Source: an uncultured Eubacteriales bacterium (GTDB lineage: Bacteria; Actinomycetota; Coriobacteriia; Anaerosomatales; JAAXUF01). From it: a stretch of 64,000 nt of DNA. Numbering within the stretch: the first letter of the stretch is position 1; each line of letters starts with the position of its first letter. The position numbers and the translations under genes were made by a program. Location: positions 9,711 through 73,710 of the forward strand of contig CAYMAN010000009.1 of NCBI GenBank assembly GCA_964388455.1, given 5' to 3'. The notes beneath the pieces were generated by a model, which saw only the letters and a program-made list of their open reading frames with translations, did no database searches and was not told where the DNA came from. This document shows, in pieces, positions 1-64,000 of this stretch.

Positions 1-120
1 CTTAGTGAGGTCCGGGTAGCTGCCCGACGCATCCCGCAGGTCACACGTATGCGGACATGGGGTATGCACTGGGAGATGATCGCACTGCGAGAGGCAATGC
101 GACTGAGACTAGGGGGCGCA

Positions 121-1848
121 ATGACAACGTGCAGTTTTCGCAAGCCAACGCTGATTCTGATGGGGTTGCTGGTGGGACTGATGCTTGGCGGCTGCACCAC
201 AGAGGTCACGGTGACGAATCCCACAACCGCGGCGAACTCGAAGGCGTGCGGAGACGAGGGCTGCCACGCCCCGGTGGTCTCGAAGCAGGCTGCCGGGCCT
301 CATGAGGCGGCAGCCTGTACGATCTGTCATCCGGGAACCGGCGCAGCGCATGCCAAGGCTCCGAAGGTCGCCGTCGCAACCACTGACTGGCGCGTTGAAT
401 CATGCCGTGACTGTCACGCAGAGGAAGTGGACACCTACCTGTACGACGACAACGCGCAGGCAGGTCCGTTTGGCGGATCGACGCGCATTCCTCCTCAGCC
501 GAAGGTCGCGACGTTCCCTGAGTACAACACCATCGTTGCAGGCAGCGCGTTCGCCAAGGACTACAACGAAGAAGGCGCTCACTCGGTCATGCTTGAGGAT
601 CACTTCGCCACGACTCGCGGCAAGTTCGACACGTGCGTCCAGTGCAAGTCGACCAAGGTGGCCAAGGCGTTCCAGACGGGCTACCCCCTGACGGTCGCAT
701 CGGACACGACGATCACGCTGACGCACACGGCATCCGGAACGGTGCCGGCGAAGCAGGTCTTCATCCCTAAGGGGACCAGACTCACGTACGCAACCGATCC
801 CAAAACGCGCCGCGTTGACTCCAAGGCGGTATTCCCCGACAAGACGACGTACACGTCCAAGCCTTCTGCCAGTGAGGACGCGACCAAGAACTACAACATG
901 ATGTGGGCCGCGACGATCGCCGCGATCAAAGAGACGATGCCGTACGGTGCGAGCTGCAGTCACTGCCATGATCCGCACACCGGGAAGTTCGCCTACGTTC
1001 GTCAGGCGATGATCGAATCCATCGAGGGCACGGGCGGTGTCTCGGGCAAAGGCGGCGTGAATCCCTATGTTGCGGGCTCCGCGAAGAAGATCTCGGAGGC
1101 ATCACTGAAGGATCAGCGCGTCTTGCTCTGTGCGCAATGCCACGTCGAGTACACCTGCGGGAAATCAGGTGTTGACGGCATAGAGCGTGATGCCTACGGC
1201 TGGGCCAAAGCCAAGGACCTCCATAAGGTCTACACGCAGCAGTTCGACTACACCCAGGATTGGACGCAGAAGATCATCGGGCAGCCGCTCATCAAGAGTC
1301 AGCACCCGGAGACCGAACTGTACTGGGAAAGCACGCACTACAACGCCGGCGCGTCGTGCGGCGACTGCCACATGCCAGAGGTGCGCAGCGCACGCGGACG
1401 GGTGTTCCGGAGCCACTGGTTCACGAGCCCCTACAAGTATCAGGACGCGAAGTATTTCACGCCCTTCGCCGAGAAGACGGGCCTGAACCCCGCGTTCAAT
1501 CGCAAACCATGCGCCACCTGCCACGAGGACCGCGAGGCCCAAGGAATCGCCCAGCAGCAGGCGTTCTACAGGCGTCAAGGTGAGATCGAGAAGTTGCTCT
1601 CGGCCTCCGTTGCCCAGCTCGCTAAAGTCGCGGCCGTCAAGCAGGGCGGCGGAAAGCTCGATGCCGCAGCATATGAAAAGGCCGTCGAATCGCATCGGAA
1701 GGCACACGTGATCTGGGAGAACCTCGCTGTCTCAGAGAACTCGATGGGGTTCCACAACTTCGACGAGGTCATGAGCTCGATGGACACTGCCGAGAAGGAC
1801 GTGCGCAGCGCCATCTCGCAGGCGAAGATCGCACGCGGCTCGAAATAG
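121..1848 (+). CDS. Octahaem NrfA/ONR-type cytochrome c nitrite-reductase-like lipoprotein
   Basis: Track ORF 49..1848. I prefer the ATG at 121 (AGGGGG 4 nt upstream), which gives a signal peptide ending in the lipobox LGGC. Haem motifs in order: CGDEGCH (CX4CH, 247-267), CTICH, CRDCH, CVQCK (634-648; the Lys-type active-site motif of NrfA/ONR), CSHCH, LLCAQCHVEY, CGDCHMP, CATCH. Confidence 0.85.
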   Translation: MTTCSFRKPTLILMGLLVGLMLGGCTTEVTVTNPTTAANSKACGDEGCHAPVVSKQAAGPHEAAACTICHPGTGAAHAKAPKVAVATTDWRVESCRDCHAEEVDTYLYDDNAQAGPFGGSTRIPPQPKVATFPEYNTIVAGSAFAKDYNEEGAHSVMLEDHFATTRGKFDTCVQCKSTKVAKAFQTGYPLTVASDTTITLTHTASGTVPAKQVFIPKGTRLTYATDPKTRRVDSKAVFPDKTTYTSKPSASEDATKNYNMMWAATIAAIKETMPYGASCSHCHDPHTGKFAYVRQAMIESIEGTGGVSGKGGVNPYVAGSAKKISEASLKDQRVLLCAQCHVEYTCGKSGVDGIERDAYGWAKAKDLHKVYTQQFDYTQDWTQKIIGQPLIKSQHPETELYWESTHYNAGASCGDCHMPEVRSARGRVFRSHWFTSPYKYQDAKYFTPFAEKTGLNPAFNRKPCATCHEDREAQGIAQQQAFYRRQGEIEKLLSASVAQLAKVAAVKQGGGKLDAAAYEKAVESHRKAHVIWENLAVSENSMGFHNFDEVMSSMDTAEKDVRSAISQAKIARGSK

Positions 1849-1861
1849 TGTCACGGCAGCG

Positions 1862-2686
1862 GTGTACACTGCCCGCATGTCTGACTCAAGCGACATGCGG
1901 GTGGTGTTTCTCGGCTCCGGTTCCGGCGGCAACGCTGTTGCGGTGACCGACGGTGACACCACGGTACTCATAGACTGCGGTTTCTCGGCGCGTGAGGTGG
2001 CACGGCGCATGGCGCTGGCCGGTCTCGATGCGGGATCGGTCGACGCGATCCTGCTCACGCACGAGCACAGCGACCACCTGCGCGGGGTCGAGGTGTTCGC
2101 GAGGCGTCATGGGTGCGAAGTGCTCGCTACCACGGGCACCAGGCGTGCTGCCGGGCTCGACGCGATGGACGCTTGCGTGGTGGGCATCGCCGCCGGTTCC
2201 GAGGTGCGAGTGAAAACGTTGTCGGTGCTGCCGTTCCGCGTCTCGCACGATGCCGCTGAGCCGGTCGGTTTCCGTGTCACTGCAGCCGACGGCACCTGTT
2301 TCGGCCTGGCGACCGACACGGGGGTGCTGACGCCGGAGGCTGCGGAAGGGCTCGCGGGCGTCGATCTGCTGGGACTTGAGAGCAACCACGACCTGCGGAT
2401 GCTGGAAGCGGGGCCCTACCCCGGCTTCCTCAAGCGGCGCATCCTGTCGCGTGACGGGCACTTGTCCAATCCGGATGCGGCGGATGCACTGGAGGCGCTT
2501 GTGTCGAATCGCCTCAAACGGGTGGTCGCGGTACACCGCTCGGATACCAACAACACAGCATCGCTCGCGCGTCGCGGACTAGTGGCGCGTCTGGCCGCGA
2601 TCGGACTGGAGCTGCCGGTCGACGTGGCGCCGCAGAGCACGCCGCTCGACTGCAAACCATCGCAGGGGACGTTGTTCTCGGAGTAG
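1862..2686 (+). CDS. MBL-fold metallo-hydrolase (YycJ/VicX-like)
   Basis: Has the HxHxDH motif LLTHEHSDHLRG and an N-terminal VVFLGSGSGGN strand. The start is uncertain: GTG 1862, ATG 1877 or ATG 1895. Confidence 0.8.
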   Translation: MYTARMSDSSDMRVVFLGSGSGGNAVAVTDGDTTVLIDCGFSAREVARRMALAGLDAGSVDAILLTHEHSDHLRGVEVFARRHGCEVLATTGTRRAAGLDAMDACVVGIAAGSEVRVKTLSVLPFRVSHDAAEPVGFRVTAADGTCFGLATDTGVLTPEAAEGLAGVDLLGLESNHDLRMLEAGPYPGFLKRRILSRDGHLSNPDAADALEALVSNRLKRVVAVHRSDTNNTASLARRGLVARLAAIGLELPVDVAPQSTPLDCKPSQGTLFSE

Positions 2687-2690
2687 CGGG

Positions 2691-4007
2691 TCAGTCTCGG
2701 CCGACCGATTCGAGCAGATGCAGCGCGCTATCGACGTCCGATGCCTCCTGCGCCCCCGCCGCTCGCGCGCGCGTCCACAACTGAGTTGCAACACCGTCCG
2801 TGTAGTCTCGGCCCTCGATGTCGCCGAGAAGTACGACCGGCGTTCCTGACTCGGCGTTCTCGGCGGCGATGCGCAGGTTGTCGACGTTGCCGTGACCGAA
2901 GGGGACGTCGGACACCGCGATCGCGACGGCCGAACGTGCGAGCTCTGCGACGCGGCTGACGCAGGCGGAGTCCATGGGAGCGAACGGCGGGATGAGTGCG
3001 TAGTCGACCCCGAGCGCCTCGGCGAGTGCCTGGTCGACATCGCCTGCGTTGAGCGCACCGGCCACGACTTCCCAACCCTCCAGCACCAGGCGTCGCATCA
3101 GCTGCGAGCCGCACCCTGAGCCGCCGATGACCAGCACGCGACCGCGCGCAACTGGGGCGACGGCGCCGTCGCGCAGCACCGGCGTCACACTGACCGTCCC
3201 GGTGACGGGGTCGATGCCGACTACCGCACGCACGCCGAACACCTCGCGCACGGTGGCTGTGGTGATGGCGCGCGTGGGGGCGTCTGCGGCAGCGATGGTG
3301 CCCGCGGCGACCACGGCGATGCGGTCTGAGTATCGCGCCGCGAGGTCGAGGTCGTGGAATACCGCCAGCACCCCGATGCCCTCGTTGCGAGCGAGGTCAC
3401 GCACGAGGTCGAGAACCTGCAGCCGATGATTGAGGTCGAGGTGGCTGGTGGGCTCGTCGAGCAGCAGGAGCCGAGGCTCCTGCGCGAGCGCCTGAGCGAG
3501 CGCGAGGCGCTGGAGGTCGCCACCGGAGAGCTCGTCGGTCGGCTTCTCGGCCAGGTGCAGTGTGTCGGTGAGTCGCATCGCCCGTTCGACGACTTCGAGA
3601 TCGTGCGCGCCGGGCACTGCGAATCGCGCGAGGTGCGGGTGTCGGCCCATCGTCACGAACTCGCGCGCCTCGATCGAGAACGCCGCTGAGACCTGCTGCG
3701 GCACGACCCCGACGAGTCGCGCACGTTGCACCGCCGACAGCGCTGCAGAATCGGCACCCGCCAGCGACAGCGTCCCGCCGAGCAGGTCGGCGTCGCCGGT
3801 GACCGCTCGGAGCAGCGTCGACTTGCCGGCTCCGTTGGGGCCCACCAGGCCGACGACTTCACCGGCGCGGACCTCGAGCCTTGCGTCGGAGACGACGACC
3901 GCATCGCCATAACCGACTGTGGCTGCGATGTACGAGAGCAGAGGCGTGATGTCGGTGTTCGTCGGGTCGGTGTTCGTCGGGTCGGGGCCCGTCGGGTCGG
4001 GGCTCAT
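2691..4007 (-). CDS. Iron-siderophore/cobalamin-type ABC transporter ATP-binding protein with an extra ~170-aa C-terminal domain
   Basis: Walker A GPNGAGKST, signature LSGGDLQR and Walker B LLLLDEPTSHLD are all present. The start overlaps the permease stop (ATGA at 4004-4007). The protein is 438 aa, whereas this family is typically about 260 aa. Confidence 0.9.
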   Translation of the reverse strand: MSPDPTGPDPTNTDPTNTDITPLLSYIAATVGYGDAVVVSDARLEVRAGEVVGLVGPNGAGKSTLLRAVTGDADLLGGTLSLAGADSAALSAVQRARLVGVVPQQVSAAFSIEAREFVTMGRHPHLARFAVPGAHDLEVVERAMRLTDTLHLAEKPTDELSGGDLQRLALAQALAQEPRLLLLDEPTSHLDLNHRLQVLDLVRDLARNEGIGVLAVFHDLDLAARYSDRIAVVAAGTIAAADAPTRAITTATVREVFGVRAVVGIDPVTGTVSVTPVLRDGAVAPVARGRVLVIGGSGCGSQLMRRLVLEGWEVVAGALNAGDVDQALAEALGVDYALIPPFAPMDSACVSRVAELARSAVAIAVSDVPFGHGNVDNLRIAAENAESGTPVVLLGDIEGRDYTDGVATQLWTRARAAGAQEASDVDSALHLLESVGRD

Positions 4008-4010
4008 CGG
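3951..4010 (-). repeat. Four tandem 15-bp units (gtcggtgttcgtcgg x2, gtcggggcccgtcgg, gtcggggctcatcgg) inside a CDS
   Basis: Read directly from the sequence. The units encode the N-terminal pentapeptide repeats PDPTG/PDPTN/TDPTN of the ABC ATPase. Confidence 0.9.
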
Positions 4011-5071
4011 CGTCGCTCCCCTCTGATCAGCAGCCAGATGAAGAACGGCCCGCCGAGGACGGCGGTCACGATGCCGACCGGTATCTCGATGGGAGCGATG
4101 ATGGTGCGTGCGACCAGATCGGCGAGCACCAGCACCATCGCGCCGGCGAGGAGTGACGCGGGAAGTAGCCTGCGGTGATCGGGGCCGAGCACGAGGCGCA
4201 CCATGTGCGGCACCATGAGCCCAACAAACCCGATAAGTCCCGCGACGGCCACGGCCGCAGCCGTCATCAGCGACGCCGAGGCGAGCATGAGCAGCTTGAA
4301 ACGCTCGACCGACAGGCCGAGATGACCCGCGCGCTCGTCGCCCAGGAGCATGAGGTTGAGCTCGCGAGTAGACAGGAGTGGGAACACGACCCCGAGCACC
4401 AGCATCGGGGCAATCATGGCGATGTAGGGCCAGGACGCCTGCGAGAAGCCGCCCATCATCCAGTAGACGATGGCGGACATCTGCGCGCGCGAGACCACCA
4501 TCAGAAACGACGTGACCGCCGCCAGCGTGTAGGACAGCGCGACGCCGGCGAGCAGCAGCGACGTCGGGTCGAGGCGACCGCGAGTCGATGCAAGCCGCAC
4601 TACCAGCAACATCGTGAGCATAGCGCCCGCGAACGCGGCGAGTGGCACGGCCCCGAACCGCAACATGGTGGCGCTCGCCGTCGCGACGAACGCGATCATG
4701 GCTCCCAGCCCCGCGCCGCTCGAGACGCCGAGGATGTAGGGATCCGCGAGTGGATTGCGAAACAGCGCCTGGTAGAGCGCGCCCGCACCGGCGAGCGCGG
4801 CTCCCACCAGCGCCGCCAACACCACCCGCGGCAGCCGCACACCGACGATCAGCGTGTCGGACAGCCCGGAGGCGGTTCCGGTTAACGCCCTCATCAGCGC
4901 GCCGAGAACCTCACCGGGCGCCACCGACACGGCCCCCCACGCCACGCCCGCCACCATCGCTCCACCGAGTCCGAGCGACAGCACCGTGAACGCGACGACC
5001 GAGGAGACGTGTCGGCGGGTGCGGGTCACAGGATTACTTCGAGACCAGATCAGGATGGAGTGCGGCAGCAA
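4004..5071 (-). CDS. FecCD/BtuC-family ABC transporter permease
   Basis: Polytopic membrane protein with the typical FecCD C-terminus (GIVTAVLGGPFFIWLL). The start is uncertain: TTG 5071 or GTG 5029, the latter lying just after the binding-protein stop. Confidence 0.88.
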   Translation of the reverse strand: MLPHSILIWSRSNPVTRTRRHVSSVVAFTVLSLGLGGAMVAGVAWGAVSVAPGEVLGALMRALTGTASGLSDTLIVGVRLPRVVLAALVGAALAGAGALYQALFRNPLADPYILGVSSGAGLGAMIAFVATASATMLRFGAVPLAAFAGAMLTMLLVVRLASTRGRLDPTSLLLAGVALSYTLAAVTSFLMVVSRAQMSAIVYWMMGGFSQASWPYIAMIAPMLVLGVVFPLLSTRELNLMLLGDERAGHLGLSVERFKLLMLASASLMTAAAVAVAGLIGFVGLMVPHMVRLVLGPDHRRLLPASLLAGAMVLVLADLVARTIIAPIEIPVGIVTAVLGGPFFIWLLIRGERRR

Positions 5072-6008
5072 TCTCCTTCAGGCCCTCGACCACGCGCGGT
5101 CCGGGACGGGACACGAGGTTGTCGTCGAGGATGACGACACGACCGTTCTTTACCGCCGAGAGCTCACTGAAGCCAGCACGCTGCGACAGCTGAGCGGGAT
5201 CGCTCATCGAACCCTTGGTCGCCATGTACACCGCGGGGTTGTCCTTGACGACCTGCTCGGCCGAGTAGGCGACCCAGCTGGGCTGCGTGACGACGTTCTT
5301 GCCGCCAGCGAGCGTGATGAGCTCGTCGAGCAGCGTGCCGGTGCCGGCGGTGTAGAGCGGGTTCTGCGCGATCTCGACGAACGCGGTGACAGCGTCGGTG
5401 GCCTCGACCGACTTGACGACAGCGTCGACGTCGACCTTCATGCCATCGACGAGCGCGGCGGCCTGCGAGATGGCGCCGGTCGCCTTACCGGTGCGCTCAA
5501 TGGCGCTGTACACGCCGTCGAGGTTCTGCGGGTCCAACGCGATGACCGTGGCACCGAGCGCCTCGAGCTTGGCGAGCACTTCTGCCTGCACGCCTGTGGT
5601 CGCCAGAATCAGATCAGGCTTGGCCGCGGCGATCGCCTCGATGTTGGGTGTGGTGAAGTCGCCGATCTTGGTGATCTTGGTGACTTCGGCAGGGTAGTCG
5701 TCGTAAGTGGTGACGCCGACGACCTTCTCGCCAAGGCCGAGCGCGAACGCGATCTCGGTGTTGGCGGGCGCGAGCGAGACGATTCGCTGGGGCTCGGCCT
5801 TGATGGTGACGGTGCGGCTGGCGTCGTCGGTGATGGTCACCGGGAACGTTGCCGCGACTGCCTTGGGGGCCTCGGCGGCGGGCTTCTCGGCAGGGGCGGT
5901 ACAGCCGATGAGAGCGCTCAGGGCGAGCGCGGCGATGGCCACCAGGGCGAACCGGCGGGCGGTGCGGGTGGTGCGGACGTTGCGAGTGGTGCGGGCGTTA
6001 CGGGACAT
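5034..6008 (-). CDS. BtuF/FhuD-type periplasmic substrate-binding lipoprotein (ABC importer)
   Basis: Preferred start is ATG 6008, with GGAGGA upstream. Signal peptide plus lipobox (LIGC). Class III binding-protein features are present (VVGVTTYDDYP, PDLIL). Confidence 0.85.
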   Translation of the reverse strand: MSRNARTTRNVRTTRTARRFALVAIAALALSALIGCTAPAEKPAAEAPKAVAATFPVTITDDASRTVTIKAEPQRIVSLAPANTEIAFALGLGEKVVGVTTYDDYPAEVTKITKIGDFTTPNIEAIAAAKPDLILATTGVQAEVLAKLEALGATVIALDPQNLDGVYSAIERTGKATGAISQAAALVDGMKVDVDAVVKSVEATDAVTAFVEIAQNPLYTAGTGTLLDELITLAGGKNVVTQPSWVAYSAEQVVKDNPAVYMATKGSMSDPAQLSQRAGFSELSAVKNGRVVILDDNLVSRPGPRVVEGLKEIAAALHPDLVSK

Positions 6009-6054
6009 GCATCCTCCTTCAGGGGGTCGTGGTGGACGCGTCCCGCACACACAC

Positions 6055-6089
6055 GAAAACCCGCCACCTGCGATGCAGGATGAGCGGGT
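6055..6089 (-). terminator. Riboswitch expression-platform hairpin (intrinsic terminator/attenuator)
   Basis: On the minus strand: ACCCGC-tcat-CCTGC-atc-GCAGG-tg-GCGGGT followed by TTTTCG. It lies between the B12 aptamer and the binding-protein start codon. Confidence 0.55.
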
Positions 6090-6099
6090 CCTCGACTGG

Positions 6100-6330
6100 T
6101 TCGGAGCGGTTCGGGGTGATCGACGGGGTTCCGGCGACACCGCGAGCCGGCCTCAAGTCCTCGAAGGCCGCGTCGCGCATCACTCGGCAGGTCTCCTGAC
6201 TGGCGATCGCAGCACGCACGGTCGCATCACAGTGGCGGGTACCGTCCCGGATTCTCACCGGGTTCCCTATTCTCCCGCGGCTCTCGCGCACGGGCACCGA
6301 ATGACGCCTGTTCAATTGGCAATGCGGAGA
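6100..6330 (-). promoter_or_regulatory. Cobalamin (B12) riboswitch
   Basis: The minus strand carries AGGGAACCCGGTGAGAATCCGGGACGGTACCCGCCACTGTG (6228-6266) and the B12 box CCAGTCAGGAGACCTGCC (6186-6203). It sits directly 5' of the BtuFCD-like operon. Confidence 0.85.
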
Positions 6331-6389
6331 GTCTACTCGATGAGGGCACGCCCCGACCACAGATGCAGGTCAGACGGCTCAGCAGCAGG

Positions 6390-6971
6390 CTAGAAGAGCT
6401 GCTGCACGGCGTGCGAGGCCGCGGCCGCGCCGTACTCGGCGTAGAAGTCCTCGACGCTGAGGAAGATCTTGGAATCAAGCGCCCAGCCGAGTTGTTCGAG
6501 CGCGTCGATCGCTGCATCGAGCAGGATCGCGTGGTTTGCGAAGATCGCGAGGGTCTCGGCGTTCAGCTCGCGGTAGCCGTTGCCGTAGAGCTCGAACCGG
6601 CTGGCCGGTGTGTGTACCAGCACTGATTCGCAGAAGTTTCCTTGTCCGACGAACTCCAGGCCGAAGACACCATGGTCGCTTTCGAAGCGGCGCCGATACG
6701 ACCGACCGGTGGCCTCGTAGTCGCATGCCCGCGCGAGCACATCGAGATCGCATGCCGTGCGAAACGGGCAGTCAGGCATGACCAGCAGTAGCTCGCGCAA
6801 GTTGGCCAGCATGATCAGGTGCCTGTCAGAGGTGGTGCCGCGCAGCAGTGTGAACGCGAACAGTGCGTCGGAGTCCGCGTGGGCCGAGATGAGCGTTGAG
6901 GCGAGGTCCAGATCGATGCGCTCATCTTCCAAAACGTGCATGGCCCTGCGTGTGGTTGCCACCTGGATCAC
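6390..6971 (-). CDS. Hypothetical protein
   Basis: A 193-aa ORF (GTG start) with coding-like composition. I recognise no motif. The start is uncertain. Confidence 0.45.
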   Translation of the reverse strand: MIQVATTRRAMHVLEDERIDLDLASTLISAHADSDALFAFTLLRGTTSDRHLIMLANLRELLLVMPDCPFRTACDLDVLARACDYEATGRSYRRRFESDHGVFGLEFVGQGNFCESVLVHTPASRFELYGNGYRELNAETLAIFANHAILLDAAIDALEQLGWALDSKIFLSVEDFYAEYGAAAASHAVQQLF

Positions 6972-7102
6972 CCACTGCGGTCGAATTTGTCGTCACCACA
7001 AGTGTCGGCAGCGGAGCGCTGCATTGACTGTGACGAATCTCACAACTCGACCCGCAGGCTTCTTCAGGCTTCTTGGAGAATCCTAAGCTTGGGTGTGGAA
7101 GC

Positions 7103-7807
7103 CTAGCCTGTGGACTCCTCGGCGGACTCCTCGGCGGACTGCTCGGGGCCGACGTAGGACTGCACGACCCACGCAAGCACCACGCAGATTCCGAGCACCG
7201 CAAGTACCATTCCGAAGAACGGTCCCTTGATCTCCCAGCCGGAGTTGAGCACCGGGCTATCGGGGTGCAGGGCGCGCTTGGCGGGATCCAGGAAGATGTC
7301 GGAGAGGAGGATCGCTGCGCCGACCGTGAAGACGAGGTCGCCAACCGCCTTGTGCACGCGCTTCTCGAGTACGAGCCAGTGCAGAAGCATCAGCATCGCC
7401 ACGCCGAGCAGGATCACGAACTGGGCCACGAGTCGGGGGTCCTGGCGCACGGCCATGAGCGGCGACTCCTTGGAGCCGGTGAAGTCCCACGTGTTCAGCG
7501 CTGCGAGGAGACCTAGTACGGAGTTGAGCACCCACAGCGGCGCTGCAATCGCGCGGAAACCGACCTCCCAGGCGTAGACCGAGTCTTTGCGCGTCACGAT
7601 GTAAACGAGCGCAAGGACGCCCATCGAGACGAACAACAACAGGTCGACCCATGTCGAGCCGCCGTGGAACAGCGGGAGCTTGACCTTGTCGCCGAGACCC
7701 TTGACCGCCGGGATGTTGTAGATGATCACGGCAACCGTGATTGCGAGCGCGCCGACGGCGCCGAACGCCGTGGCGAGCGCGGTCTTCGAGAGAGGGGTTC
7801 GGGTCAC
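7103..7807 (-). CDS. Integral membrane protein, unknown function
   Basis: GTG 7807 is preceded by AAGGAG. About 6 hydrophobic helices. The C-terminal acidic tail contains a SAEESAEES repeat. Confidence 0.6.
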   Translation of the reverse strand: MTRTPLSKTALATAFGAVGALAITVAVIIYNIPAVKGLGDKVKLPLFHGGSTWVDLLLFVSMGVLALVYIVTRKDSVYAWEVGFRAIAAPLWVLNSVLGLLAALNTWDFTGSKESPLMAVRQDPRLVAQFVILLGVAMLMLLHWLVLEKRVHKAVGDLVFTVGAAILLSDIFLDPAKRALHPDSPVLNSGWEIKGPFFGMVLAVLGICVVLAWVVQSYVGPEQSAEESAEESTG

Positions 7808-7877
7808 GTCATCTCCTTGTGAGTGTCGGAAACGCACCCATCGTGGCGCGTCGCCGCTAGTCTAACGCAGGAGCGCG

Positions 7878-8828
7878 TTACGCTGCGTCCGAGACAAGCC
7901 CCGTCGCAACGGCCTTTTCGGCGATTCCCTGAGCAGGGACGGCCACGCGCGGGCTCCAAGGCGCCCTGCGGACGGTCGCCAGTGCCACGCCCGCGAGCGT
8001 GACGGCGCCTCCGACCAATGTGAGCATCTGCGGCGCCTCGCCGACCCACAACCATGCGATCGGCACGCCGAGCACCGGCACGAGATACAGGAAGCGTGAC
8101 GCCATGCCCGGCGGCAGTGCCGCAACCGAGTGCGACCAGAGCAGGTAGGCTAAGCCCCCAGGGAATACGGCGAGGAACAACACCGTCGCGAGCTGCGCCG
8201 ACGATGCGGAGGTGAGCGCCGCAAGTGAACCGGGCGCGAACACCATGAACGGGAGCGAACCTGCGACTACAGAGTACGTGACGACCTCGAGCGGCTTGTA
8301 GCGTGAGTACAGCGGCTTGGACAGCACGGTGTAGCCCGCGAAGCTCAGCGCCGCCAGGACCACCAAGCCGGCGCTCCAGCCGATCTGCCCGAATCCGCCG
8401 TTCGCAGAGCCCATCAGCATCAGACCACCCATGCACGCCGCCAGTCCGACCCACGTGAAGCCGTTCGCGACGTCGCGGCCCAGCGCCACAGCGATGAGCG
8501 TCGTGAACACGGGGTTCATGTTGATCAGGAAGCCCGCCATCGACGCCGAGACCCCTTGCTGTCCAAAGACCAGCAGCAACTGATACGCCCCAAAACCAAG
8601 TAGCCCGGTAGCGACGAAGACGGGCACGTCGGCGCGCCTTGGAAGCGGCATGCGTGTCGCGACGCCGTACCCGGCGAAGAGCAGCGCCGTGAGCGTCCAA
8701 CGCAGAAAGAGCAGGTGGCCAGGTGAGAAGTGCCTGAGCGCGACAACCAGGCCCGCGAACGTGGTGCTCCATATGAGGATCGTCGTCGTGATGGCGACGA
8801 TGGTGCCTATGCCGTAGCGCTTGACCAT
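7878..8828 (-). CDS. EamA/DMT-family transporter
   Basis: Ten-TM duplicated EamA architecture. The N-terminus (IWSTTFAGLVVAL) is typical of the DMT superfamily. Confidence 0.85.
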   Translation of the reverse strand: MVKRYGIGTIVAITTTILIWSTTFAGLVVALRHFSPGHLLFLRWTLTALLFAGYGVATRMPLPRRADVPVFVATGLLGFGAYQLLLVFGQQGVSASMAGFLINMNPVFTTLIAVALGRDVANGFTWVGLAACMGGLMLMGSANGGFGQIGWSAGLVVLAALSFAGYTVLSKPLYSRYKPLEVVTYSVVAGSLPFMVFAPGSLAALTSASSAQLATVLFLAVFPGGLAYLLWSHSVAALPPGMASRFLYLVPVLGVPIAWLWVGEAPQMLTLVGGAVTLAGVALATVRRAPWSPRVAVPAQGIAEKAVATGLVSDAA

Positions 8829-8991
8829 AAGGTGCGTCTCCCGGTCCTGTCGCCCCAGAGGGAGGGCGCGTGCGTGTTCGGGAAGTGTAGTCCGCTTGGG
8901 CGACGATTGGCAGGACGAACCGCAAGCCTGATGCTACGATTACCTACGATTACGATTATGTTCCATCTCTGTACCTACGAAGGGAAAGCCA

Positions 8992-9432
8992 ATGGACGAC
9001 GTCGACCTCGAACTGCTTTCTGCGCTCCAAGACGATGCGCGCGCCACGTATGCGGAGCTCGGGCGCACCGTGGGTCTCTCGGCGCCGGCAGTGGCCGAGC
9101 GGGTACGCCGCCTGGAGGGATCAGGCATCATCTCCGGCTACCATGCCGAGGTGGACCTGAAGAGGGCCGGCTACGGGATCGTGGCGTTCGTGCGGCTCAA
9201 CTCGGCACCCGACCTTGCGCCGCAACTCGAACGCATGGCGCGCGACACGTCCGAGGTGCTCGAGTTTCATCGCGTGACGGGCACCGAGGGATACGTGCTC
9301 AAGGTGGCGGTCACCTCGATCGAACACCTGGAACGAATCGTCGTGAAGTTTCTCCCCTACGGCAACACCACGACCTCGATCGTGCTGTCCTCACCGGTCA
9401 CCTGGCGCAAGATAGGCGTCGTGGGAGCCTGA
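8992..9432 (+). CDS. Lrp/AsnC-family transcriptional regulator
   Basis: N-terminal HTH (LDLELLSALQDDARATYAELGRTVGLSAPAVAERVRRLE) followed by an RAM/AsnC_trans_reg domain. Transcribed divergently from the EamA gene. Confidence 0.9.
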   Translation: MDDVDLELLSALQDDARATYAELGRTVGLSAPAVAERVRRLEGSGIISGYHAEVDLKRAGYGIVAFVRLNSAPDLAPQLERMARDTSEVLEFHRVTGTEGYVLKVAVTSIEHLERIVVKFLPYGNTTTSIVLSSPVTWRKIGVVGA

Positions 9433-9455
9433 TCCACGGAAAACCGCGGGAACAG

Positions 9456-9490
9456 AAAAGGACGCGAGACCCCGCGTCTCGCGTCCTTTT
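9456..9490. terminator. Bidirectional intrinsic terminator
   Basis: AAAA-GGACGCGAGAC-cccgc-GTCTCGCGTCC-TTTT: a perfect 11-bp stem flanked by A and T tracts, 24 nt after the lrp-like stop codon. Confidence 0.75.
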
Positions 9491-9750
9491 CCTATCGACG
9501 CCACTGGGACGTCGACGATTGCGGTGACCTCGCGCCGGCCGGACCGTCGGCATCGAGATCGATCTCTCGGCGAGTGAGGGGGACAAGTGCACCCGCCGAG
9601 GCATTACGTGAATCAGTGTGCACACTCACTATCGAGTGTCGCGGCCTAATACTGAACCACTTTGTGGTGCGTGCCTGTGACCCTCGTCACAGCTCTATCA
9701 CACTTCTGCCACACGACAAGAATACCTTGCAATGAGGACGTGGGAACGGG

Positions 9751-10314
9751 CTACTCGGCGGGTGCAGGCTTCTCGGCGATGCGTCGGCGTAGACGGCCGA
9801 GCCCCCACACGCTTGCGACGATCGCGATCGCCACCGTGATGAAACCGATGAGCGGCGCCGCGATGGCGAGCGCCGAGACACCCGCAGCACCGGCATCCTC
9901 GACGGTGGACGCGACAGGAGCACCCGTGCCACCCGTCGCGAGGTTGATGAGCGGACGTGAGGTCGCTTTGATGGTGTGCACCCCACCGGCGATCACAACA
10001 CCCGCTATGAGCGCCAGCCATGGAGCCACCGCGTTCTCACCGGTTGTGGACAGCGCCAGGAAGCCGCCTGCCGCGGGACGCACGAACGTCTGGATCGCGT
10101 CGTTGACGTGGTCGACCGCCGGAACCTTGTCGGCGAAGATCTCGATGATGAGGAACAGGGTGATGAGCAGGATCACCCACCACGTCCCGAGCATGTCGAA
10201 CGGCTCGCGCAGCTGCACCCAACCGACGCGCTGCGCAGCAGCAAGCGCGAGCAGCGGGATGTAGGCGTTCACGCCCGCAGGAGCGGCCAACGTGATTCCT
10301 GTCAGGACGTCCAT
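9751..10314 (-). CDS. DUF4126-domain membrane protein
   Basis: Family-typical motifs are present: NAYIPLLALAAA and IIEIFADKVPAVDHVND. Multi-TM. Confidence 0.7.
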   Translation of the reverse strand: MDVLTGITLAAPAGVNAYIPLLALAAAQRVGWVQLREPFDMLGTWWVILLITLFLIIEIFADKVPAVDHVNDAIQTFVRPAAGGFLALSTTGENAVAPWLALIAGVVIAGGVHTIKATSRPLINLATGGTGAPVASTVEDAGAAGVSALAIAAPLIGFITVAIAIVASVWGLGRLRRRIAEKPAPAE

Positions 10315-10349
10315 GCTCGTGGGCCCTCCCCCATGGTTCGCACATCGCG

Positions 10350-12503
10350 GTGAGCCGCGTGGGCTCGGCTCATTCTAGCCCGACGACACCGCCGGCGGCG
10401 ATTCGGGAATATGCACCAGAGACCACACTCACACGCCTCCGAGAGGACCTCGGTTTGAGCCGCCAGTACCGCGAACTCGTCGCCACGCAGGGCGTGACCG
10501 AGGTCGAACACGTGTGGATTCCCCTTGCCGACGGCACACGACTCTCGGCGAGACTCTGGCTCCCCTCCACTGCGTCGGCCGAGAACCCCGTCCCGGCAAT
10601 CCTCGAGTACATCCCCTACCGCAAGGATGACGCGACCGCGGCGGCCGATGCGGCACGCTACCCCTACTTCGCCGAGCGCGGCTTCGCGGGCGTTCGCGTC
10701 GATCTACGCGGCACCGGCGACTCCGACGGCGTCTGCCGCGACGAATACCTGCGACAGGAGCAAGACGACGCGCTCGAGGTGTTCGCATGGCTCGCCGAGC
10801 AGGACTGGTGCTCCGGGCACTGCGGGATGATCGGGCACTCGTGGGGCGGCTTCAACGGGCTTCAGGTCGCGGCGCGCAGGCCACCGCAGCTTAAGGCCGT
10901 GGTCACCATGTACTCCACCGACGACAGGTACGCCGATGACTGTCACTACCAGGGCGGCTGCCTGCTGGCGAGCGACATGCTGAAGTGGGCCGAGTGGATG
11001 CACGCCCTCAATGCTCGCCCCGCAGACCCGAGGATCGTCGGTGACTCGTGGCGAGAGCTGTGGCTTGAGCGGCTGCGCGAGACACCGCCCTACATAGAGG
11101 CGTGGATGGCGCATCCCACCTACGACGAGTTCTGGAAGCAGGGATCGGTCATCGAGGACTACTCGGCGATTGAGGCTGCGGTGCTGGTGGTGGGCGGCTG
11201 GACGGACGCGTACACCAACGCGGTCCCCCGGCTGCTCGAGCATCTGACGTGCCCGCGATGGGGCATCATCGGGCCGTGGGGCCACGTGGTGCCGTCGCGC
11301 GGGGTGCCCGGGCCCGCGATCGGCTTCCTGCAGGAGTGTCTGCGCTTCTTCGACCACTGGCTCAACGGCGCGAAGAACGGCGTCGAATCCGAGCCGCTCC
11401 TGCGCGCGTATCTGCACGACACGCTGCCGCCGGCCGGTTTCCGCGCCGAACTCCCCGGCCGCTGGATCGCCGAGCAGAGCTGGCCTCCCACGAGCGTCAC
11501 AGGCGAGACACTGGTGCTGACCGGCGACGGGCGACTGGTCGGGCGCGAAGCGAAGATGCTGGCCAACCGCCCGGCCGAACTCGCGATTCTCGGCGACCAG
11601 ACGTGCGGCATAACTGCCGGCGTCTGGTGCGTGAACGGCATGGCCGACGAACTCGCGATCGACCAGCGTGAGGACGACGCCCTCTCGCTCTGCTTCGACT
11701 CCACTCCGCTGCACGAGCCGATCGATCTGCTGGGCAGGCCGGAGCTGCGCTTGACCCTCTCCGCCGACCAGCCGCGCGCGCTGGTCTCGGCTCGGCTGTG
11801 CTCGGTGGCGCCGGATGGTGTGTCGACGCTGGTGACGTGGGGCACGATGAACCTGACGCATCGTCAATCGCGCGAGCATCCTGAAGCGGTGGAGCCAGGC
11901 GAGAGTTACGTGATCTCGCTGCCGCTCAATGCCGTGGGCCAGCGCATCGAGCGCGGACACAGACTGCGTATCGCGATCTCTCCCACATACTTCCCGCAAG
12001 TGTGGCCGTCACCGATACCCGTCACGCTCAAGATCGCCATCGACGGCGCGAGCTCGCTCGTACTGCCAACCCGTGTTTCACAAGCCGAGGATGCGAATCC
12101 GCCGGTCTTCCCTCCGGCCGCGGAATCCGCCCCACTTGTTGGCGCGATCCGGCAGTCGGACAGCAGGACTCGCAGGCGGCACCGTGACCCGGAGACCGGC
12201 GTGGCGACCACGGAAGACCACCAATCCTACTCGGCGCATATCGAGGCCACTGGGACCACGTATACGGAGCGCGGCATCGATCGATGGATCATCGCTCCGG
12301 ACGATCCGCTCTCCGCTCGCATCGTCTGCGACCGCGAGATCACCATCGAACGCGAAGGCTGGCACGTTCGCCTCACGACCACGGCGGAGCAGACGTGCAC
12401 CGGAGATAGGATTCTCACGCATTCAACGCTCTGCGCCTACGAGGACGACGTCCTCGTCTTCTTAGACGATCACGTATCCACAGTGGTGCGTGAGCACTTC
12501 TAG
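10350..12503 (+). CDS. CocE/NonD-family (S15 X-Pro dipeptidyl-peptidase-like) hydrolase
   Basis: ILEYIPYRKDD, the nucleophile elbow GHSWGG, and a large C-terminal beta domain. The GTG start is uncertain. Confidence 0.8.
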   Translation: MSRVGSAHSSPTTPPAAIREYAPETTLTRLREDLGLSRQYRELVATQGVTEVEHVWIPLADGTRLSARLWLPSTASAENPVPAILEYIPYRKDDATAAADAARYPYFAERGFAGVRVDLRGTGDSDGVCRDEYLRQEQDDALEVFAWLAEQDWCSGHCGMIGHSWGGFNGLQVAARRPPQLKAVVTMYSTDDRYADDCHYQGGCLLASDMLKWAEWMHALNARPADPRIVGDSWRELWLERLRETPPYIEAWMAHPTYDEFWKQGSVIEDYSAIEAAVLVVGGWTDAYTNAVPRLLEHLTCPRWGIIGPWGHVVPSRGVPGPAIGFLQECLRFFDHWLNGAKNGVESEPLLRAYLHDTLPPAGFRAELPGRWIAEQSWPPTSVTGETLVLTGDGRLVGREAKMLANRPAELAILGDQTCGITAGVWCVNGMADELAIDQREDDALSLCFDSTPLHEPIDLLGRPELRLTLSADQPRALVSARLCSVAPDGVSTLVTWGTMNLTHRQSREHPEAVEPGESYVISLPLNAVGQRIERGHRLRIAISPTYFPQVWPSPIPVTLKIAIDGASSLVLPTRVSQAEDANPPVFPPAAESAPLVGAIRQSDSRTRRRHRDPETGVATTEDHQSYSAHIEATGTTYTERGIDRWIIAPDDPLSARIVCDREITIEREGWHVRLTTTAEQTCTGDRILTHSTLCAYEDDVLVFLDDHVSTVVREHF

Positions 12504-12511
12504 CCGGTGAG

Positions 12512-14344
12512 TCAGGTCCGGGTCATCTCAGCTGCGATGGCCTCCAAGAACACGGCCCCATAGCGCTCAAGTTTCGCATCACCGACACCGTGCACTTCGA
12601 GGAACTCCTCGCGTGAGGCTGGCCGCTTGGCCGCCATGTCGGCCAGCGACTTGTCGCCAAAGACCACGTAAGCCGGCACCTGTTGCTCCGCAGCAATATC
12701 CCGTCGCAGTTCACGCAGCCGTTCGAAGAGCTCCTCGTCGGCACCGCCGGGCTCAAACGAGAGCGCGGCGCTTCCCCGCCGGGAACGCTTCTCGGCGACG
12801 GGCTTCACGACCGCGCGCGGGCGCGCGAGCATCAGCTCTACGTCACCCCGAAGCACGTCGCGGGCTTCGCCATCAAGCTTCAGCGCCGAGTAAGCCGCTA
12901 TGTCTTGGCGCAGAAAGCCCCGGTGGATGAGCTGGCGGATGACACTCGTCCAGTCGTCTCGGGAGAGTTCTGCCCCGATGCCGTGGACCGACAGCTCGCC
13001 ATGATCCCACTGACGGATCTTCTCGGTGTCGGCGCCCTTGAGCACGTCGATCACGTGTCCGATACCAAAGCGCTCCCCCGTCCGATACACCGCCGAGAGG
13101 ACCTTTTGCGCCTGCACGGTCGCATCGAACAATTCGGGCGGGTCCAGACAGACGTCGCAGTTGCCGCAGTCTTCCTCTAGCCGCTCGCCAAAGTAGCCGA
13201 GCAGAACGCGGCGGCGACACGTGGTCGCCTCGGCGAACGCGACCATCGCCTGGAGCTTATGGAGCTCGATGCGCACCTGCTCGGCGTTGTTGCTGTTCTC
13301 GATGAGCATGCGGGCCGTGACTGCGTCTTGCAGCCCGAAGAGACAGAACGCCTCGGCGGGCAGCCCGTCTCGGCCGGAACGACCGGTCTCCTGATAGTAG
13401 CCCTCGATGTTCTTGGGCATGTCGTAGTGGACGACGAAGCGGACATCGGGCTTGTCGATGCCCATGCCAAAGGCCACTGTGGCGACCACCACACGAACCT
13501 TGTCCTGCAAGAAGTCGTCTTGCACGCGCGTGCGTGTCTCGGACGGCAGCCCGGCGTGGTACGCCTTCGCCTTCACGCCGGCGTCGCGTAGCTTCTTGGC
13601 GACCTCTTCAACGCGCTTGCGCGAGAGGCAGTAGACGATCCCCGAGTCCCCTTTGGGCCGAGCCGCGATGAACTTCTTGAGCTGCTCGATGCCGGCGCGC
13701 TTATCGACGACCGTGTAGCGGATGTTGGGTCGATCGAACCCCGCCGAGAATACCGGCGCGTGGCCGATGTGCAGCCGAATGCGTACATCCTCGCGCGTCT
13801 GATCGTCCGCCGTGGCGGTCAGCGCGATGAGCGGAATGCCGGGGAACCGGTCGCGCAACTCGCCGAGGCGCACGTACTCGGGACGAAAGTCGTGGCCCCA
13901 TTGGCTGACGCAGTGCGCCTCGTCGATCGCGAACAGCGAGATGGGCATCGTCGCGATCATGTCGAGGAAGCCGTCGAGCATGAGTCGCTCGGGCGCGACA
14001 TAGAGCAGGTCGAGCCTGCCGGCGCGCAGGTCGCGAAGCACGGCGGAGGCGTCCTCGGTCGAGAGCGATGAGTTCAGACATGCGGCCGCGACGCCGTTGG
14101 CGACGAGCGCGTCGACTTGGTCCTTCATCAGCGAGATGAGCGGCGAGACCACGATGGCGGTGCCCGGCCGGTGTAGCGCGGGGATCTGAAATGTGAGCGA
14201 CTTGCCGCCACCCGTCGGCATCAGGACGAACGCGTCGCCGCCGCCAATCACGTGCTCCATGATCTCGGCTTGATGGGGACGGAACTCGTGATAGCCGAAG
14301 ACCTGCGCCAGCGTGTCGGATATCGATGTGGTGCGCAGCGGCAT
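12512..14344 (-). CDS. recQ: ATP-dependent DNA helicase RecQ
   Basis: Motifs PTGGGKS and [17 protein letters not shown], the zinc-binding CGNCDVC, and a C-terminal HRDC region. Confidence 0.95.
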
Positions 14345-14468
14345 GCGGCAAGGCCCTCTCAGAGTGCACTACGGAACGCAGGGCGAGAGCGACTCTCTCA
14401 CATGCGGGTCGACGCAGCGTAGCGCGCGAGTCTGACCACACGCAAACCCGGGCCTTACCCCGCCGTCG

Positions 14469-15026
14469 CTACTCCGGAATCTCGAGCAGGAGCTCTCTCG
14501 CGCGATTGACCCGCAGGCGTGACACGTCGTAACGCAGGTAGCTGACGTCGAGGTCGCCGAGGCGGACTCGGTCGAGCGCATCAGCATCCTTGAGCAGCCG
14601 GAATACGCGTAGCGCGGACTCCGGCTCCACCAACTCGAACAGTTCGTGTCCGTCACTCGGCACGCAGTAGCGCACCTGATAGGCCGCACGCTCGGCATGA
14701 ACTTCGTCGCCGCAGTGGTGCGTAATGGCGTAAAGCGCGGTCTCGTACACCCTCGGCGGCGTCGTGAAGTGGAGGCCCAGCGCGACCACCTTGCCTGCAC
14801 TCTTGGCGCCGTGAAAGTAGTCGACGCCATCGTGGGTCCGACCGATGTCGTGCCACAGAGCAGCGCACGCGAGCGCTGCACGCTCCCAGGCAGGCAGATC
14901 GAGCAGATCAGCGAGCTCCGTCGTGTGCACGAGCACGCGGCTGGTATGACCCATGCCATGTATCGCACGTGATGCGTCATTGCCGCTGGGTCGCACAAAC
15001 CAAGCAGGGTTCACGCTACGAATCAC
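14469..15026 (-). CDS. HD-domain phosphohydrolase-like protein
   Basis: H...HD signature (GHTSRV ... LWHDIGR). Confidence 0.7.
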   Translation of the reverse strand: MIRSVNPAWFVRPSGNDASRAIHGMGHTSRVLVHTTELADLLDLPAWERAALACAALWHDIGRTHDGVDYFHGAKSAGKVVALGLHFTTPPRVYETALYAITHHCGDEVHAERAAYQVRYCVPSDGHELFELVEPESALRVFRLLKDADALDRVRLGDLDVSYLRYDVSRLRVNRARELLLEIPE

Positions 15027-15092
15027 GATTGGTCCTTTCCACGGTGCCTACTCGGACTGCGCATCCGAGTAATAGCACCTGGGTCTGACACG

Positions 15093-15848
15093 CTACCTCC
15101 CCTGCCAGCGCTCCAGCCACAGGTCAACCGAGCGGTTCATCTCGGCCATGAAGTCTGAGGCGTATTTACGCTGGTAGATGGCTTGCCCGTAGTTTGCGAT
15201 GCCAGGCTTGTGACCGTGCGGCGCGTACTCGGTCTCGAGCGCGGCCAGTACCCCCGCGAGGTCGCTTTGCGTCAGCCGCTCGTAGCGATCGGTATGCACC
15301 ATGTGAGCCGTCTGCCGAGGAACCCGCGGGCGCTCTACGGCGGCACGCCCAAAGCACAGCATCGCGATCGGCAGCGTGTGCACAGGCAGGTCAAACATCG
15401 CGATGTGCTCCTCGGCATTTTCGAGGATGTCGCCGATGTAGCATGAGCCGATGCCGAGCGACTCAGCGGCGATCACTGCGTTCTGCGCGGCGATCAGAGC
15501 GTCAGAGCACGCCAGCATCAGATCGCCCATGCCCGGCTTGCGCAGCCCCAATCCGAGCGATGCCACATCGCAGTACTCAAACAGGTCGACCCACTTTTGG
15601 AAGTCGGCGGCAAATATCAGCACCCACGGCGCCTTGGCGATGAACGGCTGGTTGTCGCAGGTCACGACGAGCCGATCCTTCATCGCCTGATCCTGCACGT
15701 CGATTACCGAATACAGCATCATGTTGCCGCCCGTAGGTGCACGGAATGTCGCCGAGAGAATCGCGTCCTTCTCGGCATCGGTGATCGGCGTGGGCTCATA
15801 GACGCGCGTCGAACTGCGGCGGTCGAGAATTTCGAGTGTGGGGTTCAC
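15093..15848 (-). CDS. Nitroreductase-family protein
   Basis: The nitroreductase N-terminal motif LDRRSSTRVYEPTPI...APTGGN is present. Start GTG 15848 lies 7 nt after GGAGGA. Confidence 0.75.
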   Translation of the reverse strand: MNPTLEILDRRSSTRVYEPTPITDAEKDAILSATFRAPTGGNMMLYSVIDVQDQAMKDRLVVTCDNQPFIAKAPWVLIFAADFQKWVDLFEYCDVASLGLGLRKPGMGDLMLACSDALIAAQNAVIAAESLGIGSCYIGDILENAEEHIAMFDLPVHTLPIAMLCFGRAAVERPRVPRQTAHMVHTDRYERLTQSDLAGVLAALETEYAPHGHKPGIANYGQAIYQRKYASDFMAEMNRSVDLWLERWQGR

Positions 15849-16065
15849 CAAGAATCCTCCTACGTGGGGTGATCGAGTGGCCTGCGGGTACGAGTCTACC
15901 CACTCGCTCAAACGGTCGCACGCGGCCCGTCACAGGTGGCTGTCCGCTCATCCGTGCTAGGATGGGTATAGATTTCGATGTCGGCAACCCTGTCGCATCA
16001 ACCGTCTCACGGACTTGACCGGCACCATCCGGTCGCCTCCTCTGAGCCTGACTCGAGGAGTGCCC

Positions 16066-17190
16066 ATGCCCCATCCCACACCCTCAGAACCCTTCAGAAC
16101 GCGCGTTCTGCCTACCGCGATCGTCTACTGCGAAGGCAACTTCGGCGCGATCGACGGCAAGACCGCCAACGGTCTGGTTCGCCACTCCGAGAAGTACCAG
16201 ATCCTCTCGGTGATCGACAGTACGCAGTCGGGCCTCGACACCGGTGTCATCCTCGGATACGCCGCGAACTCGATACCGCTTTGCGACGACCTGGACCATG
16301 CGATCGCGTTGGCCGGTCGCGTTCCCGACACTTTCATCTTCGGTATCGCTCCGGCGAGCGGGATGCTCTCGGCCGACGAGCGCGAGGTAGTGCTCGGCGC
16401 GATGCGCCGCGGCATGAACATCGTAAGTGGGCTGCACGAGTTCCTTGGCGATGACCCGGAGTTCTCGGCTGTCGCAGCGATGCACAGCGTCACCATCCAC
16501 GACGTGCGGCGGCCGCGAGACAAGAAGGACCTGCGCACGTTCAGTGGTGCGATCAGATCGGTCACCTGCCCGCGCATAGTGGTGCTGGGCACCGACTGCG
16601 CGATCGGCAAGCGGACCACTGCGACGATCCTGACCAAGGCGCTCAACGACCGCGGCATCAGGGCGGTGCTCGTTGGCACGGGGCAGACGGGGCTCATCCA
16701 GGGCGCGTGCTATGGCGTCGCGCTCGATGCCATCCCATCGCAGTTCTGCGCCGGCGAGATGGAAGCGGCCGTGGTCGAGGCGTTTGAGGGCGAGCACCCC
16801 GACGTGATCATCGTCGAAGGCCAGGGCGCGCTCAGTCACCCCGCATACCTGACTTCAGGCTTCATCCTCAAGGGCAGTCAGCCGCAGGCCGTGATCTTGC
16901 AGCACGCGCCGGCGCGCAAGCGTATGGCGGACTTCCCTGACGTGCCGATGCCCAAGCCCAAGCGCGAGATCAATCTGATTCAGACATTCTCAGACACGAA
17001 GGTCATCGGGCTCACCATCAACCACGAGAACATGAGCGAGGCAGATATCACGGCCGCGATCATGCTCTACGAACTCCAGCTGGGAATCCCCGTCACTGAT
17101 GCGCTCACCAGGCCGACTGACGACCTGGTCGACATGGTGGTCGGCGCATTTCCGGAGCTCGAGCAGAAGCTGGTCGCCATCGCCCGATAG
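16066..17190 (+). CDS. DUF1611-family protein (DgcN-like)
   Basis: ATG 16066 follows GAGGAG. Family-like N-terminus (AIVYCEGNFG..GKTANGL) and a P-loop-like GTDCAIGKRTT. Confidence 0.7.
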   Translation: MPHPTPSEPFRTRVLPTAIVYCEGNFGAIDGKTANGLVRHSEKYQILSVIDSTQSGLDTGVILGYAANSIPLCDDLDHAIALAGRVPDTFIFGIAPASGMLSADEREVVLGAMRRGMNIVSGLHEFLGDDPEFSAVAAMHSVTIHDVRRPRDKKDLRTFSGAIRSVTCPRIVVLGTDCAIGKRTTATILTKALNDRGIRAVLVGTGQTGLIQGACYGVALDAIPSQFCAGEMEAAVVEAFEGEHPDVIIVEGQGALSHPAYLTSGFILKGSQPQAVILQHAPARKRMADFPDVPMPKPKREINLIQTFSDTKVIGLTINHENMSEADITAAIMLYELQLGIPVTDALTRPTDDLVDMVVGAFPELEQKLVAIAR

Positions 17191-17241
17191 ACTCCCCGCC
17201 CGCGGCCACCACCTTCGCAGGCGCATCGTGTGCCCTTGCGC

Positions 17242-18315
17242 CTAGTCGTCCTCGGGCTGCCTCACGTGACAGCGCACGCAGAACGCGGGCTGATGACACT
17301 CGAAACAGCCGGCTGCGCCGCGCGCCTCGACCTCGAGGAAGTGCTGTTTGGCCCACGTGCCCTTGGTGGGGTCGTAGCTCACGTGGTGGCACATGCTGCA
17401 CAAGTCCGGCTTCTGCTTGTGGCACCTAGCGCACATCGCGCGGTTGGCCTCGGCGTTGATACCGTGCCCTGTCTTGCCCTGCCCCCAGCCCTCGGGGTGC
17501 GGCATCTCGAGGCCGTGACAGTCGGTGCAGAAGGCTTTGGTGTGGCACATGACGCACTGCTTGGGATCGGCCTTGGCAACCACCGCATGTCCGCGGTTCC
17601 ACTTCGCGGTCTTGTGTGACGTCGGCTTGAGCGCGTACCCGACCGGATGGCACACACTGCACTGCGCCGAGGCCGTGGGATACTTGGTCGTGCCGTGGCA
17701 GGTGAAGCACTGCGACATCAGCGACAATGGCGTGCCCCGATCAGGCAGCGGATGCGCAGTGCGGACGTGGCACGACACGCAAGATTTGTTGCGTTTCGCG
17801 TGCTCGGCGTGGTCGATGAGAATGCGGAAACCGGAGGTGGCCTTGCGGTTCACGTCGTGGCACTGCAGACAGATCTCGTCGGCCATAGGCTCCGTGCCGG
17901 GCAGGCGACCGTCGACCGGGTCAGGGTAGCCGCCGCGCACGTGCGCTACGACGTCGCGTGCCAGAAGTGCGGTCTGACTCACGACCGATTGCGGCACTTC
18001 GTACCACCGATGCGGGGCCGTGTGGCATCTCACGCAGCTCACCGCGGCGTGCGCCGACCGCTCCCAGGTCGCATGGCGCGGCTGCATCTCATGACAGCTC
18101 GCGCACAGGATCGGCGACGCGGTCACGACGTCCCACATGCCGAGCAGCACGATGATGCCGAACACGATCGCGACGATTCGCAGCACCCGTGGCCTCGCCG
18201 AGGACGCCGTGGCAGCTGTCGCCGGGGATTCGCCCACGCTTGACTCGGCGGTCAGCTCGGCTGCGCCCGCCTCCTCTGCTGGTCCCTGATCGCTCATGCC
18301 GGAAGTGTGCTCCAC
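17242..18315 (-). CDS. Membrane-anchored dodecahaem cytochrome c with an N-terminal NapC/NirT/NrfH-type tetrahaem domain
   Basis: GTG 18315 lies 5 nt after GAAGGA. One N-terminal TM helix, then 12 CXXCH motifs. The first four follow the NapC/NirT pattern (LCASCHEM..W..S.H....CVRCH ... CLQCH ... H.EH....CVSCH..TAH). Confidence 0.9.
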   Translation of the reverse strand: MEHTSGMSDQGPAEEAGAAELTAESSVGESPATAATASSARPRVLRIVAIVFGIIVLLGMWDVVTASPILCASCHEMQPRHATWERSAHAAVSCVRCHTAPHRWYEVPQSVVSQTALLARDVVAHVRGGYPDPVDGRLPGTEPMADEICLQCHDVNRKATSGFRILIDHAEHAKRNKSCVSCHVRTAHPLPDRGTPLSLMSQCFTCHGTTKYPTASAQCSVCHPVGYALKPTSHKTAKWNRGHAVVAKADPKQCVMCHTKAFCTDCHGLEMPHPEGWGQGKTGHGINAEANRAMCARCHKQKPDLCSMCHHVSYDPTKGTWAKQHFLEVEARGAAGCFECHQPAFCVRCHVRQPEDD

Positions 18316-18316
18316 G

Positions 18317-19189
18317 CTAGTCCTTCACGAGTTCGAGCGTCGGGTTGAAGTTGTCCCTGGGCACCTCGCCGTGACACTTCTTGCAGAATGCGCCCGTGTG
18401 GCACGCCTCGCAACTGCGGTGCTTCTTGACCTGTTCGCCGTGTGTCTCGCGCCACTTGGCGGTGTGCGAGCGCGGACGCATCTCGTGGCAGGTGGTGCAC
18501 CATGCCTCGTTCCACTTGTGGCACCTGGTGCAGTCGCCTCCCTCGGCCTTCTCGGCGTGGACGATCGTCCAGCTGGCGGCCTTGTGCGTCGCGGGTGCGG
18601 CTTTGTCGGTATGGCAGGTGGGGCACCCGTTCTTGGCAGTCTTGCCGTCGTGGCAAGTCAGGCAGCCGGTCATGGGCGGCGTGTTCTTGCCCTCGGGACT
18701 TTTGTCGTGGACCAGGTAGTTGTGGCACTCGATGCAGTCGAGCTTGAGGATCGAGACATGCGCGCGGTGCGGGATCAGGAGGTCACCCTTGGGCGAGACG
18801 GTGCGCAGATCCAGGTGACAGCGCTCGCATGCGGCATTGGTCGGCTTGGGGAACGTTGCCGGTTCCCAGTCCGGCATTGCCAGCGACAGGTAGAACTCGC
18901 CGAGCATTCGCACCGCGTAGCCAGACTGCGGGAGGACCCGCGGTGGCACGTGGCACTGCTGGCAGGTCGTTTTCGCGTGGACCGACTTTTCCCATGCCTG
19001 GTACTTGGGGTTCATGCGTTCGAACCGCTGCAGGAACGCCGGCCGAGTCCCGATGTAGGCCGGCACGATCACCAGAACGAAGATGCCGAAAGCCACCAGG
19101 CCCCACAACAGCAATCGTTTGCGCTTCTCGGCGGGCGTGGTCGGCTGCTCGGTGTCCATGATCTCCGGACTCTCGTTGGTCTCGGGCAT
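18317..19189 (-). CDS. Membrane-anchored nonahaem cytochrome c (paralogue)
   Basis: ATG 19189 overlaps the upstream stop (TGATG). One TM helix and 9 CXXCH motifs. Confidence 0.9.
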   Translation of the reverse strand: MPETNESPEIMDTEQPTTPAEKRKRLLLWGLVAFGIFVLVIVPAYIGTRPAFLQRFERMNPKYQAWEKSVHAKTTCQQCHVPPRVLPQSGYAVRMLGEFYLSLAMPDWEPATFPKPTNAACERCHLDLRTVSPKGDLLIPHRAHVSILKLDCIECHNYLVHDKSPEGKNTPPMTGCLTCHDGKTAKNGCPTCHTDKAAPATHKAASWTIVHAEKAEGGDCTRCHKWNEAWCTTCHEMRPRSHTAKWRETHGEQVKKHRSCEACHTGAFCKKCHGEVPRDNFNPTLELVKD

Positions 19190-20058
19190 CAGTGGCACTT
19201 CCCGCAGAACTTCTTCTCGTCGTGGCAGACGAGGCAGCCCTTGCCGCCCGTCGTCGCACGCTCGGCGTGGCCCGTCTTCCAATTACCGACGTGCGTCGCG
19301 GGACGCCGTTTGTGGCAGTCGGCGCAATAGTCAGGCGTCCAGTTGTGGCACTTGCCGCAGTCCATCGTCTCCGACATCGTGCCGTGCACCTTGAGCCAGT
19401 CCTTGCGCTCGTGCGTCTCGGGCGTCTCCTTGCGGGTGTGACAGTCGGTGCACTTGTTCGATGCCTTCTTGCCGTCGTGGCAGGTCTCGAGACACATCTC
19501 CATCTCGGGACGGTTGAATCCCCGGTTGTTCACCGTGTGCACCAGATCCTTGTGACACACCGTGCAGTTCATTCCGAGGACCTCGACGTGCGCCCGGTGC
19601 GGAATCAGCAGGTCGCCGTTGGGCGAGACCTGGCGGTAGTCGGTATGACACTTCTGACAGGCTTCATGCGTGGGCGGCTCGAGCAGGTTGGTCTCGTTCG
19701 CACCCTGCGCGAGCTGCGAGTAGAACGCCGGGATCGACCTGGCCGAGAAGGACGCAAACCCCTTCACGCCCGGCTCGACGTGACAGCTCACACAGCTCAT
19801 ACGGCCGTGCGTGGACGTGCGCCACGCCTCCATCCGCTCATGCATGCCCGGGTAGCGTGCGTAGTATCCCGGCTGCAGCGTGGAGAACACCGGCAGCACC
19901 AGCAGGAAGACGACCAGCGCGAGCAGCGCGCCGATGACGATGCGGCGCGTTGGGCGCAGCTTCTTGGGCGCGGGGGCGTCGGCGTGGGGCGCTTGGGCCG
20001 CCGGCGTCTCCGCGACCTTGTCGTCCGACGGGCTCAGGGTGTCGTCGCGCTCGTCCAC
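19189..20058 (-). CDS. Membrane-anchored cytochrome c, 8 CXXCH + 1 CX3CH (paralogue)
   Basis: GTG 20058 directly abuts the upstream TAG stop. One TM helix. CLETCH lies at 19477-19494. Confidence 0.9.
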   Translation of the reverse strand: MDERDDTLSPSDDKVAETPAAQAPHADAPAPKKLRPTRRIVIGALLALVVFLLVLPVFSTLQPGYYARYPGMHERMEAWRTSTHGRMSCVSCHVEPGVKGFASFSARSIPAFYSQLAQGANETNLLEPPTHEACQKCHTDYRQVSPNGDLLIPHRAHVEVLGMNCTVCHKDLVHTVNNRGFNRPEMEMCLETCHDGKKASNKCTDCHTRKETPETHERKDWLKVHGTMSETMDCGKCHNWTPDYCADCHKRRPATHVGNWKTGHAERATTGGKGCLVCHDEKKFCGKCH

Positions 20059-21072
20059 CTAGCGCATCTCCTTGAACTGCTTGTGGCAATCCTCGCAGTA
20101 CTGCTTCTTGTGGCACTCGAGGCAGCGTGCCTCGTTCTCGCCCAACTTCGAGTGGCCGCCGATCCAGGTGTCGGTAGAGCCGTGGAAGTCCGGTCGCGTG
20201 GTGTGGCATTCCTGGCACTGCGCATCGGACACGTGGCAGAGCAGGCACTTGGGCCGATCCTTGAGCGCCTCGGCGCCGTGCTGCTTCATCCAGGTCTTCT
20301 TGGTGTGCAGCACCTCGATAGCCTTCAGGCTGGTCTGCATCGGCCGGGCGGTGAACACCGGCGTCTTGCCGGTGGTGTGACACATGGTGCACTGCGCAGC
20401 GGTATGGCAGGTCTCGATGCAGCCGTTCGCACCGACGCGCTGAACCACTGCGGGGTGATCGACCTTCCACTGCACAGCGGTCTCGCCCAGTGCGTGGTGG
20501 CAGGTGAAGCAGTCCGTGCTCTTCTTGGTGCCGACGTGGCAGCCGTACGACACGCACACGCCGGAAAACGGCATCTTCTTATGCTTCACCATCACGGTGG
20601 GCTGGTGCGCGGTCCACTTGTGACAGGTCACGCAGTCGCGCGTCTCGCTTGCAACGCGCATGTGCGCGGGGTGCGGGATGCGGCTGGTGCGCTTGATGTC
20701 GTCGCTCCGGTCCGTGATGTGACACGAGCGGCACGCATCGCGCGTCGGCCGATCGAACTTCAGGAACCTCGTGGGCGCGTTGCGGCTGAGCAGCCCGGCG
20801 TAGAACTCCGCCGAGACGGCCAGCTGGTAGCGGACCTGACCGCGCGCGGGGACGTGGCAGCTCGCGCACGGGATGTCCTGGTGCGTTGATGCGGCAAGTG
20901 TCGTCGAGCTTTTCGCCAGCGAGTGGAACCGGGAGAAGAACGCCGGTTGCGTCGCCGCGATCATCGGCAGGATGGCCAGCACGACCACGGCCACCAGGAT
21001 GCCGACGGCGATCCACTTCACGGTGAGCGGGTTGATCCCCCAGCGCGACTTCTTGGTCTCGTTCGGGCTCAT
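20059..21072 (-). CDS. Membrane-anchored cytochrome c, 9 CXXCH + CX4CH + CX3CH (paralogue)
   Basis: ATG 21072 lies 7 nt after the nrfD-like stop. One TM helix. CVSYGCH (20536-20556) and CIETCH (20404-20421). Confidence 0.9.
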   Translation of the reverse strand: MSPNETKKSRWGINPLTVKWIAVGILVAVVVLAILPMIAATQPAFFSRFHSLAKSSTTLAASTHQDIPCASCHVPARGQVRYQLAVSAEFYAGLLSRNAPTRFLKFDRPTRDACRSCHITDRSDDIKRTSRIPHPAHMRVASETRDCVTCHKWTAHQPTVMVKHKKMPFSGVCVSYGCHVGTKKSTDCFTCHHALGETAVQWKVDHPAVVQRVGANGCIETCHTAAQCTMCHTTGKTPVFTARPMQTSLKAIEVLHTKKTWMKQHGAEALKDRPKCLLCHVSDAQCQECHTTRPDFHGSTDTWIGGHSKLGENEARCLECHKKQYCEDCHKQFKEMR

Positions 21073-21079
21073 CGGCTGG

Positions 21080-22414
21080 TCACCCGACCTTGGCGGTGTC
21101 AGCGGCGAACTCGGGGGTCAACGCGGGTCCGCGGTGCGGCGTCGGCTCGGCGGCGGGCTCGAGCGCGGGCTCCGGCGGGTCGTAGGGCGACGGGCCGTGA
21201 TGCGCATGCTCGGCGAGCTCCTCCTCGGGCACGTGCAGCGGGAGGATCTTGGTGGCGGCCGTCATGATCAGCAGGCCGAACGATAGGATGAAGATCGCGA
21301 TGCCGACCTCGGTCAGGCTCGGCATATACGGCGGCGTGAACTGGCCGAGGGGGTTGACCGCGAAGCCCATCGCCATGAGCGAGTAGCGCTTGAGGAAGAT
21401 CGCGAGCACGTACATCGCCGCCGCGGTCAGCTGAACCGCCGGCAGATGTCGCGTGCTCTTGCGGGACAGCAGGATGAACGCGGTGATCCCGAGGATGAGC
21501 ACAGGGACAAAGGCGAACGCGTAGTCGCCGGTCAGGAACTCGGCGAAGCGGATGGTGTGGCCCGGCTTGGCCGAGGTCGGCCAGAAGATGGTGAGGATCT
21601 CAACGACCAGCAGGAAGAGGTCGATGATGATGACCGTCGCGAGCAGCGTCGAGAGGCTCCGGAACATGCTCGGCTTGAACTTGGTGACCTTCAGCTTCTG
21701 CATGATGTAGGCCGAGATCATCAGGAGTGCTATGCCCGACGCTGTGGCCGAGGTCAGGAAGATCGGGACCATGACGGCCGAGTTCCACAGCTCGCGCGAC
21801 TTGTTCATCGAGAGCACGAACGCCGTCGTGGTGTGGAGATAGACCGCGAACGGGAGCGCGATGAGCGTCATGCGGGTCGCGAGTTTCTCGCCGCCCTTGC
21901 CGGTGATGAGAATCCACAGGTCGACGAAGCAGATGATCATGTAGATGTTGGCCGCACTACCGGTGTAGACGAACGGCGAGGTCACGTTGGGCGTGAGCAG
22001 CATGTAGACCGCGCGCCACGGGCGCTCCATGTCCGTGATGATGCCCATGAGCGCCATCATGACCAGCACGCCGGCCTGCAGGACAGCGATACGGGAGAGC
22101 GGCCGGAACTGCTCGGCGCCAAAGAGGTGGACGCTGGCGTAGACCACGAGCCCGCCCGCCGAGAGCCCCACGTAGTACATATAGTTAGTGAACCAGAGGC
22201 CCCACGGGTAGTTGTCGCGCATCGCCATGACGGCGCCGCCTTCGGTCATCGCCGCGCCCCATGACATGAGGCCGAGGATGAGGCCGCAGCCGAGCAGCGA
22301 GACGAAGGCCCAGTAGCGCGGGCTCGCGTTCAGTACGGCGCCGACGTTCCAGTCGATGCCGATGAAGCGCTTGATGCCGGGTCGAGGTGTGGACACGAGA
22401 CTCACGCCCATCAC
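21080..22414 (-). CDS. NrfD/PsrC-family polytopic membrane (quinol-interacting) subunit
   Basis: A 444-aa protein with many TM helices and an NrfD-like N-terminus (YWAFVSLLG..., NYPWGLWFTNYMYYVGLSAGG). Start overlaps the upstream stop (ATGA). Confidence 0.9.
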   Translation of the reverse strand: MMGVSLVSTPRPGIKRFIGIDWNVGAVLNASPRYWAFVSLLGCGLILGLMSWGAAMTEGGAVMAMRDNYPWGLWFTNYMYYVGLSAGGLVVYASVHLFGAEQFRPLSRIAVLQAGVLVMMALMGIITDMERPWRAVYMLLTPNVTSPFVYTGSAANIYMIICFVDLWILITGKGGEKLATRMTLIALPFAVYLHTTTAFVLSMNKSRELWNSAVMVPIFLTSATASGIALLMISAYIMQKLKVTKFKPSMFRSLSTLLATVIIIDLFLLVVEILTIFWPTSAKPGHTIRFAEFLTGDYAFAFVPVLILGITAFILLSRKSTRHLPAVQLTAAAMYVLAIFLKRYSLMAMGFAVNPLGQFTPPYMPSLTEVGIAIFILSFGLLIMTAATKILPLHVPEEELAEHAHHGPSPYDPPEPALEPAAEPTPHRGPALTPEFAADTAKVG

Positions 22415-23367
22415 CCCACATACCAGATCATAGGTTCATTGCCGTACTCTTCCTTGAGCCGCATGACGCGGCGGGTCTTCAGCAGAATCGAGACCTCGCT
22501 CTCGGGGTCGTTCAGGTCCCCGAACTTGCGAGCGCCGACCGGACACGCCTCGGTGCAGGCGGTGGTGCCGCCGTTGCGCGTGCGCTGGACGCAGAAGGTG
22601 CACTTCTCCACGACGCCGGCCTTCTCATGGAGAGGGACCTTGGGGTTGATCTCGGCCTTAGGGACCTCGGGCTCGACCCAGTTGAAGTGCCGCGCGGCGT
22701 AGGGGCAGGTGACCATGCAGTTGCGGCACGCGATGCACTTGTCGTAGTCGATGACCACGATGCCGTCCGGGTCCTTCCAGGTCGCGATGACCGGGCACCC
22801 GTAGACGCACGTGGGCTTGGCGCACTGCATGCACTGGACGGGCAGGTACCACTTCTCGGGGTCGCCACCCTCTTTGTACTCGGCGTTGGAGTGCTCGAGG
22901 TCGAAGCCGCCCACGTCCATCTCGAGCACCTGGATGTAGGTGAAGCCGGAATTGCGGCCGATGTTGTTCTCCTTGACGCACGCGTAGACGCACTTGCGAC
23001 AGCCGATGCAGGCCTTCACGTCGATGACCATCGCCCAGTTCTGATCGCCGGGCTCATCGGCGTAGCTGACCGTGTGGCCGGGGTAGTTGACGGGGTGGTT
23101 CTCCTCGATGATGTGGTCGATCGCCTCGTTGCCGGTGGACTCACGCGCGGATTCCTCGGCGATGGCGACCTGCGGGAGGGCCGAGACCACCGCGGGGATG
23201 ACGCCCGCTGCCACGACGCCGGCGCCGATGCCGAGACTCTCGAGGAAGCGTCGGCGCGAGACCGTGTGGCCGGGCTCGCAGGCTCCCGGCTGACACGCAC
23301 CCGGTTCAGGAGCGCCGGGTACGGTTGCACCGGGCTGCTGCGCCCCGGGCACGATGGGCTTGCTCAT
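22411..23367 (-). CDS. Tat-exported 4x[4Fe-4S] ferredoxin-type subunit (NrfC/PsrB/HybA/ActB-like)
   Basis: ATG 23367 overlaps the upstream stop (ATGA). Twin-arginine motif SRRRFLESLG. Four Cys clusters: CIGCRKCVYAC, CMQCAKPTCVYGCP, CIACRNCMVTCP, CTFC...CTEACP. Confidence 0.9.
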   Translation of the reverse strand: MSKPIVPGAQQPGATVPGAPEPGACQPGACEPGHTVSRRRFLESLGIGAGVVAAGVIPAVVSALPQVAIAEESARESTGNEAIDHIIEENHPVNYPGHTVSYADEPGDQNWAMVIDVKACIGCRKCVYACVKENNIGRNSGFTYIQVLEMDVGGFDLEHSNAEYKEGGDPEKWYLPVQCMQCAKPTCVYGCPVIATWKDPDGIVVIDYDKCIACRNCMVTCPYAARHFNWVEPEVPKAEINPKVPLHEKAGVVEKCTFCVQRTRNGGTTACTEACPVGARKFGDLNDPESEVSILLKTRRVMRLKEEYGNEPMIWYVG

Positions 23368-24116
23368 GTGCGTGCCCTTCCTAGTATCAGCCAGCCGATG
23401 AGACCGGCGGCGATGACGATGAGGACCGAGGCTCCGAGGGTGAGCCACAACGGCGTGTGCACCGGCGGCGCGACGGGCGGAGATGCGAGCGGCGTGAACA
23501 CAGCGCGTTCCGAGACCGCGCGCACCTGGAAACCGGTGCCGACAAACGGAAGCAGCGGACCGGCGTAGATCCACTGCGGGCTGTGCGGGTCGTGACACCC
23601 TGCGGCGGTGCACTTGGCGAGCCGCTTGCCGTGGGTGCCGGCCAGCCACTCCTTGTACTTGGGCGAGTGGCACTTCTCGCAGACCCTGGCGACGTCGCCC
23701 TTGATGTCGACGGTGGTGCCGTCCATGGTCTTGAGCTTGCCGGGGTTCTTGGCGGCGTCGTCGTGGCAGACGAGACACGCCTCGCCTTCCGCGGCCAGTC
23801 GATCGTGACCGACGAGCTTGACCTGATGCCCCTTGAAGTCGTTGGGCAGCTTCTTGGTCGGCTTTCCGCCCGCGCCCATGACCACCGGATGGCAGTCCGT
23901 GCACGGGTAGAAGAACAGATCGCCCGAGGCGGCCTGCCCGGCAAACGCCGCGGGCGCGGTCGCCAGAACAACCGATGCGACCAAAACGAGAAGTAGGGAA
24001 ACAACTACGAAAGCCCCGCGTGACCAGGGGCGGCTCCGGGCCGTGAGTCCCGGATCTGTGAACGAATGCTGCACGTCTATGGTATTGACACCACCTTGGT
24101 CGCGAGTTGTTCCCAC
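23364..24116 (-). CDS. Tetrahaem cytochrome c3-like protein with signal peptide and C-terminal TM anchor
   Basis: GTG start. Signal peptide ending AFA-GQ. Haem motifs CTDCH, CLVCH, CEKCH and CTAAGCH (CX4CH, 23592-23612). The C-terminal hydrophobic helix is LWLTLGASVLIVIAAGLIGWLIL. Confidence 0.85.
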   Translation of the reverse strand: MGTTRDQGGVNTIDVQHSFTDPGLTARSRPWSRGAFVVVSLLLVLVASVVLATAPAAFAGQAASGDLFFYPCTDCHPVVMGAGGKPTKKLPNDFKGHQVKLVGHDRLAAEGEACLVCHDDAAKNPGKLKTMDGTTVDIKGDVARVCEKCHSPKYKEWLAGTHGKRLAKCTAAGCHDPHSPQWIYAGPLLPFVGTGFQVRAVSERAVFTPLASPPVAPPVHTPLWLTLGASVLIVIAAGLIGWLILGRART

Positions 24117-24175
24117 ACGATCAAGGACGAGACTAGCACCGCCCCTGACCTCCCCTATTCGCGAGTGATTACCGT

Positions 24176-24193
24176 ATTGTTAGCATTGTGTTA
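24176..24193. promoter_or_regulatory. Candidate response-regulator/promoter element (direct repeat in an AT-rich patch)
   Basis: ATTGTTA-gc-ATTGTGTTA lies inside the only AT-rich stretch of the 24117-24260 divergent intergenic region. This is a tentative call. Confidence 0.25.
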
Positions 24194-24260
24194 ATGCCCA
24201 TTCCGACGTCGTCGGCTATGGTCAGGCATGAAAAGTGCCGCGGTTTCCAAAGGAGCGCAC

Positions 24261-24944
24261 GTGACCAAACGCGTTCTGGTCGTCGATGACGAGGAATCGA
24301 TCCTCAAGGTGGTCTCCTACGCCCTGTCGCAAGCGGGCTATGAGGTCCACACCGCCGCCGACGGCACCGGCGCCGAGTTCATGTTCTCCGAGGTCAAACC
24401 GGATCTCGTCATCCTCGACGTCATGCTGCCCGGCAAGTCCGGACTCGACGTCGCACGCGACCTGCGGACGCACTCCAATACCCCCATCATCATGCTCTCC
24501 GCGCGCGGGGACGAGGTCGACCGCATCCTCGGCCTCGAGTTTGGCGCCGATGACTACGTCACCAAGCCGTTCTCGCCTCGCGAGCTCGTCAGTCGCGTCA
24601 AAGCGATCCTGCGTCGCGTCGACACCGTCCCGGACGCTGCCGCGTGCCTCCAGGTGGGCGACCTCGAGATCGACACGCTCGCTCGGCAGGTGAAGTTGTC
24701 GGGGCAGGCGATGCACCTGACCAGCTCCGAGTACGGCATCCTGCTGTATCTCGCCCGGCACCCCGGCACCGCGTACTCGCGCCAGGCGATCCTCTCGGCG
24801 TTGTGGGAGGAGTCACCGGTGGGCGACGAGCGCGCGGTCGACGTACACATTCACAACATCCGCGAGAAGATCGAGGAAGATCCCAAGAACCCGACGTATC
24901 TGCTCACGGTCCGTGGCTACGGGTACCGGCTGAGAGAGTCGTAG
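24261..24944 (+). CDS. OmpR/PhoB-family response regulator
   Basis: GTG 24261 follows AAAGGAG. Receiver domain (VLVVDDE, DLVILDVMLPG) plus a winged-helix output domain (LLTVRGYGYRL). Confidence 0.9.
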   Translation: MTKRVLVVDDEESILKVVSYALSQAGYEVHTAADGTGAEFMFSEVKPDLVILDVMLPGKSGLDVARDLRTHSNTPIIMLSARGDEVDRILGLEFGADDYVTKPFSPRELVSRVKAILRRVDTVPDAAACLQVGDLEIDTLARQVKLSGQAMHLTSSEYGILLYLARHPGTAYSRQAILSALWEESPVGDERAVDVHIHNIREKIEEDPKNPTYLLTVRGYGYRLRES

Positions 24945-24951
24945 GCCCGCC

Positions 24952-26736
24952 ATGCCGAGGAAGCCGTGGCGCGCGTCGATCCGCCTGTGGCAGACTTCGC
25001 TGTTCGTCGCCGTCATCATGGTCGCGATCCTGATTCTGTCCGGATCGCTCTCGGCGGGGCTCAAGACCACGTTGACTCAGATGTCTGAGGCAAACGAGCT
25101 GCGCAACGCATCCGCGCTCGCGCGCCGGCTCGAGGCCGAGTTCCCGCTTACCGCAGCGAGCATCGAGCGCGTGCGCCAGGACCTGCTTGAGTATCGCGAC
25201 ATATATGGGTCGAGCATCTGGGTCTACAACGCGTCGGGCCGACTCATCGACTCGGCCAATGACAGCGGGCCGGGTCAGGAGGCGCTCGACGCCGCCCGCG
25301 CGGCCGTGAAAGCCGGCGACACCGCCTATGCGACCGTCGACCTGCGCGCGGGTGGGTGGGTCGTCGCCGCCAAGCCGATCATCGCCGCCGACGGCAAGAC
25401 TGAAGGCACCGTGGTGACCGCCGGCTCCGTGGCCGATTCGCTCGCAATCCTCGCCGCGGTCCGCTTCCGGCTGTGGATCACCTTCTGGGTATCCCTGCTG
25501 GTGGCCGGGTCGCTCGGCTACTGGTTCTCGTCGCTGATGGGCAAGCGCATCCGCGAGATGTCGGAGGCCGCCATCGCGATCGCCGACGGCGACTTCGAGC
25601 AGCGCCTCCCGACCGGGTACGTGCCGGATGAGATCTACGACCTCGCCGACTCCTACAACCGCATGGCCGTGAGCCTGGGCGAGGCGTTCGGCGCGGTGCA
25701 GGAGAGCCAGCAACGACTGTCAGCCGTGGTCGCGTCGATGGCCGAGGGGCTCGTGTCGTTTGACTCCAAGGGCGTCGTGCGCGTCATCAACCAGGAGGCC
25801 GCTCTGCTGCTAGGGCTGGGCAATCCCGGCGACGGAATCGACCGTGAACTCGTAGGCACACCCGCCGAGGAGTTGGCCCCCGATGCAGAGGTGCTCGATA
25901 TCATCCGCACGGGACTCGTCGGCGACAGCGTCGCCAAGACCGTGGGCCTGGGCGGCTACACCGTGCTGCTGCACTGCACGCCACTGATCGGTACCACCGG
26001 CAACCTGCGTGGCGCCGTGCTCCTGCTCGCCGACGTGACCGAACAGCAGCGCATCGAAGACGCGCAGCGCCGCTTCATCGCCGACGCGAGCCACGAGATG
26101 CGCACGCCGCTCGCAGCACTCAAGGGCATCCTCGAGCTGCTCATCGACGGCGCCGCCGAGGATCCTGCCGTCCGAGACGACTTCCTCTCGACGATGCAGT
26201 TCGAGGCCGACCGTTTGGGCCGCCTCGTCACCGACCTGCTCACACTCGCACAACTCGAGGCCGGTAGCCTGCAGCTCAAGGTCACCTCGGAGTCCGCAGC
26301 CGACCTGCTCGGCAGCGTCGCCAGCGTCATGAACACCCTGGCCGAGCGCGCCGGAGTCACACTCGCGGTCGACCTCCCCGACGGCGACGTCCGCGTGATG
26401 GCCGACCGCGATCGCGCCGTACAGGTCCTGCTCAGCTTCACCGACAACGCCCTCAAGCACTCCCCCCGAGGCTCGACCGTACGCCTGCGTGCCGTTCGCC
26501 GAGACGAGCGCGTCCTCTTGGCCGTAGCCGACGAGGGCTCCGGCATCAACGCCGAGGAGCTCACGCGCGTCTTCGAGCGTTTCTACCGGGCCGATGCTGC
26601 ACGCGCCGGCGGTGGCGGCGCGGGCCTGGGCCTCGCGATCGCCAAGGAGATCGTGGAAGCGCACGGCTCCAGCATCGAAGTGCACTCCGAGCCGGGCACG
26701 GGAACCACGTTCGGCTTCGAGCTGCCGATCGCGTAG
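24952..26736 (+). CDS. Sensor histidine kinase (two TM helices with an extracytoplasmic loop, then HAMP, PAS-like, HisKA, HATPase_c)
   Basis: H-box ADASHEMRTPL and the G-boxes GAGLGLAIAKE / GTGTTF. TM helices at about aa 12-35 and 160-185. Confidence 0.9.
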   Translation: MPRKPWRASIRLWQTSLFVAVIMVAILILSGSLSAGLKTTLTQMSEANELRNASALARRLEAEFPLTAASIERVRQDLLEYRDIYGSSIWVYNASGRLIDSANDSGPGQEALDAARAAVKAGDTAYATVDLRAGGWVVAAKPIIAADGKTEGTVVTAGSVADSLAILAAVRFRLWITFWVSLLVAGSLGYWFSSLMGKRIREMSEAAIAIADGDFEQRLPTGYVPDEIYDLADSYNRMAVSLGEAFGAVQESQQRLSAVVASMAEGLVSFDSKGVVRVINQEAALLLGLGNPGDGIDRELVGTPAEELAPDAEVLDIIRTGLVGDSVAKTVGLGGYTVLLHCTPLIGTTGNLRGAVLLLADVTEQQRIEDAQRRFIADASHEMRTPLAALKGILELLIDGAAEDPAVRDDFLSTMQFEADRLGRLVTDLLTLAQLEAGSLQLKVTSESAADLLGSVASVMNTLAERAGVTLAVDLPDGDVRVMADRDRAVQVLLSFTDNALKHSPRGSTVRLRAVRRDERVLLAVADEGSGINAEELTRVFERFYRADAARAGGGGAGLGLAIAKEIVEAHGSSIEVHSEPGTGTTFGFELPIA

Positions 26737-26906
26737 CACGCCGGGCACACGAGCGCCCTGTTGCAGTCCGCGATGCTCACGAAACCCTAACAAGACAGAA
26801 ACCGAGCGCGAACCTACGCCGCTTGGAACGGGGTCATATTCTCTGTAGCAACTTGAGACGGAATTCGCGTGTCCACCGGGCGGCGAATCGTTGGAGGGAA
26901 AAGGTC

Positions 26907-27470
26907 ATGGCAGTCTTCTTCGCAGGAATCCTCATCGTAGTCGGGCTCGTGAGCGCAGTCGCCGTCGCGGTCGCGGTCCCGCTCCTCTTCGGCCTTATGG
27001 CATTCGATGTGGCCGAGTCCCGCAAGAATGCGGTCGTCTCCCCCAAAGACGCACCGCTCCGTATCGCGGTCGAACGTGGCGTCGCTCGCGCTTTCGTCAT
27101 CGCCGGCGGTGCGTTCTGGTCAGTCGCGATGTTCATGGGCCTCACTTCCGGCGGCTCTTCCGGCGCCGTGATGCTGGGTGCGTTCGTACCGCTGGTCGCC
27201 GTGGCAGCCACGCTGATCATCGGCTGGTACTACGAGCGCGCCGCTGCGGTGCTGCTGGTCGCAGCTTCGTTCGCAGTGCTCGCATGGGGCGTCGTCTACC
27301 AGTTCGAGGCTGGCGTGTGGCTGATCATGACGTTCGCACTCCTCGGCCCGATGCTCACCGCAGCCGTGCTGTTCTGGATGGCCCGCACCGAGCAGGAGCA
27401 GTTCGAGTTCGCGATGGCCGCCAGCCCGCAGCTCGCCCCGATCTTCTCGGCAAGGAGCACGATCAGCTAA
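26907..27470 (+). CDS. Hypothetical integral membrane protein
   Basis: ATG 26907 follows GGAGGG. Multiple (about 5-6) hydrophobic helices. No recognised motif. Confidence 0.55.
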   Translation: MAVFFAGILIVVGLVSAVAVAVAVPLLFGLMAFDVAESRKNAVVSPKDAPLRIAVERGVARAFVIAGGAFWSVAMFMGLTSGGSSGAVMLGAFVPLVAVAATLIIGWYYERAAAVLLVAASFAVLAWGVVYQFEAGVWLIMTFALLGPMLTAAVLFWMARTEQEQFEFAMAASPQLAPIFSARSTIS

Positions 27471-27496
27471 TCCTCAACACACCGTAGTCCCCGCCT

Positions 27497-27526
27497 CGAA
27501 GGGCCGGCAGAGATGCCGGCCCTTCG
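27497..27526 (+). terminator. Stem-loop terminator candidate
   Basis: CGAAGGGCCGGC-agagat-GCCGGCCCTTCG: a perfect 12-bp stem 27 nt after the stop codon, with no T-tract. Confidence 0.55.
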
Positions 27527-27748
27527 TGTCGCGCGTCATGGCATCTCGCCACGGATGCCGGGCGTCGTGGCGGACATCCATCGGAGATCCAACCCCGCAT
27601 CACCGAGACTTCGTGGGCGAGAGTGGGTATAGGTGACGTTGCGGAACGCCCCTCTTCCGCGCAAACACTCGACACCAATCATTCAATGGGCGCTTCCGCA
27701 TGTTCGAGTGCGGCCTCAAACGGGGGCCGACGAACTGAGGGAGGAAGC

Positions 27749-28309
27749 ATGAAACCATTCGGTGCGGTATTCGCGGTCTTGCTGGCAACAGCTCTGATCA
27801 TCCCTGCGGTGGCGATCGCAGTCGAACCCATTGTCCTTGCTCCGCCCGCAAGCGGAGTGCTCACGGTTCCCGCTGGTGCCCCACTCGTCGTACCCGCAGG
27901 ATGGGTCGCAGGAAGTCGTGGCCTGGCGATGAGGGGACCGCAGGTCACTCAGTTCTTCCTCATAATCACCAAGCATGCCGAGGCGGGAGAAGAACCGCTG
28001 ATGCTCGAGGTGACCGCTGCGGACTCGTCAAAGTACTGGCTTCCCGGGGTGACGCCTGCGACATCCGAGCTCGTCGGTTTCGACCTGATGCCGTTCAATT
28101 CCATGATCGGGGCCAAGCCATACTCGAAGGAGTGGGCGTATCCGATTCCGGAGGGACTCCCAGCGGGCGAGTACACCTTTGAGTCCGGCTTCGTACAGAC
28201 ACGCCAGGCCATCGATCTATTGTGGTACTTCGACGGACAGCGCTCACCGCTCATATTTCCGGCCTCGCCTGCGCAGGACTTCCCTGCGTGGGACTTCCAC
28301 GTGAACTGA
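27749..28309 (+). CDS. Hypothetical secreted protein
   Basis: ATG 27749 follows GGAGGA. Signal peptide MKPFGAVFAVLLATALIIPAVAIA. No recognised domain. Confidence 0.55.
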   Translation: MKPFGAVFAVLLATALIIPAVAIAVEPIVLAPPASGVLTVPAGAPLVVPAGWVAGSRGLAMRGPQVTQFFLIITKHAEAGEEPLMLEVTAADSSKYWLPGVTPATSELVGFDLMPFNSMIGAKPYSKEWAYPIPEGLPAGEYTFESGFVQTRQAIDLLWYFDGQRSPLIFPASPAQDFPAWDFHVN

Positions 28310-28441
28310 GTCGGACCCCTACCCGAGCACACTCTCACGAGCGCGAGCCCTCCGCGCAGGCGACTGTCGGAGGGCTCCTTCACGCCACCCGGACTTACCG
28401 TGTCAGACCCCTGAGCTATGCTCTGTTCAGGAGGTGCAGAC

Positions 28442-29911
28442 ATGGCAAACCGCCTGTCCAAATCGAGGTTCCAGACTGGGCTCCAGTGCCCCAAGGCGCT
28501 GTGGCTCTCGACCCACGCTCGCGATCTTGCAGACCCCACGTCGGAGAATCAGCAGCACATCTTCGACACCGGCACGTCGGTGGGAGAACTCGCACGCGAG
28601 CGCTTCGCAGACGGAGTCCTGGTCGCCGAGGACTACATGCAGTCTGCGGCCGCGCTCGAGACCACGCGTCACCTGCTCGAGCATCCGCCCGGCGCGATCT
28701 TCGAGGCCGCACTCGAGCACGGAGGTGTCTTCGTACGCCCGGACGTGCTGGTACGCGTGGGTGATAACCTCTGGGATCTCTACGAGGTGAAGTCCACAAC
28801 GCGCGTCAAAGCGGTCCACATCACCGACATCGCCGTGCAGACGTGGGTACTCGAAGGCGCCGGTCTCCCCATTCGCCGCGCCTACCTCATGCACCTCGAC
28901 AACACCTATGTGTACCAGGGCGGCGAGTACGACCTCACGCGACTCTTCCGCGCATCCGACGTCACCGCAGACGCCCGCGCATACCTCCCACAGATCCCCA
29001 CCCTGGTCGCCGAGATGCTCGATATGCTCGACGTCGCCGAGCCGCCATCAGTGTCGATCGGCAAGCACTGCACCACCCCATACACATGCGCGTACTACGG
29101 CTCGTGCCACGCCTTCCTGCCCGAGAACCCCGTCACCGCGCTCCCCAAGATCAGCGAGTCGCTGCTGGATTCACTGGTCGCTGACGGCATCTTCGCCATC
29201 GAGGATGTGCCGCTCGACTACCCACGGCTCACCGCCGATCAGCGCGAGGTCTGCCAGCTGGTACAGTCGGGAGAAGCTCACATCGTGGGCGACATCAAGC
29301 GCTCGCTCGCGGGCCTCACCTATCCCATCCACTTCCTCGACTTCGAGACGTTCATGTCCGCGCTGCCGCTCTACCCCGGCACCCGTACCTGGCAGGCGAT
29401 CCCGTTCCAGTGGTCCGACCACATCCTGTACGATAACGGAGACCTCGAGCACCGCGAGTTTCTGCACGAGGGCACCAGCGACCCGCGCCTGGGCTTCACC
29501 ACCAGCCTGATTGACGCGCTGGGCGAGACCGGCAGCATCGTTGTCTACTCGGCGTACGAGAACACACAGCTCACGGCGCTGGCCAAGGAGTTCCCGCAGC
29601 ACGCCACGGCGATCGCCGCCGCGCAGTCGCGCCTCTTCGACCTGCTGCGGACGGTCCGCACCCATGTCCGTCACCCGGAGTGCCTGGGCAGCTCCAGCAT
29701 CAAGGTCGTGCTGCCCGCGCTGGTGAGCGACCTGTCCTACCAGGGCCTCGGCATCGCCGACGGAAACACGGCATCCAGGCGCTACCTCCGCACCGTCACA
29801 AACCAGCTTCCCGCCGAGGAGTGCGCGACCGTCTACGCCGATCTGCGCGAGTATTGCGGGACGGACACCATGGCGATGGTGCGGCTGTTGGAGGTGCTAC
29901 GGGAGGGGTAG
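28442..29911 (+). CDS. DUF2779-family protein (PD-(D/E)XK / Cas4-like nuclease fold with a 4-Cys cluster)
   Basis: ATG 28442 follows AGGAGG. N-terminus LSKSRFQTGLQCPKALWL. Nuclease core DLYEVKS. Cys pattern C(15)...C-x5-C-x5-C (CTTPYTCAYYGSC). Confidence 0.75.
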   Translation: MANRLSKSRFQTGLQCPKALWLSTHARDLADPTSENQQHIFDTGTSVGELARERFADGVLVAEDYMQSAAALETTRHLLEHPPGAIFEAALEHGGVFVRPDVLVRVGDNLWDLYEVKSTTRVKAVHITDIAVQTWVLEGAGLPIRRAYLMHLDNTYVYQGGEYDLTRLFRASDVTADARAYLPQIPTLVAEMLDMLDVAEPPSVSIGKHCTTPYTCAYYGSCHAFLPENPVTALPKISESLLDSLVADGIFAIEDVPLDYPRLTADQREVCQLVQSGEAHIVGDIKRSLAGLTYPIHFLDFETFMSALPLYPGTRTWQAIPFQWSDHILYDNGDLEHREFLHEGTSDPRLGFTTSLIDALGETGSIVVYSAYENTQLTALAKEFPQHATAIAAAQSRLFDLLRTVRTHVRHPECLGSSSIKVVLPALVSDLSYQGLGIADGNTASRRYLRTVTNQLPAEECATVYADLREYCGTDTMAMVRLLEVLREG

Positions 29912-29930
29912 CCGCCAACTGTGTCGAGTC

Positions 29931-30503
29931 TCAGCTGGTCCCCCGCGCCACAACTTCCCCCCACGTCCGCCCCTGCGCAATCGATTGCACCGTCGACGCG
30001 GAGACCCCATACTCCGCGGCCACCTTCCGCGCACTCTGCCCGGCTGCAAGCCGTTGCTTCATCTCCGCGACCTTCTTGGCGGTGAGCTTCTTGCCTCGCT
30101 GCTCCAGCGCGGCCAGTCTCGTCGGCAGCTTCGGGTCGAGCTCGGCCCAGGCTTTGCCGCTCTTGATCGCGCTGACCATGCTCGGGCTGATCGCGAACTC
30201 CTCGGCGATCGAATTGCCTGAGCGGCCTCCCTCGAGGGCTGCCATCACACGGCGTGCGGCGTCGGCGTTGAGGGCTGCTCCGGACGGCTCGACGGCTCGC
30301 ATCCGGGCTCGCAGCTCGTCGTCTATCGCGTCGGCCCAGCGCTTGCCGCTCTTGATCGCGCCGACTGTCTCGACGGAGACGCCGTAGCGCTCGGCGATCA
30401 CGGTGTGGCGTTCGGCGGCGGCGATGTCCTCGGCGATGGCGCGGGCCTTCTCGGCGGTGAGCTTGGCTCGCTTCTCGGCGGGATCGAGGCGGTCTGTTGG
30501 CAC
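29931..30503 (-). CDS. DNA-binding protein with three tandem HTH modules
   Basis: GTG 30503 lies 6 nt after GAGGAG. Three repeats: IAERYGVSVETVGAIKSGKRWA, IAEEFAISPSMVSAIKSGKAWA and VAAEYGVSASTVQSIAQGRTWG. Confidence 0.65.
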   Translation of the reverse strand: MPTDRLDPAEKRAKLTAEKARAIAEDIAAAERHTVIAERYGVSVETVGAIKSGKRWADAIDDELRARMRAVEPSGAALNADAARRVMAALEGGRSGNSIAEEFAISPSMVSAIKSGKAWAELDPKLPTRLAALEQRGKKLTAKKVAEMKQRLAAGQSARKVAAEYGVSASTVQSIAQGRTWGEVVARGTS

Positions 30504-30650
30504 GAGTATCTCCTCGCTGACGTCGCTGTGGCGTGAGGCACCACGCTCATAATCTCTGCTCACAAACCATACCGCGAACGGTCGAGAGCTGGCTCGGTAG
30601 TTGCGCTTAAGGGGTCGTCGGGACGGACCTCTCGGCGGAATGGCGGCGTC

Positions 30651-32237
30651 ATGAACCACAGAACTCGGAGAACCGCGTGCGCACGCAGCTGTCTGGTGGC
30701 GTTCTCGCTGCTGACCGGTCTACTGATTGCCGCATCTGCGATCCCCTCGGGGGCGTTCGCCGCACCATCGCCGCATGTGAGCGCCACCGCCAACACCACG
30801 AGTTGCAGCGCGTGTCATCGCGTACACAATGCTCCCGCGGACTCGATGTTTTTGGGTGCCGCTGACGCTTCCGGTTCGATCACGGCCTCGTGTCTGTCCT
30901 GCCACAACGGCAGCGATAGCGATGCCTCCAACATTGTCGACGGGTCCTCTGACTCCTTCGGCCAGCCCAGCGGACACACCCTCAGCGCCAATAGCGCGGG
31001 CACAGCGGATATCGATGGCTGCGCCACGTGTCACGATGCCCACGGCTCATCGTCCGAGACGCGCCGGATACCTGCGAAAGAGATCAACGGCGTCGCGATC
31101 TCATCGGCGGGTAACCAGTCGTGCCTCGCATGTCACGCGACGAACGCAGACTGGTTTGGGCCCGGCTATCCCGAGGCAGACGCCCCCACGCGCGACGCGG
31201 CCGGCTACCCGGTTGCCGGAACGTGGCCGGGCAAGGCCTCCTACGAGTCGACCTCCAACGCGCATCGGCTGATCCCGGAGTCGACGCGGACCGTCGGCGT
31301 CAGCGAACCGATTCGTCGCCAGCAGGGCGACTGCACCTACTGTCACGGCGCGCACGGTGGCGCGAACGACTACGACGGCCTCAAGGCCACCTACACCGTG
31401 CCGACACAGGCGACACTCGCCTCAGACACCGCCGACGGCTCGTACGCGGCGCTGTGCTTCACATGTCACGGTGGCGATAGGCCGGCTGGATTCGCCACCA
31501 CACCGGTCGACATCAAGAGCTTCGCCACGGCGGGCGGCGCCGGTGGTCACTCGGTCGTCACCTCCGGCGGCACGCTGCCGGTCGGCTCTCCGCTGCCGTG
31601 CTTCGAATGCCACAACCCACACGGCTCCACACGCCAGAACAGCTCGCTGCTCTCCGACGAGCGCGGCGCGTCACTCGCAACCACCAACGCCGCGGACGTC
31701 CGTGCGTTCTGCTTCACATGCCACACCACGAGCGACAGCGCATCGGGCTGGAACAGCGTCACGAGCACCTACACCGCAGTCCCCGCAGCCGAGGAAGTCG
31801 TCGGCCTCTCCCGCCAGGCCGGCGTGCTTCGCCTCCCGGCAGTCGCCGCCCATGAGCAGGCCGCGGCGGACTCGTGCTACACCTGCCACGGCAACAGCTA
31901 CGCGGCGGGCGGCTCCAACGTGCACAATCCCGGCGAGGCAACCGTCGCGAACTTTGGCAGCAACCTAGCCTCGACCACCGACGGCGCGATGGTTCCGTCG
32001 GCCACAGCCGATGCGACCGCCACCGTCGATACCAGCGCGTCAGTCGACGCGACGGTCAGCATCCCGACATCGCCGACAGTGCCGGCAACCGACACGCTTG
32101 TGCCGAGCTGGTCGGATCTGGGGACGCCGTTCCTGGAGAGCACGCCGACACCGCTGTCGGGGTCGCTGCTCGAGTCGCTGACATCATCGATGCCGTCGTC
32201 GGACTCTGCGACGGGCTCCTCGACACCGTTGCCGTAG
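30651..32237 (+). CDS. Secreted nonahaem cytochrome c (doubled-CXXCH type) with a Ser/Thr/Pro/Ala-rich C-terminal tail
   Basis: Signal peptide ending AFA-AP. Nine CXXCH motifs, several of the form CxxCHxxHG (CATCHDAHGS, CTYCHGAHGG, CFECHNPHGS). The last ~110 aa are low-complexity S/T/P/A/D. No TM helix or LPXTG motif is seen. Confidence 0.85.
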   Translation: MNHRTRRTACARSCLVAFSLLTGLLIAASAIPSGAFAAPSPHVSATANTTSCSACHRVHNAPADSMFLGAADASGSITASCLSCHNGSDSDASNIVDGSSDSFGQPSGHTLSANSAGTADIDGCATCHDAHGSSSETRRIPAKEINGVAISSAGNQSCLACHATNADWFGPGYPEADAPTRDAAGYPVAGTWPGKASYESTSNAHRLIPESTRTVGVSEPIRRQQGDCTYCHGAHGGANDYDGLKATYTVPTQATLASDTADGSYAALCFTCHGGDRPAGFATTPVDIKSFATAGGAGGHSVVTSGGTLPVGSPLPCFECHNPHGSTRQNSSLLSDERGASLATTNAADVRAFCFTCHTTSDSASGWNSVTSTYTAVPAAEEVVGLSRQAGVLRLPAVAAHEQAAADSCYTCHGNSYAAGGSNVHNPGEATVANFGSNLASTTDGAMVPSATADATATVDTSASVDATVSIPTSPTVPATDTLVPSWSDLGTPFLESTPTPLSGSLLESLTSSMPSSDSATGSSTPLP

Positions 32238-32470
32238 CGCCGCGCCCCAGCAAGACATGCGCTCGACGCGCTCGGCTGCGACTACGGGTACAAACCCCGC
32301 AGACGTCGCCGACCGAAGATGCGTCCCATGGTCCCCGCTCCCCCGCTCGGCATCAGCGTCGACATCACGGTTCATTCCCGTTGGGCCCGCCCGCACGACA
32401 ACTCGGACGCGCTCCTGGGCATAGACCGAAGCGTGGGTGCAGGCACACGACCACGAGAGATGGGCCGACG

Positions 32471-33454
32471 ATGCGACTGCTCTTCCTCGGTGGAAGCGGG
32501 ATGATCAGCACGGCGACCAGCCGGACGGCGATTGCTGCCGGCCACGAGGTCTATGTGCTCAACCGCGGGCTCACGGCTTCCGCCCTGCCCTTGTCCTGCA
32601 CGCTGACCGCAGACCTGCGCGACCCCGACGCCTCACGCGCCGCGCTCGATGGCATGCGATTCGACGCGGTCGTCGACTGGATCGCCTACACCGCGGGTGA
32701 CGTCGAACGCCATCTGGATCTGCTGCGCGGCCGAGTGGGGCAGCTCCTCTTCATCAGCTCCGCCTCGGTCTACGAGAAGCCGCCTGCGAACTACCTGATC
32801 ACGGAGTCGACGCCCGTCCGCAACCCGTTCTGGCAGTACGCGCGCGCCAAGATCGCCTGCGAGGAGCGCCTGATGCGCGCGTATCGCGACGAAGAATTCC
32901 CGGTAACGATCGTGCGCCCCTCGATGACGTACGACCACAATCTCCCCATCGCGCTTGGCGGCTGGGGCACCTACACGCTCGCCGACCGACTGCTGACCGG
33001 CCTCCCGGTCATCGTGCACGGCGACGGCTCGTCGCTGTGGGTTGTCACTCACGCCGACGACCTCGCACGCGGCATCCTCGGCCTACTCGGGAACGCGCGG
33101 GCGATTGGCGAGGCGTTCCACATCACGTCCGACGAGGTCCTGTCATGGGACCAGATCTATCGGATGACCGCCGAGGCGCTCGGCGTGGAAGCGGACATCG
33201 TGCACATCCCATCCGACTTCATCGCGGACGTCGCCCCGCAGATGGCGGGCAGCCTGCTCGGCGATAAGACGTGGAGCGTGGTGTTCGACAACAGCAAGAT
33301 CAGGGAGTTCGTGCCCGGCTTCGAGGCCCGGATTCCGCTGCGCGACGGCATCCGGCGGACGCTCGATTGGTTTGCGGCCGACGCGAGCCGGCGGACCGTG
33401 GACGCAGCGGTGAACACCGAGCTCGACCGGATTCTCTCGGCCTACGGACGCTAG
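32471..33454 (+). CDS. NAD-dependent epimerase/dehydratase (extended SDR) family protein
   Basis: ATG 32471. Glycine-rich FLGGSGMIS and the catalytic YARAK. The track ORF 31874..33454 carries a spurious 5' extension. Confidence 0.8.
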   Translation: MRLLFLGGSGMISTATSRTAIAAGHEVYVLNRGLTASALPLSCTLTADLRDPDASRAALDGMRFDAVVDWIAYTAGDVERHLDLLRGRVGQLLFISSASVYEKPPANYLITESTPVRNPFWQYARAKIACEERLMRAYRDEEFPVTIVRPSMTYDHNLPIALGGWGTYTLADRLLTGLPVIVHGDGSSLWVVTHADDLARGILGLLGNARAIGEAFHITSDEVLSWDQIYRMTAEALGVEADIVHIPSDFIADVAPQMAGSLLGDKTWSVVFDNSKIREFVPGFEARIPLRDGIRRTLDWFAADASRRTVDAAVNTELDRILSAYGR

Positions 33455-34671
33455 CGCGCCTGCTCGCCCTGGCGACGCATCCGCGTGACCGACTCGATGG
33501 TGACCGCGGTGATGAGCACCGCGCCGGTCACGATGAACTTCACCGAGGAGGAGAACGCGAGCAGGTTCATCCCGTTAGCAATCGAACCGATGACCACCGC
33601 GCCCAGCAGCGCAGACCAGATCGATCCGCGACCGCCGAAGAGGCTGGTGCCCGCGATGACAGGACCTGCGATGGCCATCAGCAGCAGGTCGCTGCTGCCG
33701 GTCGACTGGTTCACGGCCATGAGCCGCGACGCGGCAAGCACGCCACCGGCGGCTGCCATCGTCGACGCGAGAACGAACACCATGATGCGCACATGGTCGA
33801 TCTTGATGCCTGCTCGGCGAGCCGCCTCGGCGTTGCCTCCGACGGCGAAGATCCGTCGGCCGAAGCGCGTGCGCTCGGTGACGAAAGAGAATGCCAGCGC
33901 GAGGCCGAAGACGATGCACATGACCAGCGGCAACCCGCGGTCTTGGTTCACGATGACGACCACCGCGATGAACGACACGGCGACGATTCCCACTCGGAAG
34001 AGGAGCCCGTTCATCGAGCCCACCTTGAGCCCGGCTGCCTTGCGCTGCGCGCGTCCGAGAAGTGCCAAACCTGCTGCGAGCGCTGTCGCTGCCGCGGCGA
34101 TGGCCCAGCCGGCCCACGCCGGCAGAAACGTGTAGGTCAGACCGATCACCAGCGGATGGCTCAGGTTGATCGTCCCCGTCTGGCCGAGCACGTAGAGCTG
34201 CAGGCCGACCAACGTGAGCGAGCCTGCAAGCGTGACGACGAAGGAAGGAATCCGGAAGCGCGTGATCATGAAGCCGTTGAACAGACCGATGAGTGCGCCG
34301 AGCCCGAGTGCTGCGAGCACGCCCACGATGGGCGACATCCCGCGCTGCACGATCAGCACCGCCATGACCGAGGAGCAGAAGCCGCTCACCGCCCCCACCG
34401 ACAGGTCGATCTCGCCGAGGAGCAGCACAAGCACAACGCCGATCGAGATGGTCGCGACCGCCGCCTGCTGCAACATCAGGTTCGTGAGGTTTCCGGGGCT
34501 GAGGAAGCGGCCGTTCTGCGACTGGAAGAACGTCCAGATCGCGCCGACCATCAACAGCACCAACAGGGTGCCCGCCTCGCCCTGGGCGAGCTTGCGTCCG
34601 AGCTCCTTCACGATTCCCGCGGGACCGCGTGTCAGCATCGGGGTTTCAGGCTTCGATTGCATGCTGCTCAC
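33451..34671 (-). CDS. CUT2-family sugar ABC transporter permease (XylH-like)
   Basis: About 10 TM helices, with family-typical LSPGNLTNLMLQ and GEIDLSVGA. The start is uncertain: GTG 34671 or ATG 34662 (which follows AGGTGA). Confidence 0.85.
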   Translation of the reverse strand: MSSMQSKPETPMLTRGPAGIVKELGRKLAQGEAGTLLVLLMVGAIWTFFQSQNGRFLSPGNLTNLMLQQAAVATISIGVVLVLLLGEIDLSVGAVSGFCSSVMAVLIVQRGMSPIVGVLAALGLGALIGLFNGFMITRFRIPSFVVTLAGSLTLVGLQLYVLGQTGTINLSHPLVIGLTYTFLPAWAGWAIAAAATALAAGLALLGRAQRKAAGLKVGSMNGLLFRVGIVAVSFIAVVVIVNQDRGLPLVMCIVFGLALAFSFVTERTRFGRRIFAVGGNAEAARRAGIKIDHVRIMVFVLASTMAAAGGVLAASRLMAVNQSTGSSDLLLMAIAGPVIAGTSLFGGRGSIWSALLGAVVIGSIANGMNLLAFSSSVKFIVTGAVLITAVTIESVTRMRRQGEQAR

Positions 34672-35470
34672 CTGCCAGCCCTGCGCCGAGACCGAACTCG
34701 GCCCCGGTGATGGCCGAGACGACGTCTCCTCGGCTGACTCCGCGCACGTCGAACGACGCCGCCCGCTTGCCTAGACGCAGCACGACGATCCGGTCGGCGA
34801 CGGCGAACACGTTCTCAAGGTTGTGGCTGATGACCACGACCCCCAGACCACGCTCGCGCAGGGTGTGGATGAGCTGAAGCACCTGCTCGGTCTGCGACAC
34901 GCCGAGGGCGGCTGTAGGCTCGTCGAGCAGCACCACGCTCGGCTCTCCGAGCAACGAGCGAGCGATCGCCACAGCCTGGCGCTGGCCGCCGGAGAGCGAC
35001 CCGACCTGGACGCGCACGTCCTTGATCGTCGTCACCGCGAGAGAGTCGAGCAACTCCAGAGCGCTCTGCTCCATGGCGGTTTCGTCGAGGTAATAGGCCG
35101 CACGGGCGAGGCCCTTGCCAAACACCTCTCGACCGAGGTACAGGTTCTCGACGACGTCGAGGTTGTCGCATAGCGCCAGATCCTGGTAGACGGTCGCGAT
35201 ACCGAGAGCGGTCGCGTCTTGAGGGCTGTTGATCCTGACCACCACGTCGCGGAAGGTGAACTCGCCCTCGTCGCAGAGTTGGACGCCGGCGATGGCCTTG
35301 ATGAGCGTCGACTTTCCCGCCCCGTTGTCGCCGACAAGCGCGACCACCTCACCGGCGCCGACTTCGAAGTCGACACCGGTGAGTGCGTGGTTCGCGCCAA
35401 ATGACTTGCTGACGCCCCTCAGTGAAAGCAGGGGCGCCGTGGTGCTCATCGTGTCTGAAGCTGCGGTCAC
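34646..35470 (-). CDS. Sugar ABC transporter ATP-binding protein (single NBD)
   Basis: Walker A GDNGAGKST, signature LSGGQRQ, Walker B VVLLDEPTAAL. Start overlaps the binding-protein stop. Confidence 0.9.
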   Translation of the reverse strand: MTAASDTMSTTAPLLSLRGVSKSFGANHALTGVDFEVGAGEVVALVGDNGAGKSTLIKAIAGVQLCDEGEFTFRDVVVRINSPQDATALGIATVYQDLALCDNLDVVENLYLGREVFGKGLARAAYYLDETAMEQSALELLDSLAVTTIKDVRVQVGSLSGGQRQAVAIARSLLGEPSVVLLDEPTAALGVSQTEQVLQLIHTLRERGLGVVVISHNLENVFAVADRIVVLRLGKRAASFDVRGVSRGDVVSAITGAEFGLGAGLAGEQHAIEA

Positions 35471-36591
35471 TGAATTCCGAGCTTCGCCGCTGCGGCCTTC
35501 AGTTCAGGCGAGTTGGCGATGTCCTCTAGCTTCCAGAATCCATCTGCGATGATCGTATCCTTGATGTTGTCCTTGTTGACGGCGACCGGCGGAAGCAGAA
35601 TCGAGGGGATGTCTGCCGAGCCGTTGTTCACCTTGGAGAGCGTCATGTCGGTCGGCACAGGCTCGCCCTTGGCAAGTGCGACCGCGAGTCGTGCGGCTGC
35701 CTCGGCCTCGAGCTTGATGGCCTTGTACACCGTCATGAACTGCTCGCCGATGATGATGCGCTGAATCGCCGCGAGTTCCGCGTCCTGACCGGTGGTCGGC
35801 CTGGTCGACGGGTCGATACCGGCACCCTTCATGGCGGCGATAGCGCCACCACCGGTGCCGTCGTTAGCGGCAAGCACGCCGACGAATCCGTCCTTGCCGA
35901 GCTTCGTGATCGCCTGGTCCATCTGGTCCTGGGCCTTGTCCGGGCTCCAGTCAGGCGTGTCGTACTCGGCACCGATCTTCACCTTGCCATCGAGGACGCT
36001 GTGGGCGCCCTTCTTGAACAGCGTGGCGTTGTTGTCGGTCGGCGAGCCGTTGATGAAGACGACCGTCTTGCCGGCATTGCCGTCGGCGGTCAGCTTGTCG
36101 AGGAGCGCCTGGCCCTGAAGTGTGCCGACCTTCTCGTTGTCGAAAGAGACGTAGTAGTCGACAGGAGCGTTGAGGATCAGTCGGTCATAGCTGATGACCG
36201 GGATCTTCGCGGAGTTCGCCTTCGTCACGATCGAAGCGGCGGATGCCGAGTCGACCGGGTCGAGTACGAGGACCTGCGCGCCGTTTGTGATGGCCGCATC
36301 AGCCTGTGACTGCTGCAGCGCGGCGTCCTGGTTGGCATTGCTATAGAGAATCTCGGCGTCGGGAGCGAGTTCCTTGACCTTGGCCTCGAAGAGCGGCTTG
36401 TCCTGGGTCTCATAGCGAGCCGTCTTCGTCTCCGGGAGCAGCAGCGCAATCTTGATCGGCGTGGTGGTCGCGGTATCAGTGGTTCCACCCGTGTCCGAGG
36501 TCTTAGCCCCGCCACAACCGGAAAGCGCGACAACCGTGCCAACAATGAGCAGTGCCGCTACCGCCAGAATCAGTACCCTCTTCATGCGCAT
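35467..36591 (-). CDS. Sugar ABC transporter substrate-binding lipoprotein (XylF/periplasmic-binding-protein type I)
   Basis: Signal peptide plus lipobox LSGC. PBP type I fold features are present (IALLLPE..., VLVLDPVD, VISYDR). Confidence 0.85.
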   Translation of the reverse strand: MRMKRVLILAVAALLIVGTVVALSGCGGAKTSDTGGTTDTATTTPIKIALLLPETKTARYETQDKPLFEAKVKELAPDAEILYSNANQDAALQQSQADAAITNGAQVLVLDPVDSASAASIVTKANSAKIPVISYDRLILNAPVDYYVSFDNEKVGTLQGQALLDKLTADGNAGKTVVFINGSPTDNNATLFKKGAHSVLDGKVKIGAEYDTPDWSPDKAQDQMDQAITKLGKDGFVGVLAANDGTGGGAIAAMKGAGIDPSTRPTTGQDAELAAIQRIIIGEQFMTVYKAIKLEAEAAARLAVALAKGEPVPTDMTLSKVNNGSADIPSILLPPVAVNKDNIKDTIIADGFWKLEDIANSPELKAAAAKLGIQ

Positions 36592-36851
36592 GACCGCCTC
36601 CGTTCAGCTGTCCGGCCACGACCCGATCCGCGGGTCACGCTACCGGCGAATTGAAACAAGCAGGGCGAATGCAGCAGCGCTTGTGACGGACGAGCGGCCC
36701 TGCCAGGTTCACTAGGCTAGAACCTATCGGGACGATACCCATGTTGCCGATTGGCTATCGCTGCCATTCACTGGAGACAGCCGAAAATTGGACTGCGTGG
36801 TACGGTTTCTCTCGTAACCACACACTCGTGCGTATGAGAGAGGCGGCTCGC

Positions 36852-37715
36852 ATGGCACTGGACACCAGCTCGCGACGTCGGTTCGCGGTCATCACCGACA
36901 GCACCGCTGATATCGCTCCGGAGCTCGCCGCCCAACGCGGCATCACCGTCGTCCCGCTGTCGATCACCATCGGCGACGAGACCCTGCCTGACGGCGTCTT
37001 GACCCAAGCCGAGTTCTTCGAGCGCATGGCCGCCGCGCCCGACCTCCCCACCACTTCGCAGCCCAGCGCGGGCACCTTCGTCGACGCCTACACGGCAGCG
37101 CTCCAAACCGCCGACGAGGTTCTCTCGATCCACATCTCCTCGAAGCTCTCGGGCACGGTCGAGTCCGCGCGCACCGCGGCGCAGCAGTTCGACAGTCGCG
37201 TCCACGTCTTCGACTCGCACAATCTCTCCGGGGGCCTGCTGTGGCAGGTCTTCGACGCGGCCTCCGCTGCCGACGAGGGGCTCTCCGCCCCCGACACCGT
37301 CGCGCGCCTCGAACGCACGCGCGAGCAGGTGAAGCTCCTCGTGGGCCTCGACTCGCTGGAGAACCTCCGCCGCGGCGGCCGTATCGGCGCCGTATCGTCG
37401 TTCCTCGGCTCGATGCTCAACCTCAAGGTCACGCTCACCGTGGACGAGGCCGGCGCGTTCTCCCCGCTCGGCAGAAGCCGAGGCGAGAAGGCGGCCCTCG
37501 AGTACACGATGGAGTGGGTCGGCAAGCAGATAGGCGACGCGCATAGCGTGCGGGTCGCCGTCGGGCACGGCCTTTCCGAGGAACGCGCGCATCGCATCGC
37601 CGACATGATCGCAGAGCGATGGGACGTCACCGAGCTCGTTATCTACGAGGCCGGCTCCGTGGTGTGCACGCACACCGGTACCGTGTGGGGCGTGGCGGTG
37701 TGGCCGGAAGGGTAG
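36852..37715 (+). CDS. DegV-family (fatty-acid-binding) protein
   Basis: FAVITDSTADI N-terminus and a TSQPS motif. ATG 36852 follows a GAGAGAGG tract. Confidence 0.85.
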   Translation: MALDTSSRRRFAVITDSTADIAPELAAQRGITVVPLSITIGDETLPDGVLTQAEFFERMAAAPDLPTTSQPSAGTFVDAYTAALQTADEVLSIHISSKLSGTVESARTAAQQFDSRVHVFDSHNLSGGLLWQVFDAASAADEGLSAPDTVARLERTREQVKLLVGLDSLENLRRGGRIGAVSSFLGSMLNLKVTLTVDEAGAFSPLGRSRGEKAALEYTMEWVGKQIGDAHSVRVAVGHGLSEERAHRIADMIAERWDVTELVIYEAGSVVCTHTGTVWGVAVWPEG

Positions 37716-37828
37716 CGGGTGCTCGTCGCTGTAGCTAGTGACGACCGTCACACGCACACCTGACGCATTCGCTCGCTGACCTCGCGGTGGCTCATGGGCG
37801 CGTCGATACCTCAGCTGGAGGTACTCCC

Positions 37829-39181
37829 ATGACACACACCCTTGCTCGCAACGCTCGTTCCGCTCACCCGATTCGCTCGGCCCTCGCCACAGGTGCCGCC
37901 GTCCTCGCGCTCGCCTGCGCGTTCGCGGCCGTCTCGGCGACCAGTGCGCTGGCGATCAGTCGCACAGAAGTGCTCGCTCGCGCCCAGAAGCGCGTCGACG
38001 CGCCGGTGCCGTACAGCCAGTCCAAGTACTACGCGGGCTACCGCACCGACTGCTCGGGCTACGTGTCGAGCTGTTGGGGAACCGGGACGTCGTGGTCGAC
38101 CAGCTCGTTTTACAAGGTGTCCCACCCCATCAAGGCGTCGCAGCTCCTGCCTGGCGACGCGATGCTGAAGAAGGGCTACCACGTCCGGCTCTTCTATGGC
38201 TGGCTCGACGAATCACGCACTCACTACGTCGCCTACGAGTCCGCGTACGGCCAGATCGCCGGCGTTCGCGTCCATTCGCTGGCCGATGACCTCAGGTTCG
38301 GCTACATCCCCACCCGCTACGACAAGATCACCGGCACCATCTCCTCGCGCAATGTACTCAAGAACGGCGCCTTCGATTCGTGGAAGCGTGGCTGGAACTC
38401 GACTGCGCTGACCCCCGTCTGGTGGGAGGTCGAGGGTCCGTGGGGCAGCACCCTGGTCACTCGCCGACAAGACACCGCACACTCCGGCAGGAACTCGCTC
38501 AAACTCATCAACCCCGCTGGGGAGCCGGAGACGTTCACCGAGCTCAGCCAGTCGGTGCGTGTCGTCGGGAGCGCGCGCTACCGGCTCACAGCGTTCGCCA
38601 AGACCAGCTACTCGCCCGCCGGAGTCGAGATGCGGCTGGCCTACCTCAACGAGCTGGGCGAGTCCGTGGCCGAGACCAGCGTCGCCGGCGATCGCGTCCC
38701 GCTGCTTGCTGCTTCTTGGCGGCTGATGTCGCTGCAGGAAACGGCGCCTGCCGACGCGATTCGGGCCGTCGTCACGATGCGGCTCGCAGGCGCGACGACA
38801 ACCGACACGGCGGGGCTCGGCATCCCGGGTTCCTCGGCGACGTTCGATGACATATCGCTCTCGCGCCAACAGGTCTCGGTGACCATCAGACAGAACCGGA
38901 CCGTGTGCACCAACGGGACCTACGTGGCGCTTACCGGCTCGGTGACACCCACCTCGGCGATCGGCGTGCCGGTTGCAATCTACGTGCAGAAACCGGGCGG
39001 TAGCTGGACCAAGCTCGCCACCAACAAGGTATACGCGGCCGGTAGCGGCGCGGCGTGGAAGAGTCGCTACAACTTCACGAGCGGAATGCGCCGTGGCACC
39101 TACCGCTTCAAGGCGAGTGTGTCTGGCTTCCCGGGCGTCCTTGGCGCGACGAGCAAGGTTGCGAGCGTCACTCTCAAGTAA
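37829..39181 (+). CDS. Secreted NlpC/P60-like cysteine peptidase with C-terminal beta-rich (CBM/Ig-like) domains
   Basis: ATG 37829 follows GGAGG. Signal peptide. Catalytic-type RTDCSGYVS ... GYHVRLF. The annotation of the downstream domains is tentative. Confidence 0.6.
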   Translation: MTHTLARNARSAHPIRSALATGAAVLALACAFAAVSATSALAISRTEVLARAQKRVDAPVPYSQSKYYAGYRTDCSGYVSSCWGTGTSWSTSSFYKVSHPIKASQLLPGDAMLKKGYHVRLFYGWLDESRTHYVAYESAYGQIAGVRVHSLADDLRFGYIPTRYDKITGTISSRNVLKNGAFDSWKRGWNSTALTPVWWEVEGPWGSTLVTRRQDTAHSGRNSLKLINPAGEPETFTELSQSVRVVGSARYRLTAFAKTSYSPAGVEMRLAYLNELGESVAETSVAGDRVPLLAASWRLMSLQETAPADAIRAVVTMRLAGATTTDTAGLGIPGSSATFDDISLSRQQVSVTIRQNRTVCTNGTYVALTGSVTPTSAIGVPVAIYVQKPGGSWTKLATNKVYAAGSGAAWKSRYNFTSGMRRGTYRFKASVSGFPGVLGATSKVASVTLK

Positions 39182-39294
39182 CGGGCATGCGTCTGCATGC
39201 AGCAATCCGAGGCTCGACCACGTGCTGTGGTGCGGGCCTCGCTGCATTGCATGACCGTGTGAGGCGGAGTGCGGTACGTTTGGCATGCATTCTG

Positions 39295-39330
39295 CTTGTC
39301 CTATCGCGACAGATAGCGATATATCGCGTT
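39295..39330 (+). promoter_or_regulatory. Candidate promoter/operator of the PadR gene
   Basis: TTGTCC-18 nt-TATATC, with the perfect palindrome GCGATATATCGC (39316-39327) and repeated ATCGCG elements. It lies 25-60 nt upstream of ATG 39354. Confidence 0.35.
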
Positions 39331-39353
39331 ATCACTCAGCGAAAGGAACTCAC

Positions 39354-39902
39354 ATGCACCCTCATCACAAAGGCGACGAGTCCTGCGGACACGGCAAGCG
39401 TGGCATGCGTGCGCCGTTCGGCATGATGGGCCACATGCACGGTATGGGTCACCCCGGTGGCAGTCGCGCGCGTCGCGGCGACGTCCGCACCGCCGTCCTG
39501 CGTCTCCTCTCGGAGGCTCCGATGCACGGCTACCAGATCATCCAGGAGCTCTCGGCACGCAGCGAGGGTGCGTGGAGCCCCAGCGCCGGATCCGTCTACC
39601 CCACCCTCCAGCAACTCGCCGACGAGGGTCTCGTCACCGCCGAGGAGACCGCGGGTAAGAAGGTATTCAGCCTCACCGAGACCGGTGCGGCCCTCGTAGC
39701 CGAGACCGCCGATCAGCCCGCTCCCTGGGAAGACGCCGCGCAAAGCAACAGCGACGCCGGCAACTTCCGCGAGGCCGCCGGCAAGCTTATGCCCGCCCTG
39801 TTCCAGATCGGCAAGAACGGCACGCCCGAGCAGATCGCTGCCGCCGTCGAGGTCGTGAACGACGCTCGCAAGAAGCTCTACGCGATTCTCGCCGAGGGCT
39901 AG
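39354..39902 (+). CDS. PadR-family transcriptional regulator with a His/Met-rich N-terminal extension
   Basis: PadR winged helix (VLRLLSEAPMHGYQIIQEL...GSVYPTLQQLADEGLV). N-terminus MHPHHKGDESCGHGKRGMRAPFGMMGHMHGMGHPGG. Confidence 0.85.
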   Translation: MHPHHKGDESCGHGKRGMRAPFGMMGHMHGMGHPGGSRARRGDVRTAVLRLLSEAPMHGYQIIQELSARSEGAWSPSAGSVYPTLQQLADEGLVTAEETAGKKVFSLTETGAALVAETADQPAPWEDAAQSNSDAGNFREAAGKLMPALFQIGKNGTPEQIAAAVEVVNDARKKLYAILAEG

Positions 39903-39956
39903 AGGCCGCGTTCACCCACCGCCCCTGACCGCCATGCACGCAGCAACGGAGGACGA

Positions 39957-41669
39957 ATGAAGGCGTCACAACTTCGCGCCCGCTACTGGCGCATCGTGTT
40001 CTTCTTTGGCCGAGTGACGCTCGGCTTCATCTTCTGGGAGATCTTCCTGCGTCGCATCGGTCTGGGCGCGTGGGCGGCTCGCGGCCGCACCGAGCGCAAC
40101 CGCGCCACGGCGGTCCGCTTCCGCGCACTCGCCATCCGTATGGGCGGCCTGATGATCAAGGTCGGCCAGTTCCTCTCGGCCAGGCTCGACGTGCTTCCGG
40201 CGGAGATCACCGACGAGCTCTCCGGCCTCCAAGACGAGGTACCCGCCGAGAGTTTCGCCGCGATCCGCGCACAGGCCGAGAACGAGCTCGCGCTCCCGCT
40301 GTCTGAGCATTACGAGTGGTTCGACGAGACGCCGCTGGCTGCCGCATCGCTGGGTCAGGCACACCGCGCGCGCCTGAACGAGGCGGACGCTGCCGAACTG
40401 GGATTCGCCGACGTCGTCGTCAAGGTGCAGCGGCCCCACATCGAGGCTGTGGTCGAGGTCGACCTGTCGGCGCTGCGACGCGTCGGCGGCTGGCTCAAGC
40501 GCTACAAGCCAATCAGCGACCGGGCGGATGTGGGCGCGCTCATCGAGGAGTTCGCCACCACCACGCGCGCGGAGATCGACTATCTCGCCGAGGCCAGCAA
40601 CGCCGAGTCCTTCTCGGCGGCGTTTGTCGACGACCCGCGCGTGCACGTGCCGCGCGTGGTGTGGGAGCTGAGCACGCGTCGGGTGCTGACGCTCGAGGAC
40701 GTCTCGGCGATCAAGCTCGGCGACTACGACGCGATCACTGCAGCGGGCATCGACCGCACGCAGGTCGCAGAAGTCCTGGTCGACACGTATATGCGGCAGA
40801 TCTTCGAGGACGGCTTCTTCCACGCGGACCCGCACCCCGGCAACCTCTTCGTTACACCGCTCGACACGTACGATGCCGACGGCAAGCAAGAGTGGAAGCT
40901 GACGTTCATCGACTTCGGGATGATGGGCCACGTGCCCGAGAACCTGCGCGCCGGACTGCGCGAGGCGGTCATCGCCATCGGCACACAGGACGGCAAACGG
41001 CTGGTGAAGAGCTTCAAGACACTCGACGTGCTGCTTTCCAGCGCCGATCTCGCCCTGATCGAGCGAGCGAGCATGGCCGTCTTCGACCGCTTTGGCGGTA
41101 TGAGCATGGGCGAGCTGCGCGAGATCGATCACGCGCAAATGATGAACTTCGGCCTGCAGTTCCGCGAGCTGATGCTCAACCTCCCCTTCCAGCTGCCGGA
41201 GAACCTGCTGCTGCTGGGCCGCTCGCTCGCGATCCTCTCGGGTATGTGCACGGGGCTATCCCCCGAGTTCAACCTCTGGACCTCGATCGCCCCCTACGCA
41301 ACCAAACTCATCTCCGACGAGTCCGACGGCGAGGGCGGCTTTGGCGGCACCTTCAACACGATCCTGGCCGAAGGCACGAAGGTCTTCCAGACCGCTATCG
41401 GCCTGCCGGGTCGCGCTGACCGCGTACTGACGCTCATGGAACGCGGCGAGTTCAGTGTGCAGACGCCGATGCTCGACCTGCGCGTGCGGAGGTTGGAGCG
41501 ATCGGTGGCGCGTGCCGTCACGGCGCTGGTGTTCGCGGCGCTGCTCATCGCAGGCGCGATCGTCTACGCGACCGACCCTGGGCTCGGCAAGCTGCTCATG
41601 GGCGCCTCGGTGTTGCCGCTGCTTGCAGTGCTGCTGGGCGGCCGTGGCGGACATCCCGGCAGACGGTAG
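39957..41669 (+). CDS. ABC1/UbiB-family atypical kinase, membrane-anchored
   Basis: ABC1 motifs (PLAAASLGQAHRARL, HADPHPGNLF, IDFGMMG). C-terminal TM helices. Confidence 0.9.
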   Translation: MKASQLRARYWRIVFFFGRVTLGFIFWEIFLRRIGLGAWAARGRTERNRATAVRFRALAIRMGGLMIKVGQFLSARLDVLPAEITDELSGLQDEVPAESFAAIRAQAENELALPLSEHYEWFDETPLAAASLGQAHRARLNEADAAELGFADVVVKVQRPHIEAVVEVDLSALRRVGGWLKRYKPISDRADVGALIEEFATTTRAEIDYLAEASNAESFSAAFVDDPRVHVPRVVWELSTRRVLTLEDVSAIKLGDYDAITAAGIDRTQVAEVLVDTYMRQIFEDGFFHADPHPGNLFVTPLDTYDADGKQEWKLTFIDFGMMGHVPENLRAGLREAVIAIGTQDGKRLVKSFKTLDVLLSSADLALIERASMAVFDRFGGMSMGELREIDHAQMMNFGLQFRELMLNLPFQLPENLLLLGRSLAILSGMCTGLSPEFNLWTSIAPYATKLISDESDGEGGFGGTFNTILAEGTKVFQTAIGLPGRADRVLTLMERGEFSVQTPMLDLRVRRLERSVARAVTALVFAALLIAGAIVYATDPGLGKLLMGASVLPLLAVLLGGRGGHPGRR

Positions 41670-41682
41670 CGCGCAAGCGGGG

Positions 41683-43122
41683 CTAGTCGTCGTCCCTGGA
41701 CTTGCCGGGCTTCTGTCGGCCGTCCTTCCACGAGCCCGCCGCCGGGTCCGGCCCTCGGCTGACGGCGTAGTTCACGACCGAGAGGGGCTCCGCCTGCACG
41801 TCAGCCTCCGGGAACTGCGCATACACCTCGTTCTCAGGGATATCCGCGTTGTACTCGGCAGGCAGTGCCTGGGGGCTGAAGCCCGCGTCCTTGATTGCAG
41901 CGAAGGCCTCGGCTGCATCCATGCCTACGATACCGGGCACTGTCGCCACCGACGGTTCAGGGATCACGGCTGGAGCGGTCTCGGTCGCAGGAGTCGTCTG
42001 TGAACTGTCGGCCGCCCGTGACCCTGGCGTGGAGCTCGCACTGCGCGGTGGATCGCTGGCGGTGACGCCGTCCGGACCGAGTCGCGAGGCCATCCCAAGC
42101 CCGGCAGCCGCGAGCAGTACCGCGAGCGCCACCCACGCCCAAGCGGGACGATGCGCACCCACTCGTGACTCCGTGTCCAGAGTGTCCGCGAACACGGGCT
42201 CGGCACTGGCACTCGCGCCTGCACCCTCGACTCCCTCGAATCCTGCACCGACCACCGGCATGACCGCAGTCTTGTCGACGCGGCCGATGACGCTGGTAGC
42301 GGCACCAGCGGCACCGGACGCGATCGCGTCCAGCTCGCGGCGCATCTCATCGGCCGAGGCGTAACGATCGTCGGGGTTCTTCTGCATCGCCTTGATGATC
42401 ACGGACTCGAGTGCTGGGTCGATCCCAGGGTTCACAGCGCTTGGCAACGGAGCCACCTCGCCCACGTGCATGAGTGCGACCGTCACGGGATTATCGGCGT
42501 CAAAGGGTAGACGCCCTGTCGCGGCTTCGTAGAGGGTAACGCCCAGCGAGTACAGATCGCTCGCAGGGCTCAACGGCTTGCCCTGCGCCTGTTCGGGCGA
42601 GAGGTACTGGACGGTTCCCATGACCGATCCGGTCTGCGTCATCGCCGAGTTGCCGGCGCGCGCGATCCCGAAGTCCATCACCTTCACCGAGCCGTCCGGC
42701 TGCACCATGATGTTGTGCGGCTTGATATCACGGTGGATCACGTCGTAGCCGTGTGCAGCCGACAGGGCCGTACACACCTGAGCGCCGATCTCAGCGACAC
42801 GCGACGAGGGTAGCGCCGCATCATGCTCGACCTGCTTGAGATCGGACCCCTGAACGTACTCCATGACGATGTAGTAGGAATCCCCGTCCTGGCCCCAGTC
42901 GTACATATTCACTATGTAGGGGCTGACCAGGTTGGCGGCCGCCCGCGCCTCCTGACGAAACCGCGCTGCGAAGTGCGGTGATGTCGCAAAGCGTGCATGC
43001 ATCACCTTGACGGCGACGGTCCTACCGAGCGTCTCGTCGACTGCCCGATAGATGTCCGCCATACCGCCGGAACCGATCTTCTCGGTCACGCGGTATCTTC
43101 GGCCGAACAGCAGTTCCTTCAT
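41683..43122 (-). CDS. Ser/Thr protein kinase with TM helix and a single C-terminal PASTA domain
   Basis: ATG 43122. Kinase motifs GSGGMADIY, HRDIKPHN, DFGIA and SPEQ, followed by a TM helix and then a PASTA-like region (VPGIVGMDAAEAFAAIKDAGF...). Confidence 0.9.
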   Translation of the reverse strand: MKELLFGRRYRVTEKIGSGGMADIYRAVDETLGRTVAVKVMHARFATSPHFAARFRQEARAAANLVSPYIVNMYDWGQDGDSYYIVMEYVQGSDLKQVEHDAALPSSRVAEIGAQVCTALSAAHGYDVIHRDIKPHNIMVQPDGSVKVMDFGIARAGNSAMTQTGSVMGTVQYLSPEQAQGKPLSPASDLYSLGVTLYEAATGRLPFDADNPVTVALMHVGEVAPLPSAVNPGIDPALESVIIKAMQKNPDDRYASADEMRRELDAIASGAAGAATSVIGRVDKTAVMPVVGAGFEGVEGAGASASAEPVFADTLDTESRVGAHRPAWAWVALAVLLAAAGLGMASRLGPDGVTASDPPRSASSTPGSRAADSSQTTPATETAPAVIPEPSVATVPGIVGMDAAEAFAAIKDAGFSPQALPAEYNADIPENEVYAQFPEADVQAEPLSVVNYAVSRGPDPAAGSWKDGRQKPGKSRDDD

Positions 43123-43317
43123 GCGGCGCTCCCGTGCTCGTGTACGCGCCGAGGTCTGTCGAGTCTCATCTCGGCTCGAGCGATGTGTGGGTCGCGCCGC
43201 TCGGCCAGCTGCCAGCGGACACGGCAACGTCGGCATCAGGTGCCGACGTACCCTTGTCAGTGCAACTATCAGGCCCTTTGGCGAACTCGGACGTCTGATG
43301 CCCCACGCCGCAGCGGG

Positions 43318-43767
43318 TTAGCTTGCCGCCAGGTACGCGTTCAGCTTCGCGAAGCCGGACTGCATGACCTCGATGTGTCGCTTCTTGAGGTTGAACAGCG
43401 GGCCGAGGATGTTGGCTTTTCCACGTGTGCGGACGCGCCAGTGATACTCGACTCGCGTCGTCTCGCCCTCGGGCTCGAGTCGAAGATCAGCGAACCCGGC
43501 GATGTCGCCCTCGTGATACTCGAAACGAATGTAGTGGTCGTCGATTATCTCGGCGGTTCGCCACTTGAAGCGAGCGGTGATGCCTCGGCTGCGAACCGAG
43601 ACGGCGCATACCGCACCGACTTCACCGAACGGGATGTCACCGATCTGCCGCGACTCGACCTCGTTCCACCAGTGAGTCCTTCCCGCGTACTCGTCGGAGA
43701 GCGCAGAGAAGACACGCTGAGGTGTGGCGTTGACGATGGCGACGTCCGTGGTTTCGTAAGAAGGCAT
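43318..43767 (-). CDS. SRPBCC (START/polyketide-cyclase-like) family protein
   Basis: ATG 43767. About 150 aa with an SRPBCC-like pattern (ATPQRVFSALSD...WW). The upstream part of the track ORF was rejected. Confidence 0.6.
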   Translation of the reverse strand: MPSYETTDVAIVNATPQRVFSALSDEYAGRTHWWNEVESRQIGDIPFGEVGAVCAVSVRSRGITARFKWRTAEIIDDHYIRFEYHEGDIAGFADLRLEPEGETTRVEYHWRVRTRGKANILGPLFNLKKRHIEVMQSGFAKLNAYLAAS

Positions 43768-43853
43768 CCGCGGAGTGTACGCGAACGCCAGCTCCGATGG
43801 GAATATACTGGCAGTAATCGTGCATATCGCAGTCGAGCATCGATGGAGAGCAC

Positions 43854-44753
43854 ATGAATGCGATTGAGACCACAAAACTGACCAAGTACTACGGCACATC
43901 GCGGGGCATAGTCGACGTGGATCTGACCGTTCACGAGGGTGAGATCTTCGGGTTCATCGGCCCAAACGGCGCGGGGAAGTCGACCACGATCCGGACACTA
44001 CTCGGGCTGATCCACCCCACCAGCGGCTCGGCCACGATCTTCGGGCGTGACGTCGTCAAGGACGGGCCCAAGATTCGCGAGGATGTCGGCTACCTGCCCT
44101 CAGAGGTCTTCTACTACGACGACATGCGCGCGATCGACCTCCTCAAGTACTCGGCCAGCTTCTACAAGAAGGACCCCAAGGCCATCGAGAAGCGGATCCG
44201 CGAGCTCGCCGAGCTGCTCGATCTGGACCTGAAGAAGAAGATCGACGACCTCTCCTACGGCAACAAAAAGAAGGTCGGCATCATCCAGGGTCTCGCGCAC
44301 GAGCCCAAGCTCATCATCCTCGACGAGCCCACCGGCGGTCTCGACCCGCTCATCCAGCAGCAGTTCTTCAATCTCCTCCGAGAAGAGAATCAGCGGGGCG
44401 CCACGATTCTGTTCTCGTCGCACATTCTCGGCGAGGTGCAGAAGCTCTGTGACCGCGTCGCGATCATCAAGGACGGCACGATCATCAAGGTCGAGCAGAT
44501 CAAGACGCTTCTCGAGCACAGCACCAAGCGTTTCACCCTCGAGATGTCGTCCACACCGGACCCTGTGCTCTTCAGGATCGACGGCGTCAGCGACTTCAAG
44601 ATGACGGCCGACTCGGCGAGTTTCCTGTTCCGCGGTCACATCAACGACATCACAAGGATTCTCGCGGGGCTCGACCTCACAGACCTGCTGGTCGAGGAGC
44701 CTGACCTCGAGGAGATATTCCTTCACTACTACGAGAAGGATGACGCCCAGTGA
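43854..44753 (+). CDS. ABC-2-type exporter ATP-binding protein
   Basis: Walker A GPNGAGKSTT, signature LSYGNKKK, Walker B LIILDEPTGGLD. Overlaps the next gene (GTGA-type, 4 nt). Confidence 0.88.
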   Translation: MNAIETTKLTKYYGTSRGIVDVDLTVHEGEIFGFIGPNGAGKSTTIRTLLGLIHPTSGSATIFGRDVVKDGPKIREDVGYLPSEVFYYDDMRAIDLLKYSASFYKKDPKAIEKRIRELAELLDLDLKKKIDDLSYGNKKKVGIIQGLAHEPKLIILDEPTGGLDPLIQQQFFNLLREENQRGATILFSSHILGEVQKLCDRVAIIKDGTIIKVEQIKTLLEHSTKRFTLEMSSTPDPVLFRIDGVSDFKMTADSASFLFRGHINDITRILAGLDLTDLLVEEPDLEEIFLHYYEKDDAQ

Positions 44754-45550
44754 ACGTCTTCCTCCGCGAGCTGACGGCATATCGCAAGTCGACCATCACA
44801 TGGGCCATCTCCCTGAGCGGGATCATCCTCATGTTCATGGCGCTGTATCCGGCGTTCACCACGGACATCACGGCGACAAAACAGATCCTCAGCCAGTTCC
44901 CGCCTGCACTGCGAACCGCGCTCAACATCTCCCTCTCCAACTTCTTCACCCTGTACGGCTTCTTCGGCTACCTACTGGGCTTCGCGATGCTGGCGGCGTC
45001 GATTCAGGCGATGAACCTGGGAGTGGGCGTCATCTCCAAGGAGGTGTCGGGCAAGACCGCTGACTTCCTGCTCTCCAAGCCGATCTCCCGCGCGACGGTC
45101 GTGACCTCCAAGCTGGGTGCAGCGCTCATCATGCTGCTCATCACCAACGTGGTGTTCTGGACGGTGTCTTACTTCGCGGCTCTGGCGGTCTCGAAGGAGC
45201 CTATCGAGGTCGCGACGTTCTTCCTCTTGCTGTCCACACTCCTGCTGGTGCAGCTGATCTTCCTCGCACTTGGGGCGCTGTTCGCAGTGATGATCCCGAA
45301 GGTGAAGTCAGTTGTCTCGGTCAGTCTGCCCACGGTATTCACGTTCTACATAGTCGGTGCGATCGGCGACGTCCTCGAGAACGACAGCGTCCGATACGTA
45401 TCGCCGTTCAGGTTCTTCAACACCAACTTCATCATCACGAACGTCAGTCTCGAGGGAAGATACCTGGCCGTCTCGGCCGCGATCATCGTGATCGCCGTGG
45501 CACTGGCTTACGCGATCTATCTCAAGAAGGACGTCCGTTCCTCGACCTAG
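44750..45550 (+). CDS. ABC-2 transporter permease
   Basis: Six hydrophobic helices. N-terminus MNVFLRELTAYRKS. Confidence 0.72.
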   Translation: MNVFLRELTAYRKSTITWAISLSGIILMFMALYPAFTTDITATKQILSQFPPALRTALNISLSNFFTLYGFFGYLLGFAMLAASIQAMNLGVGVISKEVSGKTADFLLSKPISRATVVTSKLGAALIMLLITNVVFWTVSYFAALAVSKEPIEVATFFLLLSTLLLVQLIFLALGALFAVMIPKVKSVVSVSLPTVFTFYIVGAIGDVLENDSVRYVSPFRFFNTNFIITNVSLEGRYLAVSAAIIVIAVALAYAIYLKKDVRSST

Positions 45551-45559
45551 GTGGAATCC

Positions 45560-46357
45560 ATGAACGTGTATCTGCGAGAGATGAAGGCTCACCGAGTCGG
45601 GCTCGTGTGGTGGTGCCTCGGCATGATCGCACTGGTCGCCTCGGGAATGGCCAAGTACGCCGCATACGAGACGGCCGGCCAGTCGATCACGGCGATTTTC
45701 GAGACGCTGCCCAAGGCCGTGCTCGTTGTCTTCGGCATGCAGGGATTCGACCTCACCAAGGCAAGCGGCTTCTTCGGCGTGCTGTTCCTGTACATCGCCG
45801 TTATGGGGGCGATTCACGCCGCGCTACTGGGCGCGAGCCTCATCTCGAAGGAAGAGCGGGACCGGACATCGGAATTCCTCTATACCAAGCCGATCTCCCG
45901 GGGGACGGCGCTGACCGCCAAGCTTCTGGCCGGTCTCACCAACGTCGTCATCTTCAACATCGCCACGTCGGTGTCGTCCGTCTACTTCGTCGACTACTTC
46001 AGTAAGGGCGAGTCGGTAGGCAACGAGATCATCTTGCTCATGGTGGGGTTCCTGTTCTTGCAGCTGATCTTCTTCTCGATGAGCGCGCTGGTGGCCGGTG
46101 TGGTCAGGAAGCCGAAGGCGGCGCCCTCGATCGCCACCTCGATCATGTTCACCTTGTTTCTACTCGCCTACCTGGTGAACATGAGCGAGAAGCTCGACTT
46201 CCTGAAGTACCTGACCCCATTCAAGTACTTCGATGCGCTCGCGCTGTTGACCGACGGCAAGCTCGACCCGCTCTACGTCGGGATGTCCGTGCTCATCGTG
46301 GCGCTCTCGGTGTTCGGGACCTACTACTTCTACGATGCCCGCGACCTCACGGTATAG
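45560..46357 (+). CDS. ABC-2 transporter permease (paralogue)
   Basis: The N-terminus MNVYLREMKAHRVG parallels that of the previous gene, so I prefer ATG 45560 over GTG 45551. Confidence 0.72.
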   Translation: MNVYLREMKAHRVGLVWWCLGMIALVASGMAKYAAYETAGQSITAIFETLPKAVLVVFGMQGFDLTKASGFFGVLFLYIAVMGAIHAALLGASLISKEERDRTSEFLYTKPISRGTALTAKLLAGLTNVVIFNIATSVSSVYFVDYFSKGESVGNEIILLMVGFLFLQLIFFSMSALVAGVVRKPKAAPSIATSIMFTLFLLAYLVNMSEKLDFLKYLTPFKYFDALALLTDGKLDPLYVGMSVLIVALSVFGTYYFYDARDLTV

Positions 46358-46437
46358 CTGCGGCGTCGCCTGGCGTCGAGCGCCTCGTGCCCACGGCGCC
46401 GGTGTCCGACCCTCCGCTCGTCACGTTGCCCTGAAAC

Positions 46438-46476
46438 GCGAAGGGGCCCGCCATCTGCCGAGGCGGGCCCCTTCGC
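46438..46476 (+). terminator. Stem-loop terminator candidate
   Basis: GCGAAGGGGCCCGCC-atctgccga-GGCGGGCCCCTTCGC: a perfect 15-bp stem, 80 nt after the permease stop codon. Confidence 0.65.
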
Positions 46477-46788
46477 ACACAAGGAGGGGGGAGGAGGGGT
46501 GTGTCCGGCTCTGCCAAACCGGCCGCATCTCTTCTAAGGAGTACGTTCGTCCTTCTCGGTGAATCTGTGATGACGATCGCGTGCCCGTGCTGTGGGTCAG
46601 TCGTGGAGATGCCGTGAACCGACGTCGACAACGACTCCCGCGCGATGCCCCCTGGCGTTGTGGCGCATGGCCGGCCCGTGTCCGAACCCGCTGAACTGGG
46701 TACGGGTCATCTAGAGACTTCCCGCGGATCTCGTCACCGACACCACTGTCGGTGGCTTCCTCAGCCGCGGCGAGCAAGGGGGCACCAC

Positions 46789-48252
46789 ATGTCACGCGAC
46801 AAGAAGCTCACCACCAATGTCGGAGCACCGGTTCCGGACAACCAGAATGCGATGACCGCCGGCCCCCGGGGGCCGATGTTGTTGCAGGACGTCTGGTTCC
46901 TCGAAAAGCTCGCGAACTTCGACCGTGAGGTGATTCCGGAGCGTCGGATGCACGCGAAGGGCTCGGGAGCCTTCGGCACGTTCACGGTGACGAACGACAT
47001 CACCGAGTACACCAAGGCCGACATCTTCTCGGCGATCGGCAAGGAGACCGAGTTGTTCGTGCGCTTCTCGACCGTCGCTGGCGAACGCGGCGCGGCGGAC
47101 GCAGAGCGCGACATCCGCGGCTTCGCGGTCAAGCTCTACACCCAGCAGGGCAACTGGGATCTCGTGGGCAACAACACGCCGGTGTTCTTCCTGCGCGACC
47201 CGCTCAAGTTCCCGGATCTCAACCACGCCATCAAGCGCGATCCGCGCACCAACATGCGCAGCGCCGGCAACAACTGGGACTTCTGGACGTCGCTTCCCGA
47301 GGCGCTCCACCAGATCACCATCGTAATGAGCGACCGCGGCCTGCCGGCGAGCTACCGCACCATGCACGGCTTCGGCAGCCATACGTTCAGCATGATCAAC
47401 GCCGAGGGAGTGCGTCACTGGGTCAAGTTTCGCTGGGAGTGTCAGCAGGGCATCAAGAACCTGACCGACGCCGAGGCCGAAGCGCTTGTGAGCAAAGATC
47501 GCGAGAGTCATCAGCGTGACCTCTACGAGGCCATCGAACGGGGCGACTTCCCCAAGTGGACGCTGCAGCTGCAGGTCATGCCCGAGGCCGACGCGGCCAA
47601 GATGCCGTACAACCCCTTCGACCTGACCAAGGTCTGGTATCACGGCGACTACCCGCTCATCGAGGTCGGCGTGATGGAGCTCAACCGCAATCCCGAGAAC
47701 TACTTCGCCGACGTCGAGCAAGCCGCATTCAACCCCGCTAACGTCGTACCAGGCATCGGGTTCTCCCCCGACAAGATGCTGCAGGGCCGTCTGTTCTCGT
47801 ACGGCGACGCCCAGCGCTACCGCCTCGGCGTCAACAACCACCTGATCCCCGTCAACGCCGCACGGTGCCCGGTCCATGGCTACAGCCGAGACGGCGCGAT
47901 GCGCGTGGACGGCAACTACGGTGGCACCCTGGGATACGAGCCCAACAGCTACGGTGAGTGGGCCGAGCAGCCCGATTTCGCGGAGCCCCCTCTGCCGCTC
48001 GACGGAGCACCAGCCGACCACTGGGACTTCCGAGAGGACGACGACAACTACTACGAGCAGCCCGGCAGGCTCTTCCGCCTGATGTCGCCGGCGCAGCAGC
48101 AGGTGCTGTTCGACAACACCGGCCGTGCGATGGGCGACGCTCCCAAGGAGGTCAAGCTCCGCCACATCGGCAACTGCCTCAAGGCGGATCCGGCATACGG
48201 CGAAGGCGTGGCCAAGGCGCTGGGCATTGCGGTGAGCGAGGCCGAGGCGTAG
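46789..48252 (+). CDS. katA: Monofunctional haem catalase (small-subunit type)
   Basis: ATG 46789 follows AAGGGGG. Contains [20 protein letters not shown], the RDIRGFAVK motif and the proximal-Tyr region [14 protein letters not shown]. Confidence 0.95.
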
Positions 48253-48261
48253 GGAGCGACG

Positions 48262-50844
<2,583 letters not shown>

Positions 50845-50868
50845 GTCGCTACCTCCGCATTGCCTGCG

Positions 50869-51282
50869 CTATCCCTGATGCCGCATGACCGCACCGCGCT
50901 CGACGCGCACGATGGCCGCGCGCACCTCTCGGACGCGGACCTGCTCGCGCGCATGACGCGCCGCCGCTTCCGCCCGAGCCGCACGCACGCGCATCGCGTC
51001 GAGCTCGGCACGCATCCGGGCCGCTTCGCGCTCGAGTTCGATGATGCGCACGACCCCGGCGAGATTGATGCCCTCCTCCTGCGTGAGCTGCTGGATCAGT
51101 CGAAGCCTGTCGACGTCTGCCTGCGAGTAAAGCCGCGTATTGCCCTGCGAGCGTTGCGGCCGAATGAGCTGCTTGCGCTCGTAGATGCGCAGCGTCTGAG
51201 GGTGCACGCCGGCAAGGTCCGCGGCGACGCTGATCATGTACAGCGGCCTGTCATCATCCCGTGAGACTCTCACGTCTCTCAT
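50869..51282 (-). CDS. hspR: MerR-family heat-shock repressor HspR
   Basis: MerR HTH (YMISVAADLAGVHPQTLRIYERKQLIRPQRS.GNTRLYS). Positioned between dnaJ and clpB as in actinobacterial dnaK operons. The start is uncertain (ATG 51282 or GTG 51273). Confidence 0.85.
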   Translation of the reverse strand: MRDVRVSRDDDRPLYMISVAADLAGVHPQTLRIYERKQLIRPQRSQGNTRLYSQADVDRLRLIQQLTQEEGINLAGVVRIIELEREAARMRAELDAMRVRAARAEAAARHAREQVRVREVRAAIVRVERGAVMRHQG

Positions 51283-51330
51283 CCTTCCAGAGGTGGTTGT
51301 CGCGCCATGACGCCGACCGCGCATCGTCTT

Positions 51331-52284
51331 CTACGTGATATGAGCTCGCACATCGTCCGCCGAGAGACCCGCGAACGCCTCAAGCGCCTCGCGCTGTTCG
51401 TCGGTCAGCGACTCAGGCACGGCGACGTTGACGCGGACCTTGAGATCGCCGTGTTCCGACCCATTCAGCTTGGGCGCTCCCTTGCCGCGCACGCGATGCA
51501 CCTTGCCACTCTGCGTGCCGGCGGGAATCTTGAGCTTCACTTTGCCGCCGTCGGGCGTCGGCACGCGAATCTCAGTGCCCAGCACCGCCTCGGCAAAGGT
51601 GATCGGCACGTCGATGATCACATCGGCCCCATCGCGTGAGTAGTATGGATGCCGACGGATGTGCGTCGTGACGTACAGGTCGCCGGCCGGCCCGCCGTTG
51701 GCCCCGGCCGCGCCTTTGCCCTTGAACCGCAGCTTGCCGCCATCGGTGGCGCCCGCCGGAACGGTCACGCTGACGGAACTTCCAGCACCGCTGCGCATCG
51801 TCTTCTTCGTTCCGCTGAACGCCTCTGCGAACGTCAGGTCCAGTTTGGCCTCCTGGTCTGCGCCTCGGTGCGGCTGTGGCCGACCGCCAAAGCCCGAGCC
51901 ACCGAACCCTCCGCCACCGCCGCCGAACACGCTACCGAAGAGATCGCCCAAGTCGCCAAGGTCGCCCATGTTGACGCTTTGATAGCCGCCCCCGCGACCA
52001 CCTCCGCCACCCGGAAAGCCACCCCCCGGCCAGCCGCCGGCACCGCCAGCGCCGCCCGGAGGCATCCCTCCGCCAAAGTACTGTCCGTACTGGTCATACT
52101 GCGTACGCTTCTCGCTGTCCGAGAGAACCTCGTACGCCTCGTTTATCTGCTTGAACTTCTCCTCATCGCCGCCCGCGTCCGGATGATGCTTGCGGGCAAG
52201 CTTGCGAAACGCCTTCTTGATCTCATCGGCGGTCGCGTCCTTCTTCACTCCGAGAAGCTCGTAGTAGTTGGTCTTGGGGCTCAT
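51331..52284 (-). CDS. dnaJ: DnaJ-class co-chaperone lacking the zinc-finger domain (type II / CbpA-like)
   Basis: J-domain with HPD, a Gly-rich linker and C-terminal substrate-binding domains. No CxxCxGxG repeats are present. Confidence 0.85.
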
Positions 52285-52289
52285 GGCGC

Positions 52290-53060
52290 CTACTCCTCGC
52301 GCTTCGGTCCCCCGGTGGACACGACGACCATAGCCGGGCGCACCACGCGTCCGCCCATCGCATAGCCCTTCTGGAAGACGGCGACCACAGTGCCCTCGGG
52401 CACCTCGGCATCCTCCTGCTGGCTGACGGCCTGCTGCGTGTTGTGGTCGAACGGCTGACCGAACGGATCGATCACCTCGACGCCTTCCTTGCCGAGAATC
52501 CCGATGACCTGCGCGTGCACGGCCTCGACACCCGCGAGCAGGTGGACGAGGTCGCCACCTGCTGTCGTGTGCTCGATGGCGCGCTCCAGGTTGTCGATTG
52601 CCGGCAGCAGCTCGCTGACCAGACGCTCGCCAGCCCGCTTGCGCTCTTCTTCGCGCTCACGGCTGGTGCGCTTCCGGAAGTTGTCGAACTCCGCCTGCCC
52701 GCGAGCCACGCGATCCCGAAGATCCGCGGCCTCCCCGCGAGCCGCCTCAAGCTCGGCCTCCATGACGTCCCCACGCAACTCGAACTCAGCGCCCAGATCC
52801 GCTTCCAGCTCCGGATCGAAAGCGTCGCCGGCATCCAGCCCGCCAGCAGCACCCCCAGCGCGCGCCGAAGGCGTCGCGCCCTTGGAGGCTGCAGAAGCCT
52901 TAGTGGCGTCGGAGTCATGCGGCTTAGGGTTCTTGACACCCCGCGGCCCGGAGGCCCCTCCGGCAGTGCCGAAGGGAGCCTCCGCAGCGCGATCTTCGCG
53001 AGGACCGCGACCGGAGGTACTACCGGAGGGGCCGTCAGGTCCGATTGGTCGAGTACTCAT
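52290..53060 (-). CDS. grpE: Nucleotide exchange factor GrpE
   Basis: Disordered N-terminus, coiled coil ([11 protein letters not shown]), and the GrpE C-terminal beta domain (GTVV.V.QKGY). Confidence 0.9.
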
Positions 53061-53062
53061 GG

Positions 53063-54958
<1,896 letters not shown>

Positions 54959-55074
54959 GATGTGGTTCCCCTTTCATGTCCGAGCCGCATGTGCGCGGAT
55001 CGAGCCTTCTGACATATTCGATGTCCGTTAATGCGCGAGAATGGCGCACGAAGCACACTACATCTTTTGTGCGG

Positions 55075-55115
55075 GTGTCAACTTAATATCTGAGTGCATC
55101 ATTGTCAAGTTTCGT
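55075..55115 (-). promoter_or_regulatory. Candidate dnaK promoter with a degenerate HAIR-like (HspR operator) element
   Basis: The minus strand reads aaCTTGACAatgatgcACTCAGAtattaagTTGACAc. There are two TTGACA hexamers. The CTTGAca-N7-ACTCAga element matches the HAIR consensus CTTGAGT-N7-ACTCAAG at 10 of 14 positions with the correct spacing. Confidence 0.35.
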
Positions 55116-55313
55116 GTCAGCGTGCTTTATAGTTCTACCCTCATTTACGGCAACTGAACCCTCGGCTTGATGCGCGTTGTCGGCCCTCGAACAGGATCGC
55201 CGAATGCTGTCCGCGAAGTACGGTCTTTACACGACCCGTAACGGTCGGTACAGTACGCACGAAACTGCGGCGGGACACCTCGCCTACGAGTCAGGAAACG
55301 AGAAGGAGAACCG

Positions 55314-55502
55314 ATGCCCCGACCCATCATCACCGAGGACGATTGTTCGGCCTGCGGCATTTGCGTCGACGCGTGCCCCCACGACGTTCTGGAGATTGTC
55401 GGCGACGTCGCTGAGCCGGTTCGTGACGAGGACTGCGACGCCTGTGCGACGTGCATGGAAGAGTGCCCGATGGGCGCCATCACTGAGATCGAAGAGGACT
55501 AG
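55314..55502 (+). CDS. 2x[4Fe-4S] ferredoxin (62 aa)
   Basis: GAAGGAGA lies upstream. Two motifs, CSACGICVDACP and CDACATCMEECP. Confidence 0.85.
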   Translation: MPRPIITEDDCSACGICVDACPHDVLEIVGDVAEPVRDEDCDACATCMEECPMGAITEIEED

Positions 55503-55578
55503 CTCCTCGCGCTGACCCGCGAATAGTGACTCTCTGGGGGCGCTCCGATAAGGGGCGCTCCTTTCGCGTATCCGTCCG

Positions 55579-56148
55579 TCAGTACACCTTCGCGGGCGGC
55601 GTGGCGAGCTTGAGCTGTGACCAGACTCGCCGCTTGCGCGCGGTATCACCGAGCGAAGCCTCAAGCCCGTCGCACGCCAGCACGCGCCGTCCTCCCGCCC
55701 GCACCACCGTGCCCAGCACGAGCCGCTCGATCCCCAGCGCCTCCGCGACGTCTGCCGCGGCATCCGTGTCAACGGCAAGCACGAACTCCGGGTCGACGGT
55801 CTCGATCTGAAGCTGCAGCCGGGCTGTTCGGCGAGGGGCATCGGTGTTCGATCCCGGACGCGAGAGCGTGTAAAAGACCGAGTCGGGCTCCCAGCCCAAA
55901 GCACCGAGAGCCTTGCGCGCCGCCTCACCGTCTGCCCCGGACATGGCGGGCTTGCCGCTCGCCTCGGCCGGGCCGGGCAGGCCTTTGACCACAAAGATCG
56001 TCGCGAAGTGGGCGCCCGCGGACCCAACGGAGTCGGAACCCGGCAACCGCTTGTCAGCAGCAGCGAGCTCCGCTTTGACGCGCGCCTCGTGTTGCCCTCG
56101 GATGACGTCGGCGCTGAACTCTCGGGCTGTGTCGGGCTTATCGGTCAC
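55579..56148 (-). CDS. Uracil-DNA-glycosylase-superfamily-like protein with degenerate motifs (tentative)
   Basis: GTG 56148 overlaps the epimerase stop (GTGA). The layout resembles family-4 UDG, but it has GLPG in place of GE(G/A)PG and lacks both the HPS motif and the Fe-S cysteines. Confidence 0.4.
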   Translation of the reverse strand: MTDKPDTAREFSADVIRGQHEARVKAELAAADKRLPGSDSVGSAGAHFATIFVVKGLPGPAEASGKPAMSGADGEAARKALGALGWEPDSVFYTLSRPGSNTDAPRRTARLQLQIETVDPEFVLAVDTDAAADVAEALGIERLVLGTVVRAGGRRVLACDGLEASLGDTARKRRVWSQLKLATPPAKVY

Positions 56149-57092
56149 GCGCGTGAGGCGAACCACTGCCACGTGAACTGGAGGCCCACGTCGAGCGTCT
56201 GGTGCGCTTTCCAGCCAAACGCATGCACGGCCTTGGCGGGTGACAGTGAGCTACGCGCGACGTCGCCTTCTCGGCCGGGACGGAAGTCGGTGCCGCCGAG
56301 GTACCTCGAGGTCTGGCGAAGCGACATGAGCAGATCGTTCACGGAGATCTCCGAGCCGGTCGACACGTTGTAAGACGCACCGTCTGCTCCGTCCTGCGCG
56401 AGCTTGCCCTCGGCCACCAGCGCCGAGATGATCGCGCCGACCACGTCGCCGACGTAGATGAAATCACGTGTCTGCGTGCCGTCGCCGAAGATGATCGGCG
56501 GCGTCTGGGCATGCATCGCGGCGCAGAAGAGCGCGACGACCCCGCCCTCTCCGGCCGCATCCTGGCGCGGACCGTAGACGTTGCTGAAGCGGAAGCATGC
56601 GTGGTCGACGTCGGAGCCGGCGAGCGCATCGGCAAGCATGGACTCGGCCGCGAGCTTGCTCTTGCCGTAGGGGTTCGCAGGCGCCTTGGGCGCCGTCTCA
56701 ACCAGCGGCAACATGGCCGCATCGGGCTCGCCGTACACCGCTGCCGAGCTCGCGGAGATGACCCGACGAGCGCCGGCCGCGCGCGCGGCCCTGGCCACAG
56801 CCGCAGTGCCCTCGGCGTTGACGGCCCAGTCGCGCTCAGGGTCGCGCTGTGACTCGGTGACGCTGGCCTGTGCCGCGAGATGAACCACAGCATCCGGAGC
56901 GAACTCCGCAACCGCACCGGGCATCTCGGGAGAGAGTATGTCGAGCGTGCGGAACCACGCATGCGGATGCAGATTCTCGTGGTGGCCGGTCGACAGATCG
57001 TCGAGGACTCCGACACTGTGCCCACCGCTGATGAGCGCATGGACGAGGTTCGAGCCGATGAACCCGGCGCCGCCGGTTACCAATACGCGCAT
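56145..57092 (-). CDS. NAD-dependent epimerase/dehydratase (GalE-like)
   Basis: [11 protein letters not shown] and the catalytic YGKSK. Its start shares 1 nt with the lon stop codon. Confidence 0.85.
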
Positions 57093-59515
57093 CAGGCACC
57101 CTTCCGCGGAGTCGCAGGTCTGCTGGCCTTCACAGGCTTGACGGCCTTCGCGGGCTTGGGCGGCTTGAGGCCGGACGGCTTACATGCACGCGACAACGCG
57201 TGGTCGAGGACCTCGTCCATCGTCTTGACCGGGATGAGTTCGAGTTCGCTGCGCACCTTCTCGGGCAGCAGCACGAGGTCTCGTTCGTTGTCCTTGGGAA
57301 TCAGCACGGTCTTGAGGCCCGCGCGGTGCGCCGCGAGCAGCTTCTCCTTCAGGCCGCCGATGGGCAGCACGCGCCCTCGCAAGGTGATCTCGCCGGTCAT
57401 CGCCAGATCGCGCCGTACCGGACACGACAGCAGTGCCGAGGCGATCGCCGTCGCCATCGTGATACCTGCAGAGGGACCGTCCTTGGGCGTAGCCGCGGCC
57501 GGCACGTGGATGTGCAGGTCGAGTTTGTCCTGGAAGTTCTCAGGAAGGCCGAGGTCGAGGGCGCGCGTGCGGATGTAGGTGACCGCTGCGGTCGCCGACT
57601 CCTGCATGACGTCGCCGAGCTGGCCGGTGAGGATGAGCTTGCCGCTGCCCGCCATCTTGGTCGCCTCGATCGAGATCACGTCTCCGCCGACCTCGGTCCA
57701 GACCAGTCCTGTCGCGACACCTATCTCGTCGTTCTCCTCGGCCAGTCCGTAGCTGAACTTGGCCGGGCCCAGGTACTTGTGAAGCGTGCGCTCGGTGACG
57801 CTGGTCTTGCCCTTGGCGCCCTCGACAACCTTACGTGCGACCTGGCGCGCAATGGCGGCGATGGTGCGCTCGAGTCCTCGGACGCCGGCCTCGCGGGTGT
57901 ACACGCGGACGATGAGTCGCAGCGCGCCCTCACTGATGACGAGCTTGCTCGCCGAGAGGCCGTGCTCCCTGAGTTGCTTGGGGACCAGGTACTGCTCGGC
58001 GATGTGGAGCTTCTCGTCTTCCGTGTAGCCCGGGAAGTGGATGACCTCCATGCGGTCGCGCAGCGCCGGCGGAATCGTGTCGAGCATGTTCGCAGTGGTG
58101 ATGAACATGACGTTGGAGAGGTTGAACGGCGCCTCGAGATAGTGGTCCTGGAACGCGTTGTTCTGCTCGGGGTCGAGCACCTCCAGGAGCGCCGAGGTCG
58201 GATCGCCGCGGAAGTCGGTGCCCACCTTGTCGATCTCATCCATCATGAAGACGGGATTGTTGGTGCCCACCTGGCTGATCGACTGGATGATGCGGCCGGG
58301 CAGCGCGCCCACGTAGGTGCGCCGGTGACCGCGGATCTCAGCTTCGTCGCGTACGCCGCCGAGCGACTGGCGGATGAACTCGCGGTTCAGCGCTCGCGCG
58401 ATCGACTTGCCGATCGACGTCTTGCCCACGCCCGGAGGTCCCACGAAGCACAGGATCGGGCCGCGCATCTTGTCGGTGAGCTTATGCACGGCGAGGTACT
58501 CGAGGATGCGCTCCTTGACCTTTTCGAGGCCGTAGTGATCTTCGTCGAGAATGGCCTGCGCCTCGATCAGATCCAGCTTCTCCTCGGACTCGGTGTTCCA
58601 CGGCAGTCCTACGAGCCAGTCGAGGTAGGTGCGGATGACGCCGGTCTCGGCGGACTGCGGCTGCATCTTCTCGAGCCGCTTGAGCTCCTTAAGCGCCTTC
58701 TCCTCGACCTGCTCCGGCATGTGCGAGTCGCGGATCTTCTCGGTGTACTCGGTGATTTCTGCCTGGACCTCGTCGAACTGGCCGAGCTCCTGCTGGATCG
58801 CCTTGAGCTGCTCGCGCAGGAAGTACTCGCGCTGACTCTTGGTCATCTGCTCCTTGACGCGGTCCTGGATCTTGCTGCCCAGCTCGAGGATCTCGAGTTC
58901 CTTCTTGAGGAACCGGGTGATGAGCTCGAGGCGCGCGCGCGGATCGACCGCCTCAAGAATGTGCTGCTTCTCATCGGTCTTCAGGTTGAGGTGAAACGCC
59001 ACGAAGTCGCCGAGGCGACCTGGCTCTTCGAGTGCCGAAGCCGCGATGAGGACCTCCTGCGGGATCGGCTTGCCGAACTCCGCCGCACGCTCGAAGTCGC
59101 CGACGACGGCGCGCATGAGCGCCACGTCCTCGACGTCTGCGCCGAGAGGTTCCTCTATCATCTCCACGCGCACAAGGAAGTACGGCTCAGTCTGCACGTA
59201 CTCGAGGATGCGAAAGCGCTGCTGTCCCTCGACAAGCGCCTTGGCGGTGCCGTCGGGAAGCTTGAGCTCCTGCATGACCGAGGCGACGCAGCCGATCTCG
59301 AAGATGTCGCCCTCGCCGGGGTCCTGGGTCTCGGCGACCTTCTGCGTTGCGAGCGCGACGAGATGGCCTTCGCGCATCGCGGCTTCAAGTGCCTTGATGG
59401 AGCGCTCGCGGCCAACAAAGAGCGGCACCACGAGGTCGGGGAAGAGGATGATGTCCCTGAGCGGGATCAGGGGCAGAACATCCGGAATGATCGGTGTTTC
59501 ACTACGCTGCGACAT
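57092..59515 (-). CDS. lon: ATP-dependent protease Lon (LonA)
   Basis: LON N-domain, AAA+ module (GPPGVGKTS) and protease Ser motif PKDGPSAG. Lys/Pro-rich C-terminal tail. Confidence 0.97.
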
Positions 59516-59635
59516 GCACCCCTCGCGTTCTCTCGATTCAGTTCGTGCGATACTCTTGTGTGCCCGTTGCTAACACATGGTACACGCCCACGACCTCCCG
59601 GCGAACGGTGTCTGCCGCCGGTTCGGAGCCGCTTG

Positions 59636-61699
59636 ATGCCCATCACGCCTTGCACACTGACTAGCAGAATCGGCCGCGCGTTCGCGGTCGTGGCGGTCGT
59701 GCTGAGTGCGGTGGCGGCAACGTGGCTCACAGCGAACGCCGCTCCGTCGGCCATGCCGCCCTTCCCTGCCGACGAGCCGGTCCTCTCGGTGAGGCTCGAG
59801 AGCAGCCAACCAGCGGTCCCGACCACCGGGCAGTTTGCCTACACCACCCAGATTCGCCTCCAGACGCCGGCTTCCTATCTGCAGACGCGAATCCAGGTAC
59901 GGCGCCCGACAGGCCAGCTCATCTTCCAGCGGACCGATGTCGACAACAACCTGCCGGCCGGTACGCATGTCGCACAGTTCGGGCGATCACTTGTTGGGCT
60001 CGGCCTCGAGCCGGGCGCGTACCCCGTCGAAGTGGAGATCCGTGGCGACCTTGTGGGTGGTCTCGAGACGACGACCGTCGCGACCGAACTCCTGGTGTTC
60101 GACCCCGCGATGAAGGCGGCCGGGACCGTTCTGGTGGCACGCGTCACAGCTCGGCCACTTGAGGCACCTGACGGTAATCTGGCCATCGACCCGGCGGTGG
60201 CGACCAAAGCGCGCGACGACGTCACTTCGATCGCATCGCTCGTGGTCGCCGATCCCGCCGCCCGGATCACTCTGGCGATCCCACCGATGCTTCTGGGCGA
60301 GTGGCAGCGCATCTCGGACGGCTACACCATGACCGACGGCCGAGAAGTGCCTGCTGCAGACCCGACGGTCATCGCGTACACCAAGGCGCTCGAACTGCTG
60401 GACCAGGCGGTCTCGAGCGGCCGGCTGGAGCTACTGAGGACCGGACTCGCCGACCCGGATCTCGCTCAGCTCGCCGCACAGGGCCAGTCACGTGACGTGG
60501 TGCCACAGTACGAAGCGGGACTCTCCGCGACGTACGCGAGTCTCGAGACCTCACCTTCGACCGGGACCGTCCCTGCGGGCACGTGCATTCCGCCCGCGGC
60601 CATGCCCGCTCTCAAAGGCCTGGGGCTAGGCTACGTGATAGCCGACATCGGGTGCGCCCGCTCCGGCGATTCCACCGTAGCCAGTGGCTCGTATCCCATC
60701 TCGAACTCGAGCATGCGCGCGCTGCTCTCGGACCGCATAGCGAGCACGGCTCTCTCCTCGGCAGATACCACTGCGGCCATCAGGCGTATCGCGGCCGGCC
60801 AGGTGGTCAGACCCGGTCAGCCGACCGTTGTGCGCATAGAGCTCCCAGAGGGCGGATCGACCGCCACGCAGACGATCGTTCCCGCAGTCCGCGGGCTCGA
60901 GGGCAGAGGGTGGACGAGCCTGGTCCTGGGCCGAGAGACCGTCAGCCCGGGCAAGGTAAAGGCGGTACGCCTTCTGGCCGACAGAACCGGTCCCGCAGGC
61001 CCGCAAAACTATCTTGCCGCGGTGTCGCGCGCGCGGAGCTTCGCAGAAGCGCTCACATCAGCGCTCGGCGAGGCTGACCCCGACGCCTCCTCGGCCCGGA
61101 CGAGCTCGCTCGTGTCGCAGAGTTCCGCGTGGTCCGAGCCCGACAACACCTGGAGCGGTGCGGAGAGAGGCGAGGAGTTCGCGCTGGCCTCTCTCAAGAC
61201 ATCGCGCTCGATTCTCGACAGAATCGACCTCAAGATCGAGCCGATCACCCTCGCAGGTGCGAAAGGATCGGTCCCCGTCAGTCTCCAGAACGGTTCAGAG
61301 AAGGTCCTCCAGGTCACCGTGCGCACCTCGACACAGGGCGGCATCGAGGTCGTCGGCTCGAATCGGACCAAGACGATGATGAGGCCCCAGGAGACGTTCG
61401 TTCAGATTCCGGTCAACATGCATTCGGCACTCTCTGGCAGGCTCTCGGTCGAGGTCCTTGCCGGTGATGTGGTGTTCGCGCGACGGACGGTTGAGGTGCG
61501 CGCCTCGTATCTGGACCGACTCGCGGTGATCGGCGGCATCGTCATCGCACTCGCGATACTGCTCGCGTTCATCGTCCGAAGGGTGCGCGCGGCCGAGCGA
61601 GCCGAGGAAGCCGAGCTGGCACGAGCACACACTTCCGACACAAACGAGCGTTACACTGACTCGTCCGAACCGGAAGCAGAGGAGCCTGAGACCCTATGA
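59636..61699 (+). CDS. Large secreted protein with C-terminal TM anchor (DUF6049/Rv3909-like, tentative)
   Basis: ATG 59636 lies 7 nt after GGAG. Signal peptide ending ANA-AP. About 640-aa ectodomain, then a TM helix (LAVIGGIVIALAILLAFIV) and an acidic tail. The family call rests on architecture and on trxB-proximal synteny. Confidence 0.55.
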   Translation: MPITPCTLTSRIGRAFAVVAVVLSAVAATWLTANAAPSAMPPFPADEPVLSVRLESSQPAVPTTGQFAYTTQIRLQTPASYLQTRIQVRRPTGQLIFQRTDVDNNLPAGTHVAQFGRSLVGLGLEPGAYPVEVEIRGDLVGGLETTTVATELLVFDPAMKAAGTVLVARVTARPLEAPDGNLAIDPAVATKARDDVTSIASLVVADPAARITLAIPPMLLGEWQRISDGYTMTDGREVPAADPTVIAYTKALELLDQAVSSGRLELLRTGLADPDLAQLAAQGQSRDVVPQYEAGLSATYASLETSPSTGTVPAGTCIPPAAMPALKGLGLGYVIADIGCARSGDSTVASGSYPISNSSMRALLSDRIASTALSSADTTAAIRRIAAGQVVRPGQPTVVRIELPEGGSTATQTIVPAVRGLEGRGWTSLVLGRETVSPGKVKAVRLLADRTGPAGPQNYLAAVSRARSFAEALTSALGEADPDASSARTSSLVSQSSAWSEPDNTWSGAERGEEFALASLKTSRSILDRIDLKIEPITLAGAKGSVPVSLQNGSEKVLQVTVRTSTQGGIEVVGSNRTKTMMRPQETFVQIPVNMHSALSGRLSVEVLAGDVVFARRTVEVRASYLDRLAVIGGIVIALAILLAFIVRRVRAAERAEEAELARAHTSDTNERYTDSSEPEAEEPETL

Positions 61700-62070
61700 G
61701 AAAGGTAATCTACCTCCTGTTCGTTGTAGCCGTGCTCGCAATTCTGGCCAACGATGGCGGTCGGCTGTTCGTCGGCAAGAGCGCACTACGAGCGAACACG
61801 GGTACTCTGGCATCGTGGGCGATCAACAATGCCGACGGCATGACCCGAGAGCAGACGGCACAAGAACTCGCGAACCGCTCGGCCGCACTCAAGCTACGCG
61901 TCTATCAGTACGGACAGGACGACAAGCAGCTGCAGATCTGGACCGAGGCCGATGTCACCGGCCTGTGGGTCTTGGGAACGTATACGGCAACGCTTGAAGG
62001 CGTGCCCTTTCGTAAGGCCATAGGTAGACCCATAGTGATCAGAGACTACGCGGCTGCGCAGTACCGGTAA
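61696..62070 (+). CDS. Small N-terminally anchored hypothetical protein
   Basis: ATGA overlap with the upstream gene. TM helix VIYLLFVVAVLAILA. No recognised motif. Confidence 0.5.
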   Translation: MRKVIYLLFVVAVLAILANDGGRLFVGKSALRANTGTLASWAINNADGMTREQTAQELANRSAALKLRVYQYGQDDKQLQIWTEADVTGLWVLGTYTATLEGVPFRKAIGRPIVIRDYAAAQYR

Positions 62071-62116
62071 CGGCAGCACGAGACCACTCGCGTTCGCGAG
62101 GCGAAAGGCAACACGT

Positions 62117-63259
62117 ATGAACAAGGTCGTCGTACTGGACACAAACGTACTGCTGGCGGATCCCAACTCCGTCCTGTCGTTTCCTCGCGCCGAGATCGTC
62201 ATCCCTGAGACCGTGCTGGGCGAGCTGGATAAGCTCAAGACGGCGCGTGTGGATCCCGACCTGCGTTTCCGTGGCCGAGAAGTGAGCCGCATCCTCTTCG
62301 AGCTGTCCGAGGAAGGGTCGCTTATCGAGGGCGTCGACCTACCGGACGGCGGTCGGCTTCGTGTCGCCCCCTTCGAGAACGACGGGAGCCTGCCCGACGG
62401 ATTCCAGACCCGCAACGCCGACGATCGCGTGCTTGCCACCGCATACCAGGTCTGCAAGTCGTCGGATGCGACATGTGAGGTGACGCTGATCACGAACGAC
62501 CTGAACATGTTGCTCAAGGCGCAGACCCTCGGGGTGTCCGTGGAGCGCTACGCCGACGGGGTCGAGGGCGGTTTCGCCCGCAACTACATCATCAGGCCAT
62601 TCCAGCGCTACAAGACACCGATCACGATCCTTGCCGTCGCTCTCGCGGTGTTCGTCGCAGTGATCGTGATCGCGCTCTACATTCAGAAACCTATTCAGAA
62701 CAACGCGCAGCTGCCCTCGGAGCTCAAGAACGTACTGGCGCCGGGCCAGCTCAAGGCCCTCGATGCGATTCAGACCCTCCAGACGAACTCCAAGGATCCC
62801 GAGGCGCTGCTTTTCATGTCTAACTTCTACTACGACTTGCGAAACTCCGCCTCGGAGTCCGATCCTGTCGCCGCACTCGATTACGGACGTCAGGCGATTC
62901 GCTACTTCGAGCGCTATATGGTGGTATCACCGCAGGACGGGTCTGCGAAGGTCGACCTTGCTGCGCTCTACTTCTACAACGGCCAGACCGACCTGGCGAT
63001 CAACCTCGTCGGCGAAGTACTCAAAGAGGACAAGAACCACGTGAGCGGAAACTTCAATCTCGGTATCTTCTACTGGAAAGGCCCGCAGCGTGATTTTCAG
63101 GCCGCTGCCGCACAGTTCCAGAAGGTGATCGACCTGACCAAGAACGACGCTCAGCAGCATTCGCTCTTCAAGCAGGCGGAGGCGTTCCTCGCCCAGCTCG
63201 AGAATGAAGCGAAGTCTGCCGGACGACCCCTCGAGACCACCGCAGGAGTGTCACAGTGA
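62117..63259 (+). CDS. PIN-domain (PhoH/YlaK-N-terminal type) - TM - TPR-repeat fusion protein
   Basis: PIN acidic residues are intact (VVLDTNVLL, PETVLGELD, NADDRVLA, ITNDLNML). TM helix ITILAVALAVFVAVIVIALYI. The ~185-aa C-terminal region is TPR-like. Confidence 0.7.
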   Translation: MNKVVVLDTNVLLADPNSVLSFPRAEIVIPETVLGELDKLKTARVDPDLRFRGREVSRILFELSEEGSLIEGVDLPDGGRLRVAPFENDGSLPDGFQTRNADDRVLATAYQVCKSSDATCEVTLITNDLNMLLKAQTLGVSVERYADGVEGGFARNYIIRPFQRYKTPITILAVALAVFVAVIVIALYIQKPIQNNAQLPSELKNVLAPGQLKALDAIQTLQTNSKDPEALLFMSNFYYDLRNSASESDPVAALDYGRQAIRYFERYMVVSPQDGSAKVDLAALYFYNGQTDLAINLVGEVLKEDKNHVSGNFNLGIFYWKGPQRDFQAAAAQFQKVIDLTKNDAQQHSLFKQAEAFLAQLENEAKSAGRPLETTAGVSQ

Positions 63260-64000
63260 CCAGAGAACGTATCGATATCGCGATCATCGGTGGAGGTCCG
63301 GGCGGACTCGCTGCCGCCCTGTACGCATCGCGCGGCCGCGCCAAGACGGTCGTCTTTGAGCGGGGCATCCCGGGTGGCCAGATCGTGACCACCGACTGGG
63401 TGGAGAACTACCCGGGCTTCCCCAAGGGTGTCTCAGGCCAGGAACTCGGCGATCTGCTGACGGCACAGGCCGAGGAGCACGGCGCGGTCATCCGGTCGTT
63501 CGCTCCGGTGGACTCCATCAAGCAGGAGAACGACGGGATGTTCGTGCTGACCTGTGAGGATGAGGAGTTCGAGGCGTACAGCGTCATCGTCGCCACGGGT
63601 GCCGTCCCCCGGAAGCTCGGTATACCGGGCGAGGCCGAATTCACCGGGAGGGGCGTTTCGTGGTGCGCCACCTGTGACGGCGCGCTGTTCCGCGAGAAGG
63701 TCGTGGCCGTCATCGGCGGTGGCGATGCCGCGGTTGAGGAGGCTATGTTCCTCACCAAATTCGCGAGCCAGGTGCACCTGATCCACCGCCGCGACGAGTT
63801 CCGTGCGACGCGCTGCATCCAGGAGCGCTGCCGAGCCAACCCCAAGGTCGAGGAGCACCTCAGCCGCGTGCCGGTCGAGGTCGTCGGCAAGGACGGCAAG
63901 GTGGCCGGATTGCGACTGGAGTCGACCAAGGGTGAGCCCGAGGAGTATCTTGCGCTCGACGGCGTCTTCATCTTTGTCGGCGTGGATCCGATGAACGAAC
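63256..64000 (+). CDS. trxB: Thioredoxin-disulfide reductase (3'-truncated by the window edge)
   Basis: GTG 63256 follows AGGAG (7 nt spacer) and overlaps the upstream stop (GTGA). IIGGGPGG, redox-active CATCDG, GGGDAAVEEA. The frame stays open to the window end, which is why it is absent from the ORF track. Confidence 0.9.
   Translation, partial: MTRERIDIAIIGGGPGGLAAALYASRGRAKTVVFERGIPGGQIVTTDWVENYPGFPKGVSGQELGDLLTAQAEEHGAVIRSFAPVDSIKQENDGMFVLTCEDEEFEAYSVIVATGAVPRKLGIPGEAEFTGRGVSWCATCDGALFREKVVAVIGGGDAAVEEAMFLTKFASQVHLIHRRDEFRATRCIQERCRANPKVEEHLSRVPVEVVGKDGKVAGLRLESTKGEPEEYLALDGVFIFVGVDPMNE

What the first reader, a model, noticed from the sequence alone, without database searches (positions are those of the whole stretch)
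121..1848. Lipoprotein-anchored octahaem NrfA/ONR-type enzyme with three extra N-terminal haems, the first of them a CX4CH motif
Seen: the motif order is CX4CH, CXXCH, CXXCH, CVQCK, then four CXXCH. The last five match the NrfA pentahaem core (CXXCK active site, LLCAQCHVEY, CGDCHMP). The signal peptide ends in the lipobox LGGC. Established: a CXXCK-ligated catalytic haem defines the ammonifying nitrite reductases, and octahaem relatives (Thioalkalivibrio-type ONR) have a three-haem N-terminal extension. Inference: this is a Gram-positive, membrane-tethered ONR-like enzyme. No nrfH is adjacent in the visible part, since the window starts 120 nt upstream of the gene. The NapC-like cytochromes at 17-21 kb are therefore candidate electron donors. 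The substrate (nitrite, hydroxylamine, sulfite) cannot be read from the sequence.
Basis: partly seen in the sequence, partly recalled or inferred. Interest (0 to 1): 0.55.

Follow-up and report, generated by a model that had tools for sequence, protein, structure and literature searches.

The report
Lipid-anchored octahaem nitrite reductase, Coriobacteriia type
This gene encodes a membrane-tethered eight-haem enzyme of the known octahaem nitrite reductase (ONR) family from an uncultured Gram-positive Coriobacteriia bacterium; it most likely turns nitrite into ammonium, and differs from the studied enzymes by an unusual first haem site, a lipid anchor and an extra small beta-sheet insert.

Summary
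ORF 121-1848(+) encodes 575 aa with a lipobox (LGGC, Cys25) and eight haem motifs in the stated order: CX4CH, 2x CXXCH, CVQCK, 4x CXXCH.

The closest solved structures are the octahaem nitrite reductases TvNiR and TaNiR, by sequence, by profile (E about 1e-60; best pentahaem NrfA 6e-48) and by fold. The catalytic and Ca-site residues are conserved: Lys176, Arg166, Tyr344, His395, Glu343, Lys392, Gln394, and the ONR Tyr-x-Cys pair (Cys346). A crude tree puts it in the octahaem clade, apart from pentahaem NrfA (200/200 bootstraps).

It belongs to a Coriobacteriia-specific subclade known only from metagenomes, with no characterised member. New details:
- CX4CH at haem 1 is seen only in Actinomycetota ONRs (14/19 versus 0/18 elsewhere).
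- A roughly 65-aa beta insert follows CXXCK and has no structural analogue in the PDB.
- No nrfH or ccs gene lies within 10 kb in three relatives with called genes.
- One relative has a tetrahaem-NrfC-NrfD module directly upstream of its ONR. The window carries that module at 21.1-24.1 kb, which makes it the best donor candidate.

Verdict: new variant of a known kind, moderate interest. Substrate and physiological role remain inferred.

The parts
121..1848 (+). ONR-family octahaem cytochrome c gene (575 aa, stop included)
   Evidence: Pfam PF02335 at 1.4e-45; best PDB hits are TvNiR and TaNiR. AF2 model has pLDDT 92.2.
121..195 (+). Sec-type lipoprotein signal peptide; lipobox L22-G-G-C25 at 184-195
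   Evidence: Read from the sequence. A lipobox-like motif is present in most of the >=48%-identity clade and in 16/19 Actinomycetota genome loci. No signal-peptide predictor was available.
247..267 (+). Haem 1 site, CX4CH (C43-GDEG-C48-H49)
   Evidence: C43/C48/H49 are invariant. The motif aligns to haem 1 of TvNiR and TaNiR with a 2-residue insertion. It is restricted to Actinomycetota.
316..330 (+). Haem 2 site CTICH
   Evidence: invariant.
403..417 (+). Haem 3 site CRDCH
   Evidence: invariant.
616..618 (+). Arg166, aligned to catalytic Arg131 of TvNiR
   Evidence: alignment; invariant.
634..648 (+). Haem 4 (catalytic) site CVQCK; Lys176 is the predicted proximal ligand
667..888 (+). About 65-aa five-strand beta insert between haem 4 and haem 5 (K176..C279 = 102 aa, versus about 38-40 in TvNiR and the short ONRs)
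   Evidence: No structural analogue in the PDB (best E = 1).
955..969 (+). Haem 5 site CSHCH
1129..1158 (+). Haem 6 site CAQCH followed by V-E343-Y344-T-C346 (Ca ligand Glu, catalytic Tyr, ONR Tyr-x-Cys cysteine)
1294..1305 (+). K392-S-Q394-H395 (Ca-site Lys and Gln, catalytic His)
1357..1371 (+). Haem 7 site CGDCH
1510..1524 (+). Haem 8 site CATCH
21080..24116 (-). Candidate quinol-oxidising electron-supply module. Membrane-anchored tetrahaem cytochrome at 23364-24116, NrfC-like 4Fe-4S protein at 22411 to about 23360, NrfD-like membrane subunit at 21080-22414.
   Evidence: Pfam. Orthologues at 56/66/71% identity lie directly upstream of the ONR orthologue, on the same strand, in L015. The link to this window's ONR is inferred.
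17242..21072 (-). Four tandem multihaem cytochromes (12, 9, 9 and 11 haem motifs), each with an N-terminal transmembrane anchor. They lie downstream of the NrfCD-like module and are possible electron relays.
   Evidence: A homologue of 17242-18315 sits directly upstream of the ONR in L020. The link is weak and inferred.

Best explanation
The gene encodes a member of the octahaem cytochrome c nitrite reductase (ONR) family from an uncultured Coriobacteriia (Actinomycetota) bacterium.

Inferred steps:
1. The protein is exported by Sec and lipidated on Cys25, so it stays on the outer face of the cytoplasmic membrane of a single-membrane cell.
2. It carries eight c-type haems. Seven are bis-His electron-transfer haems, and the first is attached through a CX4CH motif.
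3. Haem 4 is Lys-ligated (CVQCK). There, nitrite (and probably hydroxylamine and NO) is reduced to ammonium, using the Arg166/Tyr344/His395 triad and a Ca2+ site formed by Glu343, Tyr344, Lys392 and Gln394, as in TvNiR and NrfA.
4. There is no NrfH. Electrons most likely come from menaquinol through a membrane module encoded elsewhere. The best candidate is the tetrahaem-NrfC-NrfD module at 21.1-24.1 kb, possibly with the anchored multihaem cytochromes at 17.2-21.1 kb.

Shown here: the motifs, residue conservation, fold, clade placement, taxonomic setting and gene neighbourhoods. Inferred: haem occupancy, lipidation, substrate, electron donor, and whether the role is respiratory or detoxifying.
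For: - Motifs and lipobox.
- Pfam Cytochrom_C552 at 1.4e-45.
- PDB by sequence: TvNiR 2.7e-32 in two stretches that include the tri-haem N-domain, TaNiR 6e-32, pentahaem NrfA about 1e-21 or weaker.
- Family profile against the PDB: TaNiR 2.7e-60, TvNiR 6e-60, best NrfA 6e-48.
- AF2 model pLDDT 92.2, pTM 0.90. Foldseek: TvNiR 2.7e-15 (TM 0.65-0.68), TaNiR 2.5e-14, then NrfAs; MccA only 1e-2.
- Invariant or near-invariant across 115 homologues: R166, K176, Y344, K392, H395, E343, C346, Q394.
- NJ tree: octahaem versus pentahaem split 200/200; Coriobacteriia clade 200/200.
- Close relatives are all Coriobacteriia/Actinomycetota MAGs. Flanking genes are 92-94% identical to a Coriobacteriia MAG.
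- Donor: in L015 the order is tetrahaem-NrfC-NrfD-ONR on one strand, with 56-71% identity to the window's module. In L020 a homologue of window 17242-18315 is directly upstream of the ONR.
- TaNiR is reported to act as an ammonifying nitrite reductase in vivo (PMC12142623, citing Sorokin 2023).
Against: - No member of this subclade has been purified or assayed.
- The NCBIfam NrfA equivalogs are far below their cut-offs (92 vs 595 bits and 72 vs 692 bits). This excludes pentahaem NrfA proper and shows how divergent the protein is.
- The window has no nitrate reductase gene and no cytochrome c maturation or CXXCK-specific haem lyase gene. None lies within 10 kb in the three relatives with called genes that share this neighbourhood.
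- The gene neighbourhood in most relatives (glutaredoxin, Rieske/FTR-like, MBL hydrolase, FecCD transporter) says nothing about nitrogen metabolism.
- The two cultured Anaerosomatales (related Coriobacteriia) do not reduce nitrate or nitrite. Whether they carry this gene was not established (PMC9686372).
- The donor link rests on one locus (L015) among the 15 Coriobacteriia-clade genome loci examined (L005-L019).
- The Foldseek TM-scores are only about 0.6-0.68.
Confidence: 0.72

Rival explanations
1. Same enzyme chemistry, but the role is protection rather than respiration. A constitutive, stand-alone surface enzyme removes toxic nitrite, NO or hydroxylamine (and perhaps peroxide) and does not support growth on nitrate or nitrite.
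For: - The gene is monocistronic, or paired only with an MBL hydrolase, and has no dedicated partner in most relatives.
- No nar or nap gene in 64 kb.
- The cultured Anaerosomatales do not respire nitrate or nitrite (PMC9686372).
- Detoxifying roles are described for NrfA (PMC12285233).
Against: - Only 64 kb of the genome was seen.
- In L015 the orthologue lies in one gene string with a quinol-dehydrogenase-type module, as expected for a respiratory enzyme.
- TaNiR, another ONR, is reported to be respiratory (PMC12142623).
Confidence: 0.3
2. The physiological substrate is a sulfur oxyanion (sulfite, or tetrathionate/thiosulfate-derived species), as in MccA or Otr, and not nitrite.
For: - TvNiR crystallises with sulfite bound (PDB 3f29).
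- A role for NrfA in sulfite reduction has been suggested for some organisms (PMC12285233).
- Cultured Anaerosomatales use thiosulfate or sulfur (PMC9686372).
Against: - The full nitrite-reductase active site is conserved.
- There is no MccA-type CX15CH or Cu-site signature, and the MccA fold match is only E 1e-2.
- Otr was not hit by the sequence, profile or fold searches.
Confidence: 0.08
3. It is a terminal or relay cytochrome of the extracellular electron-transfer (metal-reducing) network of this multihaem-rich lineage, comparable to the NrfA-like surface cytochrome OcwA of Thermincola. Nitrite reduction would then be only a side activity.
For: - The window encodes at least six other multihaem cytochromes.
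- Related Anaerosomatales are Fe(III) reducers with 17-18 multihaem cytochromes (PMC9686372).
- The protein is surface-tethered.
- The family profile weakly matches OcwA (6i5b) at 4.6e-6 over about 40 residues.
Against: - OcwA similarity is marginal, while ONR similarity covers the whole length.
- The Lys-ligated haem, the Arg/Tyr/His triad and the Ca site are under strict conservation. That is unnecessary for a pure electron relay.
Confidence: 0.06

Closest known systems
TvNiR / TpNiR, octahaem nitrite reductases of Thioalkalivibrio (PDB 2ot4, 3f29, 3sxq)
   Same: - Eight haems in the same order, with CXXCK at haem 4.
- A tri-haem N-terminal domain that aligns (stretch 1).
- Arg/Tyr/His triad, Ca-site Glu/Tyr/Lys/Gln, the Tyr-x-Cys pair, and long C-terminal helices.
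- Best fold match.
   Different: - Only about 20% identity in the structural alignment.
- Haem 1 is CX4CH instead of CXXCH.
- A roughly 65-aa beta insert after CXXCK, and a roughly 19-aa insert before haem 8.
- A lipoprotein of a monoderm rather than a soluble periplasmic hexamer.
- Sits in a different deep branch of the ONR tree.
TaNiR, octahaem nitrite reductase of Trichlorobacter ammonificans (PDB 8rv0)
   Same: Same family and motifs, and the best profile hit (2.7e-60). It is the ONR whose respiratory ammonifying role is reported as proven in vivo (PMC12142623).
   Different: TaNiR is 495 aa with short K..C spacing, CXXCH at haem 1, and a Gram-negative periplasmic setting. It groups with TvNiR, not with the query clade.
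Pentahaem NrfA (E. coli, W. succinogenes, Desulfovibrio; NrfHA and NrfABCD systems)
   Same: The C-terminal five-haem catalytic core, CXXCK, CAQCHVEY, the catalytic residues and the Ca site. The L015 arrangement (cytochrome-NrfC-NrfD-ONR) resembles E. coli NrfBCD feeding NrfA.
   Different: - Three additional N-terminal haems.
- Scores far below the NrfA equivalog cut-offs.
- A separate clade, 200/200.
- No NrfH.
Hydrazine dehydrogenase (HDH) of anammox bacteria, as precedent for CX4CH in an octahaem enzyme
   Same: A rare CX4CH motif at one electron-transfer haem, diagnostic of a subfamily. In HDH it marks the solvent-exposed electron exit haem (PMC6469936).
   Different: HDH is HAO-type (His-ligated catalytic haem, Tyr cross-link) and its CX4CH is at haem 3. 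Here it is at haem 1 of an ONR. No homology closer than the superfamily level.

Membership tests
Octahaem nitrite reductase (ONR; TvNiR/TaNiR type) | Eight c-haem binding motifs in the order 3x CXXCH, CXXCK, 4x CXXCH | tested here: met
   Eight motifs in that order, all invariant in the family. One deviation: motif 1 is CX4CH. It aligns to haem 1 of TvNiR and TaNiR. Saghai et al. 2023 describe all ONRs as 3x CXXCH (PMC10716430), so this is a variant.
Octahaem nitrite reductase (ONR; TvNiR/TaNiR type) | Lys of CXXCK as proximal ligand of the catalytic haem 4 | tested here: met
   CVQCK at residues 172-176; K176 is invariant. Met at sequence level only; ligation itself was not observed.
Octahaem nitrite reductase (ONR; TvNiR/TaNiR type) | Catalytic Arg/Tyr/His triad (TvNiR R131, Y303, H361) | tested here: met
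   R166, Y344 and H395 align to them and are invariant in 115 sequences.
Octahaem nitrite reductase (ONR; TvNiR/TaNiR type) | Ca2+ site residues (TvNiR E302, Y303, K358, Q360) | tested here: met
   E343, Y344, K392 and Q394 are aligned and invariant or >=90% conserved.
Octahaem nitrite reductase (ONR; TvNiR/TaNiR type) | Cys two residues after the catalytic Tyr (Tyr303-Cys305 covalent link) | tested here: met
   Y344-T-C346. The Y-x-C pattern is in 114/115 family members and 55/57 octahaem sequences, but also in 7/17 pentahaem NrfAs sampled. Formation of the covalent bond cannot be tested here.
Octahaem nitrite reductase (ONR; TvNiR/TaNiR type) | ONR fold: tri-haem N-domain plus NrfA-like catalytic domain with C-terminal helices | tested here: met
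   AF2 pLDDT 92.2. The top eight Foldseek hits are ONR structures (E 3e-15 to 6e-14, TM 0.58-0.68).
Octahaem nitrite reductase (ONR; TvNiR/TaNiR type) | Phylogenetic placement within the octahaem clade, separate from pentahaem NrfA | tested here: met
   NJ tree of 74 sequences: octahaem versus pentahaem split in 200/200 bootstraps. The method is crude (Kimura distances, partial TvNiR and TaNiR sequences).
Octahaem nitrite reductase (ONR; TvNiR/TaNiR type) | Nitrite-to-ammonium activity; stable hexamer | not testable with these tools
   Needs purified protein.
Pentahaem cytochrome c nitrite reductase NrfA (NCBIfam NF008339 / TIGR03152) | Score above the curated equivalog cut-off; five haems only | tested here: not met
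   92.5 bits versus cut-off 595, and 72.3 versus 692.5. Eight haem motifs.
Pentahaem cytochrome c nitrite reductase NrfA (NrfHA / NrfABCD systems) | Adjacent nrfH, or nrfBCD plus a dedicated CXXCK haem lyase | tested here: not met
   None in the window near the gene, and none within 10 kb in L002, L004 or L084. No cytochrome ORF adjoins the gene in most Coriobacteriia-clade loci. L015 is the exception, with cytochrome-NrfC-NrfD upstream.
Octahaem tetrathionate reductase (Otr) | Eight CXXCH without CXXCK; Lys ligand from elsewhere; catalytic haem in the N-terminal module | tested here: not met
   CXXCK is present. No Otr (1sp3) hit by sequence, profile or fold.
MccA octahaem sulfite reductase | CX15CH/CX17CH eighth haem motif, Cu site, MccA fold | tested here: not met
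   No long-spacer motif. Foldseek E only 1e-2, TM 0.17.
Bacterial lipoprotein | Signal peptide ending in a lipobox [LVI][ASTVI][GAS]C | tested here: met
   L22-G-G-C25 after a basic n-region and hydrophobic core; present in most of the clade. Judged by pattern only, without a dedicated predictor. Lipidation itself is not testable.

The most novel reading that the evidence does not exclude
Actinomycetota have their own lineage-specific form of the octahaem nitrite reductase, adapted to life without a periplasm. In this reading the enzyme is lipid-anchored on the cell surface. Its entry haem is rebuilt as CX4CH, much as CX4CH marks the exposed electron-exchange haem in hydrazine dehydrogenase. 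An added beta insert serves for docking or oligomerisation. The enzyme is wired to menaquinol through a tetrahaem-NrfC-NrfD module and anchored multihaem cytochromes instead of NrfH. That would make it a previously unrecognised Gram-positive DNRA module, and one that motif-based onr surveys (3x CXXCH filter) undercount.
Probability: 0.3. Interest if true: 0.55.

Novelty: new variant of a known kind. Interest (0 to 1): 0.4.

Why it matters
ONRs are the less studied of the two enzyme types that retain nitrogen as ammonium (DNRA). Only proteobacterial and Desulfuromonadia-type enzymes have been characterised.

This gene represents a coherent Coriobacteriia clade: about 85 sequences at >=48% identity, which collapse into essentially one full-length 50%-identity cluster among 1.84 billion representatives. 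It combines an intact ONR active site with three untested features: CX4CH at haem 1, a lipid anchor and a beta insert.

If the enzyme is active, DNRA or nitrite-detoxifying potential extends to subsurface, cytochrome-rich Gram-positives. It would also give a natural test case for two questions. How does a System II-type maturation apparatus handle CX4CH and CXXCK in one protein? How is an ONR supplied with electrons without NrfH?

The published statement that all ONRs carry 3x CXXCH (PMC10710430 is not the id; the paper is PMC10716430) suggests that such variants may be filtered out of gene-centric surveys.

The finding is not fundamentally surprising. The family, the chemistry and the presence of onr in Actinobacteriota are already on record.

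Tried and rejected
- NCBIfam NrfA equivalogs: far below cut-off, so the protein is not filed as pentahaem NrfA.
- nrfH, ccs, nar and nap genes: Pfam scans of about 50 window ORFs found none. None was found in three relatives' +/-8-10 kb flanks.
- The beta insert (residues 183-256) was modelled alone (pLDDT 85.5) and searched against the PDB. The best hit was E = 1.0 (legume lectin fragments), so it gives no functional clue.
- Promoter and terminator scan of 1-2800: no promoter-like site, and no terminator between the ONR and the downstream MBL hydrolase gene. This is uninformative about co-transcription.
- Upstream intergenic alignment: only a short conserved 'TATTCCCA' block, and no recognisable FNR/NsrR-type palindrome was seen by eye.
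- Conserved synteny (glutaredoxin + Rieske/FTR-like, then ONR-MBL, then the FecCD transporter) was considered as a functional operon. It was judged more likely to be lineage-level conservation of the neighbourhood, because the partners are cytoplasmic or transport proteins.
- Literature: no paper combines NrfA with 'lipobox', and none describes CX4CH in an ONR. Sorokin et al. 2023 on TaNiR is not in the held library.
- Otr, MccA, HAO and OcwA were considered and rejected as families.
- The organism's identity could not be fixed beyond 'Coriobacteriia'. The best genome match to the ONR is 78%.
Full report
OBSERVATION. The ORF at 121-1848 (+) encodes 575 aa. An in-frame ATG at 49 exists. ATG 121 is preferred for three reasons: an AGGGGG Shine-Dalgarno 6 nt upstream, the 575-aa gene call on a 100%-identical public contig (P0001/L001), and a conserved ATG at this position in relatives. 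That alignment also shows that the database start of P0005 is called too far downstream. The N-terminus MTTCSFRKPTLILMGLLVGLMLGGC is a textbook lipoprotein signal with Cys25.

WHAT IT IS. Pfam gives Cytochrom_C552 (1.4e-45). The two NCBIfam NrfA equivalogs score far below their cut-offs (92 vs 595 bits and 72 vs 692 bits), so this is not a canonical pentahaem NrfA.

Against all PDB sequences, the best hits are the octahaem nitrite reductases TvNiR (2.7e-32, in two stretches, one covering the tri-haem N-domain) and TaNiR (6e-32). Pentahaem NrfAs follow at about 1e-21 or weaker. A profile of 115 homologues sharpens this: TaNiR 2.7e-60, TvNiR 6e-60, best NrfA 6e-48. An AlphaFold2 model built on that alignment is confident (pLDDT 92.2, pTM 0.90). 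Its top eight Foldseek hits are ONR structures (E 3e-15 to 6e-14, TM 0.58-0.68), followed by NrfAs. MccA appears only at 1e-2, and Otr and HAO do not appear.

ACTIVE SITE. In the HMMER alignments, chain positions equal the published TvNiR numbering, which gives this mapping:
- R166 = R131
- E343/Y344 = E302/Y303
- C346 = C305, the cysteine that is covalently linked to the catalytic Tyr in TvNiR
- K392/Q394/H395 = K358/Q360/H361

In the 115-sequence alignment, R166, K176, Y344, K392, H395 and all eight haem motifs are invariant. E343, C346 and Q394 are at least 90% conserved. The Y-x-C pattern occurs in 55/57 octahaem sequences, but also in 7/17 pentahaem NrfAs sampled. It is therefore typical of ONRs but not exclusive to them.

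PHYLOGENY AND TAXONOMY. I built a neighbour-joining tree of 74 sequences. It included family members, additional octahaem and pentahaem sequences from GTDB genomes, and partial TvNiR and TaNiR sequences transcribed from the HMMER output. It separates pentahaem from octahaem proteins in 200/200 bootstraps and recovers the query's clade in 200/200. TvNiR and TaNiR form a separate basal ONR branch. The query lies in a large group that carries an insert after the CXXCK motif.

All relatives at >=50% identity come from Coriobacteriia/Actinomycetota metagenome-assembled genomes, with no isolate among them. The best genome match is 78%, to a Coriobacteriia MAG. The flanking genes are 92-94% identical to that MAG, so the window comes from a close relative of it. 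Among 1.84 billion 50%-identity representatives, the clade collapses into essentially one full-length cluster.

Sources annotate these proteins as 'ammonia-forming cytochrome c nitrite reductase subunit c552'. A global survey already counted onr in four Actinobacteriota assemblies (PMC10716430, supplement). The kind is therefore known, but no member of this clade is characterised.

WHAT IS DIFFERENT.
(i) Haem 1 is CX4CH. It aligns to the CXXCH of TvNiR and TaNiR as a two-residue insertion inside the motif. It is present in 84/115 family members; 30 have CXXCH and one has CX5CH. In named genomes it occurs in 14/19 Actinomycetota-clade ONRs and in 0/18 ONRs from other phyla. It is found in two distinct Actinomycetota subclades. 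Saghai et al. state that all ONRs have 3x CXXCH, so this variant is undescribed there. A precedent exists in the wider superfamily: hydrazine dehydrogenase binds its exposed haem 3 through a diagnostic CX4CH (PMC6469936). Other cytochromes in this window also carry CX3CH or CX4CH motifs.
(ii) A lipobox is found in most of the Coriobacteriia clade and is rare in ONRs from other phyla, where three of 18 sampled loci showed a lipobox-like pattern.
(iii) The spacing from Lys176 to the haem-5 Cys is 102 residues, against about 38-40 in TvNiR, TaNiR and the short ONRs. The extra roughly 65 residues form five beta strands. They have no structural analogue in the PDB. The insert is shared with ONRs of 588-721 aa from Nitrospirota, Acidobacteriota and other Actinomycetota.

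CONTEXT AND ELECTRON SUPPLY. The identical contig L001 extends 354 nt upstream to a divergent glutaredoxin gene. In 11-12 of the 15 Coriobacteriia-clade genome loci the neighbourhood is as follows: glutaredoxin plus a Rieske/FTR-B-like protein (divergent), then the ONR and an MBL-fold hydrolase, then a convergent FecCD-type ABC transporter. There is no nrfH, ccs, nar or nap gene within 10 kb in the three relatives with called genes, nor in the window's 64 kb.

The window does encode a cluster on the minus strand at 17.2-24.1 kb:
- a membrane-anchored tetrahaem cytochrome (23364-24116)
- an NrfC-like 4Fe-4S protein
- an NrfD-like quinol-interacting subunit (21080-22414)
- four TM-anchored multihaem cytochromes with 9-12 haems each; 17242-18315 has a NapC/NirT N-terminal domain

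In L015, from an actinobacterial MAG whose ONR is 51% identical, orthologues of the tetrahaem, NrfC and NrfD proteins (56, 66 and 71% identity) lie directly upstream of the ONR on the same strand. In L020 a six-haem homologue of 17242-18315 immediately precedes a more distant Actinomycetota ONR. This gene-neighbourhood evidence makes the NrfCD-type module the best candidate donor, analogous to NrfBCD in E. coli. It rests on few loci and remains an inference.

MECHANISM. Inferred from the conserved anatomy:
1. Sec export.
2. Haem attachment at eight sites.
3. Lipidation at Cys25.
4. Electron entry through the N-terminal tri-haem domain, possibly at the CX4CH haem.
5. Six-electron reduction of nitrite to ammonium at the Lys-ligated haem 4.

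Whether this is respiratory or protective is unresolved. The stand-alone gene and the inability of cultured Anaerosomatales to reduce nitrite (PMC9686372) favour detoxification. The L015 operon and the reported respiratory role of TaNiR (PMC12142623) favour respiration. Sulfite reduction and a role in extracellular electron transfer are minor rivals.

VERDICT. The protein is a member of the ONR family, with all sequence- and fold-level defining features met. It belongs to a lineage-specific, uncharacterised Actinomycetota variant. Interest is moderate: 0.4.

Noticed in passing
window 17242-24116 (-): A seven-gene respiratory-type cluster: TM-anchored tetrahaem cytochrome (with a CX4CH fourth motif, CTAAGCH), NrfC-like 4Fe-4S protein, NrfD-like membrane protein, then four paralogous cytochromes with 11, 9, 9 and 12 haem motifs, each with an N-terminal TM helix. 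A divergently transcribed two-component system (24228-26736) flanks it. It looks like a quinol-to-surface electron conduit of a Gram-positive.
   Followed up: partly
L015 781-5982 (CAMTXY010000214.1): In this actinobacterial MAG the tetrahaem-NrfC-NrfD genes (56-71% identical to the window's) are followed directly by the ONR orthologue on the same strand. Its ONR has CX4CH at both haem 1 and haem 3 (CADAECH) and no lipobox.
   Followed up: partly
window 30651-32237 (+): A nine-haem cytochrome with MtrC/MtrF-like domain II/IV and paired-CXXCH matches, a signal peptide and a Ser/Thr/Pro-rich C-terminus. It may be a cell-surface terminal reductase. Its 3' end overlaps the long ORF call 31874-33454 (NAD-dependent epimerase), whose true start is probably further downstream.
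   Followed up: no
window 19189-21072 (-) and 23364-24116 (-): Non-canonical haem motifs recur in this genome's cytochromes: CLETCH and CIETCH (CX3CH), CVSYGCH and CTAAGCH (CX4CH). The organism's maturation system presumably handles them routinely.
   Followed up: no
L001 3-227; L002 8803-9745; L004 8906-9854; L084 5612-6513: A glutaredoxin gene and a fused ferredoxin-thioredoxin-reductase-B/Rieske gene are transcribed divergently from the ONR in most of the clade. In L084 a Pyr_redox_2 flavoprotein gene is additionally inserted directly upstream of the ONR on the same strand. Any functional link is unknown.
   Followed up: partly
window 121-6140 versus L005 and L002: The ONR is less conserved than its neighbours between close relatives: 80-83% identity against 90-94% for most neighbours (MBL hydrolase, FecCD; also the Rieske and binding proteins in L005). 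The extracytoplasmic enzyme appears to evolve faster.
   Followed up: no
L001 about 313-325, aligned with L002, L003 and L005: A short conserved block (GGTnTATTCCCAnCG) lies in the otherwise divergent intergenic region upstream of the ONR gene. It may be a promoter or operator element.
   Followed up: no
window 57200-61699 (+): This 1499-aa ORF is mostly antisense to the Lon protease gene (57092-59515, -) and has no Pfam match. Only its 3' part (about 59.6-61.7 kb) looks like a real gene. That part encodes a roughly 690-aa secreted protein with an N-terminal signal/TM segment and a C-terminal TM anchor, function unknown.
   Followed up: partly
window 46645-54958: A haem catalase gene (46645-48252) lies next to a ClpB, MerR/HspR-like, DnaJ, GrpE, DnaK heat-shock cluster. 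Catalase is notable in a lineage whose cultured relatives are strict anaerobes.
   Followed up: no
L002 about 10001 (protein P0005): The database protein P0005 (564 aa) starts at an internal Met. The DNA alignment shows a conserved upstream ATG that gives the same MT..R...P..L N-terminus as the query. Some apparently lipobox-less or short N-termini in the family may be start-site artefacts.
   Followed up: partly

Follow-up and report, generated by a model that had tools for sequence, protein, structure and literature searches.

The gene cluster and its haem motifs

Seven open reading frames on the minus strand, spanning positions 17242-24116 of the window (the whole stretch of 64,000 nucleotides that was analysed), are translationally coupled and adjoined by genes for a two-component system and a small membrane protein on the plus strand. 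The features are as follows.

g1, 23364..24116, minus strand: tetrahaem cytochrome c with three CXXCH and one CX4CH, exported by a Sec signal peptide and anchored by a C-terminal membrane helix
g2, 22411..23367, minus strand: Tat-exported ferredoxin-like protein with four [4Fe-4S] motifs, NrfC/PsrB/ActB2/DsrO type
g3, 21080..22414, minus strand: 10-helix NrfD-family integral membrane subunit, ActC-like, with a presumed quinol/quinone site
g4, 20059..21072, minus strand: N-terminally anchored 11-haem cytochrome (9 CXXCH + CX3CH + CX4CH) without the NrfH haem-1 site
g5, 19189..20058, minus strand: N-terminally anchored 9-haem cytochrome (8 CXXCH + CX3CH), relay paralogue
g6, 18317..19189, minus strand: N-terminally anchored 9-haem cytochrome (9 CXXCH), relay paralogue
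g7, 17242..18315, minus strand: N-terminally anchored 12-haem cytochrome (12 CXXCH), in which 8 haems are added to an NrfH/NapC-type quinol-dehydrogenase module
Response regulator, 24228..24944, plus strand: OmpR/PhoB family, divergent from g1
Sensor histidine kinase, 24952..26736, plus strand: two membrane helices, HAMP, PAS, HisKA and HATPase domains
Small polytopic membrane protein, 26823..27470, plus strand: 3' of the kinase gene
Tandem direct repeat, 24165..24194, minus strand: TTAACACAATG-CTAACAATACGG-TAATCA, in the divergent g1/regulator promoter region
Second related repeat, 26776..26792, plus strand: CTCACGAAACC-CTAACA..., 5' of the small membrane protein gene

An earlier note on this DNA had recognised the seven coupled genes, and each reading frame is confirmed at its position, as is the order from the tetrahaem cytochrome over the Tat-FeS protein and the NrfD subunit to the four anchored cytochromes with 11, 9, 9 and 12 haems, with domain assignments upheld by Pfam. 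Genes g1 and g2 overlap in ATGA (23364-23367), g3 and g4 are separated by 7 nt (21073-21079), TAG abuts GTG between g4 and g5 (20058/20059), g5 and g6 have base 19189 of a TGATG in common and g6 is joined to g7 by TAG-c-GTG (18315-18319), all as described before; only the g2/g3 junction at 22411-22414 reads GTGA and not ATGA. An ATG follows there at 22411-22409, which would make the junction TGATG, with the two genes coupled in either case. Gene callers place the start of g1 14 codons later at approximately 24074, resulting in a protein of 236 aa, and this may be the true start.

The recount of haem motifs in g1 and g4-g7 arrives at exactly the previously claimed 41 CXXCH and four variants, 45 in total, while approximately 0.009 CXXCH are expected by chance in the 1523 residues concerned, as computed from the residue composition of the non-cytochrome part of the window. 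The motif counts, CX3CH and CX4CH variants included, are conserved in the orthologues of 35-42 other genomes. The g4 motifs are kept in 31/35 orthologues, with 22 Cys and at least 22 His conserved, and 37/39 g6 orthologues possess nine CXXCH. As the CX3CH of g5 is replaced by a plain CXXCH in 10/37 orthologues, it is supported as a real haem site. Eight Cys and four non-motif His are conserved among 36 g1 orthologues, which is consistent with four bis-His haems, and g7 displays 23 invariant His (12 proximal and 11 others); the conserved His counts of the cytochromes fit predicted bis-His electron-transfer haems. A CXXCK motif was not found upon sequence inspection of the operon cytochromes.

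The anchors had been assigned correctly, as a signal peptide and C-terminal hydrophobic helix are predicted for g1 (the hydrophobic segment is kept in 30/35 orthologues) and a single N-terminal helix for each of g4-g7. The distance from anchor helix to first haem motif is approximately 9 residues in g7 and 30 in g4-g6 (overall ~9-34), and export signals together with the positive-inside rule place the haem domains outside of the membrane. By these sequence features, all five cytochromes are predicted to be tethered to the cytoplasmic membrane with their cofactors on its outer face.

Quinol module and NrfH-derived cytochromes

The proposal that a cytochrome, a Tat-exported FeS protein and an NrfD-type subunit constitute a quinol module is borne out for g1-g3. 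The 318 aa protein g2 contains the Tat motif (SRRRFLESLG) and the four cluster motifs that had been noticed, the latter comprising 16 Cys (Pfam Fer4_11, 65.6 bits), with ActB (6f0k_B, 6.5e-34) and PsrB (2vpw_B) as the closest solved relatives; its top NCBIfam match is DsrO with 179 bits, below the cut-off of 200, followed by QrcC with 153 bits. Likewise, g3 is the NrfD-type polytopic subunit it had been taken for (PF03916, 119 bits versus a cut-off of 25.8), matching among NCBIfam models DsrP (144 bits, below the cut-off of 350), HmcC (67 bits) and QrcD (61 bits). Its AF2 model (pLDDT 76.8, pTM 0.76) superimposes in Foldseek on ActC (8k9e_C, 6btm_C and 6f0k_C; TM 0.72, E 1e-12 to 3e-10), with lower scores for ActF (TM 0.57) and PsrC (TM 0.39/0.61), and ActC is also matched by the g3 family profile. 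Orthologues of g3 are 70-93% identical, and g3 is presumed to hold the quinol/quinone site. The g1 family comprises only 133 clusters, all derived from metagenomes or MAGs.

The four large cytochromes g4-g7 are mutually paralogous, with g5 and g6 sharing 41% identity. While g7 matches PF03264 with 49.2 bits (cut-off 24.1), g4-g6 do not exceed the Pfam threshold. NrfH (2j7a_C) aligns with the N-terminal module of g7 including CXXCHxM and the Asp of the ARD motif; the Met is present in 93/120 orthologues and the Asp that corresponds to NrfH Asp89 in 119/120. The earlier reading of these proteins as NapC/NirT-like quinol dehydrogenases can thus be upheld for g7, which alone keeps the residues of the quinol-site haem 1, but not for g4-g6, which have lost this haem and are therefore relays rather than quinol dehydrogenases. 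The retention of the NrfH quinol-site haem in g7 only is a new observation. For the moderate g7 AF2 model (pLDDT 76.5), a structural neighbour was not found. The co-occurrence of two potential quinol sites, NrfD-type and NrfH-type, within one operon counts against the hub reading favoured below.

Among characterized systems, alternative complex III (ActABCDEF) equally combines an anchored multihaem cytochrome, a Tat-exported four-cluster FeS protein and a 10-helix NrfD subunit with the cofactors outside. However, g2 consists of the FeS part without the molybdopterin-like B1 domain, there is one NrfD-like subunit with no ActF, ActD or ActE, ActA has five haems and an N-terminal helix in contrast to the four haems and C-terminal anchor of g1, and the operon adds four anchored cytochromes with 41 haems. 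A periplasmic cytochrome, FeS and NrfD trio is likewise found in DsrJOP (of DsrMKJOP), QrcABCD and HmcABC, but g2 and g3 score below all these equivalog cut-offs, genes for DsrM/DsrK, QrcB or HmcD-F are absent from the operon and g1 offers no additional Cys that could serve as ligand of a DsrJ-type His/Cys haem. With NrfH/NapC/NirT/CymA, g7 shares the N-terminal helix followed by haem 1, CXXCHxM and the Asp (NrfH Met49 and Asp89), yet the NrfH-type dehydrogenases are tetrahaem proteins, g7 has 12 haems, its paralogues g4-g6 lost haem 1 and the operon lacks an NrfA partner.

Clusters of the 'NrfD + 4Fe-4S + multihaem' kind are recognized and proposed as menaquinone:cytochrome c oxidoreductases of metal reducers (PMC7082337). 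The operon can be assigned to this kind, known from Methanoperedens and as Geobacter Cbc-type, by analogy (to Cbc by description), with the same proposed role of transferring quinol electrons to outside multihaem cytochromes. Those clusters encode 3- to 6-haem cytochromes (Methanoperedens) or a few larger ones in archaea or diderms, whereas here a dedicated two-component system accompanies five anchored cytochromes (45 haems), four of them NrfH-derived, in monoderm Actinomycetota. Monoderm hosts with multihaem cytochromes, likened by description, are Thermincola potens and Carboxydothermus ferrireducens, where CymA-like, ActA-like and anchor-fused multihaem proteins are the proposed quinol oxidisers (PMC7829351); these are single proteins and not a seven-gene operon, and the two organisms possess the wall or surface cytochromes OcwA and OmhA, while the operon is without a wall or surface component.

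Host range and proposed function of the operon

Related loci were detected in 44 species-level MAGs, all of uncultured Coriobacteriia/Actinomycetota, and approximately 33 of them share the order g1-g7, regulator, kinase and small membrane protein. UBA2279, the source of the OPB41/Anaerosomatales family name, is among the MAGs with the operon. The previously suspected actinobacterial monoderm host agrees with these loci, with a PASTA kinase in the window and with the Gram-positive wall of cultured relatives (PMC9686372). The latter, which are rich in multihaem cytochromes, respire Fe(III) or sulfur compounds on H2 or formate, with an obligate Fe(III) reducer in the lineage (PMC9686372). A cultured organism carrying the operon was not found in homologue searches, nor was a published description of the operon found in the literature. 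Respiratory quinones were undetected in both cultured Anaerosomatales, which seem to lack the operon, and the sole hint of quinone metabolism in the genome of the window is a UbiB-like kinase, which speaks against a role of menaquinol.

The operon is on balance best explained as a lineage-specific menaquinol:multihaem-cytochrome oxidoreductase hub on the outer face of the cytoplasmic membrane which feeds variable partners, and probably marks where a respiratory chain to extracellular acceptors begins. The earlier note had proposed a continuous haem wire of all seven proteins that bridges the thick wall between membrane and cell surface and serves electron uptake or the reduction of metals or electrodes. 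The 45 conserved haem sites, the monoderm lineage with its Fe(III) reducer and the lack of a catalytic reductase in or beside the operon in most genomes speak for such a wire, as does a secreted 9-haem cytochrome 6.5 kb from the operon that combines an MtrC domain with a Ser/Thr/Pro-rich tail and has a homologue directly after g7 in one locus (L007). But as each cytochrome is tethered by its own membrane helix with a short linker, the four large ones cannot line up radially, stacked end to end off the membrane; the span of their ectodomains (~230-290 residues, 9-12 haems) would be only some nanometres, estimated by analogy with the roughly 8 nm of decahaem MtrA. Furthermore, a sequence check revealed no sortase motif in the five cytochromes, and the nearby multihaem genes differ from genome to genome, with putative surface cytochromes not consistently linked to the operon. 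Nor does a high haem count alone imply extracellular transfer, as 16-haem HmcA belongs to a periplasm-to-cytoplasm complex. The Fe(III)-reducing isolate Parvivirga probably lacks the operon, as CISM-type FeS and anchor subunits are reported absent (PMC9686372). A wire of the seven proteins is accordingly improbable and its wall-spanning or surface part not supported; by itself, the operon is probably not a wire through the cell wall.

An ordinary supply chain to conventional extracytoplasmic reductases, for example an NrfA-type octahaem lipoprotein for nitrite, sulfite or hydroxylamine, with the operon as elaborate NrfH/NrfBCD equivalent, is unlikely but deserves some weight. It would account for the NrfH-like g7 and NrfC/NrfD-like g2/g3, a Cytochrom_C552/NrfA-family lipoprotein with CXXCK is encoded in the window (49-1848) and in locus L035 an NrfA-like gene (4 CXXCH + 1 CXXCK) is found at a distance of 1.2 kb downstream of g7. 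L035 is, however, the only one of the 44 other loci with an NrfA-like gene near the operon, and in the window the distance is 15 kb. The scores of g7 and g2/g3 are far below the NrfH, NrfC and NrfD equivalog cut-offs (60 versus 134 bits for g7 on NrfH), g2/g3 are nearer to DsrOP and ActBC than to NrfCD, and known Nrf systems do not need 41 extra haems. Least probable is a reverse flow as in Qrc or Hmc, in which outside electrons, supplied by Fe(II), a cathode, a syntrophic partner or a periplasmic-type hydrogenase or formate dehydrogenase, would be collected by the haems and used by the NrfCD module for electrogenic reduction of menaquinone. The QrcC, HmcC and QrcD matches ranking after DsrO/DsrP point in this direction, Qrc is a cytochrome c:menaquinone oxidoreductase with all sites periplasmic (PMC6303296, PMC13059093), and H2 or formate sustains growth of the cultured relatives (PMC9686372). 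Against it, g7 keeps the quinol-dehydrogenase site residues of NrfH, profile searches found no QrcB-like or HmcE/F-like subunit, Qrc/Hmc equivalog scores are far below cut-off and the group 1i hydrogenase described in the relatives comes with a cytochrome b of its own (PMC9686372).

In the favoured hub, g3, g2 and g1 would form a three-subunit quinol module resembling the ActA-B2-C core of alternative complex III or DsrJOP, made together with the four NrfH-derived paralogues. Quinol-pool electrons would be taken up at the NrfD site of g3 and pass via the FeS clusters of g2 to g1, with a second entry probably at the NrfH-type haem 1 of g7, and spread across the ~45 haems, mostly bis-His, that are kept close to the membrane. 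This array would hand them to separate, genome-variable secreted or lipoprotein cytochromes, with Fe(III)/Mn(IV), humics or soluble compounds as possible final acceptors. Computation shows the gene structure and domains, the cofactor motifs with their degree of conservation, the g3 fold, the NrfH-site residues of g7, synteny and repeats, and we infer assembly into one complex, direction of electron flow, menaquinol use and the identity of the acceptors.

The adjacent two-component system and promoter repeats

The response regulator (Response_reg and Trans_reg_C domains; PhoB model 237 bits, below cut-off) adjoins the operon in nearly all loci that reach that far, and the position of the kinase beside it, with two membrane helices around an outside domain of ~135 residues without Cys, is conserved across loci. 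CTAACA is present in 31/32 orthologous g1/regulator intergenic regions and two TAAC[AC] are exactly 11 nt apart in 22/32. These direct repeats are a likely operator for the adjacent regulator, and their conserved 11-bp phasing is a new observation; a -10 element 3' of the promoter repeat is possible from the sequence. Expression of the operon would probably be switched on by the OmpR/PhoB-type system via these pho-box-like 11-bp repeats. The small membrane protein, without a family match above threshold in the profile search, has a homologue at the same position in 31 loci, in most of which the second repeat, with two mismatches and not significant alone, is found at the same place.

Operon architecture and cofactors

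The seven minus-strand reading frames between 17242 and 24116 described in the earlier note, termed g1 to g7 in the order of transcription, are all present, and their third-position GC content of 0.77-0.92 identifies each of them as coding. Their translational coupling stands as described, except that the g2/g3 overlap is GTGA and not ATGA; alternatively, a TGATG is common to both genes if g3 begins one codon later. Elsewhere, g1 and g2 overlap in ATGA, g3 and g4 are separated by 7 nt, g4 and g5 abut, g5 and g6 have one base in common (TGATG) and a gap of 1 nt lies between g6 and g7.

Family-profile searches with g1-g7 bore out the domain assignments proposed beforehand: the tetrahaem g1 matches the cytochrome c7 and paired-CXXCH families, the anchored cytochromes g4-g6 match c7/c3-type families, and g2, which falls into Fer4_11, has 16 cluster cysteines besides its twin-arginine motif. 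The haem motif count had equally been exact, with 41 CXXCH motifs plus the variants CX4CH (g1, g4) and CX3CH (g4, g5) against a chance expectation of about 0.009 CXXCH in the 1523 residues of the cytochromes. Over the six reading frames of the whole 64-kb window, only two other ORFs hold at least two CXXCH, and no operon product contains CXXCK. In the five cytochromes every cysteine lies within a haem motif and is conserved to about 100%, the CX3CH and CX4CH variants included, the CX3CH of g5 being a plain CXXCH in 10 of 37 orthologues. Conserved non-motif histidines (four in g1, 11-12 in g4, eight in g5, 8-9 in g6 and 11 in g7) are numerous enough that nearly every haem can be bis-His ligated, as expected for electron-transfer haems. 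As g1 possesses a Sec signal, g2 a Tat signal and g4-g7 positive-inside N-terminal anchors, all cofactors are predicted to reside on the outer face of the membrane.

At the N-terminus of g2 (22411-23367, minus strand), the twin-arginine motif comes after some 36 residues rich in Pro and Gly, an unusually long segment that includes two additional cysteines (GACQPGAC); either the Tat signal has a long n-region or the true start is located downstream of the ATGA overlap. An exact look-up of g3, the NrfD subunit, gave no match, probably due to a different start picked by gene callers.

Predicted quinol entry sites and relation to known complexes

Against PF03916 (NrfD/PsrC), g3 scores 119.1 bits (cut-off 25.8) over profile positions 2-310 of 313 and is thus a member of the family. 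Its AF2 model (pLDDT 76.8, pTM 0.76) predicts an NrfD-type helical bundle that superimposes on ActC of alternative complex III (ACIII) with a TM of 0.72 over about 410 columns (E 1e-12); the fit is obtained with the ActC of four ACIII structures and is clearly better than with ActF (0.57) or with the 8-helix PsrC (TMt 0.61). While phmmer of g3 against the PDB sequences gave no match, ActC is the only PDB match of the g3 family profile, and was reached solely by this profile and by the fold search. The solved structures nearest to g2 are the FeS module of ActB, with the alignment confined to residues 776-997, followed by PsrB. The top NCBIfam scores of both proteins, DsrO for g2 (178.8 bits, cut-off 200) and DsrP for g3 (143.6 bits, cut-off 350), fall below the cut-offs.

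The 12-haem cytochrome g7 is a member of PF03264 (NapC/NirT/NrfH; 49.2 bits, cut-off 24.1), with g6 just under this cut-off at 23.6 bits and g4 and g5 giving no match to the family. The membrane helix of g7 ends about nine residues before C71xxCH, and its site aligns to Met49 (CXXCHxM) and Asp89 of NrfH (2j7a_C); of 120 orthologues, 93 have the Met and 25 an Ile or Leu in its place, and 119 have the Asp. In g4, g5 and g6, the haem-1 motif is missing at the NrfH position and the first haem follows about 30 residues past the helix. All four proteins are paralogues built on one common scaffold (identity 41% between g5 and g6, 27% between g4 and g7), and a Foldseek search of the PDB with the g7 AF2 model, which is of moderate quality, retrieved no structural neighbour. 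From these sequence features we take g7 to be the sole NrfH-type quinol dehydrogenase of the operon and g4-g6 as relay or storage cytochromes, a division of roles that is new with respect to the earlier account. The four cytochromes thereby form a naturally occurring set of NrfH paralogues in which the quinol haem is either retained or lost.

Membership in ACIII, DsrMKJOP, Qrc, Hmc, NrfABCD/NrfHA and the porin-cytochrome systems was considered for the operon and rejected, as a defining subunit or score is missing in each case. ActB of ACIII fuses molybdopterin-like and FeS domains, whereas g2, with 318 aa, has Fer4 domains only; ACIII moreover contains two NrfD-like subunits (ActC, ActF) along with ActD and ActE, whereas the operon encodes a single NrfD protein besides one FeS protein and five multihaem cytochromes. 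With respect to DsrMKJOP, g2 and g3 miss the DsrO and DsrP equivalog cut-offs, genes for DsrM (cytochrome b) and DsrK (CCG-domain) are absent from the operon and its flanks, and DsrJ has a Cys-ligated haem, whereas all eight cysteines of g1 sit in haem motifs. Scores for QrcC (153 bits versus 400), QrcD (61 versus 570), HmcB (94 versus 420) and HmcC (67 versus 550) are equally low, and none of the accessory subunits (QrcB; HmcD-F) is encoded by the operon. NrfH is a tetrahaem protein partnered by NrfA, whereas g7 has 12 haems, reaches 60.3 bits against the NrfH equivalog TIGR03153 (cut-off 134.2) and is encoded in an operon devoid of a CXXCK product. The outer-membrane beta-barrel porin which sheathes a decahaem cytochrome in MtrCAB/Pcc has no counterpart among the seven assigned products, and the lineage is monoderm. 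For the Thermincola-type wall and surface cytochromes, the comparison covers the seven operon products only, of which the five cytochromes are predicted to differ by having a membrane helix and no sortase motif.

On the other hand, the operon shares with the Cbc/Methanoperedens kind of cluster the co-encoded NrfD, 4Fe-4S and exported multihaem cytochrome proteins without a catalytic molybdopterin subunit. Such 'NrfD + 4Fe-4S + multihaem' clusters have been proposed as menaquinone:cytochrome c oxidoreductases of metal reducers (PMC7082337), a kind into which the operon fits by its gene content. By analogy, it may work like the ActABC core of ACIII with an expanded NrfH family. Within this kind, the operon is singular with respect to its 45 haems, its four NrfH-derived anchored paralogues, its occurrence in monoderm Coriobacteria-type Actinomycetota only and its dedicated regulator. 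Literature searches found no published description of the operon, and the clusters described in the Dethiobacter and Carboxydothermus papers differ from it.

Conservation, host and proposed control

The operon is a real, conserved feature. In a scan of one genome per species, 44 loci were recovered, all from uncultured Coriobacteriia/Actinomycetota, and the gene-neighbourhood check suggested at the outset found the order g1-g7 intact, together with the divergent regulator and kinase, in about 33 of them. The remaining loci are on incomplete contigs or show two variant layouts, with g7 upstream of g1 or divergent from it (loci L040-L043). Five loci (L033, L037, L041, L043 and L045; approximately 2000-3900, minus strand) carry an extra 11-haem paralogue with about 25% identity to g5 beside the response regulator and have the kinase gene displaced; this sub-clade includes the MAG UBA2279. 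Relatives of g7 form 371 clusters at 90% identity, of which all named ones are from Coriobacteriia, Actinomycetes or Actinobacteria MAGs. The g7 superfamily is much larger and more diverse than these close relatives, as an exhaustive search gave 2351 representatives at E<1e-3, 103 of them below 1e-30, with distant members in Candidatus Aquicultor and Armatimonadota.

UBA2279, itself one of the 44 loci, gives its name in GTDB to a family now called Anaerosomataceae (order OPB41/Anaerosomatales; PMC9686372). The two cultured Anaerosomatales have Gram-positive walls, from which the lineage is judged to be monoderm as had been assumed, use H2 or formate to respire sulfur compounds or Fe(III), and encode 17-18 multihaem cytochromes (PMC9686372). 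The text of that paper implies that the Fe(III)-reducing isolate is without any NrfC/NrfD-type subunits, and no cultured organism is found among the named relatives of g1, g3 or g7.

The 111-nt intergenic region between g1 and the divergent response regulator gene holds TTAACACAATG-CTAACAATACGG-TAATCA, and repeats are found at two positions:

24165-24194, minus strand, tandem direct repeat with 11-bp phasing, CTAACAnnAACC-CTAACA, in the g1/regulator promoter
26776-26792, plus strand, related repeat upstream of the small membrane protein gene

CTAACA is present in 31 of 32 orthologous intergenic regions and two TAAC[AC] units are spaced by exactly 11 nt in 22 of the 32, with the repeat consensus GCTAACACAACC-CTAACAnnACGG-TAAT; the element upstream of the small membrane protein gene is conserved as CTCACGAAACC-CTAACAAGAC...GCGAACCT. 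The layout presumably corresponds to a pho-box-type site in place of the -35 element, as in PhoB promoters, and both repeats look like a candidate operator of the adjacent OmpR/PhoB-type regulator. A wider regulon within the window was considered and rejected, as the operator pattern gave only two sites, both beside the two-component system, a count which is not significant alone. A sigma-70 promoter scan gave 0 promoters and a terminator scan did not exceed chance level. The outside domain of the kinase, about 135 residues long, has no cysteines, so no haem sensor is evident. The gene at 26823-27470 (plus strand) encodes a small polytopic membrane protein of 215 residues and no family, with a weak DUF7670 match only; it comes after the kinase gene in 31 related loci and probably belongs to the same regulon.

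Proposed electron route and possible partners

The best-supported reading is that the operon encodes a putative menaquinol:multihaem-cytochrome oxidoreductase hub. Electrons released by quinol oxidation at the ActC-like g3 would pass via the four clusters of g2 to g1 and on to the anchored cytochromes, with g7 providing a second, NrfH-type electron entry. In ACIII, electrons travel from ActC via ActB to ActA. Two further cytochrome genes of the window encode possible partners:

49-1848, plus strand, NrfA/cytochrome c552-family lipoprotein-type (LMLGGC) cytochrome, Pfam 155 bits
30651-32237, plus strand, secreted 9-haem cytochrome, Paired_CXXCH 78 bits, MtrC/MtrF domain II/IV 55 bits

One main rival is that the operon feeds soluble-substrate reductases such as the NrfA-like protein at 49-1848, which might receive the operon's electrons. 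Its six CXXCH, single CXXCK (CVQCK) and CGDEGCH motifs mark it as a probable NrfA-like reductase with eight haems, three of them in an N-terminal extension; its scores are well under the NrfA equivalog cut-offs, its gene is 15 kb from the operon, and an NrfA-like gene is found near the operon only in locus L035, 1.2 kb downstream of g7. The secreted 9-haem protein ends in a C-terminal tail of about 110 residues rich in Ser, Thr and Pro, lacks a sortase motif and is a candidate wall-embedded or surface cytochrome; its gene is 6.5 kb from the operon, with a homologue directly after g7 in locus L007 only. The idea that the operon includes a constant terminal reductase or surface cytochrome was rejected, the neighbouring extra cytochromes being sporadic. 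Since the partner cytochromes near the operon differ between genomes, the operon appears to be the conserved end, at the membrane, of a modular chain with genome-specific outer parts.

The same variability bears on the self-contained, wall-spanning haem wire proposed in the earlier note, for which the 45 haems might speak; this wire is unsupported, as each cytochrome has its own membrane anchor with a short linker, no sortase motif occurs in any of the five, which also dismisses sortase anchoring, and the candidate downstream partners vary. Electron intake in the reverse direction, as in Qrc and Hmc, is the other main rival; g2 and g3 match the corresponding subunits at scores far below the cut-offs of either system. 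Beyond the hub, a joint reading that we regard as rather improbable unites the seven proteins in one supercomplex of about 45 haems with two quinol sites, which would serve as electron reservoir and docking platform at the membrane surface and as base of a new porin-free monoderm route by which electrons would be exchanged with minerals, partners or electrodes under the control of the dedicated kinase. The ActC/NrfD-type site would then perhaps be proton-coupled and the NrfH-type site not, and OPB41-type Actinomycetota could choose the entry route by acceptor potential. Should the operon products form a single complex, it would rank with the most haem-rich quinol oxidoreductases described.

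Electron routes from the quinone pool to the outside of monoderm cells are known in outline only, from a few Firmicutes, and to our knowledge no comparable route has been defined for Actinomycetota. The operon is a conserved and clearly delimited candidate for the initial step of extracytoplasmic respiration in OPB41 and relatives, an actinobacterial lineage that is cosmopolitan, mostly uncultured, found in the subsurface and in sediments and has Fe(III) and sulfur respirers among its members. Its genes could serve as markers in metagenomic and metatranscriptomic surveys, with the predicted operator and the sensor kinase as further handles.

The window is otherwise ordinary chromosome, with a dnaK-grpE-dnaJ operon, clpB, lon, catalase and a PASTA kinase. 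The 9-haem cytochrome gene and the listed epimerase ORF 31874-33454 share about 360 nt, so that one of these genes has probably been assigned a wrong start. An ABC transporter (2691-6140, minus strand; FecCD permease, ATPase and Peripla_BP_2) of the type for iron-siderophore, haem or cobalamin uptake adjoins the NrfA-like gene. An ABC1/UbiB-family atypical kinase (39957-41669, plus strand; UbiB model 318 bits, below the cut-off) is the only hint of quinone metabolism within the window, which matters because quinones were undetected in cultured Anaerosomatales. A typical haem catalase (46645-48252, plus strand; Pfam 624 bits) is encoded in a host that is probably a strict anaerobe, in agreement with the catalase-positive phenotype reported for cultured Anaerosomatales.

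Follow-up and report, generated by a model that had tools for sequence, protein, structure and literature searches.

Which function may be served by four abutting multihaem cytochrome genes in an uncultured actinobacterium? The host presumably has a single membrane, and its nearest relatives are MAGs that carry the label Coriobacteriia or Actinomycetes. The genes, cytA to cytD, form the distal part of a tightly packed seven-gene operon (in order cyt0, NrfC-like, NrfD-like, cytA, cytB, cytC, cytD) within the 64,000-nucleotide stretch of DNA that has been analysed, referred to as the window (Table 1). Values for GC3 of 0.84-0.91 identify the minus strand as the coding strand, and four paralogous anchored cytochromes, each with one N-terminal hydrophobic stretch, have been found as the first-pass annotation had described them. 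For cytC, a 321-aa reading frame from a TTG has been rejected as too long, and the true start is the ATG at 19189, within a TGATG overlap with the cytB stop. The canonical CxxCH motifs number 9, 8, 9 and 12 in cytA, cytB, cytC and cytD, the last as previously counted, and the array thereby holds 38 of the 59 motifs in the seven window ORFs with two or more. Three non-canonical sites, a CX4CH (CVSYGCH) and a CX3CH (CIETCH) in cytA and a CX3CH (CLETCH) in cytB, are invariant in the orthologues and bring the haem sites to 11, 9, 9 and 12, with a sum of 41; the first-pass annotation had missed these three sites, and its density of one haem per 30-32 residues is correct once they are counted. For the whole operon the count is 45 haem sites and four [4Fe-4S] motifs, which the TAT and Sec signals and the anchor positions place without exception on the outer face.

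Table 1. Features of the cytochrome operon and its surroundings (window coordinates).
Feature	Position	Strand	Characteristics
cytA-D	17242-21072	-	four abutting paralogous cytochrome genes; ORFs at exactly this span
cytA	20059..21072	-	337 aa, 11-haem, TM-anchored, two cassettes
cytB	19189..20058	-	289 aa, 9-haem, TM-anchored, sister of cytC, two cassettes
cytC	18317..19189	-	290 aa, 9-haem, TM-anchored, head without haem 1, two cassettes
cytD	17242..18315	-	357 aa, 12-haem, TM-anchored, complete NapC/NirT head, c7-like trihaem stretch, three cassettes
cytD, four-haem NapC/NirT/NrfH-type head	17740..18186	-	aa 44-192; TM helix, CASCHEM (haem 1), R120-D121
cytD, c7-like trihaem stretch	17647..17817	-	aa 167-223; haems 4-6; family-wide invariant Met200
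cytD, three tandem di-haem cassettes	17266..17625	-	aa 231-350; regex and orthologue conservation
NrfD-like polytopic membrane subunit	21080..22414	-	putative quinone-interacting; Pfam NrfD 119 bits
NrfC-like ferredoxin	22411..23367	-	four [4Fe-4S] motifs, twin-arginine signal SRRRFL; Pfam Fer4_11 and related
cyt0, tetrahaem cytochrome	23364..24116	-	first operon gene; N-terminal signal, C-terminal TM helix
OmpR-type response regulator	24228-24944	+	divergent from operon
Sensor histidine kinase	24952-26736	+	divergent; two-component pair spans 24228..26736
Membrane protein, unknown family	26823..27470	+	215 aa; travels with two-component system
Secreted 9-haem cytochrome	30651..32237	+	Ser/Thr/Pro-rich C-terminal tail; candidate partner downstream, at wall or surface
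Cytochrome c552 (NrfA) family protein	1-1848		Pfam E 2.6e-45; CxxCK active-site motif, lipoprotein signal

All four proteins follow one module order, consisting of an N-terminal TM helix, a NapC/NrfH head, a c7-like haem pair with a conserved Met, and two or three di-haem cassettes. The full NapC/NirT/NrfH head formerly ascribed to cytD has been confirmed by Pfam Cytochrom_NNT (49.2 bits, cut-off 24.1; profile positions 10-173 of 174, protein stretch 44-192) and by NrfH in the PDB (2j7a_C, E 5e-6 for the single sequence and 1.5e-8 for the profile). As in the NapC/NirT/NrfH/CymA tetrahaems (PF03264; 2J7A), an N-terminal TM helix is combined with four in-register haem motifs and CxxCHEM, and the Arg-Asp pair aligns with NrfH Asp89, while a Ser stands at the position of NrfH Lys82. 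Unlike these tetrahaems, cytD carries eight more haems fused C-terminally, and it is no NrfH equivalog, as its best NCBIfam match, NrfH TIGR03153, reaches 60 bits under a cut-off of 134. Twelve CxxCH motifs are present in 109 of the 120 listed homologues, and an alignment of 73 homologues shows no change at 24 Cys, 22 His and M200. D121 is kept in 72/73 and the haem-1 Met M77 in 60/73, being replaced by Ile or Leu in the other 13 (25/120 among the listed homologues). The stretch of haems 4-6 resembles the c7 trihaem unit of the 'nanowire' repeats (GSU1996), matching Pfam Cytochrome_C7 with 48.9 bits at 167-223 and c7/PpcA-family trihaem cytochromes in the PDB at E 0.007-0.05.

The remaining three proteins lack only haem 1 of this head, as had been proposed, and their N-terminal profile is homologous to bona fide four-haem NapC/NrfH proteins (hhalign probability 98.8%, E 5e-17). 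Both the Cys and the His residues of haem 1 have been lost, and 'QPAFFSRFHSL' of the cytA-C heads is aligned onto 'SQPSFCASCHEMQ' of the four-haem proteins. The post-TM motif QP.FF.RF is thus present as the first-pass annotation had noticed, but, judged from this alignment, it is the decayed haem-1 site and no new anchor signature. Invariant among the orthologues are 22 Cys and 22 His in cytA, and 18 Cys, 17 His and Met173 in cytC, which scores 36.5 bits against the NrfH model and 21.8 bits, under the cut-off, against NNT. Without haem 1, cytA-C cannot be NapC-type quinol dehydrogenases, and among the four paralogues only cytD can be a putative quinol site. The haem-1 motif does not prove such a role, since PdcA of Thermincola ferriacetica keeps it and yet has its signal peptide cleaved and purifies as a soluble protein (PMC7911101), the reverse of cytA-C, in which haem 1 is lost and the TM anchor is kept. 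The replacement of M77 in part of the homologues and the Ser at the NrfH Lys82 position likewise speak for caution about quinol activity of cytD.

Are the paralogues subunits of one assembly, or does each serve one and the same function under its own conditions, as do the Geobacter inner-membrane cytochromes tuned to different acceptor potentials? The latter has a precedent in ImcH, CbcL and CbcBA, which Geobacter uses at different redox potentials, and would agree with the varying haem number and His/Met ligand inventory of cytA-D. We nevertheless consider it highly improbable, since the loss of the quinol-site haem from three of the paralogues bars these as alternative entry points, the overlapping or abutting genes form one transcription unit with no terminator signal above background between them, and neither gene order nor gene number varies across lineages. 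The operon junctions (ATGA, GTGA, TGATG; 0-7 nt) fit stoichiometric co-assembly. Moreover, the seven-gene operon and the divergent two-component system recur, with conserved haem counts, in several Coriobacteriia/Actinomycetes MAGs. Across six MAG lineages the orthologues of each paralogue group in a clade of their own (47-67% identity), and the array is therefore an old, fixed operon design. The serial duplication suggested earlier holds insofar as the genes are paralogues (37% identity between cytB and cytC), but not in a recent or local sense.

Regarding characterised relatives, we have compared the four proteins with the decahaem cytochromes ImdcA (Tfer_0070) and PdcA (Tfer_1887) of T. ferriacetica, a heat-loving Gram-positive in which both are proposed to pass respiratory electrons outward in an extracellular electron transfer pathway (PMC7911101; sequences from suppl. 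Fig. S4). The identities amount to 21-28% over ~265-360 aligned positions, with BLASTP E values of 5e-8 to 6e-28 over ~300-360 positions; cytB matches ImdcA best (28% identity across 326 aa, E 6e-28), and the family alignment contains 35 invariant columns including ten haem motifs. By these alignments cytA-D are full-length homologues of ImdcA and PdcA and classify as NapC/NirT-headed multihaem cytochromes of that type, a kinship missed in the first-pass annotation. The order of NapC/NirT head (54.8 bits against Pfam NNT in ImdcA), c7-like pair with conserved Met, and di-haem cassettes with H-x-W-x-H is shared, and the counterpart of Met200 is conserved in cytB, cytC, ImdcA and PdcA. ImdcA retains its N-terminal signal sequence uncleaved and purifies from the membrane fraction (PMC7911101). 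Unlike the two ten-haem proteins, cytA-D have much shorter loops inside their cassettes, differ in haem number, and are tandem paralogues co-encoded with an NrfCD-type module in an actinobacterial host. In Neobacillus vireti, related 10- and 12-haem genes are clustered with NHL, TPR and further multihaem genes.

The C-terminal halves of all four proteins are built from a recurring cassette of ~40 residues (H-x-W-x3-6-H-x7-14-CxxCH-x3-7-CxxCH; 2, 2, 2 and 3 copies in cytA to cytD), and every cassette string quoted in the first-pass annotation is present. Among 3489 ORFs of the loci compared, 49 contain the strict pattern, nearly all of them cytA-D orthologues or cytD-like multihaem relatives (L007, L011-L015); some of these orthologues are fragments of frameshifted genes. 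Pfam has returned only sub-threshold matches for the cassette, no PDB chain has matched its profile over the full length, and these searches do not identify it with any named domain of different function. It shares with the Paired_CXXCH_1 and c7 'nanowire' repeats the repeated units with closely spaced CxxCH pairs; against Paired_CXXCH_1 (PF09699), however, the cassette region scores only at or below threshold (20.4 bits for the cytD C-terminus, with a threshold of 20.6), and whole cytB scores 24.1. The AlphaFold model is of moderate confidence in this region (pLDDT 56-80), and a structural search with it has found no neighbour. At E<=1e-3 the cassette is matched by 909 representative proteins, in some of which it reaches ~9-12 tandem copies behind NapC heads (26-32 haems each), and in further fusions it follows a cytochrome b/b6 domain (P0200) or a sub-threshold b561-type domain (P0229). 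The earlier idea of modular haem rods is strengthened by these tandem arrays and by the fusion to other quinol-oxidising heads.

The upstream genes encode a trio that is common to NrfD-family modules, namely an outer-face multihaem cytochrome, a TAT-exported four-cluster protein and a cofactor-less NrfD-like subunit, as in NhcABCD, DsrJOP of DsrMKJOP, ACIII ActABC and NrfBCD (PMC8076601). All NCBIfam scores obtained here are nevertheless far under the family cut-offs. With three CxxCH and an invariant CX4CH (8 invariant Cys, 8 invariant His), cyt0 matches C7, Paired_CXXCH and NrfB-like models weakly (NrfB-like E 0.012). The ferredoxin, exported to the outer face by its twin-arginine signal, is DsrO/QrcC-like under the cut-offs and matches ACIII ActB (6f0k_B, E 6.5e-34) and PsrB (2vpw_B) in the PDB. 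The NrfD-like subunit has at least eight hydrophobic segments, is 66-85% identical in related loci and scores best against DsrP (143.6 bits, under cut-off). Catalytic, DsrMK, ActDEF or NhcD-type partners are absent from the operon, and the cytA-D/NrfCD gene set is not among the complexes described in the NrfD-family review (PMC8076601). The pairing of a NapC-type with an NrfCD-type component, formerly called unusual, is present and has a precedent in Cbc4 of G. sulfurreducens (CbcS, CbcT, CbcU), which has been compared by its description and likewise joins an anchored NapC/NirT-family cytochrome to an FeS protein with four clusters and to an integral membrane subunit. For Cbc4, a transfer of electrons from menaquinol to periplasmic cytochromes has been proposed; the complex has one tetrahaem with all hemes bis-His, whereas in this operon a tetrahaem, cyt0, is encoded separately from the four NapC-derived cytochromes, which carry 41 haems in sum.

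As in E. coli nrfBCD, a cytochrome gene is followed here by NrfC and NrfD genes, and one may ask if the operon is a quinol-oxidising hub feeding outer-face soluble-substrate reductases, mainly the NrfA-like lipoprotein at the window start, with cyt0-NrfC-NrfD as NrfBCD analogue and cytD as NrfH analogue. The active-site motif and lipoprotein signal of that protein, beside whose gene no donor gene lies within the window, would suit this, as would the NrfB-like match of cyt0 and the NrfH model as best match of cytD. It is unlikely, taking into account that the NrfA-like gene lies 15 kb from the operon with unrelated genes between, that in none of the related loci a homologue has been found less than 10 kb from the operon, and that cytD stays far from the NrfH cut-off; moreover, 41 haems in four anchored proteins are far above the need of an NrfA donor, and among characterised proteins the nearest relatives are cytochromes of extracellular electron transfer.

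The sequence does not fix the direction in which electrons flow; a multihaem chain can run either way, and the scores of the NrfCD module are about as good against QrcCD, a quinone reductase (QrcC 151 bits, QrcD 61 bits; also DsrO and DsrP). Electrons from outside, provided by reduced humics, Fe(II), a syntrophic partner or a periplasmic-type dehydrogenase, might thus reduce menaquinone at NrfD as in QrcABCD of sulfate reducers, with cytD as the other arm of a redox loop. DsrMKJOP combines an NrfD-like subunit with a second quinone-interacting membrane subunit (PMC8076601). Hmc is another complex of this build. We regard this reversal as improbable, since the Qrc/Dsr scores are far under the equivalog cut-offs, a QrcB-like subunit is absent, no hydrogenase or formate dehydrogenase has been found nearby, and ImdcA and PdcA are assigned to outward transfer.

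The surroundings of the operon are partly conserved. The response regulator (70-86% identity) and kinase (60-64%) keep their position in the related loci L002-L007 and L009, and this divergent pair probably controls operon expression. Homologues of the 215-aa membrane protein, for which Pfam has returned no family, lie beside the kinase in L002-L009 (45-61% identity). The 9-haem cytochrome (Paired_CXXCH_1 78 bits, MtrC/MtrF II-IV 55 bits) has a 59%-identical orthologue directly after cytD in L004, the one related locus in which it adjoins the operon. It counts against electron export that the operon itself encodes no terminal reductase and that, with all of cytA-D tethered N-terminally, the reach of the chain through a thick wall is not explained.

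The coriobacterial order Anaerosomatales has cultured members, among them an obligate Fe(III) reducer, and 17-18 multihaem cytochromes are encoded by each of the two isolates; the actinobacteria that carry the operon are uncultured and from soil. On the present evidence we hold it somewhat likelier than an even chance that the operon encodes a menaquinol-oxidising, membrane-anchored haem-wire complex for electron export, a reading supported by the precedent of Geobacter Cbc4, in which NapC-family and NrfCD-type components meet in extracellular electron transfer. Menaquinol would be oxidised at the NrfD-like subunit, with electrons passing via NrfC to cyt0, and possibly also directly at haem 1 of cytD. 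The electrons would then spread through the membrane-tethered haem rods cytA-D, acting as relays from the membrane surface to the wall zone, and pass from there to cytochromes that are secreted or lie at the surface, for example the 9-haem protein. In this reading cytA-C may be 'retired' quinol dehydrogenases kept as anchored wires, and the final acceptors would be extracellular, for instance Fe(III) minerals or humic substances.

The last four genes of the seven-gene operon encode the paralogous multihaem cytochromes cytA, cytB, cytC and cytD, which follow the cytochrome cyt0, an NrfC-like and an NrfD-like protein; all seven genes overlap or abut. The frames of the four cytochromes have been assigned as coding from a GC3 of 0.84-0.91 in a genome of ∼65% GC, and the real start of cytC is an ATG overlapping the cytB stop codon, a longer TTG-initiated ORF being an artefact. 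Canonical CxxCH motifs number nine, eight, nine and twelve in cytA, cytB, cytC and cytD, and together with non-canonical sites that are invariant in the orthologues (CX4CH and CX3CH in cytA, CX3CH in cytB) the array reaches 41 haem sites. The invariant His and Met residues are numerous enough to give nearly every haem a bis-His ligation, and one Met conserved family-wide just before haem 5 could provide the sixth ligand of one haem. A cleavable signal peptide instead of an anchor has been considered for cytA-C, since cytA carries IAA-TQ after its hydrophobic stretch, and is disfavoured because the predicted hydrophobic stretches are of TM length and positioned like the TM anchor of the family. 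The first-pass annotation had described a tandem array of four anchored cytochromes with a NapC/NirT-like head and repeated di-haem cassettes, an observation that has proven right, well above chance.

Table. Coordinates of the features discussed (window positions unless a locus is named).
Feature	Position	Strand	Remarks
NrfA-like cytochrome c552 family protein	1-1848	+	Pfam E 2.6e-45
cytD, 357 aa	17242-18315	-	one N-terminal hydrophobic helix; 12 haem sites
cytC, 290 aa	18317-19189	-	one N-terminal hydrophobic helix; 9 haem sites
cytB, 289 aa	19189-20058	-	one N-terminal hydrophobic helix; 9 haem sites
cytA, 337 aa	20059-21072	-	one N-terminal hydrophobic helix; 11 haem sites
OmpR-type response regulator, sensor kinase, 215-aa membrane protein	24228-27470	+	divergent from the operon, always accompanying it
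Secreted 9-haem cytochrome	30651-32237	+	Paired_CXXCH_1 78 bits; MtrC/MtrF II-IV 55 bits
Catalase	46645-48252	+	canonical, Pfam 624 bits
1499-aa ORF	57200-61699	+	no Pfam family at E<=1e-4
Locus L007, cytD orthologue	9920-10906	+	other strand, upstream of cyt0
Locus L007, extra 11-haem relative	2384-3355	-	downstream of cytC and the response regulator gene
Locus L015, Neobacillus vireti cluster	8520-17501		NapC-headed 10-haem, 12-haem, TPR, NHL beta-propeller, three further multihaem proteins (one with Big_5)

CytD carries a complete NapC/NirT head. It matches PF03264 (Cytochrom_NNT) with 49.2 bits at a cut-off of 24.1 and over profile positions 10-173 of 174, four-haem NapC/NrfH references themselves scoring 68-110 bits. 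Its TM helix (aa 39-73) is followed by CASCHEM, which corresponds to the CxxCHEM of the NapC/NirT family, and by CVRCH, CLQCH and CVSCH, in register with the four-haem references, and it aligns with the NrfH structure 2J7A at E 5e-6, a value that falls to 1.5e-8 with a 73-sequence profile. Among these 73 homologues M77 is kept in 60, the Arg-Asp aligned with NrfH Asp89 in 71-72 and D121 in 72, and a Ser occupies the position aligned with NrfH Lys82. A quinol dehydrogenase site at haem 1 is possible. CytD is not an NrfH equivalog, as its score of 60.3 bits against the NrfH model TIGR03153 lies under the cut-off of 134.2 and no NrfA gene adjoins it here or is found within 10 kb in related loci. 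That cytD, or cyt0 together with NrfCD, serves the NrfA-like lipoprotein at the beginning of the window has been ranked low, because the NrfA-like gene is not syntenic with the operon in any related locus. In the NrfA-like protein, LMLGGC forms a signal of the lipoprotein type and CVQCK a motif of the active-site type; it further contains six CxxCH and one CGDEGCH, and ∼260 aa with additional haems extend its N-terminus. Its ORF may start before the window, and it has no neighbouring NrfH or NrfB gene inside the window.

The N-termini of cytA-C align with haems 2-4 of this head, their profile matching bona fide four-haem NapC/NrfH proteins in hhalign with 98.8% probability (E 5e-17, 117 columns); in single-sequence searches with PF03264, cytC remains below threshold at 21.8 bits and cytA and cytB are not listed. 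The CxxCH of haem 1 is absent from cytA-C, where FFSRF, YYARY or FLQRF is found instead in all orthologues. These residues had been read as a separate conserved post-TM motif, whereas hhalign places 'QPAFFSRFHSL' on 'SQPSFCASCHEMQ', and the motif is therefore a decayed haem-1 site, which rules out 'QP.FF.RF' as a new anchoring motif.

Behind haem 4, cytD continues with a region similar to a c7 trihaem unit (48.9 bits with Pfam C7; c7/PpcA-family chains at E 0.007-0.05), followed by the di-haem cassette, a repeat of ∼40 residues with the pattern H-x2-9-W-x3-6-H-x7-14-CxxCH-x3-7-CxxCH that is present in two copies each in cytA, cytB and cytC and in three copies in cytD, and that is conserved in the orthologues. 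Generic Pfam families match the cassette region itself below threshold: Paired_CXXCH_1 (PF09699) scores 20.4 on the cytD C-terminus against a threshold of 20.6, 24.1 on the whole of cytB, and 6.4, 15.8 and 7.1 bits on the excised cassettes of cytC, cytB and cytA, while Pfam C7 reaches 18-21 on the cassette region alone against a cut-off of 24.8. A profile built from 46 cassettes has given motif-level matches only in the PDB, none of them spanning the whole profile, and an AlphaFold2 model, confident in the head and mediocre in the cassettes, has found nothing in the PDB by Foldseek. The cassette is an unnamed, expandable repeat without a solved structure. When 1.84 billion representative proteins were searched with the cytD cassette region (133 residues), 909 matched at E<=1e-3, of which 228 reached E<=1e-10, and among the top matches are proteins in which a NapC head precedes ∼9-12 cassettes and which hold 26-32 haems at ∼21-24 residues per haem; four of the NapC/NirT-headed proteins (P0155, P0157, P0162 and P0189; 660-725 aa) carry 28-32 CxxCH and ∼9-12 tandem cassettes. 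Other matches join the repeat to different membrane proteins, namely a cytochrome b/b6 domain with a monohaem c domain and seven cassettes (P0200), and an N-terminal multihaem domain with a b561/Ni_hydr_CYTB-type membrane domain (sub-threshold, 27.4 versus 30.1 bits) and eight cassettes (P0229). This repeated attachment to quinol-oxidising membrane heads lends independent support to a role of the cassette as a conducting extension.

The closest characterized relatives of the array are ImdcA and PdcA, the decahaem cytochromes of Thermincola ferriacetica, whose sequences have been taken from supplementary material (PMC7911101). Both align end to end with all four of cytA-D, with BLASTP identities of 21-28% and E down to 6e-28 (cytB 40-289 on ImdcA 23-341; cytD 45-350 on ImdcA 18-341 at E 1e-21), the order of modules is the same, and ImdcA has the NapC/NirT head (54.8 bits). 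Their ten haems compare with 11, 9, 9 and 12 in cytA-D, the relatives ranging from 9 to 32. PdcA has been proposed to carry the electrons onward, in the direction of CwcA, a cytochrome of the wall, and OcwA, a reductase at the surface (PMC7911101). CytA-D may have a similar role in extracellular electron transfer; the context comprises the secreted 9-haem cytochrome nearby and the EET-like cluster of Neobacillus. The earlier interpretation as modular anchored haem rods was right in outline and missed this end-to-end relationship.

The NrfCD-type module consists of an NrfD-family polytopic subunit (Pfam NrfD 119 bits) and, encoded side by side with it, a TAT-exported ferredoxin with four cluster motifs and the twin-arginine signal SRRRFL, for which the best PDB matches are ActB of ACIII and PsrB. 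The tetrahaem cyt0 has eight invariant Cys, eight invariant His, a signal peptide and a C-terminal TM helix; a PDB sequence search has given no match for the NrfD-like subunit and only weak, non-specific ones for cyt0. DsrO/DsrP and QrcC/QrcD are the nearest NCBIfam models to the pair, and all scores lie far below the cut-offs (DsrO 176.6/200, DsrP 143.6/350, QrcC 151/400, QrcD 61/570; for comparison NrfC 108/378 and NrfD 31/348). The subunit sets of DsrMKJOP, QrcABCD, NrfABCD and HmcABCDEF are incomplete, with no DsrMK, QrcAB or NrfA genes in the operon, and the pair is none of the complexes named in a review of these systems (PMC8076601). A reverse, Qrc-like operation of the complex is regarded as unlikely. 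The coexistence of NapC-type and NrfCD-type components is less unusual than had been stated, as Geobacter Cbc4 likewise places a NapC-family cytochrome beside an NrfCD-type module. DsrMKJOP and Hmc also have two quinone-interacting subunits. Promoter and terminator scans of the operon have given nothing above background. Regarding the accompanying regulatory genes, the response regulator is 70-86% identical across MAGs and thereby far more conserved than the cytochromes, the sensor kinase is 60-64% identical, and the 215-aa membrane protein has no Pfam family.

A search with cytD has returned 401 relatives at E<=1e-3. Identity is 52% or more in each of the 120 listed, 109 of which have 12 haems, and the few that carry a name are annotated as 'NapC/NirT family cytochrome c' in MAGs of Coriobacteriia or Actinomycetes. 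In a comparison of species-representative genomes, the order cyt0, NrfC-like, NrfD-like, cytA, cytB, cytC, cytD recurs in five loci (L002-L006) with nearly identical haem counts. L007 and L010 have the same gene set with cytD moved, in L010 also to a place upstream of cyt0, so the linkage of cytD to the operon is kept and its position is flexible. In the contigs of L008, L009 and L010 the operon genes appear as many short frame-shifted ORFs, probably due to assembly indel error and not to pseudogenisation. In the tree, each of the four paralogues forms its own clade, cytB and cytC being sisters (37% identity) and cytD, which has kept haem 1, being basal. These clades show the array to be old and fixed in design, which rules out recent tandem duplication and corrects the age implied when serial duplication had been proposed. 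That the four paralogues are condition-specific alternatives is considered highly improbable. Tandem 12-haem copies have been found in Candidatus Aquicultor, and the Neobacillus vireti cluster, alongside which a Bacillus sp. locus (L016) has been noted, resembles a gene set for extracellular electron transfer, in cultured Bacillaceae amenable to testing.

Taken together, the operon encodes 45 haem sites and four FeS motifs, membrane-anchored and on the predicted outer face. Based on sequence, the NrfD-type module would be its certain quinone-interacting module and haem 1 of cytD a possible second. Menaquinol would pass its electrons to NrfD, NrfC and cyt0, with cytD perhaps as a further entry; from there they would travel along cytA-D and reach secreted partners and acceptors outside the cell. 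A candidate downstream partner is the secreted 9-haem cytochrome, encoded 6.5 kb from the operon in the window and, as a 59%-identical orthologue, directly after cytD in L004; it has a Ser/Thr/Pro-rich C-terminal tail of ∼100 aa, as expected of a wall-spanning or glycosylated tether. Elsewhere in the window, the 1499-aa ORF has a GC3 of 0.72, below its neighbours, and the catalase, in a genome otherwise geared to anaerobic multihaem respiration, suggests oxygen or peroxide exposure at oxic-anoxic interfaces. More speculatively, and as a whole rather improbable, all seven products might form one supercomplex with two menaquinol sites, one NrfD-type and maybe charge-translocating, the other the NrfH-type haem 1 of cytD, both wired into the 45-haem bundle. 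The 'dead' quinol dehydrogenases cytA-C would then have been repurposed as anchored haem rods of expandable cassettes, and single-membrane Actinomycetota would possess, in this complex, an electron-export terminal of their own that conserves energy and marks unrecognised soil iron or humic reducers.

The features of real interest are the three anchored paralogues without haem 1, the unnamed expandable cassette, and the fixed linkage of cytA-D to the NrfCD module and a dedicated two-component system. We have found no description of this operon in the open-access literature on Coriobacteriia, Actinomycetota, ImdcA and NrfD/NrfH contexts, an absence that is not proof. As the cassette multiplies up to ∼30-haem proteins behind three kinds of quinol-oxidising head, it could serve as a building block in the engineering of protein wires, and the three paralogues lacking the quinol-site haem constitute a natural experiment that can help to separate the quinol-binding from the merely conducting parts of NapC-type proteins. 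How electrons pass from the quinone pool through the wall of Gram-positive, single-membrane cells has been worked out in Thermincola and Carboxydothermus alone, and there only in outline. As this operon demonstrates, uncultured Actinomycetota of soils and sediments widely possess the ImdcA/PdcA architecture, which is coupled there to an NrfCD-type quinone module within a fixed and regulated set of seven genes; this set offers a concrete gene marker to predict metal or humic respiration in Coriobacteriia-like MAGs.

Follow-up and report, generated by a model that had tools for sequence, protein, structure and literature searches.

Electron transfer across the thick wall of Gram-positive cells is known in outline for just two Firmicutes genera. 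Whether such a wall is bridged by free relays, by polymers or by giant single-chain wires is the question raised by the 64-kb stretch of DNA analysed here (the window), which encodes a nonahaem c-type cytochrome with an export signal and a Ser/Thr-rich tail. The lineage is that of the environmental Coriobacteriia, whose cultured relatives are Gram-positive, and the Gram-positive-type host assumed by an earlier sequence-only reading is thereby borne out (PMC9686372). Members of the OPB41/Anaerosomatales type of Coriobacteriia occur widely in subsurface and sediment habitats, and one relative dominates a methane-producing biocathode (PMC7943316). Cultured Anaerosomatales have Gram-positive walls; one of them, with 17 multihaems, obligately reduces Fe(III) (PMC9686372).

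With some reserve, we favour the reading that the cytochrome is a secreted, unanchored nine-haem wire or relay outside the cytoplasm, serving extracellular electron transfer in a Gram-positive-type cell. The kind of protein is itself expected; its family is unstudied and was previously undescribed.

The open reading frame has a GC3 of 0.81 (0.80-0.86 in the tail portion), and the nearest of 89 homologues are 71-84% identical to the cytochrome over 95-98% of its length; an identical protein is present in run SRR13723396. Public annotation has the protein (P0001, 463 aa) begin at M66, without the signal peptide and haem 1; the homologues favour the 528-aa long form. Nine CXXCH motifs, the number given by the sequence-only reading, are found at aa 52, 81, 124, 158, 228, 269, 317, 354 and 409, each invariant or at least 90% conserved; the amino-acid composition of the window would predict 0.0018 per 528 aa. 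The mature protein has 18 Cys, all of them in these motifs, and four of the motifs have the form CxxCHxxH (three CxxCHxxHG and one CxxCHxxHN). Coordinates are collected in Table 1.

Table 1. Features of the cytochrome locus and of its surroundings in the window.
Feature	Position	Strand	Basis
Nonahaem c-type cytochrome precursor gene, 528 aa	30651..32237	+	ORF list, ATG start; stop codon 32235-32237
Sec-type signal peptide, aa 1-37, predicted cleavage AFA/AP	30651..30761	+	n/h/c anatomy read by eye; A-x-A conservation
Nine-haem core module, aa 38-430: four CxxCHxxH...CxxCH pairs and ninth haem site	30762..31940	+	Paired_CXXCH_1, AlphaFold, His conservation
Span of the nine CXXCH motifs	30804..31889	+	Motifs at nt 30804, 30891, 31020, 31122, 31332, 31455, 31599, 31710, 31875; 15 nt each
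Acidic Ser/Thr/Pro/Ala-rich disordered tail, aa 431-528, ends -TPLP, unanchored	31941..32234	+	Composition, charge, pLDDT
Divergent three-repeat HTH DNA-binding protein gene, candidate local regulator	29931..30503	-	HTH_7 2.1e-10, HTH_28 7.7e-9
Divergent intergenic region, 147 bp, presumed promoter region of both genes	30504..30650	.	Start-codon analysis of HTH gene
Probable upstream partner operon: 3-haem cytochrome, Tat 4Fe-4S protein, NrfD-like membrane subunit, four N-terminally anchored multihaems (9, 8, 9, 12 CXXCH)	17242..24116	-	CXXCH counts, Pfam
Response regulator and histidine kinase beside operon, likely cytochrome-gene regulators	24228..26736	+	Translations

The nine-haem core and its ligands

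Membership of the doubled-CXXCH group, for which an HMM search had been proposed, is confirmed by PF09699 (Paired_CXXCH_1; 78.3 bits against a cut-off of 20.6, E=3.3e-22, 4 stretches) and by TIGR01905 (47.4 bits against a cut-off of 25.2, 3 stretches). The motifs pair as 52/81, 124/158, 228/269 and 317/354, with the CxxCHxxH form as the first member of each pair. The core behaves as a discrete unit of about 395 HMM positions in 113 proteins. All 19 of its His residues are at least 92% conserved, nine belonging to the motifs and ten lying outside them, while its sole Met is 6% conserved and CXXCK is not present. Since ten non-motif His and no Met are conserved, all nine haems are probably bis-His electron-transfer sites.

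This ligand set bears on an alternative to the wire, namely a catalytic multihaem reductase for nitrite, sulfite, tetrathionate or hydroxylamine, like those among the fold relatives of OcwA. The family profile does match NrfA entries weakly, at E values of just 0.05-0.09. Neither CXXCK nor another open-site motif is present, however, and the conserved His suffice for bis-His ligation at every haem. PF02335 does not match the cytochrome, unlike the true NrfA-family multihaem gene at 49-1848 of the window (PF02335, 2.6e-45), and OcwA (PDB 6I5B) is absent from the PDB matches. A reductase is thus scarcely credible.

An AlphaFold model of the full-length protein (55-sequence alignment, pLDDT 57.9), for which Foldseek found no match in the PDB, was replaced by a model of the core only (107 sequences, pLDDT 88.4, pTM 0.87). 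Foldseek gave one PDB match for the latter, 6r2q_A, which is insignificant, and a single-sequence PDB search with the cytochrome gave no meaningful match. The family profile found 6r2q_A as its best PDB match (E=7e-5, four aligned stretches); this is chain A of the Mtr complex, a linear decahaem wire. The cytochrome resembles this protein (MtrA/DmsE of Shewanella) in being a presumptive all-bis-His wire of CXXCH pairs, but the TM-score is only 0.19/0.27, and the DmsE/MtrA decahaem family TIGR03508 remains far below its cut-off (38.3 bits against 192.2, E 1e-9). MtrA has ten haems whereas the cytochrome has nine, and the host of the latter is monoderm, with no outer membrane and no MtrB-type porin partner.

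The GSU2203 decahaem family NF041028 is likewise below its cut-off (39 bits against 325). PF22113 (MtrC/MtrF-like domains II/IV) reaches 55.1 bits against a cut-off of 30, a score summed over 5 short stretches of which the best covers profile positions 84-176 only, and no MtrC, MtrF or OmcA entry was found among the PDB matches of either the family profile or Foldseek. The family profile also touches 7tfs_A, the OmcE filament, at a marginal E of 0.004 and through generic haem-motif segments; OmcS (PDB 6EF8) and OmcZ are unmatched at E<=10. MtrA and OmcE are the only remote likenesses of the core. The haems of the cytochrome may form a linear chain, the AlphaFold model itself being haem-free.

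Export, anchoring and the C-terminal tail

The N-terminus reads MNHRTRRTACARS, followed by an 18-aa hydrophobic stretch and by PSGAFA/AP. The A-x-A site is kept in 17 homologues, where it lies immediately before an invariant (S/T)PH in the alignment, in agreement with the Sec signal peptide ending AFA-AP that had been read from the sequence; cleavage is predicted by eye at AFA/AP and the peptide is presumably removed there. Export by the Tat route was considered and rejected, as the RR is not conserved among the homologues, which favours Sec.

The same segment could instead stay uncleaved as a signal anchor and tether the protein to the membrane like the cytochromes encoded at 17-24 kb. The length of the h-region (18 aa) would be compatible with such an anchor, as would the full-length AlphaFold model, in which aa 3-29 form a lone helix. 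However, the h-region gives way to a Pro/Gly break and the A-x-A site, both kept throughout the family; the operon's anchored cytochromes have no such A-x-A site, and in some relatives a signal peptide is followed by an fn3 domain and only then by the same core. We therefore regard a membrane tether as very improbable.

Inspection of the sequence upholds the earlier statement that TM helix, lipobox and LPXTG are lacking. The 528 aa contain one hydrophobic segment only and lack any LPXTG-type pattern. The only N-terminal Cys, C10 and C14, both precede the h-region, and with no Cys after it there is no lipobox. The last 60 aa gave no match to the NCBIfam models of sorting signals, a C-terminal hydrophobic segment for sortase anchoring is absent from the cytochrome, and a sortase gene is absent from the 64-kb window. 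None of 173 homologues carries an SLH, LysM or LPXTG domain in precomputed Pfam lists. Some relatives end in 'LPxxPxE...RRRR' tails, which gave only sub-threshold PEP-CTERM/MYXO-CTERM matches in NCBIfam (E about 0.3). Among 2,244 ORFs of 1.2 Mb of related loci this C-terminus was found only in family members, which gives no indication of a shared sorting system.

The low-complexity S/T/P/A/D tail of about 110 aa that had been described is present, with 115 aa counted from the last haem motif. Its 98 residues beyond the core contain 20% S, 18% T, 11% P and 11% A (S+T 39%), with nine D/E and no K/R/H. This S+T content is matched by none of 13,253 segments of 98 aa in the 47 other proteins of the window (maximum 27.6%). 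The tail is modelled as disordered (pLDDT 30-40 in the full-length model), and its identity to relatives drops from 0.76 to 0.10 while that of the core goes from 0.87 to 0.66. No tandem DNA repeat was found in the tail-coding sequence. The tail holds no motif of the hematite-binding type, [ST]-hydrophobic-[ST]-P-[ST], and only two S/T-P-S/T triplets.

The tail is a fast-evolving disordered appendage. It is not a tether because its far end has no anchor, and the earlier suggestion of a wall-spanning spacer of the usual kind must be given up. Its composition fits the O-glycosylated Ser/Thr/Pro linkers of actinobacterial secreted proteins, and it may serve solubility, O-glycosylation or weak contact with wall polymers or mineral surfaces. 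A Pmt (protein O-mannosyltransferase) gene was not found within the 64-kb window. A PMT_2-family gene about 9 kb upstream of the orthologue in L070, the nearest of the long contigs (83% identity), is a lead only.

Single modules and giant relatives

The module of about 395 aa is almost exclusive to environmental Coriobacteriia, and by its sequence the cytochrome is a single free-standing copy of this Coriobacteriia-specific nine-haem module, the simplest form of a family that seems specific to the lineage. Among the largest multihaem proteins seen are members of the same family: giant relatives carry the module in 4-5 tandem copies, with lengths of 3800 to more than 5000 aa and 45-75 CXXCH. 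The giant of Parvivirga hydrogeniphila, a cultured obligate Fe(III) reducer (MCL4079188.1/WP_267192627.1), has 4629 aa, 61 CXXCH and four tandem modules behind a 1500-aa Ig-like N-terminal region. Its first module is 46% identical to the cytochrome core over 390 aa (E=3e-102) and the other three are 31-33% identical, and all haem motifs and ligand His of the core are the same in it. Such giants of Anaerosomatales are true homologues and are themselves uncharacterised; the Parvivirga one differs in its four modules and Ig-like region from the one module and low-complexity tail of the cytochrome. Other relatives have surface-type domains adjoining the same core, namely an OmpL47-type barrel, fn3 and Big. 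Being soluble and of about 50 kDa, the cytochrome is a convenient starting point for work on the family by expression, spectroscopy and structure determination.

Against the favoured reading counts the cytochrome sequence, which has no anchor or wall-binding domain to explain retention at the wall. In its favour count the fusion of the module to surface-type domains and the giant version in an obligate Fe(III) reducer.

The tandem architecture invites the thought that the module is the subunit of a homopolymeric filament, OmcS/OmcE-like or as proposed for CwcA, which would be stacked end to end across and beyond the wall as the non-covalent counterpart of the giants. The same module does stand head-to-tail in the giants, the family profile matches 7tfs_A weakly, the conserved non-motif His outnumber the haems by one, Parvivirga makes pilus-like appendages on ferrihydrite only (PMC9686372), and polymerisation of CwcA in the Thermincola wall has been proposed (PMC7911101). 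However, the OmcE match reflects generic haem-motif segments, and OmcS and OmcZ gave none. The N-terminal SPH His lies inside the monomer model (pLDDT about 80) and is equally conserved behind an fn3 domain, which argues that it is not an inter-subunit ligand at a free end. Likeness to OmcE and OmcS of Geobacter consists in their being extracellular bis-His multihaem wires, with a CxxCHxxH...CxxCH spacing that resembles OmcE; the similarity is marginal and motif-driven, and haem count and size differ. A filament of this kind seems improbable to us.

A wider proposal, also speculative and rather improbable, is that the unit of about 395 aa is a wire segment used either as concatenated giants or as free subunits that stack head to tail into a trans-wall or extracellular filament, with the tail decorating the surface. 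If the filament reading were true, these cytochromes would make up a nanowire family with a fold of its own, new and specific to Gram-positives, and the tail would provide solubility, a glycan coat or mineral contact.

Gene neighbourhood and place in an electron conduit

The cytochrome gene is transcribed divergently from the triple-HTH gene, as had been noted. In the latter the repeat ..GVSxxTVxxIxxG(K/R)xW is found at aa 81-108 and 206-233 by pattern, and the third repeat, AISPSMVSAIKSGKAW, by eye. By start-codon analysis, a GTG start at 30503 with a GAGGAG ribosome-binding site is more likely for this gene than a start at 30659. The pair of HTH and cytochrome genes is kept in L070 and not in more distant loci; the HTH, DUF2779 and epimerase neighbours are conserved in the nearest relative only. 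The promoter scan gave no match to the sigma-70 consensus, and the terminator scan gave one internal terminator-like site, which is at chance level.

The operon of anchored cytochromes (NrfD 4e-34, Fer4_11 1.4e-16, NapC/NirT 6.7e-13 by Pfam) lies 6.5 kb from the cytochrome gene. The proposed tie between the two holds in part. In one related locus (L003), the same c3-FeS-NrfD-c9-c8-c9-c12 string is followed, after 149 bp and in the same orientation, by a 59%-identical orthologue as its last gene, and copies of the response regulator and histidine kinase (85% and 63% identical) flank the unit of operon and orthologue. In a second (L004), the orthologue lies within about 7 kb of the string, and in 16 of 66 loci an anchored NapC/NirT-like multihaem occurs within 10 kb. 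The linkage is not general: the operon is absent within 10 kb in L070. Single-module orthologues are mostly stand-alone genes with no cytochrome neighbours.

These features fit, to a degree, a soluble shuttle that would stay within the inner zone of the wall, as the Gram-positive counterpart of a periplasmic carrier like PdcA of Thermincola. It would bring electrons from the membrane cytochromes to other reductases, such as the NrfA-family protein at 49-1848, and would never be exposed at the surface. The cytochrome lacks an anchor or wall-binding domain, its gene mostly stands alone, a candidate reductase is encoded in the same window, and the Thermincola model contains such a soluble decahaem (PMC7911101). 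Against this, the module is fused to fn3, OmpL47-type and Big domains in relatives, the 60-75-haem chains of relatives far exceed what an inner wall zone needs, and no reductase gene recurs beside family members. We consider such a shuttle unlikely, though it deserves weighing.

In the favoured reading of a secreted wire or relay, Sec export and removal of the signal peptide would yield a soluble, unanchored product of about 490 aa, which would carry nine covalently bound, bis-histidine, low-spin haems. Electrons would be received from the anchored NapC/NirT-type multihaems and the NrfCD-type quinol module at 17-24 kb and would pass along the haem chain to acceptors in or beyond the wall, such as Fe(III)/Mn(IV) minerals, humics, electrodes or a partner; the direction could also be the opposite one. 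The analysis establishes the gene model, the motifs, family membership, the modular nature of the core, its conservation pattern, a confident fold model and the gene linkage in some relatives. Haem ligation, cleavage of the signal, placement in the wall zone, the partners, which way electrons run and what the tail does are inferred. A wall-associated or terminal position, as suggested earlier, is plausible.

A comparable chain has been described in Thermincola, with ImdcA as anchored decahaem, PdcA as soluble decahaem, CwcA as OmcS-like wall hexahaem and OcwA as surface nonahaem (PMC7911101, PMC6703420). The likeness lies in the Gram-positive host and in anchored quinol-oxidising multihaems that pass electrons to exported, wall-bridging multihaems. 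OcwA also shares nine haems and the lack of a classical anchor, but neither it nor the OmcS-like proteins have a detectable sequence relation to the cytochrome; the fold of OcwA is NrfA/OTR-like (PMC7911101, PMC6703420), whereas the cytochrome is a doubled-CXXCH protein with a long acidic tail. A functional precedent for the proposed role is provided by OmhA and SmhA-C, multihaems that the monoderm Carboxydothermus ferrireducens secretes without an anchor. OmhA is weakly surface-bound, shearable and found on the mineral product, and acts as a terminal reductase (PMC7829351). These proteins are of different families (OmhA is related to OcwA) and of Firmicutes, with 8-12 haems and no Ser/Thr-rich tail described (PMC7829351).

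Transcript levels under current can be read for EMTCatB1 (Coriobacteriaceae). Its gene 1c0260 is probably a family member, as judged by gene order (aspS 1c0254, hisS 1c0255, gloB 1c0261) and not by sequence; 1d0898 and 1c0642, highlighted in PMC7943316, were considered as family members, and gene order favours 1c0260 over them. The gene is moderately transcribed, at 333 TPM on the working biocathode against 94 on open circuit, a 3.6-fold difference (PMC7943316 supplement).

Gene model and predicted export of the nonahaem cytochrome

The sequence-only reading had described an exported protein with nine CXXCH motifs and an AFA-AP signal, and the open reading frame, the motif positions and the conservation of the A-x-A site bear this out. 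The nine motifs begin at residues 52, 81, 124, 158, 228, 269, 317, 354 and 409 (0.0018 expected by chance in a protein of 528 residues, given the local amino-acid composition) and contain all 18 cysteines of the mature protein. Many of the motifs had been given as CxxCHxxHG; the CxxCHxxH type holds for four of the nine. GC3 averages 0.81 over the gene and lies at 0.80-0.86 in its tail portion, as it does in neighbouring genes.

The N-terminus opens with a basic n-region, continues with 18 hydrophobic residues and closes with PSGAFA-AP. An A-x-A site is present at the same place in 17 aligned homologues, immediately preceding an invariant (S/T)PH, and the signal peptide is probably cleaved at AFA-AP. 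An uncleaved signal anchor, with the hydrophobic stretch retained next to this conserved site, is very improbable. Sec is the expected export route for a c-type cytochrome and is the one predicted here, since the twin arginine is not conserved among the aligned homologues; Tat export was ruled out on the same ground. The protein has no second hydrophobic segment, lipobox or LPXTG-type motif, in agreement with the earlier statement that TM helix, lipobox and LPXTG are lacking. The public gene call (P0001) has 463 residues and starts at Met66 (nt 30846), so that it lacks both signal peptide and first haem motif. The long form is covered to 95-98% by homologues of 71-84% identity; ATG 30651 is the start favoured by these homologues and by conservation of the A-x-A/SPH junction.

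Features of the window and giant proteins at loci of relatives (L numbers)
Feature	Position	Strand	Description
NrfA/cytochrome c552-family multihaem	49-1848	+	599 aa; PF02335, 2.6e-45; 6 CXXCH
Seven-gene operon	17242-24116	-	3-haem cytochrome, Tat-signal 4Fe-4S protein, NrfD-like subunit, four anchored cytochromes
Response regulator and histidine kinase	24228-26736		divergent to operon
Three-repeat HTH gene	29931-30659 (open)	-	likely start GTG 30503; GAGGAG site 7 nt upstream of GTG
Nonahaem cytochrome	30651-32237	+	528 codons open from ATG
Giant, L024	6113-21181		>=5022 aa; 75 CXXCH; five copies; ORF runs off locus
Giant, L060	9236-21187		3983 aa; 74 CXXCH
Giant, L037	6002-17536		3844 aa; 45 CXXCH

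The nine-haem core and its concatenated relatives

The nonahaem cytochrome is a member of the broad doubled-CXXCH family. An HMM comparison with Paired_CXXCH had been proposed by the sequence-only reading, and the cut-offs were exceeded for both PF09699 (78.3 bits against 20.6) and TIGR01905 (47.4 bits against 25.2). Scores with the DmsE/MtrA and GSU2203 decahaem family models are far below membership. The core (residues 38-430) contains exactly 19 histidines, each at least 92% conserved among 107 sequences, nine of them in the motifs and ten elsewhere (residues 42, 59, 109, 131, 205, 235, 300, 324, 401 and 425), while its sole methionine is not conserved. This pattern is suggestive of nine bis-His haems, the need of which is exceeded by one conserved histidine. 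Such ligation would speak for electron transfer and not for catalysis, and we give hardly any credence to a catalytic reductase.

The AlphaFold model of the full-length protein is poor (pLDDT 57.9); that of the core only, built with the 107-sequence alignment, is confident (pLDDT 88.4, pTM 0.87). Foldseek comparison of the core model with the PDB returned only Mtr complex chain A (E=0.025, TM 0.19/0.27), which is MtrA. The family profile matched the same chain among PDB sequences across four stretches (E=7e-5), together with 7tfs_A (E=0.004), the OmcE filament; OcwA, OmcS and OmcZ were absent from its PDB matches. By these results the core fold is without a close solved relative and its remote kin are only haem wires. 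A polymerising nanowire subunit is an improbable identity for this protein, and we put the filament reading as a whole scarcely higher; if true, it would be much more interesting. In its working the nonahaem cytochrome is like the MtrA-type wires but lies outside that family, and it is likewise not of the families of the exported multihaems of Thermincola and Carboxydothermus, to which it can be compared in the same respect.

Word-indexed searches recovered 89 homologues when started from the single sequence and 173 when started from the profile; every one is unnamed or annotated as 'cytochrome c3 family'. The profile, run exhaustively over 1.84 billion cluster representatives, gave 239 matches at E<=1e-30, a few of which cover just the tail/OmpL47 portion of the profile. 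At one genome per species there are 68 family loci, nearly all from MAGs labelled Coriobacteriia, Actinomycetes, Actinomycetota or Anaerosomatales and including Coriobacteriaceae EMTCatB1 from a thermophilic biocathode. As judged from sequence, the core is a discrete unit: an HMM of residues 36-432 finds it near full length (>300 of ~395 positions) in 113 proteins, in eight of them doubled.

In giant ORFs of related loci, copies of this module stand in tandem, spaced ~680 residues (Table). The top profile match, P0132 of Parvivirga hydrogeniphila (MCL4079188.1/WP_267192627.1; 4629 aa, 61 CXXCH), carries four modules behind a 1500-aa Ig-like region; the first is 46% identical to the nonahaem core (E=3e-102) and the remaining ones 31-33%. 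[quoted passage not shown] The nonahaem cytochrome is therefore the free single-module form of a unit which relatives chain into very long haem arrays, and such chaining is hard to reconcile with anything except long-range electron transfer. That this Coriobacteriia lineage holds many multihaems, 'presumably involved in Fe(III) reduction', has already been published (PMC9686372). What is new is the delineation of a nine-haem module without a solved structural neighbour, its concatenation into 60-75-haem giants and the recognition of the window gene as its minimal form. The family finding is unsurprising to a specialist, yet it offers a useful way into a question not yet settled.

The tail and its counterparts in relatives

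The Ser/Thr-rich, low-complexity C-terminus noted from the sequence is confirmed by its composition: residues 431-528 are 39% Ser+Thr, with nine acidic and no basic residues, against at most 27.6% Ser+Thr in any 98-residue stretch of 47 other window proteins. The tail is modelled as disordered (pLDDT 30-40), and its identity to relatives drops from 0.76 to 0.10 while that of the core drops from 0.87 to 0.66. No DNA repeats were found in the tail-coding region.

The region joined to the core varies across the family. The nonahaem cytochrome and its nearest relatives carry a low-complexity tail whose last residue is Pro, mostly as -LP (type A); despite fast tail evolution all close relatives end in Pro, usually -(A/P)LP (window 32220-32237; P0002-P0007, P0009, P0011, P0048). 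In type B a similar tail ends in 'LPxxPxE', ~12 weakly hydrophobic residues and RRRR. This end, seen as 'LPxxPxE(T)' with a Gly-rich stretch in P0008, P0012, P0016, P0017, P0022, P0026, P0033, P0034 and P0053 and also at L038 10868-11524 and L051 10014-11531, has the look of a tail anchor or of a sorting signal not described before; its matches to PEP-CTERM and MYXO-CTERM stay below threshold (E about 0.3), and no other protein across 1.2 Mb of related loci was found to carry it. Type C has an OmpL47-type beta-barrel domain (NF047446, 1e-14 to 1e-28) and then a conserved 'AARLGRWI..GT' end, the domain following a low-complexity linker in P0010, P0013-P0015, P0018-P0020, P0032, P0066, P0067, P0074 and P0083. 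In type D an N-terminal fn3 domain separates the signal peptide from the invariant SPH. SLH, LysM and LPXTG domains occur in no homologue by precomputed Pfam lists.

These appendages are surface-protein accessories and thereby support an exposed, extracytoplasmic location of the family. A shuttle confined to the inner wall zone is an unlikely reading of the nonahaem cytochrome. The tail had been proposed as a wall-spanning spacer; this did not hold, since its far end is free and there is no anchor from which it could space the haem domain. The tail may carry glycans or may touch wall or minerals weakly.

Gene neighbourhood and a possible electron relay

The four operon cytochromes are N-terminally anchored, with 9, 8, 9 and 12 CXXCH, the last being NapC/NirT-like. 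Between the histidine kinase and the nonahaem cytochrome gene lie two small genes, a DUF2779 nuclease-like gene and, divergently transcribed as previously noted, the minus-strand HTH gene, whose product has three repeats of the form ..(G/A)(V/I)Sxx(T/M)VxxIxxG(K/R)xW. Its first in-frame start (30659) would overlap the cytochrome start codon; with the most likely start, GTG 30503, the divergent intergenic region measures 147 bp. Downstream of the cytochrome gene come genes for an epimerase and for an ABC transporter of the sugar type, and beyond these are genes for housekeeping chaperones and for a PASTA-domain Ser/Thr kinase. Neither sortase nor ResB/CcsA was found in the 64-kb window.

The suggested tie to the operon is real but not universal. 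At L003 the 59%-identical orthologue is found 149 bp downstream of the gene string known from the window, c3-FeS-NrfD-c9-c8-c9-c12, on the same strand and adjoined by the same regulator pair, and at L004 it is within about 7 kb of the same string; a NapC/NirT-like anchored multihaem is found <=10 kb from a family member in 16 of 66 loci. However, L070 (83% identity) retains the order DUF1611-DUF2779-HTH-cytochrome and lacks the operon and regulator block between DUF1611 and DUF2779, and L071, like the majority of the other orthologues with one module, has a free-standing gene, in many cases directly behind an OmpR-type regulator. The block (window 17200-28350 against L070 6173-9157) runs from the 12-haem cytochrome gene to a 228-aa secreted protein and comprises the seven-gene cytochrome/NrfCD operon, the regulator/kinase pair and two small genes; it was either inserted in the window or deleted in L070. 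At L007, L051 and L071 an OmpR-type (Trans_reg_C) gene is directly upstream on the same strand, in place of which the window and L070 have the divergent triple-HTH gene. Pairing with a local regulator, though of differing kinds, seems to be regular in the family.

More distantly related members with several modules lie between relA and hisS/aspS, in the company of an N-terminally anchored NHL-repeat protein (28 loci), CcsA (23), ResB (17) and a Rex-type repressor (16). Positions within this recurrent neighbourhood are L040 4222-5238 and 27 other loci, L019 9894-10721, L027 13015-14343 and L044 15909-16580.

On balance we favour a wire of nine haems that is soluble within the wall zone and relays electrons outward from the anchored cytochromes. 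Once exported by Sec, fitted with its haems and freed of the signal peptide, it would reside there, in a cell of Gram-positive type, and receive electrons from anchored NapC/NirT-type cytochromes, themselves fed by the NrfCD quinol module. It would pass them, possibly reversibly, to minerals, humics, electrodes or partners, the tail being a disordered acidic appendage. The analysis itself shows the gene model, the motifs, the family, the module architecture, the conservation, the confidence of the fold and the synteny; haem ligation, signal cleavage, location, partners, direction of electron flow and the tail's role are inferred. The NrfA-family product could be a nitrite-type or OcwA-like surface reductase and a possible alternative electron sink.

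Other organisms lend support to the relay reading. In Carboxydothermus ferrireducens, OmhA is a secreted and unanchored protein which can be sheared from cells and is present on the magnetite product (PMC7829351), and a chain ImdcA-PdcA-CwcA-OcwA has been described in Thermincola (PMC7911101). The 19-haem family member of EMTCatB1 (L039, scaffold1, about 899-900 kb) is probably 1c0260, as assigned from gene order (aspS 1c0254, hisS 1c0255, gloB 1c0261). 1c0260 is absent from the cytochromes highlighted by the biocathode study (PMC7943316). It has a TPM of 333 under current, 94 at open circuit and 44 with the inhibitor BrES (PMC7943316 supplement).
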